A DNA stretch of 64,000 nucleotides, taken from assembly GCF_964204645.1 (NCBI RefSeq), contig NC_134026.1, positions 17,890,150 through 17,954,149 of the forward strand. The letters run 5' to 3'. Position numbers and translations under genes: made by a program. A model generated the notes under the pieces. It saw only the letters and a list, made by a program, of their open reading frames with translations. It was not told the DNA's origin and did not search any database. Origin of the DNA: Tubulanus polymorphus (taxonomy: Eukaryota; Animalia; Nemertea). Shown in pieces: positions 1 through 64,000 of the stretch. How positions within the stretch are numbered: position 1 is the first letter of the stretch; the number at the start of each line of letters is the position of its first letter.

Positions 1-1575
1 TCTGTATAAAGTAGAGTATGGTGGTGAGCGAAGCTAATTGACAGTATTTGATGAGGTCACATTGCTGACCGACTCAGTCGCTAGACATTGTCAGTAGGCC
101 TATGGCTTACAACGTCGAGTAGTACAATTTAATATCATTAGACAGGCCACTGTAAGTGTTGGACCAGAATTTAGCTTCGAGATTGGTGAATTTTGAGATA
201 TAAATCAGTTTGTGTTTATAGTTCTCAATTGAGCAGGACAATACACTATGAATGTGGGGAGTCCCCTGAAATGGTATCAAAACAATCTAATTGGGAATTA
301 TACAATGTATTTATGAATTTATAGTTTTCCTTTAATCAGCTGTCTTTATCTACAGCAACTTGAATTGGAAAAAACACTTTGGTATAAGAACTGCAGCCAG
401 TAAAATAATTGGAGGGCCAGTATTAAAATCAAATCCACTGGTCCTTTTGTCCTTAAATCTTACCCTGTCCTTTCCACCAATTTTAAAAGATCTTCTTTTC
501 ATATTAATTTGTACTGATAATATCATAGAATTTTGTTGGTCTGAGTTGATACATTATATCCGAAGAATACCGTTTAGAATAATTATGTCCGATGATATCC
601 TGTTTTGAAGTACATGTATTTTACAAATGATTACTAGAATGTCTAAGATAATATAATGAGAAAACATTTATAGCTGTAATACTACATATATTGTCATTAG
701 GTAACTTCCTGAAAAGATCTCAAGAACTATTCGATATCAAATGGAAATTTATGGAGTTAAGAAATCTGCACCGTTTATGAATACATGTAATTGATATTGA
801 AATATTGTTCCGTTTGTCGTGATTAGTAACTAGGTTTGAATAGGTCTAATGAAATCCCGAGTGTTCGCGTGTATATAAATATGTAGTATTTTCGTAGGTA
901 ATCAATCATAGATTCTGAAACGTGTCTTGTTAACTGATAGATATTGTTTCAGAATGTATGCTTCTTGATGTTGTTAGTTTATAACTCCTGTAAATAGAGC
1001 ACAAGATTTGGTGTAAATATACATAGATATTTGATGAATACCGGTATATAATTTACCAATGGATGAATGGAGAAATATAGCAAATATTATATTAGATATT
1101 TAGAGTTTTTGTTTTTCTGAGCTAGAATTATCTTACAGGACCGATTCTGAAGTCTGACTTTTATGCTTTATCAGATGGAAGCCTAAAGGATAATTAAGTT
1201 TGGTGTGATTTTCTGGTAAAATCCAGATCCAAGAGGCAAAATTTCATCACAAAATCCATGGAACGAGCATATTGAAGATGTAGTATATGCCCCAAGCATG
1301 CCAAGTCTCAAAAGCATAAAAAACTAATTAGATATTAACTAAACATATGGAGAAGCACTACGAATAAAGAATGCACCATTGGGAATACAGCGAATTATTG
1401 TCACAGGGGCCAGTGTTTATCGATATAAAATAACATAATAATTAAGTTATTTTATATACATTATAGACACTGGATTAACAGATTATCGTTTTTAGTGCAT
1501 TAATCTACGGCTCTGATGCGAACCGCCTGCGTGATTATTGCCACTAAGTAGCTTTGACATTGTCCGCGTCCGTGC

Positions 1576-4500
1576 GGTCTGATCTGTCATGTCAGGTCCC
1601 GAAAAAACCCAAACTCATGACAATATTTGACGAAACGGCGAAATATCTAGGCATGTGCTGGACGAATGGAAGAACATTTTGAGTTGAATGAATATTCTGA
1701 CCCGTCGTTAATATCGAAAATGATTCAACAATTACGATAAGGAAATTGTTCTGACAAATAATTCATTTGAAAGGTTGATTTATAAGAAGAAAATATTTAT
1801 GTGTAAACTATGACTTATTTCTGTAATAAAGGGAAAAAATAAGTTTCAGGCATAGATGAATTAATTAATGTAGAAGTAAGAGTACATTATAAGAGAAAAT
1901 TTAGATGAATCGCTAGATGAATCGAGGTCTTGATATTTCGTTTCCGCAATAAGACAAGGAAATTATCTGCTCACTATCACAGTTCGGCAACACTCCTCAC
2001 TGTCCTGAAGTCCTGAAGTCTCACTATTTATATTCATTGTCTTTATGATGAACATGTTAAAGAGCCGAATGCAATATAGAGACTGATTTTATTGAGACTG
2101 ATTTTAAATCAACTCATCAATTTAAGGCATGAAGTTTTATTTCTATTTATACCAGTTTTAATGCAGACCTGTCACCTCAGGTCCCGAGAAGCTCTGAGGT
2201 CTGAGGTCTTACTTCATAATTATTGTTTCATAGTAACTTAAGATTAACTATATCCATGGTTAGCAATCTATATTATATTCATTACTATAAAGATACCATA
2301 AAAAGTGAAGTTTTTTCCATTTCATCAGTTTTTATGCAGGCCTGTCACCTCAGGTCTCGAGAAGCTCTGCAAAATGGCGCGAGCTGCCGTGTGAGGTCTC
2401 GCTTCATAATTATTGTTTTATAGTAACTTAAGATTAACTCTATCTATGGTTGGCATTTTGTATTATACTCTTTACTATAAAGAGACCATAAAAATTAAAG
2501 TTTTCCTTCATTTCATCAGTTTTAATGCAGACCTGTCACCACAGGTCCCGAGAAGCTCTGCAAAATGGCGCGAGCTGCCTTGTGAGGTCTCGCTTCAAAA
2601 TTTTTGTTTTATAGTAACTTAAGATTAACTCTATCTATGGTTAGCAATTTATATTACACTCATTACTATAAAGAGACCAAAAAACAAAGTTTTCCTTCAT
2701 TTCACCAGTTTTAATGCAGACCTGTCACCACAGGTCCCGAGAAGCTCTGCAAAATGGCGCGCGTTGCCGTGTGAGGTCACGCTTCAAAATTATTGTTTTA
2801 TAGTAACTTAAGATTACCTATATCTATGGTTAGCAATTTATATTATATTCATTACTATAAAGATACCATAAAAAGTAAAGTTTTTTCCATTTCATCAGTT
2901 TTAAGGCAGACCTGTCTCCTCAGGTCTCGAGAAGCTCTGCAAAATGGCGCGAGCTGCCGTGTGAGGTCTCGCTTCAAAATTATTGTTTTATAGTAACTTA
3001 AGATTAACTCTATCTATGGTTAGCATTTTATATTATACTCTTTACTATAAAGAGAGCATAAAAATTAAAGATTTCCTTCATTTCATCAGTTTTAATGCAG
3101 ACCTGTCACCACAGGTCCCGAGAAGCTCTACAAAATGGCGCGCGTTGCCGTGTGAGGTCTCGCTTCAAAATTATTGTTTTATATTAACTTAAGATTAACT
3201 CTATCTATGGTTAGCAATTTATATTATACTTATTACTATATAAAGGTTATCAAAAGTAAAGTTTTTTCCATTTCATCAGTTTTAGTGCAGACCTGTTACC
3301 ACAGGTCCCGAGAAGCTCTACAAAATGGCGCGAGCTGCCGTGTGAGGTCTCGCTTCAAAATTATTGTTTTATAGTAACTTAAGATTACCTATATCCATGG
3401 TTAGCAATTTATATTATATTCATTACTATAAAGATACCATAAAAAGTAAAGTTTTTTCCATTTCATCAGTTTTAGTGCAGACCTGTCACCTCAGGTCTCG
3501 AGAAGCTCTGCAAAATGGCGCGAGCTGCCGTGTGAGGTCTCGCTTCAAAATTATTGTTTTATATTAACTTAAGATTAACTCTATCTATGGTTAGCATTTT
3601 ATATTATACTCTTTACTATAAAGAGAGCATAAAAATTAAAGATTTCCTTCATTTCATCAGTTTTAATGCAGACCTGTCACCACAGGTCCCGAGAAGCTCT
3701 GCAAAATGGCGCGCGTTGCCGTGTGAGGTCTCGCTTCAAAATTATTGTTTTATAGTAACTTAAGATTAACTCTATCTATGGTTGGCATTTTATATTATAC
3801 TCTTTACTATAAAGAGACCATAAAAATTAAAGTTTTCCTTCATTTCATCAGTTTTAATGCAGACCTGTCACCACAGGTCGCGAGAAGCTCTGCAAAATGG
3901 CGCGCGTTGCCGTGTGAGGTCTCGCTTCAAAATTATTGTTTTATGGTAACTTAAGATTAACTCTATCTATGGTTAGCAATTTATATTATACTTATTACTA
4001 TATAAAGGTTATAAAGAGTAAAGTTTTTTCCATTTCATCAGTTTTAGTGCAGACCTGTCACCTCAGGTCCCGAGAAGCTCTGCAAAATGGCGCGAGCTGC
4101 CGTGTGAGGTCTCGCTTCAAAATTATTGTTTTATAGCAACTTAAGATTAATTCTATCCATGCTTAGCAATTTATATTATATTCTTTACTATAAAGAGACC
4201 TTAGAAATTAAAGTTTTGCCTCATTTCATCAGTTTTAATGCAGACCTGTCACCTCAGGTCCCGAAGCTCTGCAAAATGGCGCGCATTGCCGTGTGAGGCC
4301 TCACTAATTAATCAGTGTTATGTCTAATTTATCTATGTCAACTTATAAGCTTGGACTGAAATGTTTTTAAATTGTATGTACACTTGGTTAATTTATTATG
4401 TTGCGAGTAATTAATAATAATATGTAATAATATAGGGCCTAATCTTAATGAGTATAATGATTGTTATTAATACTGATTATGATTACATAAGGCACTACTA

Positions 4501-4924
4501 GTATCATTGCCTGATCTTGATATTTTCATGTTTCGTGTTACAAAAAAATAAATCAATTGTAAACAATTCGTTCAATGTTCTCCAATAATTCACAATCATT
4601 CCATCTTTATTATTATAAGGCGATATAGTTCAACAACTTTTTATAAACGGACAAACATAAATTCTTAAATGAATTCATAACACATCATAGTTTGTTTTTT
4701 TGTTTTTGAATAATATATTCAGAAAGCACTACGATATGTTCTTTGTGTTCTTATCGGCTATCATTTGTTCTAAATCCGCGCCTATCATATCTTCTAATCG
4801 CCTATCATCGGTTCAGTCATAACGATTTTCATTTTAGCGAATCGACCTGTCACCTGAGGTCCCACGTGTCATGTCAGGTCTTGGGCCCTGACATGACAGG
4901 TTCTGGAAACTCTGCAGACAGACC
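1576..4924. mobile_element. Non-autonomous inverted-repeat element carrying an internal 190-bp satellite
   Basis: Left end ggtctgatctgtcatgtcaggtccc (1576) is mirrored by gggccctgacatgacagg...cagacagacc (~4883-4924). The internal satellite shares the gacctgtcacctcaggtccc motif. No clear TSD. Confidence 0.45.
2160..4303. repeat. Tandem satellite, 190/191-bp unit, ~11 copies
   Basis: gcagacctgtcac (or a close variant) recurs about every 190 bp at ~2337, 2527, 2716, 2906, 3097, 3287, 3477, 3668, 3859, 4049, 4240. The recurring 66-69 aa ORFs are a by-product. Confidence 0.95.
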
Positions 4925-5102
4925 TAAATGTTTCACTTCCGGGTTGACTTGACAGAACTCCGAACTTGGCAATATTTGGTTCAATTGACAGCTTTTGCGT
5001 GTAAATAAGTGTGCTTGATCGTAACCAACAGTAAGGTTGGTAATTGTGGTAGTTTACCTTGCCCTGTTAAACAAATGCCACGTTCCGTCGTTCGTTCGTT
5101 CT

Positions 5103-5132
5103 AACAACAACAACAACAACAACAACAACAAC
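5103..5132. repeat. (AAC)n microsatellite
   Basis: About ten consecutive aac units. Confidence 0.9.
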
Positions 5133-5309
5133 TATAGACTTAAGGTACTCGATATCAACTCCTCAGTCCTCGGTCCCGTAATTCAATCAAATTTTATTTG
5201 GCAGGTTAAATTATTGCCGACCCGGCATTATTGCGCTGTTAACTCTATCTTACCGGTTGCAGGTTCTGATTGGTGAATCCGCGCCATGCATGCACACAGG
5301 TGTGGAAAA

Positions 5310-5497
5310 TTCGTACCGACCCGTACGGATTACTCCGGAAGCTATTCGTACGGACCCGTACGGATTACTCCGGAAGCTATTCGTACGGACCCGTAGGGAT
5401 TACTCCGGAAGCTATTCGTACGGACCCGTACGGATTACTCCGGAGGCTATTCGTACGGACCCGTACGGATTACTCCGGAAGTTATTCGTACGGACCT
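5310..5497. repeat. 35-bp minisatellite, ~5 copies
   Basis: Unit cgtacggacccgtacggattactccggaagctatt. A single inverted copy lies at ~7631-7675. Confidence 0.9.
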
Positions 5498-5795
5498 GTT
5501 CAATTTCAATTTATTCATGTTTATTCATCATAAATCAAAGAGTACGATTGTGAATGAAGGAAAAAACAATACAAATTCCGTATTATTCGTATGGTATATG
5601 CTATTCGTATGGACTACTCCGAAAGCTATTCGTCGTAGACATAGAACTATTCAGAACAACGTGACGTAGAACAGACAGCCTTAATATTATGAATATTATA
5701 CATATGAATTACATTATTTTCAGTTATTCTAATTCTATTCTGACGGACCTCGCTACACGTGAAGAGAATGTCCGTACGGATAACACATAATTCTA

Positions 5796-6174
5796 TCGAA
5801 GTGGATATTTTGCCAATGCGGCATTATTTTAGTAAACGCTATTCCACCAATGGCTATATATAATAAGATATATAATAATAGAATATAACAATATCATCAT
5901 TATATTGGGTGTAGGGTTAGGGTTTCGATAGGGTTAGGGTCAAGAGGGTCCAGAGGCTTAGGTTTAGGGTTGGAGTCCGTTTTTACCCCTAGGGATAGGG
6001 TTAGGGTAAGGTGAGGCTATATGTAGTGAAGAATTACGGGTGGTTTTGAGTGAGCCCGGTGGCCCGGAGTCGCGCACCTCTGTGCGCATGCGCGGCGTCA
6101 ATTAGCCAATCAAAACGCACCATTGGCAAAATAGCGTTAACAGGAATAATGCCGCATTGGCAAAATATCCACTG
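5796..6174. mobile_element. Small inverted-repeat module with degenerate TTAGGG-like tract
   Basis: Ends gtggatattttgccaatgcggcattatt (5801) and its reverse complement aataatgccgcattggcaaaatatccac (to 6172). Internal gggttagggt/ttaggg tract at ~5908-6010. Confidence 0.6.
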
Positions 6175-6185
6175 CCAGAAATGCC

Positions 6186-6772
6186 TAATTCTATTCTGAC
6201 GGACCTCGCTACACGTAAATAGAATGTCCGTACGGATAACACATAATTCTATTCTGACGGACCTCGCTACGTGAAGAGAATGTCCGTACGGATAACACAT
6301 AATTCTATTCTGACCGACCTCGCTACACGTAAATAGAATGTCCGTACGGATAACACATAATTCTATTCTGACGGACCTCGCTACGTAAATAGAATGTCTG
6401 TACGGATAACACATAATTCTATTCTGACCGACCTCGCTACACGTAAATAGAATGTCCGTACGGATAACACATAATTCTATTCTGACGGACCTCACTACAC
6501 GTAAATAGAATGTCCGTACGGATAACACATAATTCTATTCTGACGGACCTCGCTACACGTAAATAGAATGTCCGTACGGATAACACATAATTCTATTCTG
6601 ACGGACCTCGCTACGTAAATAGAATATCCGTACAGATAACACAATTCTATTCTGACGGACCTCGCTACGTAAATAGAATGTCTGTACAGATAACACATAA
6701 TTCTATTCTGACGGACCTCGCTACGTGAAGAGAATGTCCGTACGGATAACACATAATTCTATTCTGACGGAC
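6186..6772. repeat. 56-58-bp minisatellite, ~10 copies
   Basis: Unit aattctattctgacggacctcgctacacgtaaatagaatgtccgtacggataacacat. One further copy at ~5731-5795, on the other side of the 5796-6174 module. Confidence 0.95.
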
Positions 6773-7082
6773 CGCGATCAGATTGACAATGTCCTCCGTA
6801 GTACGGATCCTTTTTTAAGATAGCAACATTTTTGTGTTTAAATGCAGGTTTTTTATTATAAAGTATCACAAATGAAATAAATCAACAAAAATTTCTACTA
6901 TTTACAATGATTTATACAACAGCACCAAAGAAATGATTAAAACTACTTAACATGAATAACAATTATTTTTTTCAAGTTTAAAATAGAACATTTTGTATAG
7001 CATATACAATAATCAATTTGGGCAGCACCAACTAAATACGTTCGAAAATCTATGCGGTTATAGTACTTAATAATACAATCAA

Positions 7083-7596
7083 TAAAATCAATTAATACAT
7101 TTACAAAAAAGAATAAAATAGAACAGTAGCATACACATTAATCACACAATCAGTAGGGAGCATTGCACCTTAAAAATCAATTAATTAATACAATTACAAA
7201 AAAGAATAAAATAGAACAGTAGCATACACATTAATCACACAATCAGTAGGGAGCATTGCACCTTAAAAATCAATTAATTAATACAATTACAAAAAAGAAT
7301 AAAATAGAACAGTAGCATACACATTAATCACACAATCAGTAGGGAGCATTGCACCTTAGAAAATCAATTAATTAATACAAATACAAAAAGGAATAAAATA
7401 GAACAGTAGCATACACATTAATCACACAATCAGTAGGGAGCATTGCACCTTAAAAATCAATTAATACAATTACAAAAAAGAATAAAATAGAACAGTAGCA
7501 TATACATTAATCACACAATCAGTAGGGAGCATTGCACCTTAGAAATCAATTAATACAATTACAAAAAAAGAATAAAATAGAACAGTAGCATATACA
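7083..7596. repeat. ~89-94-bp A-rich tandem repeat, ~5.5 copies
   Basis: gcacctt recurs at 7165, 7258, 7351, 7445, 7534. Confidence 0.93.
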
Positions 7597-7693
7597 ATAA
7601 TCAGATGGCGCGGTAGTCTGTCAGTTCTGTACGAATAGCCTCCGGAGTAATCCGTACAGGTCCGTACGAATAGCCACTTTGTTCAAAGAAACT

Positions 7694-8187
7694 CAGTGGA
7701 TATTTTACCACATATGGCAGAGTGTTTATTTCCGCCATTTTACCGTACATCATCGTTGATTGGCTGATTTATGCTGCGCATGCGCACTGACTAAGGTGCG
7801 CGACTTAGAAAATTCAAGGAAAGTGTGGATAACAGTTAAATTGAGCGGATTGAGCGAGACTCGAATCCGGGCCATTAAGTTACTAGCGCAGCGTCGTACC
7901 ACTAGACCACCAAGCTCGCTGAAAACCAACCGAATGTTTTAACTAGATATAGACCTGACCTCACCTTAATCCTATCCCTAGGGGGTAAAACGAACCCTAA
8001 ACCTAACCTAATCCTAACCCACTGGGTCCATTAAACCCTAAACCCATCAGAACCCTAACCCTAAACACAATAAAATGATTTTATTGTTACTTTTATTTTT
8101 ATTAGTTAATACTATAATATAAAGTAATGATGTACAGTAAAATAGCGGAAGTAAACACTGCGGCATACGGTTAAATATCCACTTCGA
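7694..8187. mobile_element. Second, diverged and inverted TTAGGG-like inverted-repeat module containing a tRNA-like segment
   Basis: Ends cagtggatattttacc ... ggttaaatatccacttcga. ccctaa-like tract at ~7965-8065. Reverse-complement similarity to 5796-6174 (cctagggatagg, tgcgcatgcgc, gattggct). Confidence 0.55.
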
Positions 8188-8746
8188 AGAAAGAAATTGG
8201 AGAACAGAGTTGGAGAGAGCGAATAGAGCAGTATTATCCGAACCTGGTTCGCAGCCAGGCCAGCATATTGCTAGCATAGTGTCTTCCCACTAGCCCACTG
8301 AGACAACCTACAATTTTCAAACTGGAATTGCAAAAAAACTTGAGAAATTAAACAAGCCTTTATTATTATCTGTGAGCCCTCCCTATTCCGATAATAGCTT
8401 TCAGTAAGATTGGAGCAATTTGAATTTTCTATGGATTTATAAGATGATGTTGTTATTATTTTTTTCAGTATATCCTATTAGGGCCTATATGTATAGAGGT
8501 CAGCAAAATAGTGTTAACTGGGATAATGCTACATCAGCAAAATATACATTTCGATTTTATTTTGACTGAACGGCCAATGACAATGGGGCAGATTGATGTC
8601 CTGAACCATCTGCTCATGTGTTATTCAAAAATTATTTTTCATTGGGCTTTGAGGCCTTTTTATAATATAGCTTATCATTGAGTAGTATTTTGCTTTAAAC
8701 CCTCAAATCAAAAGAATGTTAATTTTCCAGACTAAATAACTGACTC

Positions 8747-11700
8747 ATGCCCGTACCAAATAATGGTGGCAACATGAGCCAAGGGGTAGGAATCAAAGAA
8801 CATGGGCCACTTCTACGCAAAGGAAGCTCGTCTAAGCGGCCACTCAAAGAAAAGATTGTTCAAATATATGAAGCATTGTTTAAGGTATGAAATTTTTTTC
8901 TCATGGTCCTATACACTAGGTGTGACTGATTTTAAATCTTCGTTTTATTTAATGCCCATGTATATTTTATTCATTTTGTCTAGGGTGAAGATCCTTCTGA
9001 TGGAAATGTTAACTTCTGGGATGAACTGTTCCTCTTGAGGGTGATTGATTCGTCTGAAATTCTCTCTTGTTCAGATGAAATCTTCATAAATGTTTCACCA
9101 TGATGTTTCTATTTTAGGTGAATTCACAATATATCGAGTCTGAATTTGAGAAATTGGACGGTGCACAATTGATCACATTGAAGGTAATTGATTGTTCCAA
9201 TCTGATCATTTGGCATATGTAGGCCTAACGTATAGGCCTATATAACCAGTAATAGTGGTAAATGCCAATCAAAATCATCTTAGTAAATACATTTGTAATT
9301 GGTAACATATAGTTAAAAAAGGAAATTACACAAATTGAACTAACTAACTTATTTATTGTTATTCCAGGACAATATTAATGTATTATTTTTTCACTGTGTC
9401 AAAATATTCAAGACAGATCATCCTATTAGGATTGTAAATGCTGCTCAGGTAAATATTTCACGAGTTGAGGGGTTGTATGTTTTCCAAACAGCTAGTGAAT
9501 CGTCATTACAGGGTTAATGGTTTTGACGGTAGAATTCTTTTGGTTCATTGGTTTTTATTGGCCTCTCTCTTTATGGGGCCTACTTAATCAACTCAAGGTG
9601 TAACTTGTAGTACAAGATTTATGTTTTTTATAGACGATATGCTCCCTGATTCGTGGAATCTTTAGCAAACGGCTGGGAAACTATGGATTTGATGTTATTA
9701 ACATACTTATTGGATTCGAAGCAGCTGAAGGGCAGATGCAGGTACGGTGTATTCATTATTTCTCATTTATCTGAAAAAAAGTAGTTGTAGTACAGTGTAT
9801 GGACTACACCTACCTTGAAATAAGTGGGACCTGTTTTTATCAAAATTCGGTGATAATTGAAAATGGACAATTATAGAAGTACAGTTCTAGGAATTGTTCT
9901 TTTGGTCTAAGTTATGAAGACTTGCCCCTCCCCCAATTTGTGTTACAACCATAAGCCATTTTACTACGCCATGCGACCACGGTGCTGTTAACTACCTTCT
10001 GTGTCATATACCTCTTGTAAGATCAGATCATGTAACCCTATATTCTTCCAGTAGTCTAGATTGTCATCATGCAGGAAATTTCTTCCTTTGATGCCAAATA
10101 ACACGTAAAAGAGACTAAGTTTCTTGGTAGATATTATAAAAAGTTCATAGCAGTAATAGTGCCTTAAGACCAAACCAATAACATGACTTAATTACAAAAA
10201 AGTTCTGAGAAATATCCATTGATCTATTTTCCCAAGTTCAATCACAAGTTAGAATTATACGAAAGGACTTAGAGCTATATACTGACTACGACATAGAAAT
10301 CAATGTATATAGCAGGGGTGTACTGTCGCAGGAGTTGTGTGTCGTTCACGCATGATCACATTATTCAGATAATCTACGGAGGTGCAAGAGAACTTCATCA
10401 TTAAAATAGCTGCCAGAGACTGGAGGATTTTTACGAGAATTGGATTTTTGTAGTCGCTAAATCGATCGCGAAAATCGAATGCTCATTAAAATGCCTTGGA
10501 ACTCAATAGATTGAAGAAAGTGGGTATTCGGGGATAGATGGATTTTCATGAAACTTGGTGTGAGACACCTGTCTGAGAGTCCATCTTAAGTATTTTGAAA
10601 CTTGTATATCTTGTATATATATATATATATATATATTTGAGCAGCTGAAAAAGTATCGCAGGAAAAGTATATGAATGTTGTTTTATCTTTCAGAGTCTCA
10701 TAGAAAGTTTGCACAGGTTTCTTACTGGAGATTTTCCGCCAAGTTTGAAGACCGTGTCATTTCAGTTGCTGCTTGTTCTAGTGACGGTAATTGATCTAAA
10801 TCATTTGTTGAAGCATTTCAAATGTTGGAGAGGTGGACTTGATTATGAATACATATTGATTATTTTTAATTTTTGGACATGTGACTAGCCAGATCCTTCT
10901 TTTTGATAGCCAGTGTAGCCTGATATAGGTAGATAAATCATAAGAAGCTATTGCAGTAAATTCAATCATGTTTGATTCAGATCATTTAGTACCAATAGAT
11001 TATGTATCATATTTTATGAACACTTGTGTATAGGTGGAACATAGATAATGTGTAGGTTTGATCAGAATTCTGATTTAGCTGATTGGATTTATGAGGGTGC
11101 ACTGTATGACCAGAGAGTACCAATTTTCCTCCAGTATCAAGCTGTTTACTATAAGGCTAACCTCTTCTCACCAGGGGAAATGGTTTACACACAAGAAGTA
11201 CTTAATCTATATACCATTTGTGCATAATAATTTTAAATGGTTACCGCTTTTCCGTTTTCTTACAAATTTTCTGGCAGTAATTAAATTCTCATTTACCAAT
11301 GATTTTTTCGTGTACAATTCAATTGCCACAACTTCATCGAGGAAATCGAGATGATTCGAATACGATATTAGTGAATACGTGTTAAACTCTTTTTCATTAG
11401 GCTACTGTCAACGTTAGTCAGAACACGTTGTTGGAATATGTGATGATGAACAGTGCATTCGAAGCAATTATCCAACTATTAGCGAGTCCGATGAGTCGGC
11501 AGAATCATGGTCACGATGCTGTTCTATTACTGACACTTCTGGTTCAATACAGAAAATACGAGGTATCTACTTAGACATCTATCTGTATATTCATGAAAAC
11601 GTTCATGTTGAACCAGCTGTGCAAAAGATTAACAAGGATCATTTTCATGATCAATCCTAATTCATATGCAAATAATGTAAATGCAATTGATTAATATATC

Positions 11701-14700
11701 CTTGTTTGTTTCTCCGTAGTCGGCAAATCCGTACATAGTCAAATTATCCATACTCGATGATGAACTAGCATTGAATGTAAGTTGCCTTATTTCTAACCCT
11801 TTTGTATGCAATTTCCATCATTGCGAGATGTATTAGGTTTCCCCAATATATTCATCAGAGGCATTGAATATTGAAATGTTTAGATTATTGAGCATTTCAA
11901 AACATCTCCCAAGTGGGCATATTGTCCCAGGCCCTATATTCCACTGGTTACATAAAACAATGGTTATTTTTCAGGGATATGCTCAAGTTGTTTCTACAGC
12001 ATTGACAGAGTTTAATCGGTAAGCAGTACAGAATTAATATTATGTCAACAAATATTCTATATGTAAATTTGGTTATGAGGTTGAGTTACTGTAATACTGT
12101 GTGTTTGATATGAGAAGGATATTTCCCTAGCATATTTAAATCAATGAAATTATATTTCAAAATTATTTGATAAACAGACAGCACTGTACTTGAAAAAAAG
12201 ATTCATATGGATATCCATACAAGATATTCTTCAATTGATATCAGAGATGCTAGTTTTCCGGAAATATCCGGAATTCCGGAAATTTAGGATCGCCGATGTC
12301 AATTCCGGAAATTGGGTGAGAATTCCTCGCGGCGACCAGTAATGGCACGGACCGTAAAAGCGTTCATTTGCTTGTACTCGTCGTCGCTTCTGTGTTATTT
12401 TATCTTGGTCTCTGTTTCCGAGGACGTTCTGCTACAATGTATATACGTGTGCTTGTTGTGGTATCTGTGCGTGCGTAGGCGGAGCGCCACTGTTGTGACG
12501 CCATTTCCAATTAATAGTCAAATCTTTACGCGCCGTTGTACATCGTCCCGCTGACGGCCAACAATGTGAAGATGCACGTGGTAATAATTAAGATTATATT
12601 TAATAAATATCATCTCAATTATTAGCACGTGCGTGCTATGTCCTGAGGCACGCAGCTTTGTAACTTTCTTTTTACCTGCAGCTGTCAAGCGGGACGGTCT
12701 GCAAAATGAGCACGCACGGAAAGATTGTCAGTCGGGAGTCGGCCGATATAAAGGCAATTGACAGCGGTATAAAAAATAAATTTAACTGGCACTGGCTAGA
12801 GTGTAAGGACAGTAACGGGGACTACTTATCGAACTACATTCGTAAGTTAGACTTAGCTGGCGTGGCGTACTGCGTCGTTTGTAAAGACCAGGTCAAATAC
12901 GGTAGTGGCGAGAAAAAAGATATTCTTCGTCACCCGGATAGCGCGCGGCATAAGAAGGCAGCGAGGGGTGTGAAGCACAACGAATGCCTGCCGTCATATT
13001 TTCAGATGGAAGATGCCGATCGTGACACTGCCGCTAGTACATCGACACAAGGAAAAGTATCCGTTCCGTATGGTGCTGCTCCGCATATTGAAAATGTAGT
13101 AACAGTTACCGAGACCACCCAGATCGCTCTAGAACGCATCTCCGGCAGTGCAAAAACGCAAAATTTTGTCTGGGGGAGGGCCTCCAGACCCCCTTTCTAA
13201 ATTCCGGAATTTTGGTACTTTGGCCCTAGCATCTCTGTGATATGCACAGTTTTGTTGAATAGATTTAATGGAGGGTATACATTGCCTTGGATGCGTGTCG
13301 GGTCCGTGTAGGGTGATAAGCATTCGTGTGGAGGCATGGCATTCCCCTACAGCAGTTTCCTATTCCGATTCAGCATTCATACAATTAAGTGTAGAATCTG
13401 TAATCATAAGTTTTATGGGTTTTGTTGTTTCCCAGCATTTTCTTAAGTAAATGTATATTCGAAAAGACCGTAAATCAATACCTCCCACGGTATTTATGAA
13501 CGTGGGTATAGTCAATCTCTAGCTGACTATAGAAGCTACATTTTTTTGGACCTATGATTAGCTAAACCCAGGTCAGTCAGTCTGTCTGAAAAGATCATTA
13601 ATTCTGTAAAATAATTATTAGATTGGCTAAAATCTGTGATCAAGCTTGTACTACTATTAGATAGGAATTCAAAAAATTAAGCTGCCAATGACCAATTGAG
13701 CTTTTATTAGGGGATGGGCTTAGTGGAATATTATCAATTGTGAATGGAAACCACAATCAGTTTACTGAATCACAGATTCATCGATTTTGTTAAGTATTGG
13801 TTAATTGCTTTTCGCTTTCAGACATTATCAAATCAAAACTGAGGAACCGCAAGGAGGATTTTTCTCAACCTTGACCAATATGGTCAGTGTACTATTTTCA
13901 GTGTTGACATTGAATGGTCGTAAATTTTTCTCAGTATTTTAAATATTTTTGGTTTTGAATTTTTCTAGATGAGCAGTATTCTAGTAGCTGAAGAAAGAAG
14001 AGTGGCAGCAGTTAGGTATGTAAATGAATACATGAGTATATCTGGCTATTCCCAACTTTGGGGTGGTGTTCCTTGAGTTGCATTCAATTTTTCAATATGG
14101 TTCTTTTTCAATGAATGCCCAGTAAATATGGCCCAGAAAATATCTAAATAACAAAATGGAACTGAAAGTTAGAAGAAATGGACTTACTTACGTAAAACCA
14201 CCTCTACAAGTCCATATAGTTCAACTAATATGTTAACTGTTGATTAACTAGACCAATGGCGACTAATATTTGACGTTTTCCTGACAATTTCGTATAATTT
14301 AAGGTACTATGATATCTCATAACTAGATAATCACTACCTGAAAATTTCAGTGTATGAATGTATTAAAGGGAACATTTAAGTAGATATAAATTAAAGTAGA
14401 TGTAATTGAGATTTATCCAAACTTACAAAACCCTCATCATTTCATCTTGGAGATACTATCAGCAACCCACATTTAATGATTTAATCTTTTCTTCCAGGGC
14501 AAATGATTCAATTTTATTGGCATTGTATGAAGCTGTGCATTTAAACCGAAACTTCATAACTACATTAACTCATGTAAGTAAATGATAGCAACTAATGGTA
14601 GATACCTTGTAATCATCATTTATGGAAATTTCTTCAAGACATGTTTGATTTGTGACTTGAGAGTTTATCTTCAAATTTTGTATTTACCGTTAGAAATTTT

Positions 14701-17700
14701 TTTTAGAATTGTCCCTTATCTATGTGCTGGAAAATTGTGAATTAATTCAATTGATTTTATTTAATGTGAAAAAGATTTTTTCATCATAGGCTCACACTCC
14801 ATCAACACCTGCAACACCTCCTGACAGTCCTACATCTCCTCGGCCACCAAATATTGAAGGTACGTGAAGGCCCTTTATACCAAAGATTCGATCGTCCAAC
14901 CAAGGAATCCTGTGCAGTTCCAATGTGCTTGTGCTTCTTGTTGGTATTATTACCCCCAGCCTACATTTCTGAACATCACTCATCTATACTACATATGGTA
15001 TACATGTGTAAGTTGCTACCATTTATCAGTCCAGGTAACCACTAGCCTTTGTGTTGAGGGAAGCGATGAGGAAAAGTGTCTTGCTCGAGGTCACTGTGTC
15101 ATGCTGCAGGATTCAAACTCATCTGGCATGTTTGAATAGAATGCAGGGATGAGAATTCCCCGCGGATCCGCGGGCGGTATTGAAAAATATCAATTTTCCA
15201 AATAGTCAAAAAATGATGTAAAAGTATAGGGGGTGATGATCTCACTCAATTGGTTCAGGTGAACCGTAAAAGCGTTCAGTGCCTGTTTTACTTATCGTCG
15301 CATATCGCATTTCAATGCATATTCATTGCAACACTGATTTTGTATCTACTACGATGAGTGTGTATGTATTTTATCGATCTGTTGCAGACATGCGCGCACG
15401 GCAGCAGTAGTAATGGCCTACTTACGCCTTCAGATATTATACACTACTGGGTGATGATTTTTAGTGAGCATTCATCGGAGCATTTTAACTGCAATAATTC
15501 AGGGCTTGACCCGTAATGCATGAGATGCTGAATGTCATCGAATGAGGATGTGCCACATTGGAACTTGCCATTACCTTCCAAAATATAATAGTCGTTCATG
15601 GGTTCAAGATCGCTCTAAGTGGTCGGAAAACGCTTTTGATTTCTAAAATTTTCTTGGGGATGACCCCCCAAGATAGCTTTGCGCCTTTGGCGCTCGTGAG
15701 TGCTGACTGCGTAGCTGGTTCGCGTTTGTAACTCAAGAAAAAACTGTGGATTTTATAGGTCGGCGTTCTCATCTCTTAGAATGTTGTAACTACTACTGCT
15801 ACTTGCCCATGCCACTTCAGGATGCTCTTATATTTAATTTCCTATCATTTAACCTCAGTCAAAATGATAATCTTGACTGGCACAGAGCTTTGTACTCCAC
15901 CTGAGAAATCAATGTAAACTGGAGCCTGAAAACTAACTTACATCATAGAAAAGTTCATCATATATTTCGCACAAATTGGAACTCAAAAAATGTAGTTAAG
16001 TTTTTGGCTTATTCATATTGATGAGTTAATTGGGCTGTTATTTGTTGCAGGAGTTCAAAATATTGATCCAACTGAGGTGACTGAACCAACGAGCCAACCT
16101 ACGAATCTTTTAGTCACATTTCTCGAGTATACATCAATAGTTATGCAAGACACTAAAGACGAAACTCGTTACAACAATGCAAAACTGTGTATGATCATTT
16201 TAACATGTATCTCTGAGGATCAGTATGCCAATTCATTGATGCACGATATCAACATGAACTTTCGAGTTCCTATTCACAGACTGGTAAGTAGACTCAATGT
16301 CGTCCCTTATGATTTGTATGCATTTTGCCTAGAAATGTATAGCACTGATAATCACATGTGGTATATAGCATGAATTAACACATCTGATCCGAGTATATTT
16401 GTGGTAGCATTTTGATTGCTGCATGCAAGGCAGAGCTGAGTAGAAAGCTAGCTACAAATAGCGTTTCCCAATTGTTGACTGCTGAGCCTGATTAGTTTAA
16501 GTAATTTGCATTTTCCTCCTTGTTTGTAATGCTGCTTTCAAATGGGAACAGACAATATTCAGTTAAAATTTTATGGGCCTTTTTCATGTATTGTGAAGTT
16601 ACTTCAACAATCCTAACTGCTTTTACTTCACCAGATACAATGTAATCCTATACTGCTCAAAATAATCCTAAATAAAAACTACATTTTGAATTGATATATT
16701 TCATATACGTGGGAACTGAACCAAGATTGTAATTTCGGTATGCAGGATCTACATGATAACAGCTTCATTATCGGCATGTCATTGTTAGCAACTTATCATA
16801 TGTTCTTGCAGCCAATGAGACACAGAAAAGCTACAGTAGACCGGAGGCCTCCATCAAGACCATTAGCTTGTGCACTTTTGGGTATGTCCTTTTTCATACA
16901 TTTAGGTTGTGGATAATTCAAAATTCAAATCCCAATTATGATAGCCATACCACCATAGGGATGAATCTGAAGTAGAATTGTTACAAAACTCCTGAATCTG
17001 TTGCGGATTTTCTGTGGTGATTGATCTTACACGGATATTGTGTATCTTCTAGACTCATTTTCCCCTATAATCTGGACGCTGATGTTACACAATAAAATGT
17101 TAGTAGTGTCCCTGGAGCCCTAGTGTCAAATTTTATAACACACATGTACAGCTTTATTTAATCAAACATTTCTCATTTTAGATTTGATGGTGGAATTCAT
17201 CATGAGTCACATGATGAAAAACTTTCCGTTAGAGCTCTACAGGTAATAACAAATTTAGAATTAAACTCCGATTCATTTTAGAAAGTCAATTTAACTCCTA
17301 TTTGTATGTATTGATGAAATGTCTGAGACAACAGTATTCTGGTGGTCATCTTATTCAAATCATTTACTTGGTGGAATAACTGTTATAACACTTCTATATC
17401 CTAGCACTTTTTGAAAAATCTTAGCTTTCGTACATCTAACCTTTGATTAATTAATCATTCAAATCTCACATCTTACATGATGGAATTACCAGCATAAGAT
17501 ATTAAGTTCAAATTCATTTTTCACAAATGATGATATACCAAGGGGCATGTATTTGATTGTTGGTTTGATTTTGCTACTGTAAAGGGTTTTCTCTTTGTTT
17601 TAATGATTGTAGGAAATGTTTGGGTATAACACATCGTGTGTTGTGTTACCAAAAGAGATGTAGAGTAAGATTGCAGTACGCATGGAAAGAACTTTGGACT

Positions 17701-20700
17701 GGTATGTATCATATGTATCTGATCATTATCTGATTATTGTGTATCATGCACAGCATTGATTGCGTCTTTTCTAAATTGATCAATTCCAGGTTTCAAGTTA
17801 GAATGGACTAAGTAGTGATAGTGTGAATGCAGCTAATTTGTTTCATATTTTGGGTTGATGCACGAACTGTAGTTTTATCCATTTAAGCCTCGTGAAAATC
17901 AAAAATTTTTTTTTTGTATGGATTCTATTTTTCATAAAAGTACATTGTAGTTAGATATTTATCATCTTTTTAGGTCGATAAATTGTATGATTTATTTACA
18001 GTGATGATGAATCTATTGAAATTTTTAATGTCGAATGAAACGCATCTCATGAAGAAGCACAACATATTCCCTATTGCTTCCCAGGTAAGTTATTTTGGTC
18101 ATAAAAACCATCACAGTATATCCACATCTAAATTCCTGATGGCTATTTACAATCCAGTCATTTTTAGTAAACAGTATATTTGACATCACAGAGTCTAAAC
18201 CATCACCATCCATCTATCTTATGAGTAATTGCTTAGCTGGTATGAAAGCAGTGTTGTAGTGTTTTTGTTCTATGTTGAGCCTTATTTTTATCCTACTAAG
18301 TGTGGGAGCGGATAAGAGGCAGATCCTTGAAAATGATGCCTTAAGGAAGACCGGTATAATGTTGTTTTTTGTAGGTTGTGAATATATTCAATTTGTTCAT
18401 CACATATGGTGATACATTTTTACCTAGTCCAAATAGTTATGATGAGCTTTACTATGAAATAATCCGGATGCATCAGGTATTCGACAACTTGTATTCCATG
18501 GGTAAGTTCTTACTTGTACTCGATCAATGAATCATCATGGTTTTTTTCAGCCAGCAGTACCTTTGTTCCATCTTTGTTCTCTTCCTCTTGGACTTATTTA
18601 TAATCAGTTTAAGTAAAGGGCATTTGCACTTTCCTCCAGCTTTTCGATGTTGTCGGCAAAGATATACATTCCCACTTAAATCGCCAAGCTCGATAACCAA
18701 ACCATATTGGCTCAATAGAATTACTTATCATCAAAACAGGTCCAAAGGGAAATTAAGGTTCTCAGTGATAGTACGGCCTGGGTCAAACTCGAGCCAGTTG
18801 CAGATGGTGAACAGCGCACCATACGGCTCGAAATATAATCGTTGAACTGATACAGATAAAAATAGACTGACAGGAAAGTCTCTGTCTTATCATCTGGGTC
18901 ATGGCACCTCACTTCCCACAGGTCGTTATTTTTCACAGTTAATGAGGGTATTTGCTTACATAGTAAGTGCTAATACACAAACATATTTTACTACTGTTTG
19001 ACTGAGTAGAATCAGGGAAGTAATGAGATTACACTTCCCTGGTAGAATCATGAGAACAGACCATCGAAACACATCAACGCAATACTAGCGACAAAATCAA
19101 GATACCTTTCATTTTCATCGTCACAATAAATAAGACATTGAATCGACATATAATAATTAATGATAACAATTTGATAGTTTTGATTTGATTTATCAAGTTC
19201 ATCTATTATCAAATGATTCATATCATCGAAATTATATAAACGATTTTATTCTGTTTAGAACCGATATCAACCATAGCGAGTATAAATTAATTTTGGTTAA
19301 ACAATTTCTAGTTATATGAATAAAAAACTAACCCGATTCAGTTTATTAATATGATATTCAAGTCTTTTGGCATCACTTTTCGTGTGATCGCGTCTCGATA
19401 AAAAACAAGTGACTTGTGAAATTTGCAGAATCGACGAAGCTTCTTCAGAAATGTTTCTAGCTATCGTATCAACTCTGGCCACGAGGATTAGGACCCCTTG
19501 CAACTTAAGGTGGTGTTCGAATCGCCGAAATAAATGTAAAATATAAATTTGCAATTGAAATGGTAGAACGATCAGACTAATGAAACTAAATACGACGTAA
19601 TTATTGATGGTTTAACTGGAGTTATGTTGCTACGCTGGAATTTACGCCAAAGTAAGTGACGATTCTGCCAGTTCGATAAAATATTAGACGAACAGGTAAC
19701 AGAATAACATTCTAATCCGCAAACGAGGAATTCAACGTGCTTTAAAACGATAAATAATTTCACTATAGCGGTAAAAATGTCCCATCATTAAATTTTATTC
19801 ATCAGTATATTCAACTGCCACGATTTGGTAATTCAGCGAAAGTTCAAACACCCACTTGGAAATAGTGCAGGCCACATCCTACCAGCGCGGTAGTTTGTGT
19901 ATAATGTTTACAGGAACACATCTGGCTCTCACCAGTTTCACACAGTACCATAATGACGATTCAAAAAAACTTTTTTCATGTATCTTTGAAATCATTTTGA
20001 TCATATTATTTTTCTAAGTTATATTTCACTGATTCCATGGATGTTTTTTCATAAAAATTCCTCCAGTAATAACGGATTTGAACATAAAATCTGTATTTTC
20101 AATATATTCAATTTTTGTTCAATTTCGATGAAATTTTGACACAACATTGCTGATAAGAAACCTAGATGATATTGAAATATTCAGTTTCATACAACTTTTA
20201 GGTAAAAAGTTTTCTGACCCCCAAAGTATGCACTAGAGAGCGGCACCTGTTTGGTTTTTGGTGTTATGACTCTAGGTTACTGTGTGAAGTTTGTTGCACC
20301 GCTTTTGTCCCGGTACTAGTAGAGTATTTCCAGGCAGTTTCGCGCGACCTACCGTATGTAGGCCAGCTCTCGGTGACATTTCTCTCCCTGCAACCAGTAA
20401 ATTTCACGTCATTGATACGGATATAGCCGAGTCGAAAAAGCGATGAAATCACCAAAATTACTAATATAGCGGGATTTTATACGAATAAGATTTCAACTCT
20501 TCCATTTCTTCAAGATTTCCATCTTAATGTAGAAAAAAACCGGGAATTCATAAACCAATTATCTGTTCAGTTATGGTTCTGTCAGTGCAAAAATAGCCCA
20601 TTTCGAGGCTAAAGTACTGAATTAATCATTCCAACCTATATATTTTTCCAGGATCTTTTAGAATAGTGTAGGTTGGAGCATTGGAAACATAAATCAACTC

Positions 20701-22993
20701 GTGAACTTTGATAGGAAAATCCCGCTTTTTTTTTTCTGAGCGACAGAAGTTTTCAGGATAGATTTGTGTAGCGCAAATGATGATCTTTCTGAAAACAAAT
20801 TACATACACAGATAGCCCAAAATCTTCTTCTTTGAATAAAGCAAGAATTAAAAGAATCGGATGAATAATGACGAAGTTATGACCATTTTGAATAGACAAG
20901 CTGCGCTCTGCATCGCACTATACATTGACCCGCGCCGTACTATCACTGAGTTTTTGATCCCGGAATCTTATTTCACACACAGACCAAATCTTTATAGATA
21001 CAACATTTTTGTGTAAATCTGACATTGTTTCCCCTGTTCAGCCACTGAGCCTCATGCTACAATTATTAGAGTGGGGACATCCATTTAGAACATTCAAAAG
21101 TGATAATTAGGTGCATACCGTTATGCAGAGCCATGTTCCCTGTATGCATTTGTATGCATTTTCACAGACCCCCTATCGTGCGAACGTACAAAATGGATGG
21201 TCCCTATTAGATTGAGATCATCTATTCTTCCTATTGATATGGTAATTTTCTCAATTTAGCCCTTAGGTATACAACTACAGATACCGATGCAAAAGAATCG
21301 GCTGCAAAACTTACAAGTCATCTCGTTAATGTGAGGTAAGATGACTGAATGTATGTACTTAGCATGACCGATTACTCATTGTGATTACTTTCGTGAAACT
21401 TAAAGAATGGTTAATATTCAATTGTATGTTTAATTGTTTCATAATCTAATATACAACTACATCCTAAGCTTGTCTTTTCTATTTCAGAGCAATTATCAAC
21501 CATTTCACCCCTAAAGTTGATTCATGGGCTACAGCAAATCATTTATCTTCACTGACTGAAGATCAGGTGAGAAAATTCAGTAATTTATGTCCCCTGTCGC
21601 TCTGCAGAGTTTTTTTATGAGCAGGATTAAGTCTGAACCAGTCGATGGAGTCTTTTGAAATTTTATGGCATGATGTTGGATAATGTCGGGAAGAAGTTAT
21701 TGATTTTGGAGGTTCCACCTTTCAAAATGACCAGCAAACATCCGCATAATAGGTTGCAGTCTGAACCAGTTGATGGAATCTTATGAAATATTGAAATATA
21801 TTATGCATGATTGTCGGATCATACATTAAAGGACCCTATTGATGGGTAAGGTTTCACCTTTCAAGAAGATGGCCAACTGACCGCCAGCTTCATTCTTTAA
21901 ACTACCGGTAGTACACACAATACAGGCTGAACCAGTGGATGTAATCTTTAGAATTTTATGACATGATGTCCAATCATGTAGGGAAGAATTTGGGGTTTGG
22001 CTGGCAGCCATCTTTTTTCTTTAAAATTGCTATTTAAGCAAACATCCTTTTCGAAAGGTTTGGTATATGTATATGTATACTCCTAAGGGAAGCAACATAA
22101 AATATATTGGGTCCATCCAAAATAAAATGGCTGTCAAAAAGGTCATTTTAGAACACATCACTTCTCATGGATTTGGGATTGCCCAGTGTATTGTTAAGAC
22201 CACCAGGAGTTAAATATTGAAATGTATGAATTATTTCAATATTGGTACCTGTGCATACCTTCTAATCAAAATCAACTGCAAAGTTGTAGATCATGACGCT
22301 CTCTATGATTGTTATGTTTTCAAGATCATTGGCATTGAATTTTGAAATTGACAGATTATTGAATATCATTTATATCACTTGCATAGTGGGTATAGAATCC
22401 CTGGACCCCTTGTTTGTATATAGCGACATGGGCATAATGCATTTTGCTTGTTTGTCATAGCATATCATTTATTACTCGCTGTGCTGGTATTTTGTGAATA
22501 CAGTCAACCCCCGATATACCGCCCTCATCGGTGCAGAACGATTTTGGCGTTTTAGAGAGTATGGCAGTATATCGGGAGTGTTTTACTATGTAATTGTATT
22601 GAGATGTACATCGAGAAAACCTGGCGGTAGACGGGGGTGGCGGTAAATGGGAGGACGGTATATCGGGGGTTGACTGTAATTGCCATTTTTGTAACTTAGG
22701 TGCTAGAGGTTGTTAGAACCAACTATGATACATTGACCTTAAAACTACAAGAAAACCTTGATCAGTTTGAAAGATACAGCGAAAAACCAAAAGAATCATC
22801 TTTTTTCACAACCCTGGTATGTATACTGTTATAAGCTTGTTATATTTTCAATAAATATTTCTCATGATTTAACATGTTTAATTCTGTGTTTGTATTTCAG
22901 GTGAGGTCAATTATCGGTGGTGTTCAAAAAACGCTCAATGTTCACTGTATGGATCATGTGGATATCTTAAAGGAGTTTTCAACAATTTCATGA
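8747..22993 (+). CDS. ARMH3: Armadillo-like helical domain-containing protein 3 (C10orf76/UPF0668), 23 coding exons, 695 aa
   Basis: Hand-spliced GT-AG exons: 8747-8884, 8984-9040, 9118-9183, 9368-9448, 9634-9741, 10694-10786, 11401-11562, 11720-11776, 11975-12018, 13822-13882, 13969-14015, 14498-14573, 14790-14859, 16051-16283, 16812-16881, 17182-17242, 17613-17701, 18002-18084, 18375-18501, 21260-21335, 21488-21566, 22700-22816, 22901-22993 (2088 nt, phases consistent). Peptides match ARMH3 as I recall it: [111 protein letters not shown]-terminus LKEFSTIS*. Confidence 0.95.
12242..13237 (+). mobile_element. Internally deleted hAT-like DNA transposon in ARMH3 intron 9, 6-bp TSD
   Basis: TIR cagagatgctag / ctagcatctctg. 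TSD tgatat at 12236-12241 and 13238-13243. Contains the transposase N-terminal ORF. Confidence 0.8.
12706..13200 (+). pseudogene. Truncated transposase N-terminus with zinc finger
   Basis: [10 protein letters not shown]...YIRK...[12 protein letters not shown]...RH...RH resembles the BED/U1-like zinc finger at the start of hAT-type transposases. The ORF runs into the right terminal region and lacks a DDE domain. Confidence 0.65.
15144..15777. mobile_element. hAT-like MITE in ARMH3 intron 13, 6-bp TSD
   Basis: TIR cagggatgagaa / ttctcatctct(t). agaatg duplicated on both sides. Confidence 0.65.
21585..22414. mobile_element. Degenerate HINE/Helentron-like non-autonomous element in intron 21
   Basis: 5' ttatgtcccc start, internal degenerate repeats (ctgaaccagt.gatgga), 3' ...ccctggaccccttgttt. 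A similar 3' end occurs at ~49970. Confidence 0.4.
22501..22676. mobile_element. Tc1/mariner (pogo/Tigger-like) MITE
   Basis: TIR cagtcaacccccgatatacc / ggtatatcgggggttgactg, flanked by TA on both sides. Confidence 0.85.
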
Positions 22994-23458
22994 TTGAAGT
23001 CAATTTTTATGATGAATCTACGGGAGACTTATGATAATCAATGGTGTAATTGATTGTGAAAGGAAATGTACAGTGAAAAGTGTGAATGCAGTTCTAATTC
23101 ACATATATGCATGTTAGATGTTTACTGAAGAATTCAACCATTTTATTTCTATTCTGAATTCACAAAATTTACCGTAAATGGCAGTATTTACATTTAAATA
23201 CATGTAAAATACTTTAAGAGAAAATCAGACAACTCGCCCATTAGCGGCTTACATACATTTCAGCCAGTGCACCCTAGAGCCATGATCTGAGCCAACAGAT
23301 CAAAATAAGCTTGTGGAAATGCATCAGTTAGAGATACATTTAATTGATGACTTATGTTTCTAGTTGTGGAATATATTGGAACTTGTGTGGTTGTTTTACC
23401 TTTTAGCGATAGCTCTAGTGATCACTAGGCTTTAAAAAGAATTTTGATCTGTTAATTC

Positions 23459-24648
23459 CAGGGCCGTCAGAAGGTATAAACTATCGGTATGGCCATCCCC
23501 AACCGTACCTAATAAGGAGAAGCGCGTAGCCAATTTTGAAAAATTGACTTATGATACGCAATCTCATCTTCACCCGTCAAAGGATTCGAACCCACTATGC
23601 TAAAGCTGTTCGCCGAACCCCTTGACCTCACGAGTCGTTGGAGTCGTTACTAGCCGACCAAAATCCGGTCGTACCAATCACAGCGCCTGTAACAAACAAC
23701 ATTAGGCTTCTGTTGGTTTTCCCGTTAATTGGACCAATCAGCGAACGTTTTACCGAACAAGGAAGTATTTCGCAATTCGATAAATGACGTCATACGCAAC
23801 AGCGCCAGTAATGAAATCACGCGTCGTGAGGCCAGGGGGCTGGTGGAAGCGAGGGCGGGAGCGATACCGGACCACTGGCAAGCGAGGATGGCGCATTCTG
23901 GGAGCATTTCAGAATGCATTTTAATGGTCAATTTTGTTTCGTTTCCATCAAGCCCCAATAGCGGTGTCCCGTGCACCGTAAATTTTCGAGGACAAAATTT
24001 GCCAGTTCTATAGCCACACATCAAGAGTATTAATTGTCATGGCCGCCATCGGCATTGTGGCGATTTGTTGGGGAGATACTTGAAGGTGGTTAAAATTATA
24101 AGGTTGCTACACATGATTTAGACATCTATATACACAAAACCGGCTTTTTAATATCGTAATGAAATTTGGTCATCTGCTGTTCAATTTCCATGTAAGTTTT
24201 CGCGCAATAATAGCATGACCACCGCGTGGGCCACCTTTGGTTATCTGAGTTAGTCGACTATAGTCAAACTAAATGAAACCGAATGTCCGTTAGTCGGAAC
24301 TATATTCGGGAAATAGTTCGAAAATCAAGGCATTCATTTATTAGTTCCGAGCACTAGTCGACCAGATACGAAAACTGAAATTGGCCGTAGCTTTTTACTA
24401 GACTGGTACCCGGTATATTTGTTAGACGGATCCCGGTGTACAACATCATGATGCAGCGGCGTCGATGATGTCATCAACAATGACAACGGCACTGGGCCCA
24501 GCCTATGTTTACACAGAAAACAAAAACAACATAGATAGACCTGTGGTCGTCGGCGTGACAAATTTTATTACACAAATTTTGAAACATAATTGGCAAAATT
24601 ATTGGTCCGGCCATGGCTGTACTGGCTGAACCGGTTCCGCCGGCCCTG
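23459..24648. mobile_element. hAT-like non-autonomous element
   Basis: Ends cagggccgtcagaa / ttccgccggccctg. Imperfect 5-bp TSD aattc/tattc. Internal tRNA box-B-like ggattcgaaccc at ~23582. Confidence 0.5.
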
Positions 24649-26181
24649 TATTCAGATTTAGTTTTTATAGCATTGTTGTTTTGGGAGCGTGCAATGTGGC
24701 TACGTATTTCATTAATTCTTTTCATATGGTGTCTGTCACAAATCTTTCTTCATGGAAACTAAACACTCAGAAATGTGGGAATGCTCTGTAGATGTTGCTC
24801 AATAAGTTCTTGAAAAAACTTGTCTTGTTAGAATTTTAAAATGTTGGCATGTGTACATAGCTTATTCAAATACATATTTCCTTGTCAAATATAATTTCTG
24901 TCATGTGTGTAACTGTTTTCTGTTTTTAGCCTATGGCAGGGTATTATGGGTACTGGCACTCCACCAGGGGCAGATTAGGGTAAATGATGACTGTACACCA
25001 AAAATAGAAATTTCATCATTTACTGCCGAAAGGGCATTTTCCATTCATGCCCTTTTCTGCCATTTTCAACGGCTTTTTCATTAAATGCTGGACTGCAGAC
25101 TGTACTGCAGACCCAATTTTGCGGATGTGGAGAATTTTTAGCGCATTTAAAAAACCCAGACTATTGCATGTGCCCCAACAACTCTGCATTATTCGTTGTG
25201 AGAATCAGTTGATTTCCATTAATATTTGAACTTTATGGTTAGTGTCAAAAACTGAAAATTATCAAACAAGTCATTGGAAAGATCAGGGATTCGTTTTAGA
25301 GTCTATGGATAGATGTAAGATTCATTTTTGAAATGCTTAACAACCTGTCAACTTCAATATTCAACGCCCCCTGGTGAAGGACCAATCACCTTGAAAGTCA
25401 TCACAATCAGATCATGTCATGGGCTACAATTTTGCAAATTATTGTTGTAAACATATAGTATGCCTAGGTACCGGTACGCATGATATGCCTTTTTCATGGT
25501 TTATTTGATGATTTGAAAATAATTTCAAATGGTAGGCTTGGAAACATTGCTTAAGTCGATTTATTTCATAAGATGTTGCTCATTTTCTCTGATTCAAATC
25601 AGTCAAAGAAGACTTTCTGGCAATCCCTCGCAAGGGGAGATCGGCACAACGTTCAAATCGAGACACCATCCATAAAATTTGAACCATTGCAGTAAATTCT
25701 TTTTCACACAGTTGATACATCTGTTAGGAAACTTAATTTCGAAATTTTCTTAAGTGATTTTCTCCAGAAGTAAATTGAACAGAAACAAACAAGAAAAGGA
25801 TTTATTAAAAACAGAAAAAAATTACAGATTTTCGAGTAGAATATTCGAAAGGAGTACCGGTATAGACCTTCCAGTATTTTGCCCATATATCGTATCGTAT
25901 CGTATCCGTTTGGTACTCTGGTCTCTTAGACCTTGACCTCTCCTAGCGTAAATAAAAATCTCTACTGCAGCTTCGGTTGGTGCGCAGTTTTATAAATTCG
26001 TAAATCGATGCTCTGTCCCCTTACTAGTCCGCTTACTATTCCGTTTCCGCTAGCGTTTTTATAACACAATTCTAAAAAGTTTCATATATACACACGTAAC
26101 ATATGTTCAGAGTTTAATCCTTATAGGAATACAGCTTCGGGTGCGTACCGGTACTCCAATGTCTGTCAAGCCTGACCTTAA

Positions 26182-26971
26182 GGCTGGCTTATGTCGACAA
26201 GCAACGCGACGCCTACCGACGCAACTGGGTTTATCGCCGATTAGCGGCAACTAGCGGCCTACGAGAGGCCGCCAGTTGCTCCTCAATCGGTTCGACATAA
26301 GCCGGCTTGTGACGGCAACGCGACGCCTACCGACTTGTCGCAAGCCGTATCCGGCTAGTTGCCCATGTTCTACTTCGGCCTACGGTAGGCGGGCAGTTGC
26401 TTTCGATCGTAGCCGACATAAGCTCATCTGCGACGCGACGGAACTGAGCGCAGGGGCCCAGCCAATGAGAGACCGCATATACATAGTACAAATTATCACC
26501 ACTAGTTAGCGTCATTCGTAATTAGTCATAAACTTTCAAATTCAAGTAGTTCAAAACGTACACCAAACCTTCAGCACGGCAGAGGACTGGACCTGAGATC
26601 TAGAAGCGAAATTGGTAGAATTATGGTGTGAGCGGCCATCTTTATAGATGTCGCTAGCACGTTGTATTCAAAACAGAATTAGAAAGATCAAAGTCTTAAA
26701 GAAATGGCTTTTCTAATAGAAATATATTTCGTAATCATTCAAATTTATTCTCAAAATGCTTATCACGTGACCATTTGAGCCGTTGCAGTTGCTAGTAATC
26801 GCAACCGACATAAGCAGAGAAGCAACTGGGAGGATCTCGTATACCGCTAGTCGGCCTCAGTTGCTGCGAATCGGAGCGCAGTCGACATAAGCTGGGCTGC
26901 GATCGCGGTTGCTCTCAGTTGCGTCGGTAGGAGTCGGTAGGCGTCGCGTTGCTTGTCGACATAAGCCAGCC
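26182..26971. mobile_element. PIF/Harbinger-derived non-autonomous element inserted in the LINE ORF2 end
   Basis: Long perfect TIR ggctggcttatgtcgacaagcaacgcgacgcctaccgac, flanked by ttaa both sides. Internal decayed MADF-like peptide (DWT*DLEAKLVELWCERPSL) at ~26580-26710. Confidence 0.8.
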
Positions 26972-28757
26972 TTAAAGCAATCCACCGACGGCGCACTAAA
27001 AACGGTAGCGAATTCCAGATCTGGATCGTTCGAATGCTAAAAAAGTATTTTCTACAGTTTAATTTTGCTCGTGACAGAAACAATTTAAATGGATGACCGC
27101 GAGTTCTAGTGGACAGTACCCTGGGTAGAAAGTTTGGTGGGGAGGGACATATACCATGTACATATTTGTACGTGTTGATTGCATCACCCCTCATTCTTCT
27201 ATAGACCAGGGTTGGAAGTTTAAGTTGTTTTAGGCGCTGTTCATAGGATAAATTCTGTAATCGGGGAACCATCCTAGTCACTCTCCTTTGGACTGCCTCA
27301 ATAGCGTCAATATCCTTTTGATACTGCAAGGCCCATACTACATTAGCATACTCTAATATCGGTCGAATTAGGGCCTTATACAGAGGTATCAGTGTATCCT
27401 CTTCTAGATAGACGTATGTGTTTTTAATAGCTGATAATGTTCTGTATGCTTTGTTCACTACATTTCGAACTTGTGATTCAAATATCAGTTTATTGTCGAC
27501 GTCTACTCCTAAGTCTCTCTCACACTTGATTTCCTCCAATGGTAAGCGGTTTCCCTCAGCATCGTTCATGTGGTACCTAAAATCCGGTGGGTTTCTACCT
27601 ATTCTCGTTACTTTGCATTTAGCCGTTTGAAATCCCAGTTGCCATTTCTCAGACCATTCTGTCATTCTGTCAGTATTTGCCTGTAAATTCTCACAGTCTT
27701 TGATTTTTTCGATGATGTTATATGCTTTAGTGTCATCTGCAAACATACCCACGCAACAATCTAACACATCTGGCAAATCATTAATATAAATAACAAATAG
27801 TATTGGACCCAAAACCGATCCTTGGGGTATGCCACTAGTGACAGCCGCTGATGATGACGATTGACCATTAATAACCACTTTTTGTTCTCTACCTGACAGA
27901 AAATCATTAACCCATAGACATACCTCGTCCGATAGCCCGTAACTATGCATCTTTTTCAAAAGTCGTTGGTGTGGGACTCGGCCAAACGCCTTTGCAAAAT
28001 CTGTATAAATGACATCTACACTTTTTCCAGAGTCTAGGGCAGTTGTCCAGTTATTTAGTGCTTCCAGCAAGTTCGTCACGCAGTTTTTTCCTTTGACAAA
28101 ACCATGCTGGTGATGACTGATCAAACCATTGATTTCTAAATGCTTCATGATATGATCTCTTATGAAGCTTTCCATTATTTTTGAGCAGATCGATGTAAGA
28201 CTAACTGGTCTGTAGTATACACCCTCGGCTCTATTTCCCTTTCCTTTGTATAATGGGGTCACGTTGGCTTCTTTCCAGTCGTTTGGTACTATACTATTAC
28301 TCAAACTCTTGCGAAATATGAGTGTTAAGGGTTCCGCTATAGCCGAAGCCACTTCCTTTAGCAGTCTTGGATGCAGGCCATCTGGTCCCATACTCTTGAA
28401 CACGTTTAAGCTTGATAGTTTTTTTTCCACTGCCTTGCTTGTAATATGAATGTGCTGAAAAGGCACCAGAATCTGTCTATTTTGCGGTCCAGGGATGATT
28501 GTCAGGTTTTCTGATGTAAACGCTTTAACAAACTGATTATTTAGCAAATCTGCTTTCTCTATTTCATTACTGACCTTAACTGATGTGCCTGGGATAAGGA
28601 GATCAGGTATAGATGACTTAGCTTTTGTTTTGGACTTGGCGTAAGCCCAAAAATCCTTCGGGTTAGTCTTAACTGATGTAGTCAATCCTTTTTCGAAGTT
28701 TCTAACTGCAACCCTGATTTCATTCCTAACCTCTGTTCTGGTTGCCTTGTACTCCAT
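26847..28757 (-). pseudogene. CR1 ORF2 reverse transcriptase portion (C-terminal tail is read-through into the inserted element)
   Basis: GPDGLHP, YRPVSLTS, QHGF, DFAKAF, GIPQGSVLGP, FADD, ERDLGV, TRGH, WNSLP motifs typical of CR1/L2 RT. Confidence 0.9.
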
Positions 28758-28841
28758 ATAATTCGCTCGCGACCTATCGGCCTTGTATTTCTTAAACAGA
28801 CGATGTTTTGTCTTTACCTTGTGAATAATAGTTCTGGATAG

Positions 28842-29775
28842 TCACTTCGGTTTACTTTTATTATTTTGATTCGATCGTTTCGGGATATACTTTTCGCTAC
28901 ATCCATGAAGGCAATCCTTGAAAAATATCCAATTCCCGGCAATATCTAATTTTTGTATCTCATCTGTCATTTTGGCTTCTACAGGTTTTTCATTTATTGA
29001 GCTGTAGTCTGCAGAATCGTACATAAGCCTCACAGTATTAGCGCCTCTAGATGAGTTAGAAGAAAGTGGAGCATTTATTTCGAACAGAAGAACATTGTGG
29101 TCGCTAAGACCGATAGCTGGCAAATGGTCTATCTCCCCGATAATATTTTCGTCACTTACCAAAACTAGGTCTATGAGATTCTCTCTGTCCATACCTATAT
29201 CTTGTCGGTTCCTGTACCATCTGCTCTAGCAGATTATCCCTCATCACATCGGGGAACCTTGCTTCAATATGTGGGTGTTTATGAGTGGTTGATGTATTTG
29301 ACCAATCTATACCAGGGAAGTTGAAGTCACCCATTATAATCGTTCTCTTTCCTGATTTCATATTGCTATTTATAATCTCAAGTAGTTTCGCATCATTTTG
29401 CTCAGTACTATTAGGGCTTCTATATATACAGCCTAAACGCAGCACACCGTTTTCTGTCCTTCGATCAAACCATAGGGACTCCTGAAAATTCTGATCTACA
29501 ATACTGACAGGAATAACCGGAAATTCCTCCTTTATATACACACAAATACCCCTGCCTTCACAATCAATGTTGCTGTAAGGTATGTTATATCCATCTACCT
29601 TCAGATTTTCTGCTTGTAAGCTATATATTGAGTGTTTTGGTTTCACCTCGGTTACACAAATAATATCAGGGGCATGACGTATTGTGACAACTTTTAACTC
29701 GTTCAGTTTATTCTTTAATGAGTCCGCATTCGTATAAAGTATTTTACAATATTTTGGCCCGTTATCTACGGGCAT
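28842..29775 (-). pseudogene. CR1 ORF2 APE endonuclease and linker, split by frameshift (29152-29775 and 28842-29192)
   Basis: YTNADSL, DIICVTE, IYRSP, GDFN, IDLV, SDH endonuclease motifs spread over two frames. Confidence 0.88.
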
Positions 29776-30960
29776 CAGATCGAAAGGGCTGCCCTGCGTT
29801 GTAGTTCTTGTCTTAGCATCTTATATTGTTCTCTGTCTTTCTTCGATATATCAGCTGTAATATGTAATTGTTCTAGTATCGTTTTATCTGTCTCATTTAC
29901 ACTTCTCCTTAATTCGCTATTTTTGCTTAACACTTTTACTGGATCTTCCTTCGACCAGAACAAAACTTTAATAGGTCTTGTCTTTTGTTGTTGGCGAAGA
30001 ACGTAATCGGAATATTTGTCGAATTTTCAAAGTATTTTGGTAAACTGGTTCGACATTTATATCTGGATATGGATTTTTGTCCTGTATTCTAAAACGCAGT
30101 AACTTGAACAGACGTCTAACTTCGTTACTATCATCAACTAATCTATCCTTAAACTCATCCTTCAATGATTCCTCAATCTGATGTATCACCAAATTGAATT
30201 CTCTTTTCTCATTTTCAAGTTTGTCTTTAACATCCTTCAGTTTGCTGTCGATATTCGAGTCCAAATCTTTCATCTTCTGGTCAACTCTTTTGTTGAATTC
30301 TGTAAGTTCCTTGTTCACTACTTCGGTTACTGCTGCATCCACCTCAATTTTGATTGTCTTTTTGACGTCATCTATTTTTTCATTTAAAGCATCAAAGCGT
30401 CTGTGATTATCTAATACTAATCTATTTAATGTGTCAGCAATAGTTTGTATTGTCGCCTCTTGTCTGAGATAAGTCAGTTGAGCTCTAGGCCTACTCCTCT
30501 CAGTCATCTCCTTTGGACGTGCCCCGTTCTCTGTGGTCCTCCCTTTTTTGGATACCTGTTTATCTACCTGACTTACATCAGTAGTTGCTTCTTCAGGATC
30601 TGTAGGCAATCTGGCTCGTTTGGACGTAGTACTATTAACTGGATGGGAATCTGTTCTAATCGCTCCTTGTCCGTCTTTATCGTGATCATCAACCATAGAA
30701 TGCCTCATGTCGTGAAGATTTATTTTACTTTGGGCGACTGCCAAACTCAATATATCATGATTTTCCCCTGTGGCTGTATCATAACTAATCTCTGGTCCCA
30801 CCTCACTTATAGGTCCTCCTCTCGACATAGTAACCAATGGGGATGGGGTTTGTATTATAGCAGGTCTCATCGTATATTGAGATGGATTTACCCTGTCTGG
30901 CATTGCAATAAGATCGAGGGAGGGTACTGTCCCATTTGGATATTCCCGTTGTTGGTCCAT
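29775..30960 (-). pseudogene. CR1 ORF1 (coiled-coil plus L1-type RNA-binding C-terminus), split into 330-aa and 62-aa pieces
   Basis: Coiled-coil followed by NLVIHQIEE and a terminal HITADISKKDRE motif typical of CR1/L2 ORF1. Lies directly upstream of ORF2. Confidence 0.75.
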
Positions 30961-32580
30961 AATATTATAGTTCTTCTATATTCTCTATACCGTGTATATG
31001 CTAAAGATTTAATCTAGCTAATATATGCAAATGAAGACATAGTAGAGTCAAAAGTTATTTACCAATTCCAATCAAGATGGTCTCACGCCTTCATTTAAAG
31101 CTTGTGAGGGCAGTTTGACTTTCCGGGGTACCTTCCCAATATGCGCGCCACACACGTAATTAAAAAGTTACCAAATTCTTTCAAAATCATTTTCCCGGCC
31201 ACTGGCATGGTTCCATCCCCGGCCCGATCATCGTTGTAAAGATGCGCTTCTGATAGACTGCATATGGTATAATATGGACTTGAAAGGTTCCATTATTTTC
31301 ACAGCGATGTGGTCACTGCATTGATCCAGTTTATCATTGAGTTTGTGATTGTATAAAGTTATAAAAACGTCTCAATAAATTATTTTGTCAAAATTAATGA
31401 TTTTTGTGATATATATTTTGGTGCGTTGGGTGCCCTAAACTAAAGTTACGGTGACTCCATCCAGGATAGATAGCCACAATAAAATTTTGCTATCAATTAT
31501 CATATTGCTTCCAGAAAAATTTCAATCTAAAGCCAATTGGTTAAATATGTAATAGGCCTAAGCTTATGTGGTGTTGTTTTTGCAAATCTCCAATGTTTGA
31601 AAAATGTCTCAATATTGCCCACACGACCCGGCTTGGATAGAAACGATGGTGAGAATTACGCCCTTTTCATGTTTTCTTCGGGCACTTGTACACGACGAGG
31701 CAGATAATAATAAAACAAAATGGCACATTTCAGTCGGCCATCGCTACCCTGCCAACATGGGTCCCTGGATCCGCACCAAATGCCCACTGCCTAAAATAAG
31801 CTTTATATAAATGAGAAAAGTAAGTTCAGTTGAGGTCAGTTCAAAATATGTTGCGGATTAACCCATATGGGTCTTAAGTACAATTTTGTAACGCAAAAAT
31901 ATCTTGAGAGTGCGCATAGATTTAAATGTTTTGTCCTACATTTCGGAGCCGCCTAATTATATAAGTTGGATTCATACTCGTAATTAAGACCAATTTGAGG
32001 TGCGTGTTCAGAAAACTTAGAGAAATACCAGTAACACAAAAGATCGACCCTAGCTAAAAATTGATAGACTTAGTTCTAAGAACATTGTGAAAAAAATGTT
32101 CTTAATTGTCGAGGTGGGATTCGAACCCAAACAGTGACGTCACCTGGTGTGAATAATGGCTCCTTTTCGATGCTGCGCGTGCGGTTCAGTGGTTGAGAAT
32201 AAAGGAAGAGGTGCTGGTTTTGTGGCGGATGGTCGAGTAGTGACGCGAGATGACGCAGGCAATGGCGTGGATAAGAGGGTCTCGACTACTACGCTACGGT
32301 ACGGTAGGCATAAGCAGCTAGGGCCCTGGGACCGCATTCACGAAGCAAGTTACGTGTCACGTCAGATTTACGGGTGAACTTACGCCTTACGACGGGCGAA
32401 CTTGCGGGTTGTCTACGTGGTGGTATTCACGAAACTACCCGTAAGCAGTGAGTTCGCACGTAAATTCACCCGTCGTAAGTTCACCCGTAAGTTCACCCGT
32501 AAATCTTACGGCACTTAATAAAGGGCAAATGCCATCAAAATTGTACTCTCCGCGATTTCTTAACCAGAGCAGAAGAAACT

Positions 32581-35500
32581 GGGTCCTGCTAAAGTATGAA
32601 ACTACGAAATTACAAAACTACGAAATTACGAAATGGAAATTTTTTTGCCAGGAGTGCTAAAATACGAACCGAAATACGAAACGAAATGGTCACATTTCAA
32701 ACACACGCCCATACCAGGGGCGGATCCAGGGGGATGAGTAGACATTATTGGAAGGAAATTTAAGGGCACCCTTCTGATCTTAGGGCACACCCAGTAGCCA
32801 GGTCAATGCGAGCGCCGAAAACTTTGAAAATATGGTACCATTTAAAGGCTTTTAGAGGGCTTCTAGAGGCTAGCAGAGCAATCCAGAATAAACGAATCCG
32901 AGAAGATTTCAACAGATGCGGATAAAAAATGAAGCTGGCGAACCCATGAAAGAATGGTTGTCGCCAACTTCAAGATCAACAATGAATTTCACAGAAGACA
33001 CCCAAGAAAAACACTGGCATTGTTTTTTATATTTTCCTTAGTGCCCCTATAATCTTTAAAAGTGCCCCTTAACAATTATACAGAATACGGCTAAGTTGCC
33101 CCTTCATTGTTAACAATCGGCAAAAATTGCCTCGTCTTCACATTTATCCGTATGTCGTGTGCCGTATTCCAAAGCAAAAGTGCCCTTAAAATTTTAAGAA
33201 TTAGGCAAAAAAATGCCTTTTTCATCAGCATTCACCGCGAATTAAAGCCTGACCCTTGAAAAGGCAAAGTGCCCTTTTCTTCAACATTTTCCGCGTATAG
33301 TGCCCTCTTCTAAAGTACGAGTGCCCCCTTTAGTCCTCCCTGAAAATGCAAGGACAAGGTGCCCTCATCAAAAGCATGAGTGCCCCTTAAAAAAGGAAAG
33401 TGCCCTTCTTAATTTATCATGATTAAAGGCCTAATATCAAATATGATTATCTCTCCTCACTTTCTCGGAAGCAGTATTTACTGATTAATTTTATAATTAT
33501 GCCCGGATTCCGGACACGGAATTAGCGGTTGCTGAAATAATGCCGTCAAAAATATTGCCGGTGAAATTTCGAAGGGCACTTAAAACTTCTAGACCGTATT
33601 GGGCAATACGGCTAATACGGTCTGGATCCGCCCCTGCATACTATGGTCAAAGCTCGTTATAACGCTACGGGACTGTAAAAATCTCGGCGGTGCATGTAAA
33701 TGATCTTTTGATACCATATTAGTACCATATTCAAGAATTTATTTTCTTAAACTGGAAGGTTTTAAGAACGTCTACAATTAGTAGAAACTTGTAGGATGTT
33801 CTCAAAAACAAATAATGAATACGCTGCGCCATTTCCACGAACTCAGACGCGGTAAAGCATAGTGAAACGATAGGCCCTACACATGGACTACATGACTATC
33901 TTTTTACCGCTTAACAGCGTAGTGACGAGCAATTTGAAAAAAATTCCGGCCGTGATTTTTCTTTTCAAATCCGCATCCCTTGCAAAATCCAGACAGGGTA
34001 AAGGTCTTAGTTTATTTCGTTTTGATAATGGAAAATAAATGATACAGTGCGATACTGCTGACCACATGTATCAATTATTAACATAACAGACGGGGGAAAC
34101 ATCATTGGCGTTTTATAACGAAAGTTTTTTCTAAGAGTTAGAATAGGACTGTATGATTTCATTGGCGTTATGGCGGAGGGTCGAGAGCTATTCCTTAGAT
34201 ACACAATTCAGGCTTCACAAAATGAACTGTGCACTAGGATCAAATTGATCCATAAGTGAATTTACATTTACTATGACGAACTTTGACTATTTCTCTGAAC
34301 CATTACTACCGTACTTACGTATTCCAAAAATATGACAGATATAATGACTTTTTCCTCCTTCGATTAAGAAGTATACTAGAAAAGTTTGATGTTTGTTCAA
34401 TAAAAAAAGATTGAATTGAAAACTTATGCAATATGCAATATTTTGAATGAAATCAGAAGATTTGGAATTTATAATTGATACGACTTACGTGAAAATTTCA
34501 CCCAGCACTGGCAGTGGTTGTCTCCACCAGTGATCTACGATCCTAGTGTAACCAACCACCCAGACGCGTGCATTCAAATTCGCTGTACAGTTGCCGACCA
34601 GAATTTGGTCGGCTTTTTTGAACGTGTTCAAACTGCGATATCTCAGCAAATAAACAACCGATTTTGATGAATAAACTATGTACACTAACCTTATGATGTC
34701 TTACGTTTGTTCATTATATAATTTTGACGATAAATCTGATTCTAGTACGATTAAATTCAAGATACAAAAATGATGCGCTGTTTAGCGATGAGACACGCAT
34801 TGCTCAAGTTGTCTTGTTGCTAACGAACTACAGTGTTACAATGCCTAGTTTCAAAGTGAAAAAATGGTGTCATTTTTGCTTTTTCTGTATTTATATCGCA
34901 TCAAGCACGGACTATGATGAAGGAACCTCCGAATGAATATAATAATAAGAAAACTGAATGTTTGAGGTTTGTAAAGAGAGTTAATTTTTCACAATCGGTT
35001 TGATGAAACTGGATTTCTAGTGGTTTAAAGTCACAGTGATTTAAGAGTATTGAGAAAATGTTGTTCGTGTCTTAGTGTCCGTGGTACATCACAGACACTA
35101 AGGTTCTTGGTGAAGTGAAAATAAAACTTATAAAGTACGAGTTATAAGCATTATTTTATAAGGTTTAAAGAAGAAAAAAATCGGGACCAAAATAATTATA
35201 CGAGAGATGTGATGATACGACTAATTCGATGACGACTTATGCGGGGTTGACTGTAGCAGAAAGGAAAGGCAAGCGCTTCACGCGACACCGAGCTTGTAAC
35301 CATGATAGGATTATCCCGTTCTTGGACACGGGCTGACATATCTGAACCTGTCTAGTAGCGATCATTTAGCTCAGAAAAAATTAATGTACAGGGTAGATTA
35401 GCGGCCGGTCAGCAGAGGAGAAACAAGGTATCAATTTTTTAGCCTAAACACTGCAGGATATATTTTAAGGCACACTTCGTTCTCTAACCCGTAATTTATT

Positions 35501-35853
35501 AATCGCTACCTTCCAGTTGTATATGAGCATGTGCAGATCATTCTCCCTGATGGCATCGCTAAACTTAGTCGCGGCGCGGAACCCTGCCACACTAGACCGG
35601 GTGCGCATGTTTAAGCCAGCTCCACGAATCCGCTGCTATAGCGCAAAAAATTACAAAATTTTCGTTTCATATTACATTTTATACTTTAGCAGGACCCGCG
35701 AAAAAATGACCATTTCGTTTCGTAGTTTAGCATTTCGTATAGTATTTCGTTTCGTACTTTAGCATTTCTTAATTTCCTTTTGCATTTCGTTCCATATTTC
35801 GTAATTTCGTTGCATATTTCTTAATTTCGTAGTTTCGTACTTTAGAAGTACCC
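32581..35853. mobile_element. MULE/Mutator-like non-autonomous element
   Basis: Long imperfect TIR gggtcctgctaaagtatgaaactacgaaatt / aatttcgtagtttcgtactttagaagtaccc. Exact 9-bp TSD gaagaaact (32572-32580, 35854-35862). Confidence 0.85.
32715..33636. mobile_element. hAT5-like MITE nested in the MULE
   Basis: TIR caggggcggatccag / ctggatccgcccctg. Exact 5-bp TSD catac. Internal gtgccc repeats. A related left end occurs at ~48817. Confidence 0.85.
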
Positions 35854-35880
35854 GAAGAAACTTTAGTTTAGTATCAACAG

Positions 35881-35989
35881 GGGTCCGGTTCCACAGTTGT
35901 GAGTTAAAGTTAACTCAGAGTTAAAATCAGTTCATTTACAATGTTTTAACTCTAGAATCAAATTTAACTCAGAACGGTGGAACTGGACC
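35881..35989. mobile_element. ~110-bp palindromic MITE
   Basis: gggtccggttccac...gtggaactggaccc, with internal inverted gagttaaa/tttaactc. Confidence 0.65.
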
Positions 35990-36712
35990 CTGAGATGTGC
36001 CTGAAAAAAGGAGCACAAATTAGCCGTAATAGTTAGCGGAATAGTCATCTATTTATCCTTTTCACTGCGTGCGTATAGTTCATATTGTAGCGGAACGGGG
36101 ATAAATAAATAACCCCGGCAAAATATTCTTCCTCTGAAGTCCGGTTCCATGTCATTGGTAGCGTTCAATAAAACCGAATTTAAATTGGCGTCCGCCACTG
36201 GGTCCGTCCCGGGTCCATCCAGTGCCGGAAGGGAACTGGATAAGGGGATGTGTGGTTTAACATCCACCCCGAGATAAGTAAATAAAAAGAAAGAAAATAA
36301 CCACTAGAGAATATCCGTCATTATGATTCGACCATCAAGGACCGTCATAAAGGGTAAGTAAATAAAGTGAGGCCTATCGCCGCTGGCAAACACCTCCTCC
36401 ACTGTTGTCGCTCCCACTTTCCGTGACTCGAGTCACCTGGCCAAAGTAACCACCCCCAACCCACTCAGGATAGACGTCAGGGGATTTCTCACATCATCGC
36501 TCTATCGCGTCCTCAGAGCGGCACAAAATTCCGTCTACCCCCCTGGGCCGAGTCACACAACATTCCAAGTGCCCACCGCACAATCTCGTCCCCCGCACAG
36601 TCTCATGGGATCAGCGAACAACTAGTCTGGACCTCAACCAAATATCTTTGTGCAACGTTGACGACAAACGTCTCTCAAATCTACATACAACTGCGTCATC
36701 TAGTTCGAATCC

Positions 36713-37536
36713 TGTCATTGGGGCTTGCGTGGTGATGCAGATAAGAAAGAGGAATCCAGGATCTCGATACTACGTAAACAAACTCGTATAGAATATAGTA
36801 CGAAAAAGTGCGTGTCTTTATTTACTCGATGGACATCCCGACAACACTAGCAACCGTTATCGATATAAATAGGCATACTTGTAATATACACTTGGAAATA
36901 AACCTTCGCATACTGATTACTAATACGATTCGTTGACTAAAAATGATATAAAAGAAACGTAAGGCGTTCTCGAGCTCATCCTCAGGCTTCAGATCCGAAA
37001 GCTAGGAAACTGGCTTGGAGCTTAAAGCTTAAACTGCGGTCCGATGATAAGTTGGTAAGCTTGACTGGTAAGCTGGTTGATAAGCTTGCACAGAGTCGAT
37101 GTTGAAGCTGAAAAACTGGGTCAAAATTCGCAGGCACAAGCTTCAGCGAGCTTGTCCTGGAGCTACGGCTAAAATCTTGAATAATTTGGGCATCCCGCAT
37201 CGGCTTGAGGATGAGCTTGAGCAACGAAATCAACTTCCGGGACCCGGAGGTACGGAGGAGCTCAGAGAGTAACACACGTACCAATAGTGAGCGGAGAACT
37301 GTCGAATCTCCGGCCGCGAGCCGTATTTATAGGCGATGCAGTGACGTCACAACCAGCTTGGGATGCTGATTGGACCACTGAGGCAGAGCGCCGCGCGGCT
37401 AGAGACACGATCACATACAACGATTTAAGAATAATAGAAACAAGTACAATACTAATACACATATATTGAACAAAACACTATACGATTCACCGATTTGTAA
37501 AATTGTCTGTAAACCTATTCCAACTTTATCTTGACA
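36713..37536 (-). mobile_element. Possible LTR of a retroelement
   Basis: tgtca...tgaca ends. On the minus strand a TATA-like ctataaata (~37322-37332) precedes aataaa (~36817-36823). No TSD and no clear PBS. Confidence 0.3.
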
Positions 37537-39149
37537 GTGATAACACAAAAAAAAACAAATAATATCTTTACATACACCATTACCATCCGGACGGGACTCG
37601 AGTCGTGCTGACTCGTACAGCGGAGCACAGCTCGAGCTAAAAACAATATATACAAACAGCCGGTATAAAAATAGATCGGATACAAAAAATATTATAGCCT
37701 GAGTTATAGCTAAATCCATTTGTCAAAATAATCTAAAATCTATAAGATATAATGATTGTCATGCAATGCTACGGATTAATACTGAATATCGAACACGAGG
37801 GAAGGTATAGGGAGAAAACCACCAGGAGCGCTGACCCAGATTGGTGGACCTGACACGACCGCAGTCACTTCCCAGCAATTTTCGCCACAATACCCCCTCC
37901 CAGCCTCAAACGTATCGAGGCGAATACGAATCAAATACGGAAAATTTTTCATGAAGTCGAAGGTGGTTGTTCTTGTTTCTCGAGTTCCCGGCAAATCTCA
38001 CACAGGCAGCACTATAAATCTTCGACCTCGGTACCGTACATCACATGGCGATGAATCTTTATCCCGGCCGACGTCCCGACCGGTTTAAATGGCAAACCTG
38101 CCAGGCGACGGCAGTCCGCGTAGAACTGACACTGTGGGTTTTCGTTCCGCGGATGTGTAATTTCTATCGTCGACAGAAATCTGGAATGCACGTGCTTTTT
38201 AGTTGCGCAAGGCACACTCCGTTGCTGCTTCTTGTTCAATTCCTGGTCGAGGAATGTCCCAAAATTTGAAAAATAATTATATTTGATCGAGGCGTGTATA
38301 TATTTGTTGAAATAATGTAAGGTCAGTTGGAGATTGGTCATCGGTCAGGTGATATCTCCGGATTTGTAATATCGTAATTAAAAGTGATTATTTATACTGA
38401 TATCTGAAACTGATATCTATGAAATTTGTGAATACATCACATTTGAAAATGAATTTTACATAATATTCTATTTTGATGGCATATGCTCTTTAAATAACAA
38501 AGCGCATATTATTCTTTGAACCATCATTGGCGAAGGCCCGTCCAGACGCCGGCCTTAGGAAAATTTGCGGATCAAAAGATCCACTCATTGGTAACATTCA
38601 TTCGTTTTCGTTCAAAATATACACATACTTTTTAACTTACTTCATTTAAGGCCAATATAATAGGAGAAAGAAACAAAACTTTCATCCCAAATGCTATAGT
38701 TGTGAAATTGCTTTTTTGTGCATCTAAAGGCTAAAAATGATTCCTTGTTTCTCCATCTACCTATCACCTATCTATCCAGTACATAAAATCACGATCAGGC
38801 TAACTACTGACCTGGCAGCTATAGAAATGGACTGATTACAAATTGGACCCGGCCGCCAGTGCGGAAAAACAAGGTATCAGTTTTTTGCCTAATTTTCAAA
38901 AATTTTCTGCGCGCGCAGCCTGAAATTTGCGAGGGTACATCACAACACATTTCACTTTCAAGAAGCAAGTTTTACTTTCAGAAAAATCGATTCAATGTTA
39001 ACTAGAGTTGTTTTTTTAAGCAAAATAGCCTATTTTTTGTTTGGAAGATGTATTACTAAGACGTGAATGAATTCATATGTTATCGCTGATTGAAATGTCC
39101 GTTAACGTATCGCTGACTCATTTCTTATCCATCACGGAGACCGTCATCG

Positions 39150-39923
39150 GCCCTGGCGTAATGTTCCTCCTCATCTGGTCGCTCTTCAAATTCATTTCCT
39201 GGTAATGGAAGGCCGTGTAATTGACAAAAGTTGTGAAGTAGCATAGTAACCGCAATCACCGAACTGCATTTTTGATGGCTAAGCATAATAGCAACACATA
39301 AAAATGAGAATTATTAATAAATGAGATCATGAATTCCATTTCAAGCAATGTAATTCATCCCTGGATTTAGATTTAGAATTGAATGCGGTATCTGTTTGTT
39401 AATATCATATACCATCGATTGATACTTGTAATTTGTTGTTTTTACACAGCACAGCATGTTGCACACTTGACATTTAGCGAACTTACCACAATTGTGGCAC
39501 ACCAACCATCGCATCTTCCATCGGCCAAATGTGCATTCAATTTTGCACCTTGTTTTCTTGTGGCTGACGATGTATTTCTGCTCCCCTTCTGTCCTCGGTT
39601 GATCAAACAGTGTCATCGAGTATTTCCGCAGAGGATTTCCACTATCTCCAAGTAAGACACAGTTTTCTGAATGTACCATAATGTCTCTGAGACCGCAATT
39701 GCTCCATATGTGAGCATCATAAGTTGAACCCGGCCAACGCACCACAATATCGAGAAATTTCATTGACGCATCACAAACTCCTTGAATGTTGATGGCGTGA
39801 AAATTCTTCGGCACACGTAGATGTTCTCGTTTACAACGGGCCGTTTAATTCTAACAAATGCGAAAAATGCGCTCTCTCCAAAAATTTCGACGTAACTCGT
39901 TCACGTAGCAAAATTGCAGCCAT
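39150..39923 (-). pseudogene. Harbinger (HARBI1-like) DDE transposase remnant
   Basis: FHAINIQGVCDA...RWPGSTYDA...LLGDSG...HKKTRCKIECTFGRWKMRW. A further exon reads as VIAVTMLHNFC at ~39225-39260. N-terminal part deleted. Confidence 0.85.
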
Positions 39924-40051
39924 TTTTGAAAGTGCGCGTTTGATCGAAGCAACACTGACAAAGGTTTCCACAACAATGCGATTACAATAGTGACGTCGGA
40001 TACCATAGATGATTATCGTGCACTTGACATAGGTTTTCGAAACTTGATAGT

Positions 40052-40573
40052 ATGGATTGTAAGAAAAGACGCAAGTCCAATTGGACGGAAGAAGATTTTA
40101 GTAGACCTCGTAAGCGAGAAATACAATACCTTAAAGACCGCGTTCAACAACGTGATACAAATAAACTGAAGAACGAAGTTTGGCAATGCATTACAAATCA
40201 AGTGAATGCCGCTTCAACCGAGGAAAGGACAGTTTTAGAAACGAAGAAGAAATTCGAAGATTTGAAAGCTGCAGCAAAAAAGAAAGCGAACTGGATCAAG
40301 AACTCTTCTAATCGAACTGGTGGAGGAGAACCAACGTCACTTCAGTTGACACCCGTGGAAGAGGCGATCGTGTTTATGATTGGAAGCGATGCAGTGTATG
40401 GTTTAAAAGGGTTAGATTCCAGCAACTGTACACATGAAGATCATGTCATTTTGGTAGATGCATCCGTGCCGGTTCAGGTAGCCAACGAAGGTCTTACTGT
40501 AAAGCCAACCGATCGATCTACACCGGTAAGTTCGCCAAAAGCCAGAAAAAATTTACAGTCGACAAAACAATAA
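40052..40573 (+). pseudogene. Harbinger Myb/SANT-like (trihelix) DNA-binding partner gene, decayed
   Basis: RKSNWTEE...KNEVWQCITNQVNA...ERTVLETKKKFEDLK...RTGGG, the MSANTD-type motif. Divergent from the transposase, with a decayed coiled-coil exon to ~40868. Confidence 0.8.
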
Positions 40574-41777
40574 AACAAACTCTGATCTTTTGTATTTGTT
40601 TCAACAGAAAACTATGAAAAGAAGTGATTGTAGCCGTGAGAAGGGATCAGGAACCGATTGTAAGGAAGTGAAGCGACCGAAAATGTCTCATAAAATTGGC
40701 GGCCAAGATGAACTTTTTGAAATCGAAAGAGAGAGACTTTCCATTGAAAAGCAATGACTAGACGTAGAGAAAGATATATTACGACAACTTGAAACTATAT
40801 CTGCAGTTCTTACGCAGCGTTACGTGGCAACTTTTGAAGAATCAGGGAAAACCTATTTCAACATCTAATGTGATCTAATGTTTTGTTTTCAATGTTCTGT
40901 TTTCCTGTTACATTTTTTTAAGTATACACTATTTCGATGAATAAATTGACATCAGTTCTAAGTCAGAGTCATATTCTACCAAATTATGAATATTCTCACT
41001 TTTTGTTGTTGAGGTAAATATGATGGAAATCATGTAGGTTTTATTCACAAAGAATCATCTGCCGTCTCATCCGCCTACAAGTGTCAAATCCAAACTCATA
41101 ATTACTCAGATTTAAGACAGAGGGGACTTACGTGGGAACTTACGGGTAGGTGAGTCCGCCCAAAAATTCTCGCTACATTTAGGGCAGACTTACGTGACAC
41201 GTAAGTTACAGGTGCTTCGTGAATAAGGACTTTTCTCTACGTGTGAACTTACGGGCAGACTTATGTGACACGTAGGCTTACCCAGCTTTGTGAATACGGC
41301 CCCAGGCCTGAGAGACAAGGAAGTAAGTTTTGATGAGTGAGTGGAAGTCTGACCGTTTGGTTTGTTAATGTTGGATTGAGTTGGAGGGAGGAGGGGTAGT
41401 GTGCTGATCCGCATCATATAAGAATGATGATCCGGATGATGCGGATCATGCCAGCGCTAGTTACATGTAGTCTATTTTAGAATCTCTCTTTCAGTACGTC
41501 ATCGGCAATCCAGTTTAATCAGGTCGACTTGCATAGGGGACTACGTATTTCTACGGGTATACCGTAAATTTACGTGACATCCGGTAAATCCCGTAAATTT
41601 ACGAGACTATCTTCAAAGGCCACACAAACAACTTATTCTTTGTTTCTTAATATTGATTTGTTAGAATAGGGGTTGGCTTGAGCCGCGGAGCCGCCCAGTG
41701 CAGAAAAATTTCCCCACAGCGAGCTGTCCGTTGCGGGGCAGTCTCCGCGCATCATGTAGCTAGCATGGTGTAGTAAA

Positions 41778-43566
41778 GGCCTTTTTTTTTTAATTGCTTG
41801 CAGCACGGATTTTATTACCCAAAAAATGGAAGGGTGGAGGGAAAAAAATAAAAAAGATTTTTCCAAAAGACCTTGTAAAAAAGTGGAAGGGTGAAGGGAA
41901 AAAAAATTAAAAAAATGATTTTATTTAGATAAAAATGATATTATTGAGTTTCATCGCATAATCTGGAAGGGTGAAGGGAAGAAAAACAAACAAAAAATAA
42001 ACATTTTCCCATTTATTGCCTGCTATTATGGGATATCCTGGAGGTATAAAAGAAAAGATAAAAAATTGTTAAATCACATATTTCTTTATTTCAGAACAGA
42101 ACACAATCTTATTGATTTCCTTATTTTGTGCCCCTCCCAACCACGCACAGTCCAGCATCAAGGCACGTAATGCAAATTGGAGGCACAGTCTTGTATAATG
42201 CCTCTGCCTCTTTCCATCTTTCATCGTCTTGGACTCTGCTGTGGCGCCTCCCTCCACTCTCACCACCTTTCCACCATCTGTATCTACCATCGATGCCACA
42301 TCAGACACCCTGAGACCAAGTGACAGCCTTGACAGTCGCCTGTCTTTGCTTCCTTTTCCGACAAATGAGTTGGAAAGCTGCCGCCGCCATTTTCGCTTGC
42401 CGAAATCCTACTATTTACTGAAAGAAACCTCGATGACAAAAATCGGGAACATTGAAAAAAGACGGAGGTCGGAAAAACATAAAATTTTATTTTTATGCCC
42501 CCACAACGCGTTGTGGGGGGGCATACTATATTCACCTCGTCGTCCGTCCGTCTGTCCGCAGTGGTTTCCGTGCCCTAGCACCCAAACCCTTTGACAAATT
42601 TTCCTGTGCTGTACTAGATGAGGTTAGTAACTGATTAGATTTTGGATCCTGTAGGTCCAAGGTAAAGGTCACAGGAAGTCATTTTGTAAATTTCATTTCC
42701 GGGCGCAAACTCATAAACGGTTTAAGATAACTTGGTGAAATTTAATGGATGAGTTATCCTAGAGACTGGGGGTAACCGATTAGATTTTGGGTCCTGTAGG
42801 GTCAAGGTCACAGGAAGCCATTTTGGAAATTTAATTTCCGGGCTCTAACTCATAAACGATTTGAGATAACTCAGTGAAATCTATGGATGGGTTATCCCAG
42901 TGACCGTGGGTAACTGATTAGATTTTGGAACCTGTAGGTCATAGGTCAAGGTCACCAGGAGCTGTTTTGTATTTTTAATTTCCGGGCTCTAACTCATGAA
43001 CGATTTAAGATAACTTGCTGAAATTTTATGGATGGGTTACCCTAGAGACCTTCAGTGACTGCTTAGATATCGGGTCCTGTAGGTCTAAGGTCAAGGTAAC
43101 CAGAAGTTATTTTGCTATTTTCATTTCCGGTTTATAACTCATAAATGGTTTTTGATAACTTAGTGAAATTAAATTGATGGATTGTCCTAGAGCAAATAGA
43201 TTAGATGTTGGGTCCTGTAGGTCAAAGGTCAAGGTCACCAGAAGTTGTTTTGGAATTTTCATTTCCGGGCTCTAATTCATCGATTGTTTACGATTACTAT
43301 GTAAAATGATTAATGAATTAATCTTGTACTTAACTCTCAGGCGTTTCACCTGATGTGGGGGCATCAGTCGTCTTCAGCGACATTCTAGTTTTCTCTAATT
43401 TAGCGGTCATTGTAGAATGGCGGGCGGGAAAAATAAAAATATTTTTTATTTTTTTTAAAGTTCACGGATTTTCAGCATGGGTGAAGGGAAAAAAATGTTT
43501 CTTTTTTCCCAAATTGACGGAAACGACTGCGCCGGATCCGTGCTGCAAGCAATTAAAAAAAAGGCC
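41778..43566. mobile_element. Non-autonomous TIR element (Harbinger/ISL2EU-like termini)
   Basis: TIR ggccttttttttttaattgcttgcagcacggat / atccgtgctgcaagcaattaaaaaaaaggcc in an A/T context. Internal gggtgaagggaaaaaa repeats. Confidence 0.75.
42491..43390 (+). mobile_element. HINE/Helentron non-autonomous element with ~145-bp internal tandem repeats
   Basis: 5' atgcccccacaacgcgttgtgggggggcat hairpin, gtcc microsatellite, ~4.5 repeats of gattagattttgg.tcctgtaggtc, 3' subTIR tgtgggggcat plus short hairpin gtcgtcttcagcgac then ctagtttt. Inserted in a T run. Confidence 0.85.
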
Positions 43567-44361
43567 TAACACATCTATGGAAAGATGTTGTAGAGGGGGT
43601 GTTTTCTGGCATAAAACTGTAATCTGGTAAACAATCTAACTTAATGCAATCCTCTATCAAATTTCCTGTTTGTACCTAAGTGATAGATATACTAATTCTG
43701 TTGAGACCTGTGAGGTATGTACCCCAAAAAGTTAGTGAAATATCTCAGAAAAACAGGTCTCATCCATTTATAAATAGACACAGACTCTGGCTCTTAAGTT
43801 TGAAAAAACAACTTTTAATGAAATGTGCTGTGTTCTTTTTACCTGGATACAACAATTTTTGCAAGTTTGCAGAGCATTCTCCAAATACCGGTATTTAAGA
43901 CAAACATACCATATGACCACTTTGCACAAGCGACTGTTGTCAAAGTAAATAATATTCCATTGGATATTGATTTCAAGAAATAGAAAAACGATATCAAACT
44001 ATTGAAAGATTAATCAACTAGATGATAATTTCGTGAGTACCGGGTAGTTTTTCTTTTCGGGTAGTTTAGAATTAGTTCCCAATTTTCTCCTTCATATTAG
44101 GCCAATTCTCTTGGAGTTTTAGAGGATTTCCATTATAATTTGATTCTTACACTGAACCCTTTTTTTTACGAAAAGAACAAGGCTCCCATCAGTTGCCTGA
44201 TAATAGCCTACAGGTTAGCTTAAGTAGATAGGGGTGGGCGGTTCCGTACTTTAATCATTATTCAAAACAGCGATCCATCCAAATTCATGCGATCCAGCAG
44301 ACAGTTTCTTAAGGAATAACCTCGTCTTTTGAATTTGTCATTACACCTTTGCCTTACACGT

Positions 44362-44536
44362 TGTCTCCTTACACCCCAGATTAACTGTCCAAAAAGGGGA
44401 AGTCGTCTCCTTACACCCCAAACTTCCTGTCCAATATGGGGTAGCCATCTCCTTAAGCCCCAGACTAACTGTCCAATATGGGGAAGTCATCTCCTTACAT
44501 CCTAGACTAACTGTCCAATACGGGGAAGTCGTCTCC
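44362..44536. repeat. 42-bp minisatellite, ~4 copies
   Basis: Unit like gtctccttacaccccagactaactgtccaatatggggaagtc. Confidence 0.85.
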
Positions 44537-45165
44537 GTAAAAATGTGCATGATTTAAACAAATTAACAAACAGAAGTCCAAAGATTAATATGAAGATGAA
44601 TTTCGTTTATTTTACAGTTGATGATGATAAAAAGTGCAAGTGAGTCTAAAGGTTTCACAAGCATTTGATAATTTCAGGCCCACATTTGAATTGTAAAAAT
44701 GCAATACGGTCACATTTAACTTCCAGAGACATGTTAAGTTAATAAAAATGTCATAATAATATTGATGTGCTAATACATGTATAATGCAATACGTTTTACT
44801 AAAATTGAGTGATCAAATGTTGACGAAAAACCAAAAACCATAGCATTAGAAAGTTCAGTATTGTATCAACTGGGCGGCTGATGTGATGATGATCATTTTT
44901 AAAAACAATTTGTCAACAAAGAGAATTTACCTCAAATTGCATATGGATATTTGAAAAATTAGATGCACTGGTACATGCATTTTTTTGAAATACATAGAGC
45001 CTAAAATAATTAACCTAAAATAGTTACGGGGAACTTCGATATCCAAGGCATAAAGTTAGTTGATTTGATATTTTCAATTAACTGAAACTGTCAACTCATC
45101 CGGATAAAAAATACTATAGAAAAAACATTCAGCTATCCCAAGCTATGAAATAAATAGCCTTACTA

Positions 45166-48100
45166 CCCTTATGAAAATGGTACACGTGTATTTAGCTAAA
45201 TACACGTGTAATACACGTGTAATATGAAATTACACGTGTACTTTTGACATGTATTTTGAAGTACATGTGTAAAACACGTGTATTTCTAAAATGCACGTGT
45301 AGTTTGGACATGTATTTTGAATTACACGTGTACTGAAGATGTGTATTTTGAAATACACGTGTAACTTAGGACGTGTATTTTAAAAACACGTGTAAATTCA
45401 TGTGTGGCTTCTGAAATACATGTGCAATCTGGATGCATGTACCTTGGCTAAAAAATTATACATGTACCTTGTTTCTCATAATTGGTCACTTTTGTAAACT
45501 GCAATAAAATTTGTAATTACATCATTTAGCTTCACATGATTTCATAAAAAGTAAGATTTTGCATGTAATGTTCGGAGAATTGAAGGAATCTCCTGTCTTT
45601 TTAATTGTTTGATCCTCATTTAGTAGCTTTTTCCAGGATGCCATGTCAAAAAATCATGTTGTTTGTCCTGTATTGACTAGATTGGATCCTGTATGAATGA
45701 AGCACATGTCTTTGTTGCCCTCTGAATAAATCCAAAAACTGTTTCACAAAAATCATGATCTGAACAAAAAATTTTGGATATTTCATTTATTATCAAGATA
45801 ACTAGAGGCTTAGGGGACTGCCCAAGCCCCGAATTACAATGTTATTTATGAAAAATGTTGAATATATTGCTGTCACCAGCTCCAAGTGTTCTGCTTTCCT
45901 TGTAGGCCCATACACAAAAAATGTCCTTTTTCCTCTAATGTTGCCTTATCGTACTGTATATCACATAATGAACATTTGTATCATACCTGCAGTTTTTTTA
46001 ATAATGTCTTACATACAGCGCAGTAATATTTGTTCACCTCCGCACATAGAGAAAATCTTTTCAAAATAGGCATTTAGAACTGCGTAGAACCGCTTCTCAG
46101 TAACAGTAAATTCAACCGATCCAACAATCCAGTCAAAACAGTTGATGTGGATCCAGCTTTGAGGGAGAACATCATAATAGTAGTAACAGCCCCACGAAGG
46201 GTCACCTCAGCATTTGTGTGGAGAGGATCATCTATTTCCATCAATGAGCTGTGGCTGCAAAACAGATTAAACATTTTGGTGATTGGTCAAGTTCATATCG
46301 GATGAGTAGATTGGCAATTATGATTGCATTCACTTTAGTCATAAGGCACTGTATTACTAACTTACGTCGTCACAACCATTGTCTGCATTATTGGTGGATT
46401 GTGGCCATTTTCAATTCTTAAATCTTCCAGATTCTCAAAATCGACTTCTTGAAAAATCAAAATGTCCATCATTTAGCAACATATTACAAACTACAAAACA
46501 AGAAGTAATTTGAGAATAAATTATTCCCAAGCATATAGAACTTAAGGCTACAGTAGGCCTATACGTAGGTTGGTTTCCAGCTAGCGATTTCGTAGCATAT
46601 TGTTGCGATGAACATGCATAACGTACCAGATCGGACCTGGATTTTTTGTCTGTAAGGGCTTATATACGAAATACCTAGCATTGTCTATCATACATTATCC
46701 ATTATATATGTATACACCACATTTTGTATGTTATACACATAAAAAGTATGTGGTACAATGCGATCGTCCAATACAGACACTGAGACAGACAGAGGCCATC
46801 CCCTCAATTAGCACTGAGCCCGCTTGTGAAAACTAACAACATTAACATTAAACTAAACAATTGGCCTATGCAATAGCATAATTCTCCATGTCTCTTGTTT
46901 GTCCTGTCAACTTTATTGAACTGTCAAACCAATAATTTACTTGTTTAACATTATTATTGATAAGGACCAATAAAGTCAATTTGATTTGCTTAGATTTAAA
47001 ATGATCTTACCTCCAAATGTTTAACATGTAGGCCTACTCGCGTATTTTAACTGGCCTTCTACTTGCAATTTCTTTTTCAAACTCCATGCTTGCAAAAGAC
47101 GAATTCGGTTGGTATACATCGATATTTACCGGTAATTTTTCCACTAAAAAGTGCATCTTTATGTTATTTGTCTTCCATTTTGGAACACTACTAAAATGAA
47201 AACCTCACTGACGAACTGACTAGCTCCGATTAAATGGTTTTCAATGAACAGAAAAACAACCTAGACAAAATAATCTCATCTAAATGTTGAATTAAATACT
47301 AACAGGCCTTATTCATGCACCTTTTTGTCTATTTTTATAATACAGCGTATATTTAAATGATCGTCATTTCTTCACTGAATCGTTATTTTCAACTTACTTA
47401 ATTGATTTTGCCTTAGCTTCATAATAACTTAGTATAAGTAATTTTTTTACTAATTAAATATCACTTATCACGATTATTCTTAAATTCTAAAAGAACTAAA
47501 ATGCTGATGTAAAACTTATTAATAATTAAATAATCTATTTCAATTAAACTCCCAAGCACCCCTGCGCGGTGGCAGCCATATTGCCATTGTTAAGCAACAC
47601 GTTTTCACGCCGTTTTCACAGGCTTTCACGATCTATTCAGTATTATATTCTCATAATGATTGCAAAACGCATTGGATGACAATGTATAATAGGGGATCAT
47701 TGACAACTGGACCAAAAGTGACACTGCTTCTTTGTTTGAGGTGAAACACATAGTGGATCATTGAATGATTAGATTCATTAGAGTGGATTCGAATGGAAGT
47801 GGAACAGAAAAAGTCGAAGGCCATTTGATTTATTATCCCGCGTTTAAAGGACGCGTTGTGGATTGTTCAGGTATTATTATTGTTATGTACATGTAGTAAA
47901 GTAAACGTTTATTGTGTTGGGCTTCAGGCCACCACAAGGTCACTAAAAGAATATGCTTATTGGAATGAAAACTAACATGACTAAGTAAATATTGTAGGCC
48001 TAGAATCTTTATTTTTAGTATTGAATTGAATTTGAATTAGTTATGGTTATTAGTAGGCCTTAAATGATTGAATGTCCAGTGAAAAAATTGTGAGTGATCA

Positions 48101-50799
48101 TTCCAATCGTGAGGGATAAAAATGGAGTTTCTTTGGTGTTTATTCATCCAATCTAAAAACCGCAGGATCATTTTGATTTTGTTGTGCGCCCATCATCGCC
48201 ATTAAATTTGTATGCTGGACATGAAATTAGGTCGCTGTCGGAGTTTCGATTGTCGGCAAAAACGACGTTAGTGCAATCAATTCTTGACCATTTTTTTTCA
48301 AACTTTATAGGGTCTACACCAATAAGAATTGATCCAAGCCGACACTATTAAATTGGAATTCCCATTTTTTGGCTTAAAAATGTGCCCACCAGGGGATTGT
48401 TGGAAAATGATGTTAGCGCGAGAGAGCCTTCAATTTTCCACTGATTTCTCAACAATGACAGTGTGATGAAAATCAGGTATTTACATAATAGATTATATGA
48501 GCGTCGAAATGGTTTTAGTATAGATTACAGCGTGAGCATTGTAAATTCTTCTCATTTTAGGATGCCTACTCACTATTGAATGATACAACAGCTGCTGCCA
48601 TACGCTGATTATTCTGAAAACCTAATACTGTTGGGTGCATGCATGCTGTCGTCCACTCATTTAAAAGAAGAACTAATTGTCAAGGCATTGGACTGGATGC
48701 GAAGCAATGAAAGTCTTCCATGAGGAAAAAAGTTGGACCCAAACCGGGTCAGCTAAATAATACGTAAGTACATGAATTCAATATATAATGGCTAGCGTTC
48801 ATTTGTTGTTGATTTACAGGGGCGGATCCAAGCTGGAAGAACGAGGGTTCAGCTCTTATGAAAAGGGCACTAGTCAATACAGGTCTCACGGTGTGAAACG
48901 GTAGTATGGGGTTTGTGCACTTCGATCATAGGGTGGAATTTTTCACCTGTGATTCAAAAGGGCACTTGGTCAGAAAAGGGGAGGGTTTAACGTTTAATAT
49001 GGCGCTCGAGGCGAACAATCACCGTGTCCTGATGCGTTGGGTGATTCAGTCGAAGGACGTGTTGGATTCGGGCGATTCAGTCGGCGCAGACCCTGACAAA
49101 TTAGGTGATTTTACTGACGATTTCGTTGCACAACATAAGTGCTCGACGAAATTGCCTAATGTGTCCCCAGCTTTAGTCCATTTGAGACTTTAGCCCAAGC
49201 GGGCTATTGCATTCACCCTTTGTTCGTCTGTTGTTGGAATCCAGTATTTTGGGAGGTTTTAATACTCTTGATATTTAAGTTATACATATATCTATCCTAG
49301 CCATGTCTCCAGCCCAAAACTGGTCCGAATCGAGATGGCCAACTGCATTGGCCATTTTCGTTCCCCAAAATCATCACTTATGCAATTTTTTGAAGTTTTC
49401 AAGGGAAATTTTGAAGATGCTTCAATCTTGACACAAGATGGCCATCATGTGACCTTTTTTGTACCCAAAAAGGTCATTTTTGCCTTGTAGCTGCCTAATG
49501 GTTTGCAATTTTTCTTTGAAATTTGTAATGGGTGTACATTCTTAACAATCTAAAACATACGAGACAGATTTTTCGATCAGTCATGCGTGACACATTTGGC
49601 AGCCATCTTAGTGTCATCAGTTCTTATTCATAGATAGAAAAAGGTTTTTGAAGGAAAATATCAACAGGTTTTGACTTATAGTCTTGATATTTGATAATTG
49701 TTACCACTGTTGTAGTATTCATCTCATGTGGAATTGGGGTTACCCAGGTTTTTGTTCTCACCACCAGGGGGAGTTGAATATTGAATTATATACAATTTGT
49801 CTAATTTATTTTTGTACCTATGAATACTTTATAACATCGATCAATTATGAAATTGTAGCTTGTGACATGTTCTATGATAGTGGTGAGTTTCAATGTCCTG
49901 TTTCTATTTTATTATGTTGATTGGTTAGCATTCGAAACCATATGGGCATGGTGTCCCTAGACCCCTTGTTTTTCATCAGGTGGCGTTGAACATTGAAATT
50001 TCCAGATTGTCAAGCATTTCACCATATGGCTTAAAATCAAGTCATTGAAGAGTGCAAAAACTGTTAACTGTTATATGCAGAAGACTCTTAGAAAAAGCTA
50101 CAGAATTCAATCATCATCCCAAGCAGCTGAAGTTGAATTATTTATCCGGGTAAAGAAATCATTTTATACTTTTGCTTAATTTTTTTCAAATGGTTATCAT
50201 TTCAGAACAATGTCAAAAGGAGAAGGGTGCGAAAGAGGCCAACATAAGACATGCCATTACTCAAAGATTTATAAAATTTATGAAGATGAATAAATCAGTT
50301 AGTATGGAAAATGTGAATCTCTTGAGTACGTTCATTCTAAACAGCACATGGATTAAGGAGATTTCCTCACATGGTGGTTTGATTTGAATTCAACAAAAAA
50401 TAGCAATTGAAGACACCTGTATTTAGCATGAAGTACACGTGTAAGACACGTGTAATATTGGATGAAATACACATGTAATTAGGATAAAGTACACGTGTAA
50501 TACAAGATGAAAAACACGTGTAATAAGGATGAAGTACACGTGTAATTTGGATGAAGTACACGTGTAATAAGGATGAAGTACACGTGTAATTAGGATGAAG
50601 TACACGTGTAATTGGGATAAAGTACACGTGTAAAATTGGGCCAATTTTACACGTGTACTTGAAGTACACGTGTAATTAGGATGAAGTACACGTGTAATTG
50701 GGATAAAGTACACGTGTAAAAGTGGGCCAATTTTACACGTGTACTTGAAATACACGTGTATTTTCATTTACAATTACACGTGTACCATTTTCATAAGGG
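45166..50799. mobile_element. EnSpm/CMC-type DNA transposon with subterminal ACACGTGT arrays, decayed interior
   Basis: Perfect TIR cccttatgaaaatggtacacgtgta / tacacgtgtaccattttcataaggg with TA flanks. Dense tacacgtgta repeats at ~45180-45470 and ~50430-50785. Confidence 0.8.
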
Positions 50800-53700
50800 T
50801 ATGCTTGAGATGAGGATCGAGCCCCTGATGTTGACAATGTGATTTGGGGGAGTTCAGAATCCCTCACACACACACAACTATGAAACGTCATATGATTGTC
50901 CCTTTCCCTTCTACTCCCTCTCTATCAACTGCAGTGTACTCAAATAAGGATTAAGGTGTATTGCCGTAATGTATTGTCTATCAATTAAAGAATTTAACAC
51001 ACGCGTTACAACACCAGTTTTCCCGAATTACTTGCTCCAATTCGTTTTGAGCTAAATTGATGCAACTAGAATGATACCACCTAACACAATGATTGCAACC
51101 AATCTGAAAGATTTAAAAGGAGATAATTCGCTTTTATGCGGGGGAAATATTTTTTAAGTAATTTACTCAATCAATCACTACCAGCTGTATACATATACTT
51201 TTATGATAAGGCATATATTTCTTGATTCAGAATACATGATTCCGCAAATGATTTCATATGCTTACCCATTGAGATCCATTCTCTCCAGACCGGCAACATG
51301 CCCAACAACTATTTTCTACATCGACTAGCGATGTCTCGCAGCGATGTCTTTGCGCTTTGCTTTAGGATTTACGGCAATTTCTTTGTTTTTTCAGCAGTAA
51401 TTCGGCATACTGTACACGTTTTAGGGAAATAGATATCGAGGTCTTAAGCTTGTCTCTGCACTAAGTACAAGTACAAGTACAAGTATAGGCCTTTATTGTT
51501 CTTTATTATCGGAACTTACATGTATTACGTATATGCCACAGTAATGGCCATCTTGTTGCAAAGGATGAAAGCGTCCCAAATCTTTGATTTTCAGTGCGAT
51601 CTCCCTGTACCGCAGATATCTCCTATTCATTCGAAAGAATAAAGCAACGTACAATGGATACAAAGCTTTTGTATTATCTTCTTTGAGTGAAATTGAGCCC
51701 AGAAAAAGAAAAGATTAAACATGCCTGAAATTATCTCTGGCTTGGAGAGCTGCGTTTTCATTATATCCAAGTGGGTCAATGTAGATGAAATTTCGCAGAC
51801 GAGGTTGAACCACCTGTGAAAAGATAGGAAAGTGTCATCAAATTAAGCGCTCTTATTTAGGAAGGCAAACAAAAAAATTGTACTCACCACTAGAACCCAA
51901 TGACTCCTATTGTTCCTATGATTGTGTCTTTTGATTCGAAACGATCCTGAATTCGGTTTATATATGCAATATGTTCAATGAATATGGGTAATCAAATCAA
52001 TTCTTAGATCAGACATACGCACGCACCCTACCGCATGCACGCACACACAGATACACACATGCACGCACGCAGACACGCACAAGCACCAATTATCAAATTA
52101 TCAGACAGAAAATCAAGATCAAATTACTCAATTAGGTCAAATTACTAAACTCAATCAAAGTCTTCAAATAATTAGTATTAACCAATGCATATTAAATTCA
52201 TTCATTAAACAAAATCTAAAACAAATAAAATGATACCATGAATCCACGAATCTCTTGACGAACCTTCCTTGCTACCGACGATCTTCCGAGGTTATGATTC
52301 AAATAATTCCACGACGCAAAAATACGCACTCAGATACAGAGACACAGACACACTGCCAGTTTTTATAAAACACTAAAAACCACGTGATTAGAAAAATTTT
52401 GATGCCAGGATTTAAATTAGTAACAGTTGTATGAATTTGTATGAGCTATGTTCTGCGAAACATTAAGACTTTTATCTTTCATATTGGCAAATATGTGTGG
52501 GTTGGTTTCTTAGAATTGAGCATTTGTGCCTCTCCTATTAAGGATTTCAATTGTGGCTTGCATGTCTTGAGTTGGAAGGATGTACACATTTTTGTTTTGC
52601 TTTCCCTGTGTTCCAACTAGTTCCAATCTGAAAAAAATATGATGGACTTTAAGAGACTTCTTAGAAACATGTTCTATTGCAATGTATGATTAAGTATGAT
52701 AACTTACTGATCTATTAGTTTCTTTTCTATGTCGGATATGCATTTATTGATAGTCTCCAATTTTTGCCACCTTCATAGTCAATCGGCTTAAGAATCCGAT
52801 TTCACTGCTTCGTTCTTTACTAACACCCTCTGTAATGTTGCTTCAGCATGTGCCTTGAAAGTTGCTGGATGCAGATCTTTTTTCCAAGTTGGTCTTTGTG
52901 CTCTTGCATTTTTACATCAAAATGATTCCTCAAGGTGATTGAATCATTTGATATGGGAAGGAAGGACATTCTATTTAAGCTTTGTGTATTCTGTGTGGTG
53001 AGAGCAATGCTGAATATTTTGTCTGACCATTCACTTAGATGAAGCTTGATGTAGACATCAAAGCATTTGAATGTGTTGTCATCGCCACTCATTCCTCTTT
53101 TAATTTCTGCACATTTTATCAGGTGATTACCAATTCTGAGTGCGTAGCTAGGTATCTCAAATACTTGAATCTGTTCAGAGTTTATTATGTGTCATGCTTC
53201 TTACACTGCGCATTCTTCGGCAGACATCTGCTCTTCTTGGGCTCTTCCTAATTTTTCTATAAGTATCCCTTTAAAGGAGCAAACTCTGCAGTGTCTCCAA
53301 AGCTCTTGTACAACAAAAAATTTAAAACAAAAAATACATGGCAGGAAATCATTGTTTCTTGAACCTGAATGACGTCTTGCTGCAATGATATGCCTTTCAC
53401 CTGTTGCTAAAAACTAGATGTTCTGTTTGAAATTTCTTATGTGTTTCAATTTTGCAAAATGAGGGTTTGCTTCATTTTTAATCTTCCTTAGCAAGAGCCA
53501 GAATGCAGAATCATTGGCGTGCTGGCTGATGTGGTGATTTTGTTTTTGGATATTTATAGAGTTCCTCAAAAAGTAGCATGAAAGTATAGCTTGTTATAAA
53601 GTCGCTATTATTTTGATGTTCTTGCAGTGATTGTACTCTCGGCCCTATAGAAATTGAAATGTATATATAATCTTAAATCCCCCTGGTTATCGAAAGGGTA

Positions 53701-54544
53701 TAAGTGCTTGAAGCTTGCTAAATATTTTTCTTTGTTAATATAAGTTGTCTTTCACTAAGTGATGGCAATTTTCTTCAACATTTCGAGGATAGTTGTACAT
53801 TTTTTGCTTGGAGATAGGTGAAAATGCTAGGCTAAACAAACGAAAAACCATTCAAATGAATGTAAACACAGATTGTGGCATTATTTCACGATATTCCTCT
53901 TCTGTCATTACTGTTTGAGACCTAAGTGCCTCTTCTAGTTAGTTGTCTGCACTACCATCAGTATCACATCTCTAGATAGATCTATTCCAATATTGGTATC
54001 AGAACCTCGGTTGCTCACTCACTGATCAACTATGAGGAAGTGTTTAATTGTCCGACTTCTGTAATACGTCTAACCCGCACTTGCCTGTTGTTATCGGCCA
54101 CCGTGTGGTCCTCCAAATCTGATTACCTAAATCACCGATACCGACAACAAAATACAAAACGCAAACACTGGAATAAAATACTACTTTATATATATATGTC
54201 TATTATTGATAAGGAAGTTACTCAAATTATCAAATTATCAGACAGAGAAAAATAAGATCAAATTACTCAATTATGTCAAATTACTAAACTCAATCAAAGA
54301 CTTCAAATAATTAGAATTAACTAATGCATATTAAATTCATTCATCAAACAAAGTCTAGAACGAATAAAATGATACCACCAATCTCTTGACGAACCTTCCT
54401 TGCTGCTGACGATCTTCCGAGGTTATGATTCAAATAATTCCACGACGCAAAAATACGAACTCAGATACAGAGACACAGAAACACTGTCAGTTTTTATAAA
54501 ACCCCCATGATTAGAAAAATTTTGATACCAGGACTTAAAAATTA

Positions 54545-55700
54545 GTAACAGTTGTATGAATTTGTATGTGCTATGTTCTGCAGAGTCTGCCAAACATTAA
54601 GACTTTTTTCTTTGATATTTGCAAATATGTGTGGGTTGGTTTCCCAGAATTGAGCATTTGTGCCTCTCCTATTAAGGATTTCAATTGTGGCTTGCATATC
54701 TCGAGTTGAAGGATGTACACATGTTTGTTTTGCTTTCCCTGTGTTTCAACTAGTTCCATTCTGAAAAGAATATGATGGAGAATAATAAAGAGACTTCTTA
54801 AAAATATGTTCTATTGCAATGTATGATTAAGTATGATAACTAACTGATCTATTAGTTTCTTTTCTATGTCGGATAAGCACCATGTAATGTCATCATTTAT
54901 TGGTAGTCTCCAATTTTTGCTCCCTTCATAGACATCTCGCTTAAGAACTCCGATTTCACTGCTTCTTAGTTGAATATTAACACCCTCTGTAATGTTGCTT
55001 CAGCGTGTGCCTTGAAAGTTGCTGGATGTGGATCTTTTTTTCAAGTTGGTCTTTGTGCTTTTGCATTTTTACATCAAAATGATTCATCTAGGAGATTGAA
55101 TCATTTGATGTGGGAAGGAAGGACATTCTATTAAAGCTTTGTGTATTCAGTGTGGCGAGAGCAATGCTGAATATTTTGTCTGACCATTCACTTAGATGAA
55201 GCTTGATGTAGGCATCAAGGCATTTGAATGTGTTGTCATCGCCACTCATTCCTCTTTTAATTTCTGCACATTTTATCAGGTGATTACCAATTCTGAGTGC
55301 GCAGCTAGGTATCTCAAATACATGAATCTGTTCAGAGTTTCTTATGTGTCATGCTTCTTACACTGCGCATTCTTTGGCAGACATCTGCTCTTCTTGGGCT
55401 CTTCCTAATTTTTCTATAAGTATCCCTTTAAAGGAGCAAACTCTGCAGTGTCTCCAAAGCTCTTGTACAACAAAAAATTTAAAACAAAAAATACATGGCA
55501 GGAAATCATTGTTTCTTGAACCTGAATGACGTCTTGCTGCAATGATATGCCTTTCACCTGTTGCTAAAACCTAGATGTTCTGTTTGAAATTTCCCATGTG
55601 TTTCAATTTTGCAAAATGAGGGTTTGCTTCATTTTTAATCTTCCTTAGCAAGAGCCAGAATGCAGAATCATTGGAGTGCTGGCTGATGTGGTGATTTTGT
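54545..55700 (-). pseudogene. Decayed tyrosine-recombinase-type (Crypton-like) gene fragment, present in every array unit
   Basis: Minus-strand peptides across frameshifts: KLKHMGNFKQN..VL, ARR..NDFLPCIFCFKF..ELWRHCRVC, PSCALRIGNHLIKCAEIKRG, SEWSDKIFSIALATL..FN..LP, AEATLQRVLIFN, VETQGKQNKHVYIL, NPHIFA. These follow, in order, the motif series I recall for the PTHR33480-type YR proteins of animals. Confidence 0.7.
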
Positions 55701-56713
55701 TTTTCGATATTTATAGAGTTCCTCAAAAAAGTAGCATGGAAATAGCTTGTTATAAAGTCGCTATTATTTTGATGTTCTTGCAGTGATTGTACTCTCGGCC
55801 CTATAGAAATTGAAAGGTGTATATAATCTTAAATCCCCCTGGTTATCGAAAGGGTATAAGTGCTTGAAGCTTGCTAAATATTTTTCTTTGTCTGTTAATA
55901 TAAGTTGTCTTTCACTGAGTGATGGCAATTTTCTTCAACATTTCGAGGATAGTTGTACATTTTTTGCTTGGAGATAGGTGAAAATGCTAGGCTAAACAAA
56001 CGAAAAACCATTCAAATGAATGTAAACACAGATTGTGGCATTATTTCACGATATTCCTCTTCTGTCATTACTGTTTGAGACCTAAGTGCCTCTTCTAGTT
56101 AGTTGTCTGCACTACCATCAGTATCACATCTCTAGATAGATCTATTCCAATATTGGTATCAGAACCTCGGTTGCTCACTCACTGATCAACTATGAGGAAG
56201 TGTTTAATTGTCCGACTTCTGTAATACGTCTAACCCGCACTTGCCTGTTGTTATCGGCCACCGTGTGGTCCTCCAAATCTGATTACCTAAATCACCGATA
56301 CCGACAACAAAATACAAAACGCAAACACTGGAATAAAATACTACTCAATATATATATATGTCTATTATTGATAAGGAAGTTACTCAAATTATCAAATTAT
56401 CAGACAGAGAAAAATAAGATCAAATTACTCAATTATGTCAAATTACTAAACTCAATCAAAGACTTCAAATAATTAGAATTAACTAATGCATATTAAATTC
56501 ATTCATTAAACAAAGTCTAGAACGAATAAAATGATACCACGAATCTCTTGACGAACCTTCCTTGCTGCTGACGATCTTCCGAGGTTATGATTCAAATAAT
56601 TCCACGACGCAAAAATACGAACTCAGATACAGAGACACAGAAACACTGTCAGTTTTTATAAAACCCCCATGATTAGAAAAATTTTGATACCAGGACTTGA
56701 ATTAGTAACAGTT

Positions 56714-56811
56714 GTATGAATTTGTATGTGCTATGTTCTGCAGAGTCTGCCAAACATTAAGACTTTTTTCTTTGATATTTGCAAATATGTGTGGGTTGGT
56801 TTCCCAGAATT
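56714..56811. repeat. 98-bp direct repeat, left copy flanking the GC-rich segment
   Basis: Identical by eye to 58822-58919. It is part of the normal array unit. Confidence 0.9.
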
Positions 56812-56996
56812 CCACCGACTCTGCCCCTCCCGAGGCCAACCTGACGGTCAGGGGCCTCATCTCTAATGCCATCTGCTATAAATACCAAAGCAACCCCCTG
56901 CTCAAAAGGCGCCTGCGCACTGCGCTGAAGGAAGTCTTAATTGGCGGGCGAGAGTTGCGAAACCGCATGGCCGCGCGGAACCAGCCGCAGGTATGA
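56812..56996 (+). CDS. 3' fragment of an unknown gene (..TDSAPPEANLTVRGLISNAICYKYQSNPLLKRRLRTALKEVLIGG..QV*)
   Basis: Open frame from the junction to TGA at 56994-56996, with mostly C/G third positions. Converges on the 505-aa ORF. Confidence 0.5.
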
Positions 56997-57016
56997 GCGC
57001 CCCCTCCCCTTGGCGA

Positions 57017-57076
57017 TTAAAAAAAAAGGATCTGAAGCGGGCACCCTTACGCGCTCTTAGATTTTTTTTTTTTTTT
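57017..57076. terminator. Candidate bidirectional 3'-end signal: A9 run, imperfect hairpin, T15 run
   Basis: attaaaaaaaaaggatctgaagcg...cgctcttagattttttttttttttt lies in the 89-bp gap between two convergent stop codons. Confidence 0.45.
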
Positions 57077-57085
57077 GCACGCCAA

Positions 57086-58603
57086 TTACATGGGCTTGTG
57101 CGGCAGCTGCTGCGGTGACGGCGACAAATTTGGGGCAGGTCCCTGCGCAACTTCCTCGGGAGTCGGCGGGCGATTGCATGCATCGACGCGGCTAAGCAGG
57201 TGGTTCATGGCATTCGTGTTCTGAATTTCACCCTCGAGCAAAAGCGTCTGCTGCACAAGTGCCTCAACAAACTGAGAAATGCGCAGGTGATCTCCATGGG
57301 CGCGCTGCTTAAGGCCCTGCCCATCGGCTGCCGCCTTCTGCTCTTCTTTTTTCTCTTGTGCAGAGGGGGGCAAAAAGGCGCGCAGGTGTTTGCCATGTGT
57401 CAGCACGTATTTGTGGATCGCGCTTTCTATGTATTCCACCAGCGAGGTGGAGTCCTCTGCTAGATAGCTCATCAATATGATCTTCGTGAGCGTGTGGGTG
57501 ATCTTCGTGGAATGCTTGTGCGGCAAAAATGCATGCATCAGCAGGGCCATGAGCTCCTTCTGCACTAGTGTCGACATGAGCTCCACAAATGTCTTTTGGA
57601 TGGGCTGACCCGCGCGCGCCTTAAAAGGGCCACTGCGCTCCAACACAAACTGTAAAAAGAACTCAACGGTCGAAGCCGAGTTAAAGAAGTAGTTCGGCAT
57701 TTCCTCGGTGCAGGATCTGTTAATGGTGTCTAGGACCATTGAGGCCATCTCCTGCGCATGCAAATTCATGCTCGAGTGATCTTGACAGCCGACCAGTTTT
57801 GTGGTCTTCACCGCGATGTCCTCTTTCAGTTTTTGCAGGACGATGATGAATGCATTGATCTCGCCGCGATTGGTGACGTCGATGGGCAGCTGGCGCATTT
57901 CATTTATGACGCGATCGGAGGAGATAATGCGGCTGGTGGAGTCCCCTGATACCAAGTGCATGATTTCATTATAGCAATTAATGGCCAAAAGGCGCTTGTC
58001 AGGATCGTCAATATTCTGAATCGATCTTTCCAGGTATTGAGGCCCAAAGCGGCTGCACACAGAGCGCGCTGCCCACTCTTCTAGCGCCTTTGTATAGATT
58101 AGCAGGGAGCCGCTGTTTTTGTGCGAGGCCATCACATGATTGCACTCAAAGATAGATCGGCGCCTGGCTTCTTCTTTCGTGTACAGGCTCAGGAAAGCCA
58201 TGAACTCGCCCAAGTCGCGATCTGCGATTAACTCATGCGGCTGCGGGCCCATTTCCTTCTGATACGATTTCTTGCTTAAGACTAGCTCGACCGCCGCGCC
58301 GCAGAGCCAATCATAGGCGGCCTGCATCGTAAAGGCCATTTCTGTTTTTTCTATAATTAAGGCGGCGCAGGCGGAGAACACTGCCCGAACGCGGCGCAAT
58401 GCCAGAGTGGACACAGTGCGATGATAGCCGCTCAGGATCGATTGCAAATAAGGCGACTGCTCGCGGCCCCTGATCTCTTCGCGCACCTTTGTGCACATTT
58501 CGCTGCAGATCAGGCCCAGCACTTGGGGAATGCGCGCAATGACCACCACATTAGAAATGGCATTATCCACAAAGGTCTCGAGCAAGCGCACTGCCTCAGA
58601 CAT
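57086..58603 (-). CDS. Uncharacterised intronless 505-aa protein, probably mostly helical with a Pro-rich C-terminal tail
   Basis: Uninterrupted 1518-nt ORF with GC-biased third positions and natural amino-acid composition. I recognise no Rep, RT, integrase, RdRp or P-loop motif. Confidence 0.8.
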   Translation of the reverse strand: MSEAVRLLETFVDNAISNVVVIARIPQVLGLICSEMCTKVREEIRGREQSPYLQSILSGYHRTVSTLALRRVRAVFSACAALIIEKTEMAFTMQAAYDWLCGAAVELVLSKKSYQKEMGPQPHELIADRDLGEFMAFLSLYTKEEARRRSIFECNHVMASHKNSGSLLIYTKALEEWAARSVCSRFGPQYLERSIQNIDDPDKRLLAINCYNEIMHLVSGDSTSRIISSDRVINEMRQLPIDVTNRGEINAFIIVLQKLKEDIAVKTTKLVGCQDHSSMNLHAQEMASMVLDTINRSCTEEMPNYFFNSASTVEFFLQFVLERSGPFKARAGQPIQKTFVELMSTLVQKELMALLMHAFLPHKHSTKITHTLTKIILMSYLAEDSTSLVEYIESAIHKYVLTHGKHLRAFLPPSAQEKKEEQKAAADGQGLKQRAHGDHLRISQFVEALVQQTLLLEGEIQNTNAMNHLLSRVDACNRPPTPEEVAQGPAPNLSPSPQQLPHKPM

Positions 58604-58666
58604 GATCCCTTGAATGAGCTGGCCCCTCTGATAATAACTAAATTGAGCGCCAATGTATTCTTAAAC

Positions 58667-58821
58667 ATGCTGATGGCATATGCTGAAATAGAAATCAGCG
58701 ACGGCACCAGCGCAGAGATCAATGAGACCTATAACCTCTTCGCGCCCGAAGAAGAGGCCTCCGATGCGAGCCTGAACATGAAGACGGCTAAAGGGGTCTG
58801 CACAATAACCAAGGCCGAAAA
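58667..58821 (+). CDS. 5' fragment of an unknown gene (MLMAYAEIEISDGTSAEINETYNLFAPEEEASDASLNMKTAKGVCTITKAEK..), divergent from the 505-aa ORF
   Basis: ATG at 58667. Purine-first, C/G-third codon pattern on the + strand. Truncated at the right junction. Confidence 0.4.
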
Positions 58822-58919
58822 GTATGAATTTGTATGTGCTATGTTCTGCAGAGTCTGCCAAACATTAAGACTTTTTTCTTTGATATTTGCAAATATGTGT
58901 GGGTTGGTTTCCCAGAATT
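58822..58919. repeat. 98-bp direct repeat, right copy
   Basis: Identical by eye to 56714-56811, then continues as normal array sequence (gagcatttgtg). Confidence 0.9.
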
Positions 58920-61900
58920 GAGCATTTGTGCCTCTCCTATTAAGGATTTCAATTGTGGCTTGCATATCTCGAGTTGAAGGATGTACACATGTTTGTTTTG
59001 CTTTCCCTGTGTTTCAACTAGTTCCATTCTGAAAAGAATATGATGGAGAATAATAAAGAGACTTCTTAAAAATATGTTCTATTGCAATGTATGATTAAGT
59101 ATGATAACTTACTGATCTATTAGTTTCTTTTCTATGTCGGATAAGCACCATGTAATGTCATCATTTATTGGTAGTCTCCAATTTTTGCTCCCTTCATAGA
59201 CATCTCGCTTAAGAACTCCGATTTCACTGCTTCTTAGTTGAATATTAACACCCTCTTTAATGTTGCTTCAGCGTGTGCCTTGAAAGTTGCTGGATGTGGA
59301 TCTTTTTTTCAAGTTGGTCTTTGTGCTTTTGCATTTTTACATCAAAATGATTCATCGAGGAGATTGAATCATTTGATGTGGGAAGGAAGGACATTCTATT
59401 AAAGCTTTGTGTATTCAGTGTGGCGAGAGCAATGCTGAATATTTTGTCTGACCATTCACTTAGATGAAGCTTGATGTAGGCATCAAGGCATTTGAATGTG
59501 TTGTCATCGCCACTCATTCCTCTTTTAATTTCTGCACATTTTATCAGGTGATTACCAATTCTGAGTGCGCAGCTAGGTATCTCAAATACATGAATCTGTT
59601 CAGAGTTTCTTATGTGTCATGCTTCTTACACTGCGCATTCTTTGGCAGACATCTGCTCTTCTTGGGCTCTTCCTAATTTTTCTATAAGTATCCCTTTAAA
59701 GGAGCAAACTCTGCAGTGTCTCCAAAGCTCTTGTACAACAAAAAATTTAAAACAAAAAATACATGGCAGGAAATCATTGTTTCTTGAACCTGAATGACGT
59801 CTTGCTGCAATGATATGCCTTTCACCTGTTGCTAAAACCTAGATGTTCTGTTTGAAATTTCCCATGTGTTTCAATTTTGCAAAATGAGGGTTTGCTTCAT
59901 TTTTTATCTTCCTTAGCAAGAGCCAGAATGCAGAATCATTGGAGTGCTGGCTGATGTGGTGATTTTGTTTTTCGATATTTATAGAGTTCCTCAGAAAGTA
60001 GCATGGAAGTATAGCTTGTTATAAAGTCGCTATTATTTTGATATTCTTGCAATGATTGTACTCTTGGCCCTATAGAAATTGAAATGTATATATAATCTTA
60101 AATCCCCCTGATTATCGAAAGGGTATAAGTGCTTGCAGCTTGCTAAATATTTTTCTTTGTATGTTAATATAAGTTGTCTTTCACTGGGTGATGGCAATTT
60201 TCTTCAAAATTTCGAGGATAGTTGTACATTTTTTGCTTGGAGATAAGTGAAAATGCTAGGCTAAACAAACGAAAAACCATTCAAATGAATGTAAACACAG
60301 ATTGTGGCATTATTTCACGATATTCCTCTTCTGTCATTACTGTTTGAGACCTCAGTGCCTCTTCTAGTTAGTTGTGTGCACTACCATCAGTATCACATCT
60401 CTAGATAGATCTATTCCAATATTGGTATCAGAACCTCGGTTGCTCACTCACTGATCAACTATGAGGAAGTGTTTAATTGTCCGACTTCTGTAATACGTCT
60501 AACCCGCACTTGCCTGTTGTTATCGGCCACCGTGTGGTCCTCCAAATCTGATTACCTTAATCACCGATACCGACAACAAAATACAAAATGCAAACACTGG
60601 AATAAAATACTACTCTATATATATATATATGTCTATTATTGATAAGGAAGTTACTCAAATTATCAAATTATCAGACAGAGAAAAATAAGATCAAATTACT
60701 CAATTATGTCAAATTACTAAACTCAATCAAAGACTTCAAATAATTAGAATTAACTAATGCATATTAAATTCATTCATCAAACAAAGTCTAGAACGAATAA
60801 AATGATACCACCAATCTCTTGACGAACCTTCCTTGCTGCTGACGATCTTCCGAGGTTATGATTCAAATAATTCCACGACGCAAAAATACGAACTCAGATA
60901 CAGAGACACAGAAACACTGTCAGTTTTTATAAAACCCCCATGATTAGAAAAATTTTGATACCAGGACTTAAAAATTAGTAACAGTTGTATGAATTTGTAT
61001 GTGCTATGTTCTGCAGAGTCTGCCAAACATTAAGACTTTTTTCTTTGATATTTGCAAATATGTGTGGGTTGGTTTCCCAGAATTGAGCATTTGTGCCTCT
61101 CCTATTAAGGATTTCAATTGTGGCTTGCATATCTCGAGTTGAAGGATGTACACATGTTTGTTTTGCTTTCCCTGTGTTTCAACTAGTTCCATTCTGAAAA
61201 GAATATGATGGAGAATAATAAAGAGACTTCTTAAAAATATGTTCTATTGCAATGTATGATTAAGTATGATAACTTACTGATCTATTAGTTTCTTTTCTAT
61301 GTCGGATAAGCACCATGTAATGTCATCATTTATTGGTAGTCTCCAATTTTTGCTCCCTTCATAGACATCTCGCTTAAGAACTCCGATTTCACTGCTTCTT
61401 AGTTGAATATTAACACCCTCTGTAATGTTGCTTCAGCGTGTGCCTTGTAAGTTGCTGGATGTGGATCTTTTTTTCAAGTTGGTCTTTGTGCTTTTGCATT
61501 TTTACATCAAAATGATTCATCTAGGAGATTGAATCATTTGATGTGGGAAGGAAGGACATTCTATTAAAGCTTTGTGTATTCAGTGTGACGAGAGCAATGC
61601 TGAATATTTTGTCTGATCATTCACTTAGATGAAGCTTGATGTAGGCATCAAGGCATTTGAATGTGTTGTCATCGCCACTCATTCCTCTTTTAATTTCTGC
61701 ACATTTTATCAGGTGATTACCAATTCTGAGTGCGCAGCTAGGTATCTCAAATACATGAATCTGTTCAGAGTTTCTTATGTGTCATGCTTCTTACACTGCG
61801 CATTCTTTGGCAGACATCTGCTCTTCTTGGGCTCTTCCTAATTTTTCTATAAGTATCCCTTTAAAGGAGCAAACTCTGCAGTGTCTCCAAAGCTCTTGTA

Positions 61901-62069
61901 CAACAAAAAATTTAAAACAAAAAATACATGGCAGGAAATCATTGTTTCTTGAACCTGAATGACGTCTTGCTGCAATGATATGCCTTTCACCTGTTGCTAA
62001 AACCTAGATGTTCTGTTTGAAATTTCCCATGTGTTTCAATTTTGCAAAATGAGGGTTTGCTTCATTTTT

Positions 62070-63793
62070 GGTTTACCTTTGTCAGCGATATGATGTTGGC
62101 ATTGAGCCAATTCATGTAAAATCGCGGTACGTTTTTTTATGTGAGCATTTGTTTCATTGGTTCTCGGCTTAAAAGACGTATAATCGATGCGATTGAAGAC
62201 ATGGCGAATCTCCGTCGATGACATGGTCAATTGAGTTAAAATTCTACGAAAAACTGTTTTTGGCGGGAAAATTCTTAGCTCTCACGTATAAAATTGCAAT
62301 GACCTCGATTGGGGGGGCGTTGTCTCTACGAACAAATGGGATTGTTTTTTGGATATACGGGGAATTCCGGCGCTACTAAAATTATGGGAAAGCCATAGAA
62401 TGGTGTACGTTTCATTGGACTAGGTGCCGTATACGTGCCGATTTCAAATGCTCATTGCTGGTGAGGATGTAATTATTTCACTCATCTGCCATAGGTATTG
62501 TTTCATTTTAATACCCGGTGATTGTTTTGATTGACATTGAGGTGTAAGCGAATATTCACTTACACGAGGCCTCCACATGCACGCGGAGTGCTACACCACA
62601 CACACACACACACACAAGCTCGTACAGTACACTACGGTGATGCTGTAACGCGTGAACGTTTGATATGAAAATAGGCTGAATAATCATAGCAGAAGATGAG
62701 CGCTGTGTTTTCTGTTCGATAGAATTTGTAATAAATTGTAATTTCTTGTGACCTGAAAATACTAAGCAGCAAACTAAAAGGTCTGTCGAGGTCTGAATAT
62801 TGTAGTGGTAAATTCCAGGACTTAAAACGATCTAATAGCCGATTTCTTCTGTACCACCGATATTTTAGCTTCCGTGGCCAACATTGGAAGAGGTTTCCAA
62901 GACCCAATATTCAGCCACCCTCTGATATGTGATGAATTTTAGGCCATCCCAAAATAATGGTCTGTTTGCCGTAACCCGACCAACCTGACTTCAGAGGTAC
63001 CGAGTGAAAACTTTTTTCTAGGATTCATTGAAATAAATTTTATTTTTGATAAAAACAGCCGACCGACTATGAGCTACGTATGTTTGAATTCTAGTGTGCA
63101 TGGTGTGAAAACATGCCTTGACATGTGGCCTAGTTTAAGTTTCCAGGAAACTGGCAGTGTTCCAATAAGCTGCCATTCATTCTAATAGTGACTAAAGTGA
63201 CTGAATAGCTGGTAACGTGAAAGCGCGCACATATTCAATGTACCGTTTCATTTTTAAGACAGAGATGACGCTCTGGACGAAGTTATAATTTTAGAATAAT
63301 TCTTGAAATCTACGCTATTAGACAAATTTCCTGTGCGCAACGTAGATGATTTTTTGCGATATTGTTTCCATGTAAAAAAGCCCAAAGGTGAAAAAATTTT
63401 TTTTTTTTGCCCAAAAATTTTGCAAAAAAAAATTCTACCTACCTACCGACTCATCCTGAAAAGTTGAGTCGGTGTTGCAGCAAACAGACAATTATTTTGG
63501 GATGGCCTTATTTGAATATTTTTTCATATTATATTAAACATATTTTTTTGAAAATATAAAATAGTTTCCCTGCCGTGCCTACCTGTACCCTACAAACTTT
63601 TAGACGTGGACCGCAAACAAATGTATATCTTTGGTCTTATTTGACTACAAAATAATTCTTTAGGAAAGATAAAATACAATATAAACTGTGGATCTTTGAA
63701 GTCACGAATTAAAAAGATTTTTCAAGCAATGCCCTTACTCCAAACAACCTCTAGCTTTCAAGGTAAACCACACTTTGCCCATGGGCAATTTAT
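62070..63793 (+). mobile_element. Non-autonomous Helentron/HINE-like element inserted in an array unit
   Basis: Splits the unit at ttcattttt|atcttccttagc. 5' ggtttacctt is mirrored by subterminal aaggtaaacc (~63760-63769), followed by palindrome ttgcccatgggcaa and T-rich end. Confidence 0.75.
62942..63507. mobile_element. PIF/Harbinger-type MITE nested in the Helentron-like insert
   Basis: TIR ggccatcccaaaataat(g/t)gtctgtttgc with tta TSD on both sides. Confidence 0.85.
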
Positions 63794-64000
63794 TTATCTT
63801 CCTTAGCAAGAGCCAGAATGCAGAATCATTGGAGTGCTGGCTGATGTGGTGATTTTGTTTTTCGATATTTATAGAGTTCCTCAGAAAGTAGCATGGAAGT
63901 ATAGCTTGTTATAAAGTCGCTATTATTTTGATGTTCTTGCAATGATTGTACTCTCGGCCCTATAGAAATTGAAATGTATATATAATCTTAAATCCCCCTG

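Follow-up and report, generated by a model that had tools for sequence, protein, structure and literature searches.

A foreign, GC-rich insert in a tandem array of the nemertean Tubulanus polymorphus, possibly a rearranged fragment of an undescribed large DNA virus

The window analysed here, a stretch of 64,000 nucleotides from contig NC_134026.1 of Tubulanus polymorphus, carries a host gene (ARMH3), transposable elements and a tandem array, one unit of which is interrupted by DNA of a very different composition (Table 1). The insert occupies 2,010 bp (56812-58821) at a G+C content of 0.531, compared with about 35% in the host. The 300-nt windows on its flanks have a G+C content of 0.28-0.41, and no other 2,010-nt stretch of the window exceeds 0.457, which confirms the sharp jump in composition first noticed by eye. 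The layout described in the original prediction also holds at the level of coordinates: the end of a gene on the plus strand, an 89-bp gap, a 505-aa open reading frame (P0001) on the minus strand, a 63-bp gap and an ATG on the plus strand. The stop-free frame that contains P0001 runs from 58660 to 57086 on the minus strand and is 524 codons long; among 1000 base shuffles of the insert, the longest stop-free frame reached 283 codons (median 123). The fraction of G+C at third codon positions (GC3) is 0.67 in the 505-aa frame and 0.75 and 0.67 in the two gene fragments beside it, against 0.37 in a host exon and 0.40 in the LINE reverse transcriptase.

Table 1. Features of the window and of the insert (window positions; minus-strand features are marked -)
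Feature	Positions	Strand	Remarks
Host ARMH3 exons	9634..21569	+	12 pieces at ≥80% identity by tblastn; gene about 30 kb from the array
ARMH3 exon	16050..16283	+	78 aa, 100% identical to Tubulanus polymorphus ARMH3; next best 84%
LINE	26847..30975	-	ORF1-like coiled-coil frame, endonuclease, 664-aa RT frame; broken between domains
Harbinger-like pair	39341..40573	DDE_Tnp_4 on -, Myb/SANT on +	Pfam
Host tandem array	52088..62069	.	unit about 2.16 kb, one unit interrupted by the insert; self-BLAST
98-bp target duplication, left copy	56714..56811	+	exact match to 58822-58919
3' end of neighbouring gene, 60 codons and stop	56812..56996	+	convergent with the large ORF
Imperfect palindrome, candidate 3'-end signal	57010..57085	+	A9 at 57019-57027, T15 at 57062-57076
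Large intact ORF, P0001	57086..58635	-	Met 58603, 505 aa; similarity to the longer copy reaches 58635
Inversion joint	58635..58640	.	two sides on opposite strands of one longer-copy contig
Flipped 5' piece	58640..58821	+	27-nt leader, ATG 58667, about 52 codons; likely N-terminus of the large gene
98-bp target duplication, right copy	58822..58919	+	exact match to 56714-56811

The array units adjoining the insert are 98.6-99.6% alike and the first unit is 92-95% alike; a further partial copy begins at 63790. The 98-mer duplicated at the two ends of the insert shows no difference among the four array copies found in the window, so that its perfect duplication says little about the age of the insertion. 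Each array unit may carry on its minus strand a decayed tyrosine-recombinase gene, Crypton-like and in broken frames; this reading received no support from Pfam (seven pieces) or from an IMG/VR scan, and Rfam gave no match over 52000-62500. Elsewhere in the window, satellites with periods of 190, 35, 58, 93, 145, 31/61 and 22 bp lie at 2202-7603 and 42626-50760. The host gene had been credited with 23 small exons: that it is split was borne out by tblastn, a search that short exons would escape, and the full count is thereby partly checked, with 12 pieces recovered. Within the ARMH3 span, a 178-aa frame (12664-13200, plus strand) looks hAT-transposase-like by eye and had no above-threshold match in Pfam.

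P0001 had been described as a protein without a recognisable motif, and it proved to match no known host or transposon protein in any collection searched. There was no match in Pfam, PDB sequences or NCBIfam, in a word search of 5.8 billion proteins (lengths 277-884), by phmmer against 1.84 billion protein representatives or by exact look-up, in IMG/VR, metagenomes or phage records, or among 185,579 GTDB species genomes (a search that sees close relatives only). Comparison with PHROGs returned two matches only, at E values of 0.1-0.3, and the best ESM Atlas scores (0.86 and 0.88) lay under the lead threshold. No annotated T. polymorphus protein matched either, though the proteins of this species are in the collection searched. 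The left fragment had no match among longer proteins. Three IMG/VR loci picked up with it agreed at 14 of 29 residues in the vicinity of the seed word, which was put down to chance. For the right fragment there was no IMG/VR match, and its 30-nt leader pattern was absent from metagenomes. Single-sequence AlphaFold models of P0001 were all-helical and of low confidence (pLDDT 39 and 44), and no clear membrane segment is predicted (highest 19-residue hydropathy, 1.8). These models matched nothing in BFVD at E ≤0.001; the best VIA-align hit (Z 8.4) was to generic helical bundles and was set aside. Such misses do not show a new fold.

Other copies were sought in sequencing reads. A second, longer copy, about 83-86% identical to the insert, is present in all four public runs mapped (X1-X4; 80% likeness), which come from two studies, and it extends over at least 6.2 kb. 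Its X1 contigs of 2,886 and 3,360 nt (depth 35.3 and 44.1) jointly span 6,227 nt by coordinates and pass the left piece of the insert by 1,622 nt and the right piece by 2,331 nt. Over the 1.5 kb compared, the longer copy is colinear with the insert and has no introns. Identity is 86, 83, 83 and 86% for the individual pieces; the end of the neighbouring gene (56817-56977) is 86% identical, with third codon positions affected in 3/3 differences examined. The 10 one-base gaps between the copies form five nearby compensating pairs. Among the best-supported 40 of the 287 differences, a non-random subset, third codon positions account for 23 of the 39 that fall in the ORF (P=0.0009), and 21 of the 33 codons touched keep their residue while none becomes a stop. 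Because the differences are mostly silent and the gaps compensate one another, both copies appear to have diverged as working genes. Thus, the original proposal that the insert is a piece of something larger is upheld: it derives from a longer, gene-dense element with coding-type conservation. One stretch of 41 nt (58044-58084) is identical in both copies, which elsewhere differ at about one base in six; this may reflect chance, constraint or conversion.

The longer copy also bears on how the insert is organized. The 3,360-nt X1 contig matches the window at 58055-58635 and at 58640-58814 on opposite strands, with 273 nt between the two matches, and X2 contigs independently give the same 273-nt spacer. 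In the longer copy, ATG 58667 and Met 58603 are therefore on one strand and in one frame, with the ATG 453 nt (151 codons) upstream, which makes the 505-aa ORF the likely C-terminal part of one gene. This gene would likely encode about 656 aa, of which the first 52 codons or so are flipped in the window, the last 516 or so are kept, and about 266 nt in between are missing. The one-gene reading is drawn from coordinates, and in-frame spacing has a chance of 1 in 3. The flipped piece ends some 27-33 nt before the ATG. The view that the insert holds three genes is thus likely wrong, since the 505-aa ORF and the supposed gene start on the plus strand would be rearranged pieces of one; of the claim that P0001 is complete, the intact frame stands and the completeness of the gene probably does not. 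In the window copy, the large ORF lacks its own start and leader, and the insert is therefore probably a passenger.

The insert was found in 3 of the 9 public runs listed (X1-X3, from two samples of one study); reads or contigs were mapped for four of the nine (X1-X4). Two X1 contigs (1,292 and 797 nt; depth 14.4 and 13.3) cover it without differences and extend 30 nt into each flank. Their depth stays at 13-14 across the whole insert and into both flanks, and that of the array sums to about 120-330; X1 is a possible source of the data from which the window was assembled. At the right junction, a bridging X2 contig includes 48 nt of flank and X3 extends 30 nt into it. For the left junction there is the X1 contig only, whose 30 nt of flank are one below the bridging threshold. 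Contigs of X1, X2 and X3 read through the inversion joint with the same letters as the window. X4 (raw genome reads from the second study, about 12 in 100 of which were examined) has a depth of 0 in 11 of the 13 bins lying wholly inside the insert at 90% likeness, and the array is covered. Since the insert is present with its right junction in X1-X3 and near-absent from X4, it is real and likely polymorphic among animals. The same absence supports the earlier view that it was acquired recently, in the sense of a recent or polymorphic insertion. A near-identical tandem array is a setting in which unrelated DNA could be misplaced by misassembly or contamination; the 98-bp duplication could then be an assembly overlap, and the left junction has only its 30 nt of contig to set against this. 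Such an origin is nonetheless highly improbable, because the right junction recurs in three runs from two samples, the inversion joint is recovered in the same three, and the X1 depth shows no step. The original prediction would have fallen had no read spanned a junction; the right junction is spanned, a chimera is not supported, and the insert is supported as foreign, real DNA.

Loose ends in X2 and X3 had been considered as splicing, a reading that was dropped when an X2 loose end was found to contain the reverse complement of the Omni-C bridge, as given in the portion of bioRxiv 10.64898/2026.09.07.749830 available. X2 and X3, which come from one sample, are likely proximity-ligation (Omni-C) DNA libraries. 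The ratio of longer-copy to window-copy depth is 2.87 in X1, 0.86 in X2 and 0.57 in X3; differences in genotype, bias of the libraries or an extrachromosomal load that varies would each account for this spread. Of the X4 reads that align at 80% likeness, 105 of 123 are less than 90% alike and thus belong to the longer copy (30 bins, mean depth 6.4); the X1 longer copy and the X4 reads have all 40 listed differences in common. The X1 contigs of the window copy are unbranched through the host joints and the inversion joint, which means that no identical donor is seen in X1. We infer that the donor was related to the resident longer copy at a divergence of about 17% and was not otherwise seen in X1. 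An infecting strain, or a copy that has since disappeared, is therefore the probable source.

How might the insert have arrived? In the insert, the sequence joined to each host 3' end is complementary to the gene's sense strand and runs towards the gene's 5' end. This arrangement could be produced if the host were nicked at staggered positions 98 bp apart, leaving two host 3' ends that would both be extended on the same sense strand towards the 5' end of the gene: (i) one extension would start in the read-through region past the stop codon and end at 58635, and (ii) the other would start inside the gene and end about 30 nt before the ATG. Joining of these products would follow, as happens when a LINE reverse transcriptase twin-primes. 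We would put even odds on an RNA template and twin priming by such an enzyme, and regard DNA-templated break repair with a template switch as a serious possibility at somewhat under even odds. A LINE with reverse transcriptase and endonuclease domains lies within the same window, and the geometry of the insert matches the account of twin priming in the accessible text of PMC2912911. The 3' end of the insert falls 185 nt inside the neighbouring gene, so that an RNA template would need to be a read-through transcript. No A run is found at the 56811/56812 joint, and this absence of a 3' poly(A) tail counts against twin priming. Also, the target duplications of L1 analysed in that part of PMC2912911 are 5-30 bp with a peak at 14-16 bp, compared with 98 bp here.

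If the one-gene reading is right, the insert shares with twin-primed L1 and mRNA retrocopies an inverted 5' piece whose inner end lies at the target. Loss of sequence at the joint, a flanking duplication and the copying of both pieces from the sense strand are further points in common with the retrocopies described in the available sections of PMC2912911. It differs from them in having no poly(A), a 98-bp duplication and an invertebrate host, and its template would be a foreign read-through transcript. The insert thus works like a 5'-inverted retrocopy and is not a canonical member of that class, two of whose defining features it lacks. A search of the open-licence literature returned no twin-primed endogenous viral element.

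The sequence between the two convergent genes offers a candidate 3'-end signal for both. With an A9 and a T15 run between them, each gene has a T run after its stop codon, and the imperfect palindrome folds better than 199 of 200 dinucleotide shuffles (z -3.2 on the plus strand, -0.5 on the minus strand); when the A and T runs were held fixed, 1 of 1000 shuffles matched it. Hairpins flanked by A and T runs are also the shape of a bacterial two-way terminator. A scan for intrinsic terminators did not call the intergenic hairpin and made two calls elsewhere, against a shuffle mean of 1.9. AATAAA-type signals are expected where the host polymerase transcribes; AATAAA occurs on neither strand of the insert and ATTAAA once. 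The 27 nt before ATG 58667 show no Shine-Dalgarno-like purine run, and an A stands at -3. The mimivirus early promoter motif AAAATTGA is matched at 7 of 8 positions at 58639, one of 3 such sites where 1.0 is expected, which is not above chance. Hairpin 3' ends are the rule in Mimiviridae, where hairpins serve as polyadenylation signals (from the text available of PMC4402537). The polyT terminators of African swine fever virus (ASFV), past which transcription often continues, are concentrated between convergent genes, on both strands, according to the portion of PMC10965686 at hand.

We favour the reading that the insert is a rearranged, endogenised fragment of an undescribed large DNA virus, with a probability of roughly 0.5. 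Because no viral hallmark gene or homologue was found, the argument for a virus is one of architecture: the intronless convergent genes, the hairpin and the T run on each coding strand resemble those of such viruses. The viral origin put forward in the original prediction is therefore sustained as far as foreign, real DNA from a larger element is concerned, and the virus itself is the part that the searches did not bear out. None of the Nucleocytoviricota hallmarks (double jelly-roll capsid, family B polymerase, A32 packaging ATPase, VLTF3, multi-subunit RNA polymerase) is present in the 2-kb insert, and no homology links it to Herpesvirales, nudiviruses or nimaviruses, with the lack of AATAAA noted here as well.

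Two other kinds of resident element could account for the longer copy. It may be a Maverick/Polinton or Polinton-like virus, with the insert a piece of accessory gene from a sister family; this we consider unlikely, though it has real points in its favour. Both studies contain the longer copy, at a depth roughly on a par with that of the host, and in X1 it lies on long, unbranched contigs about three times as deep as those of the window copy, as would be expected of a small number of recent, identical copies. Elements of this kind measure 10-50 kb, are common in invertebrates and carry unknown proteins, as stated in the parts of PMC11131425 and PMC10214139 available, but the 2-kb insert has no similarity to pPolB, integrase, ATPase, protease or capsid, has the single ATTAAA as its nearest approach to AATAAA on either strand, and stands 18 points of G+C above the host. 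The genome of a bacterial endosymbiont of the worms (or of its phage), with the insert an orphan effector-like gene that passed to the nucleus from a related strain, is more doubtful still. It would suit the intronless genes at 53% G+C, the A run, hairpin and T run between convergent genes, X1 contigs of up to 83 kb, and a longer copy that is clonal and bubble-free and whose depth relative to the window copy varies between libraries. Neither GTDB nor the 1.84 billion representatives, phage records, NCBIfam or PHROGs returned a match, an outcome that orphan genes would give in any case; the missing Shine-Dalgarno-like run before ATG 58667 and the failure of the hairpin to be called as an intrinsic terminator also speak against a bacterium.

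An origin within the host appears improbable. Were the longer copy a fast-evolving orphan locus or an unclassified non-viral transposon, with the insert a retrocopy of a paralogue, its presence in both studies with nearly the same letters (40/40 listed differences common to X1 and X4) and the retrocopy-like geometry would follow readily. However, GC3 is 0.67-0.75 in the insert as opposed to 0.37-0.40 in the host exon and LINE, the longer copy is itself intronless over 1.5 kb whereas the host gene of the window consists of small exons, none of the annotated T. polymorphus proteins matched, and the 17%-diverged donor is unseen in X1.

Returning to the viral reading, the insert works like an endogenous fragment of a DNA virus, judged by its architecture, and can be assigned to no virus family, as no hallmark gene was seen. 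With giant-virus endogenous elements (Nucleocytoviricota) it shares intronless, gene-dense, compositionally foreign DNA and orphan genes, as these elements are presented in the available text of PMC10214139. The hairpin and T-run 3'-end signals, as in the accounts of Mimiviridae and ASFV cited above in part, are a further likeness, here a candidate at one site. Unlike those elements, the insert is 2 kb long and 5'-inverted, has no detected hallmark or homologue, and lies in a nemertean; moreover, intronless dense packing is a feature of Nucleocytoviricota that is not specific to the group. The nearest parallel to its T runs is in ASFV and Asfuvirales, where polyT (≥7) follows each gene on the coding strand, as do T15 behind the plus-strand gene and, on the minus strand, T9 behind P0001 (n=2). 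Read-through, which an RNA template would require, is common in ASFV in the sections of PMC10965686 and PMC7163114 available. However, ASFV BA71V has a G+C content of 39% (same portion of PMC10965686) versus 53% in the insert, and ASFV terminators, as far as they are described there, need no hairpin, whereas the insert has a strong one. P0001 showed no similarity to asfarvirus core proteins in the 1.84 billion representatives or the 5.8-billion-protein word search.

Mavericks, Polintons and Polinton-like viruses have terminal inverted repeats and a 6-bp target duplication. The insert, read as an internal fragment of its element, has no core gene, terminal repeat or canonical poly(A) signal, and its G+C is high. 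What it has in common with Mavericks, adintoviruses and Polinton-like viruses is the integration of DNA-virus-like elements with unknown accessory genes into invertebrate genomes; several diverged families per genome are likewise reported in the parts of PMC11131425 and PMC10214139 available.

A fuller version of the favoured reading, which we hold tentatively and with the odds against it, is that a large DNA virus without known relatives persists in T. polymorphus and that a second, 17%-diverged strain was recently captured in the germline through twin priming by a host reverse transcriptase, with a read-through mRNA as template and a 5'-inverted copy in the array as outcome. If so, each host genome in the animals of both studies would be accompanied by roughly one to a few copies of the virus, which would be the first large DNA virus for the phylum Nemertea, and the insert would be a dated trace of the capture of a DNA-virus gene by way of RNA. 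The DNA virome of Nemertea is almost undescribed; the open-licence literature yielded no large DNA virus from this phylum, and in the text available of PMC11097642 the phylum is included only in virome statistics. Endogenous DNA-virus fragments are a known kind of sequence; the source element here eludes every sequence, profile and embedding search tried. The geometry of the insert is a rare case in which the route of capture, by RNA or DNA template, can be argued from the sequence.

The main value of the 2-kb insert lies less in itself than in the longer element to which it points. Longer pieces of that element are already in public runs, so that the question of its origin is directly testable, and the genes of the longer copy would show whether it belongs to a new lineage of viruses, a divergent Maverick or a hidden symbiont. 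Most of the X1 contigs are short; the long unbranched ones, in a set that extends to 83 kb, could be part of this element or come from a symbiont.
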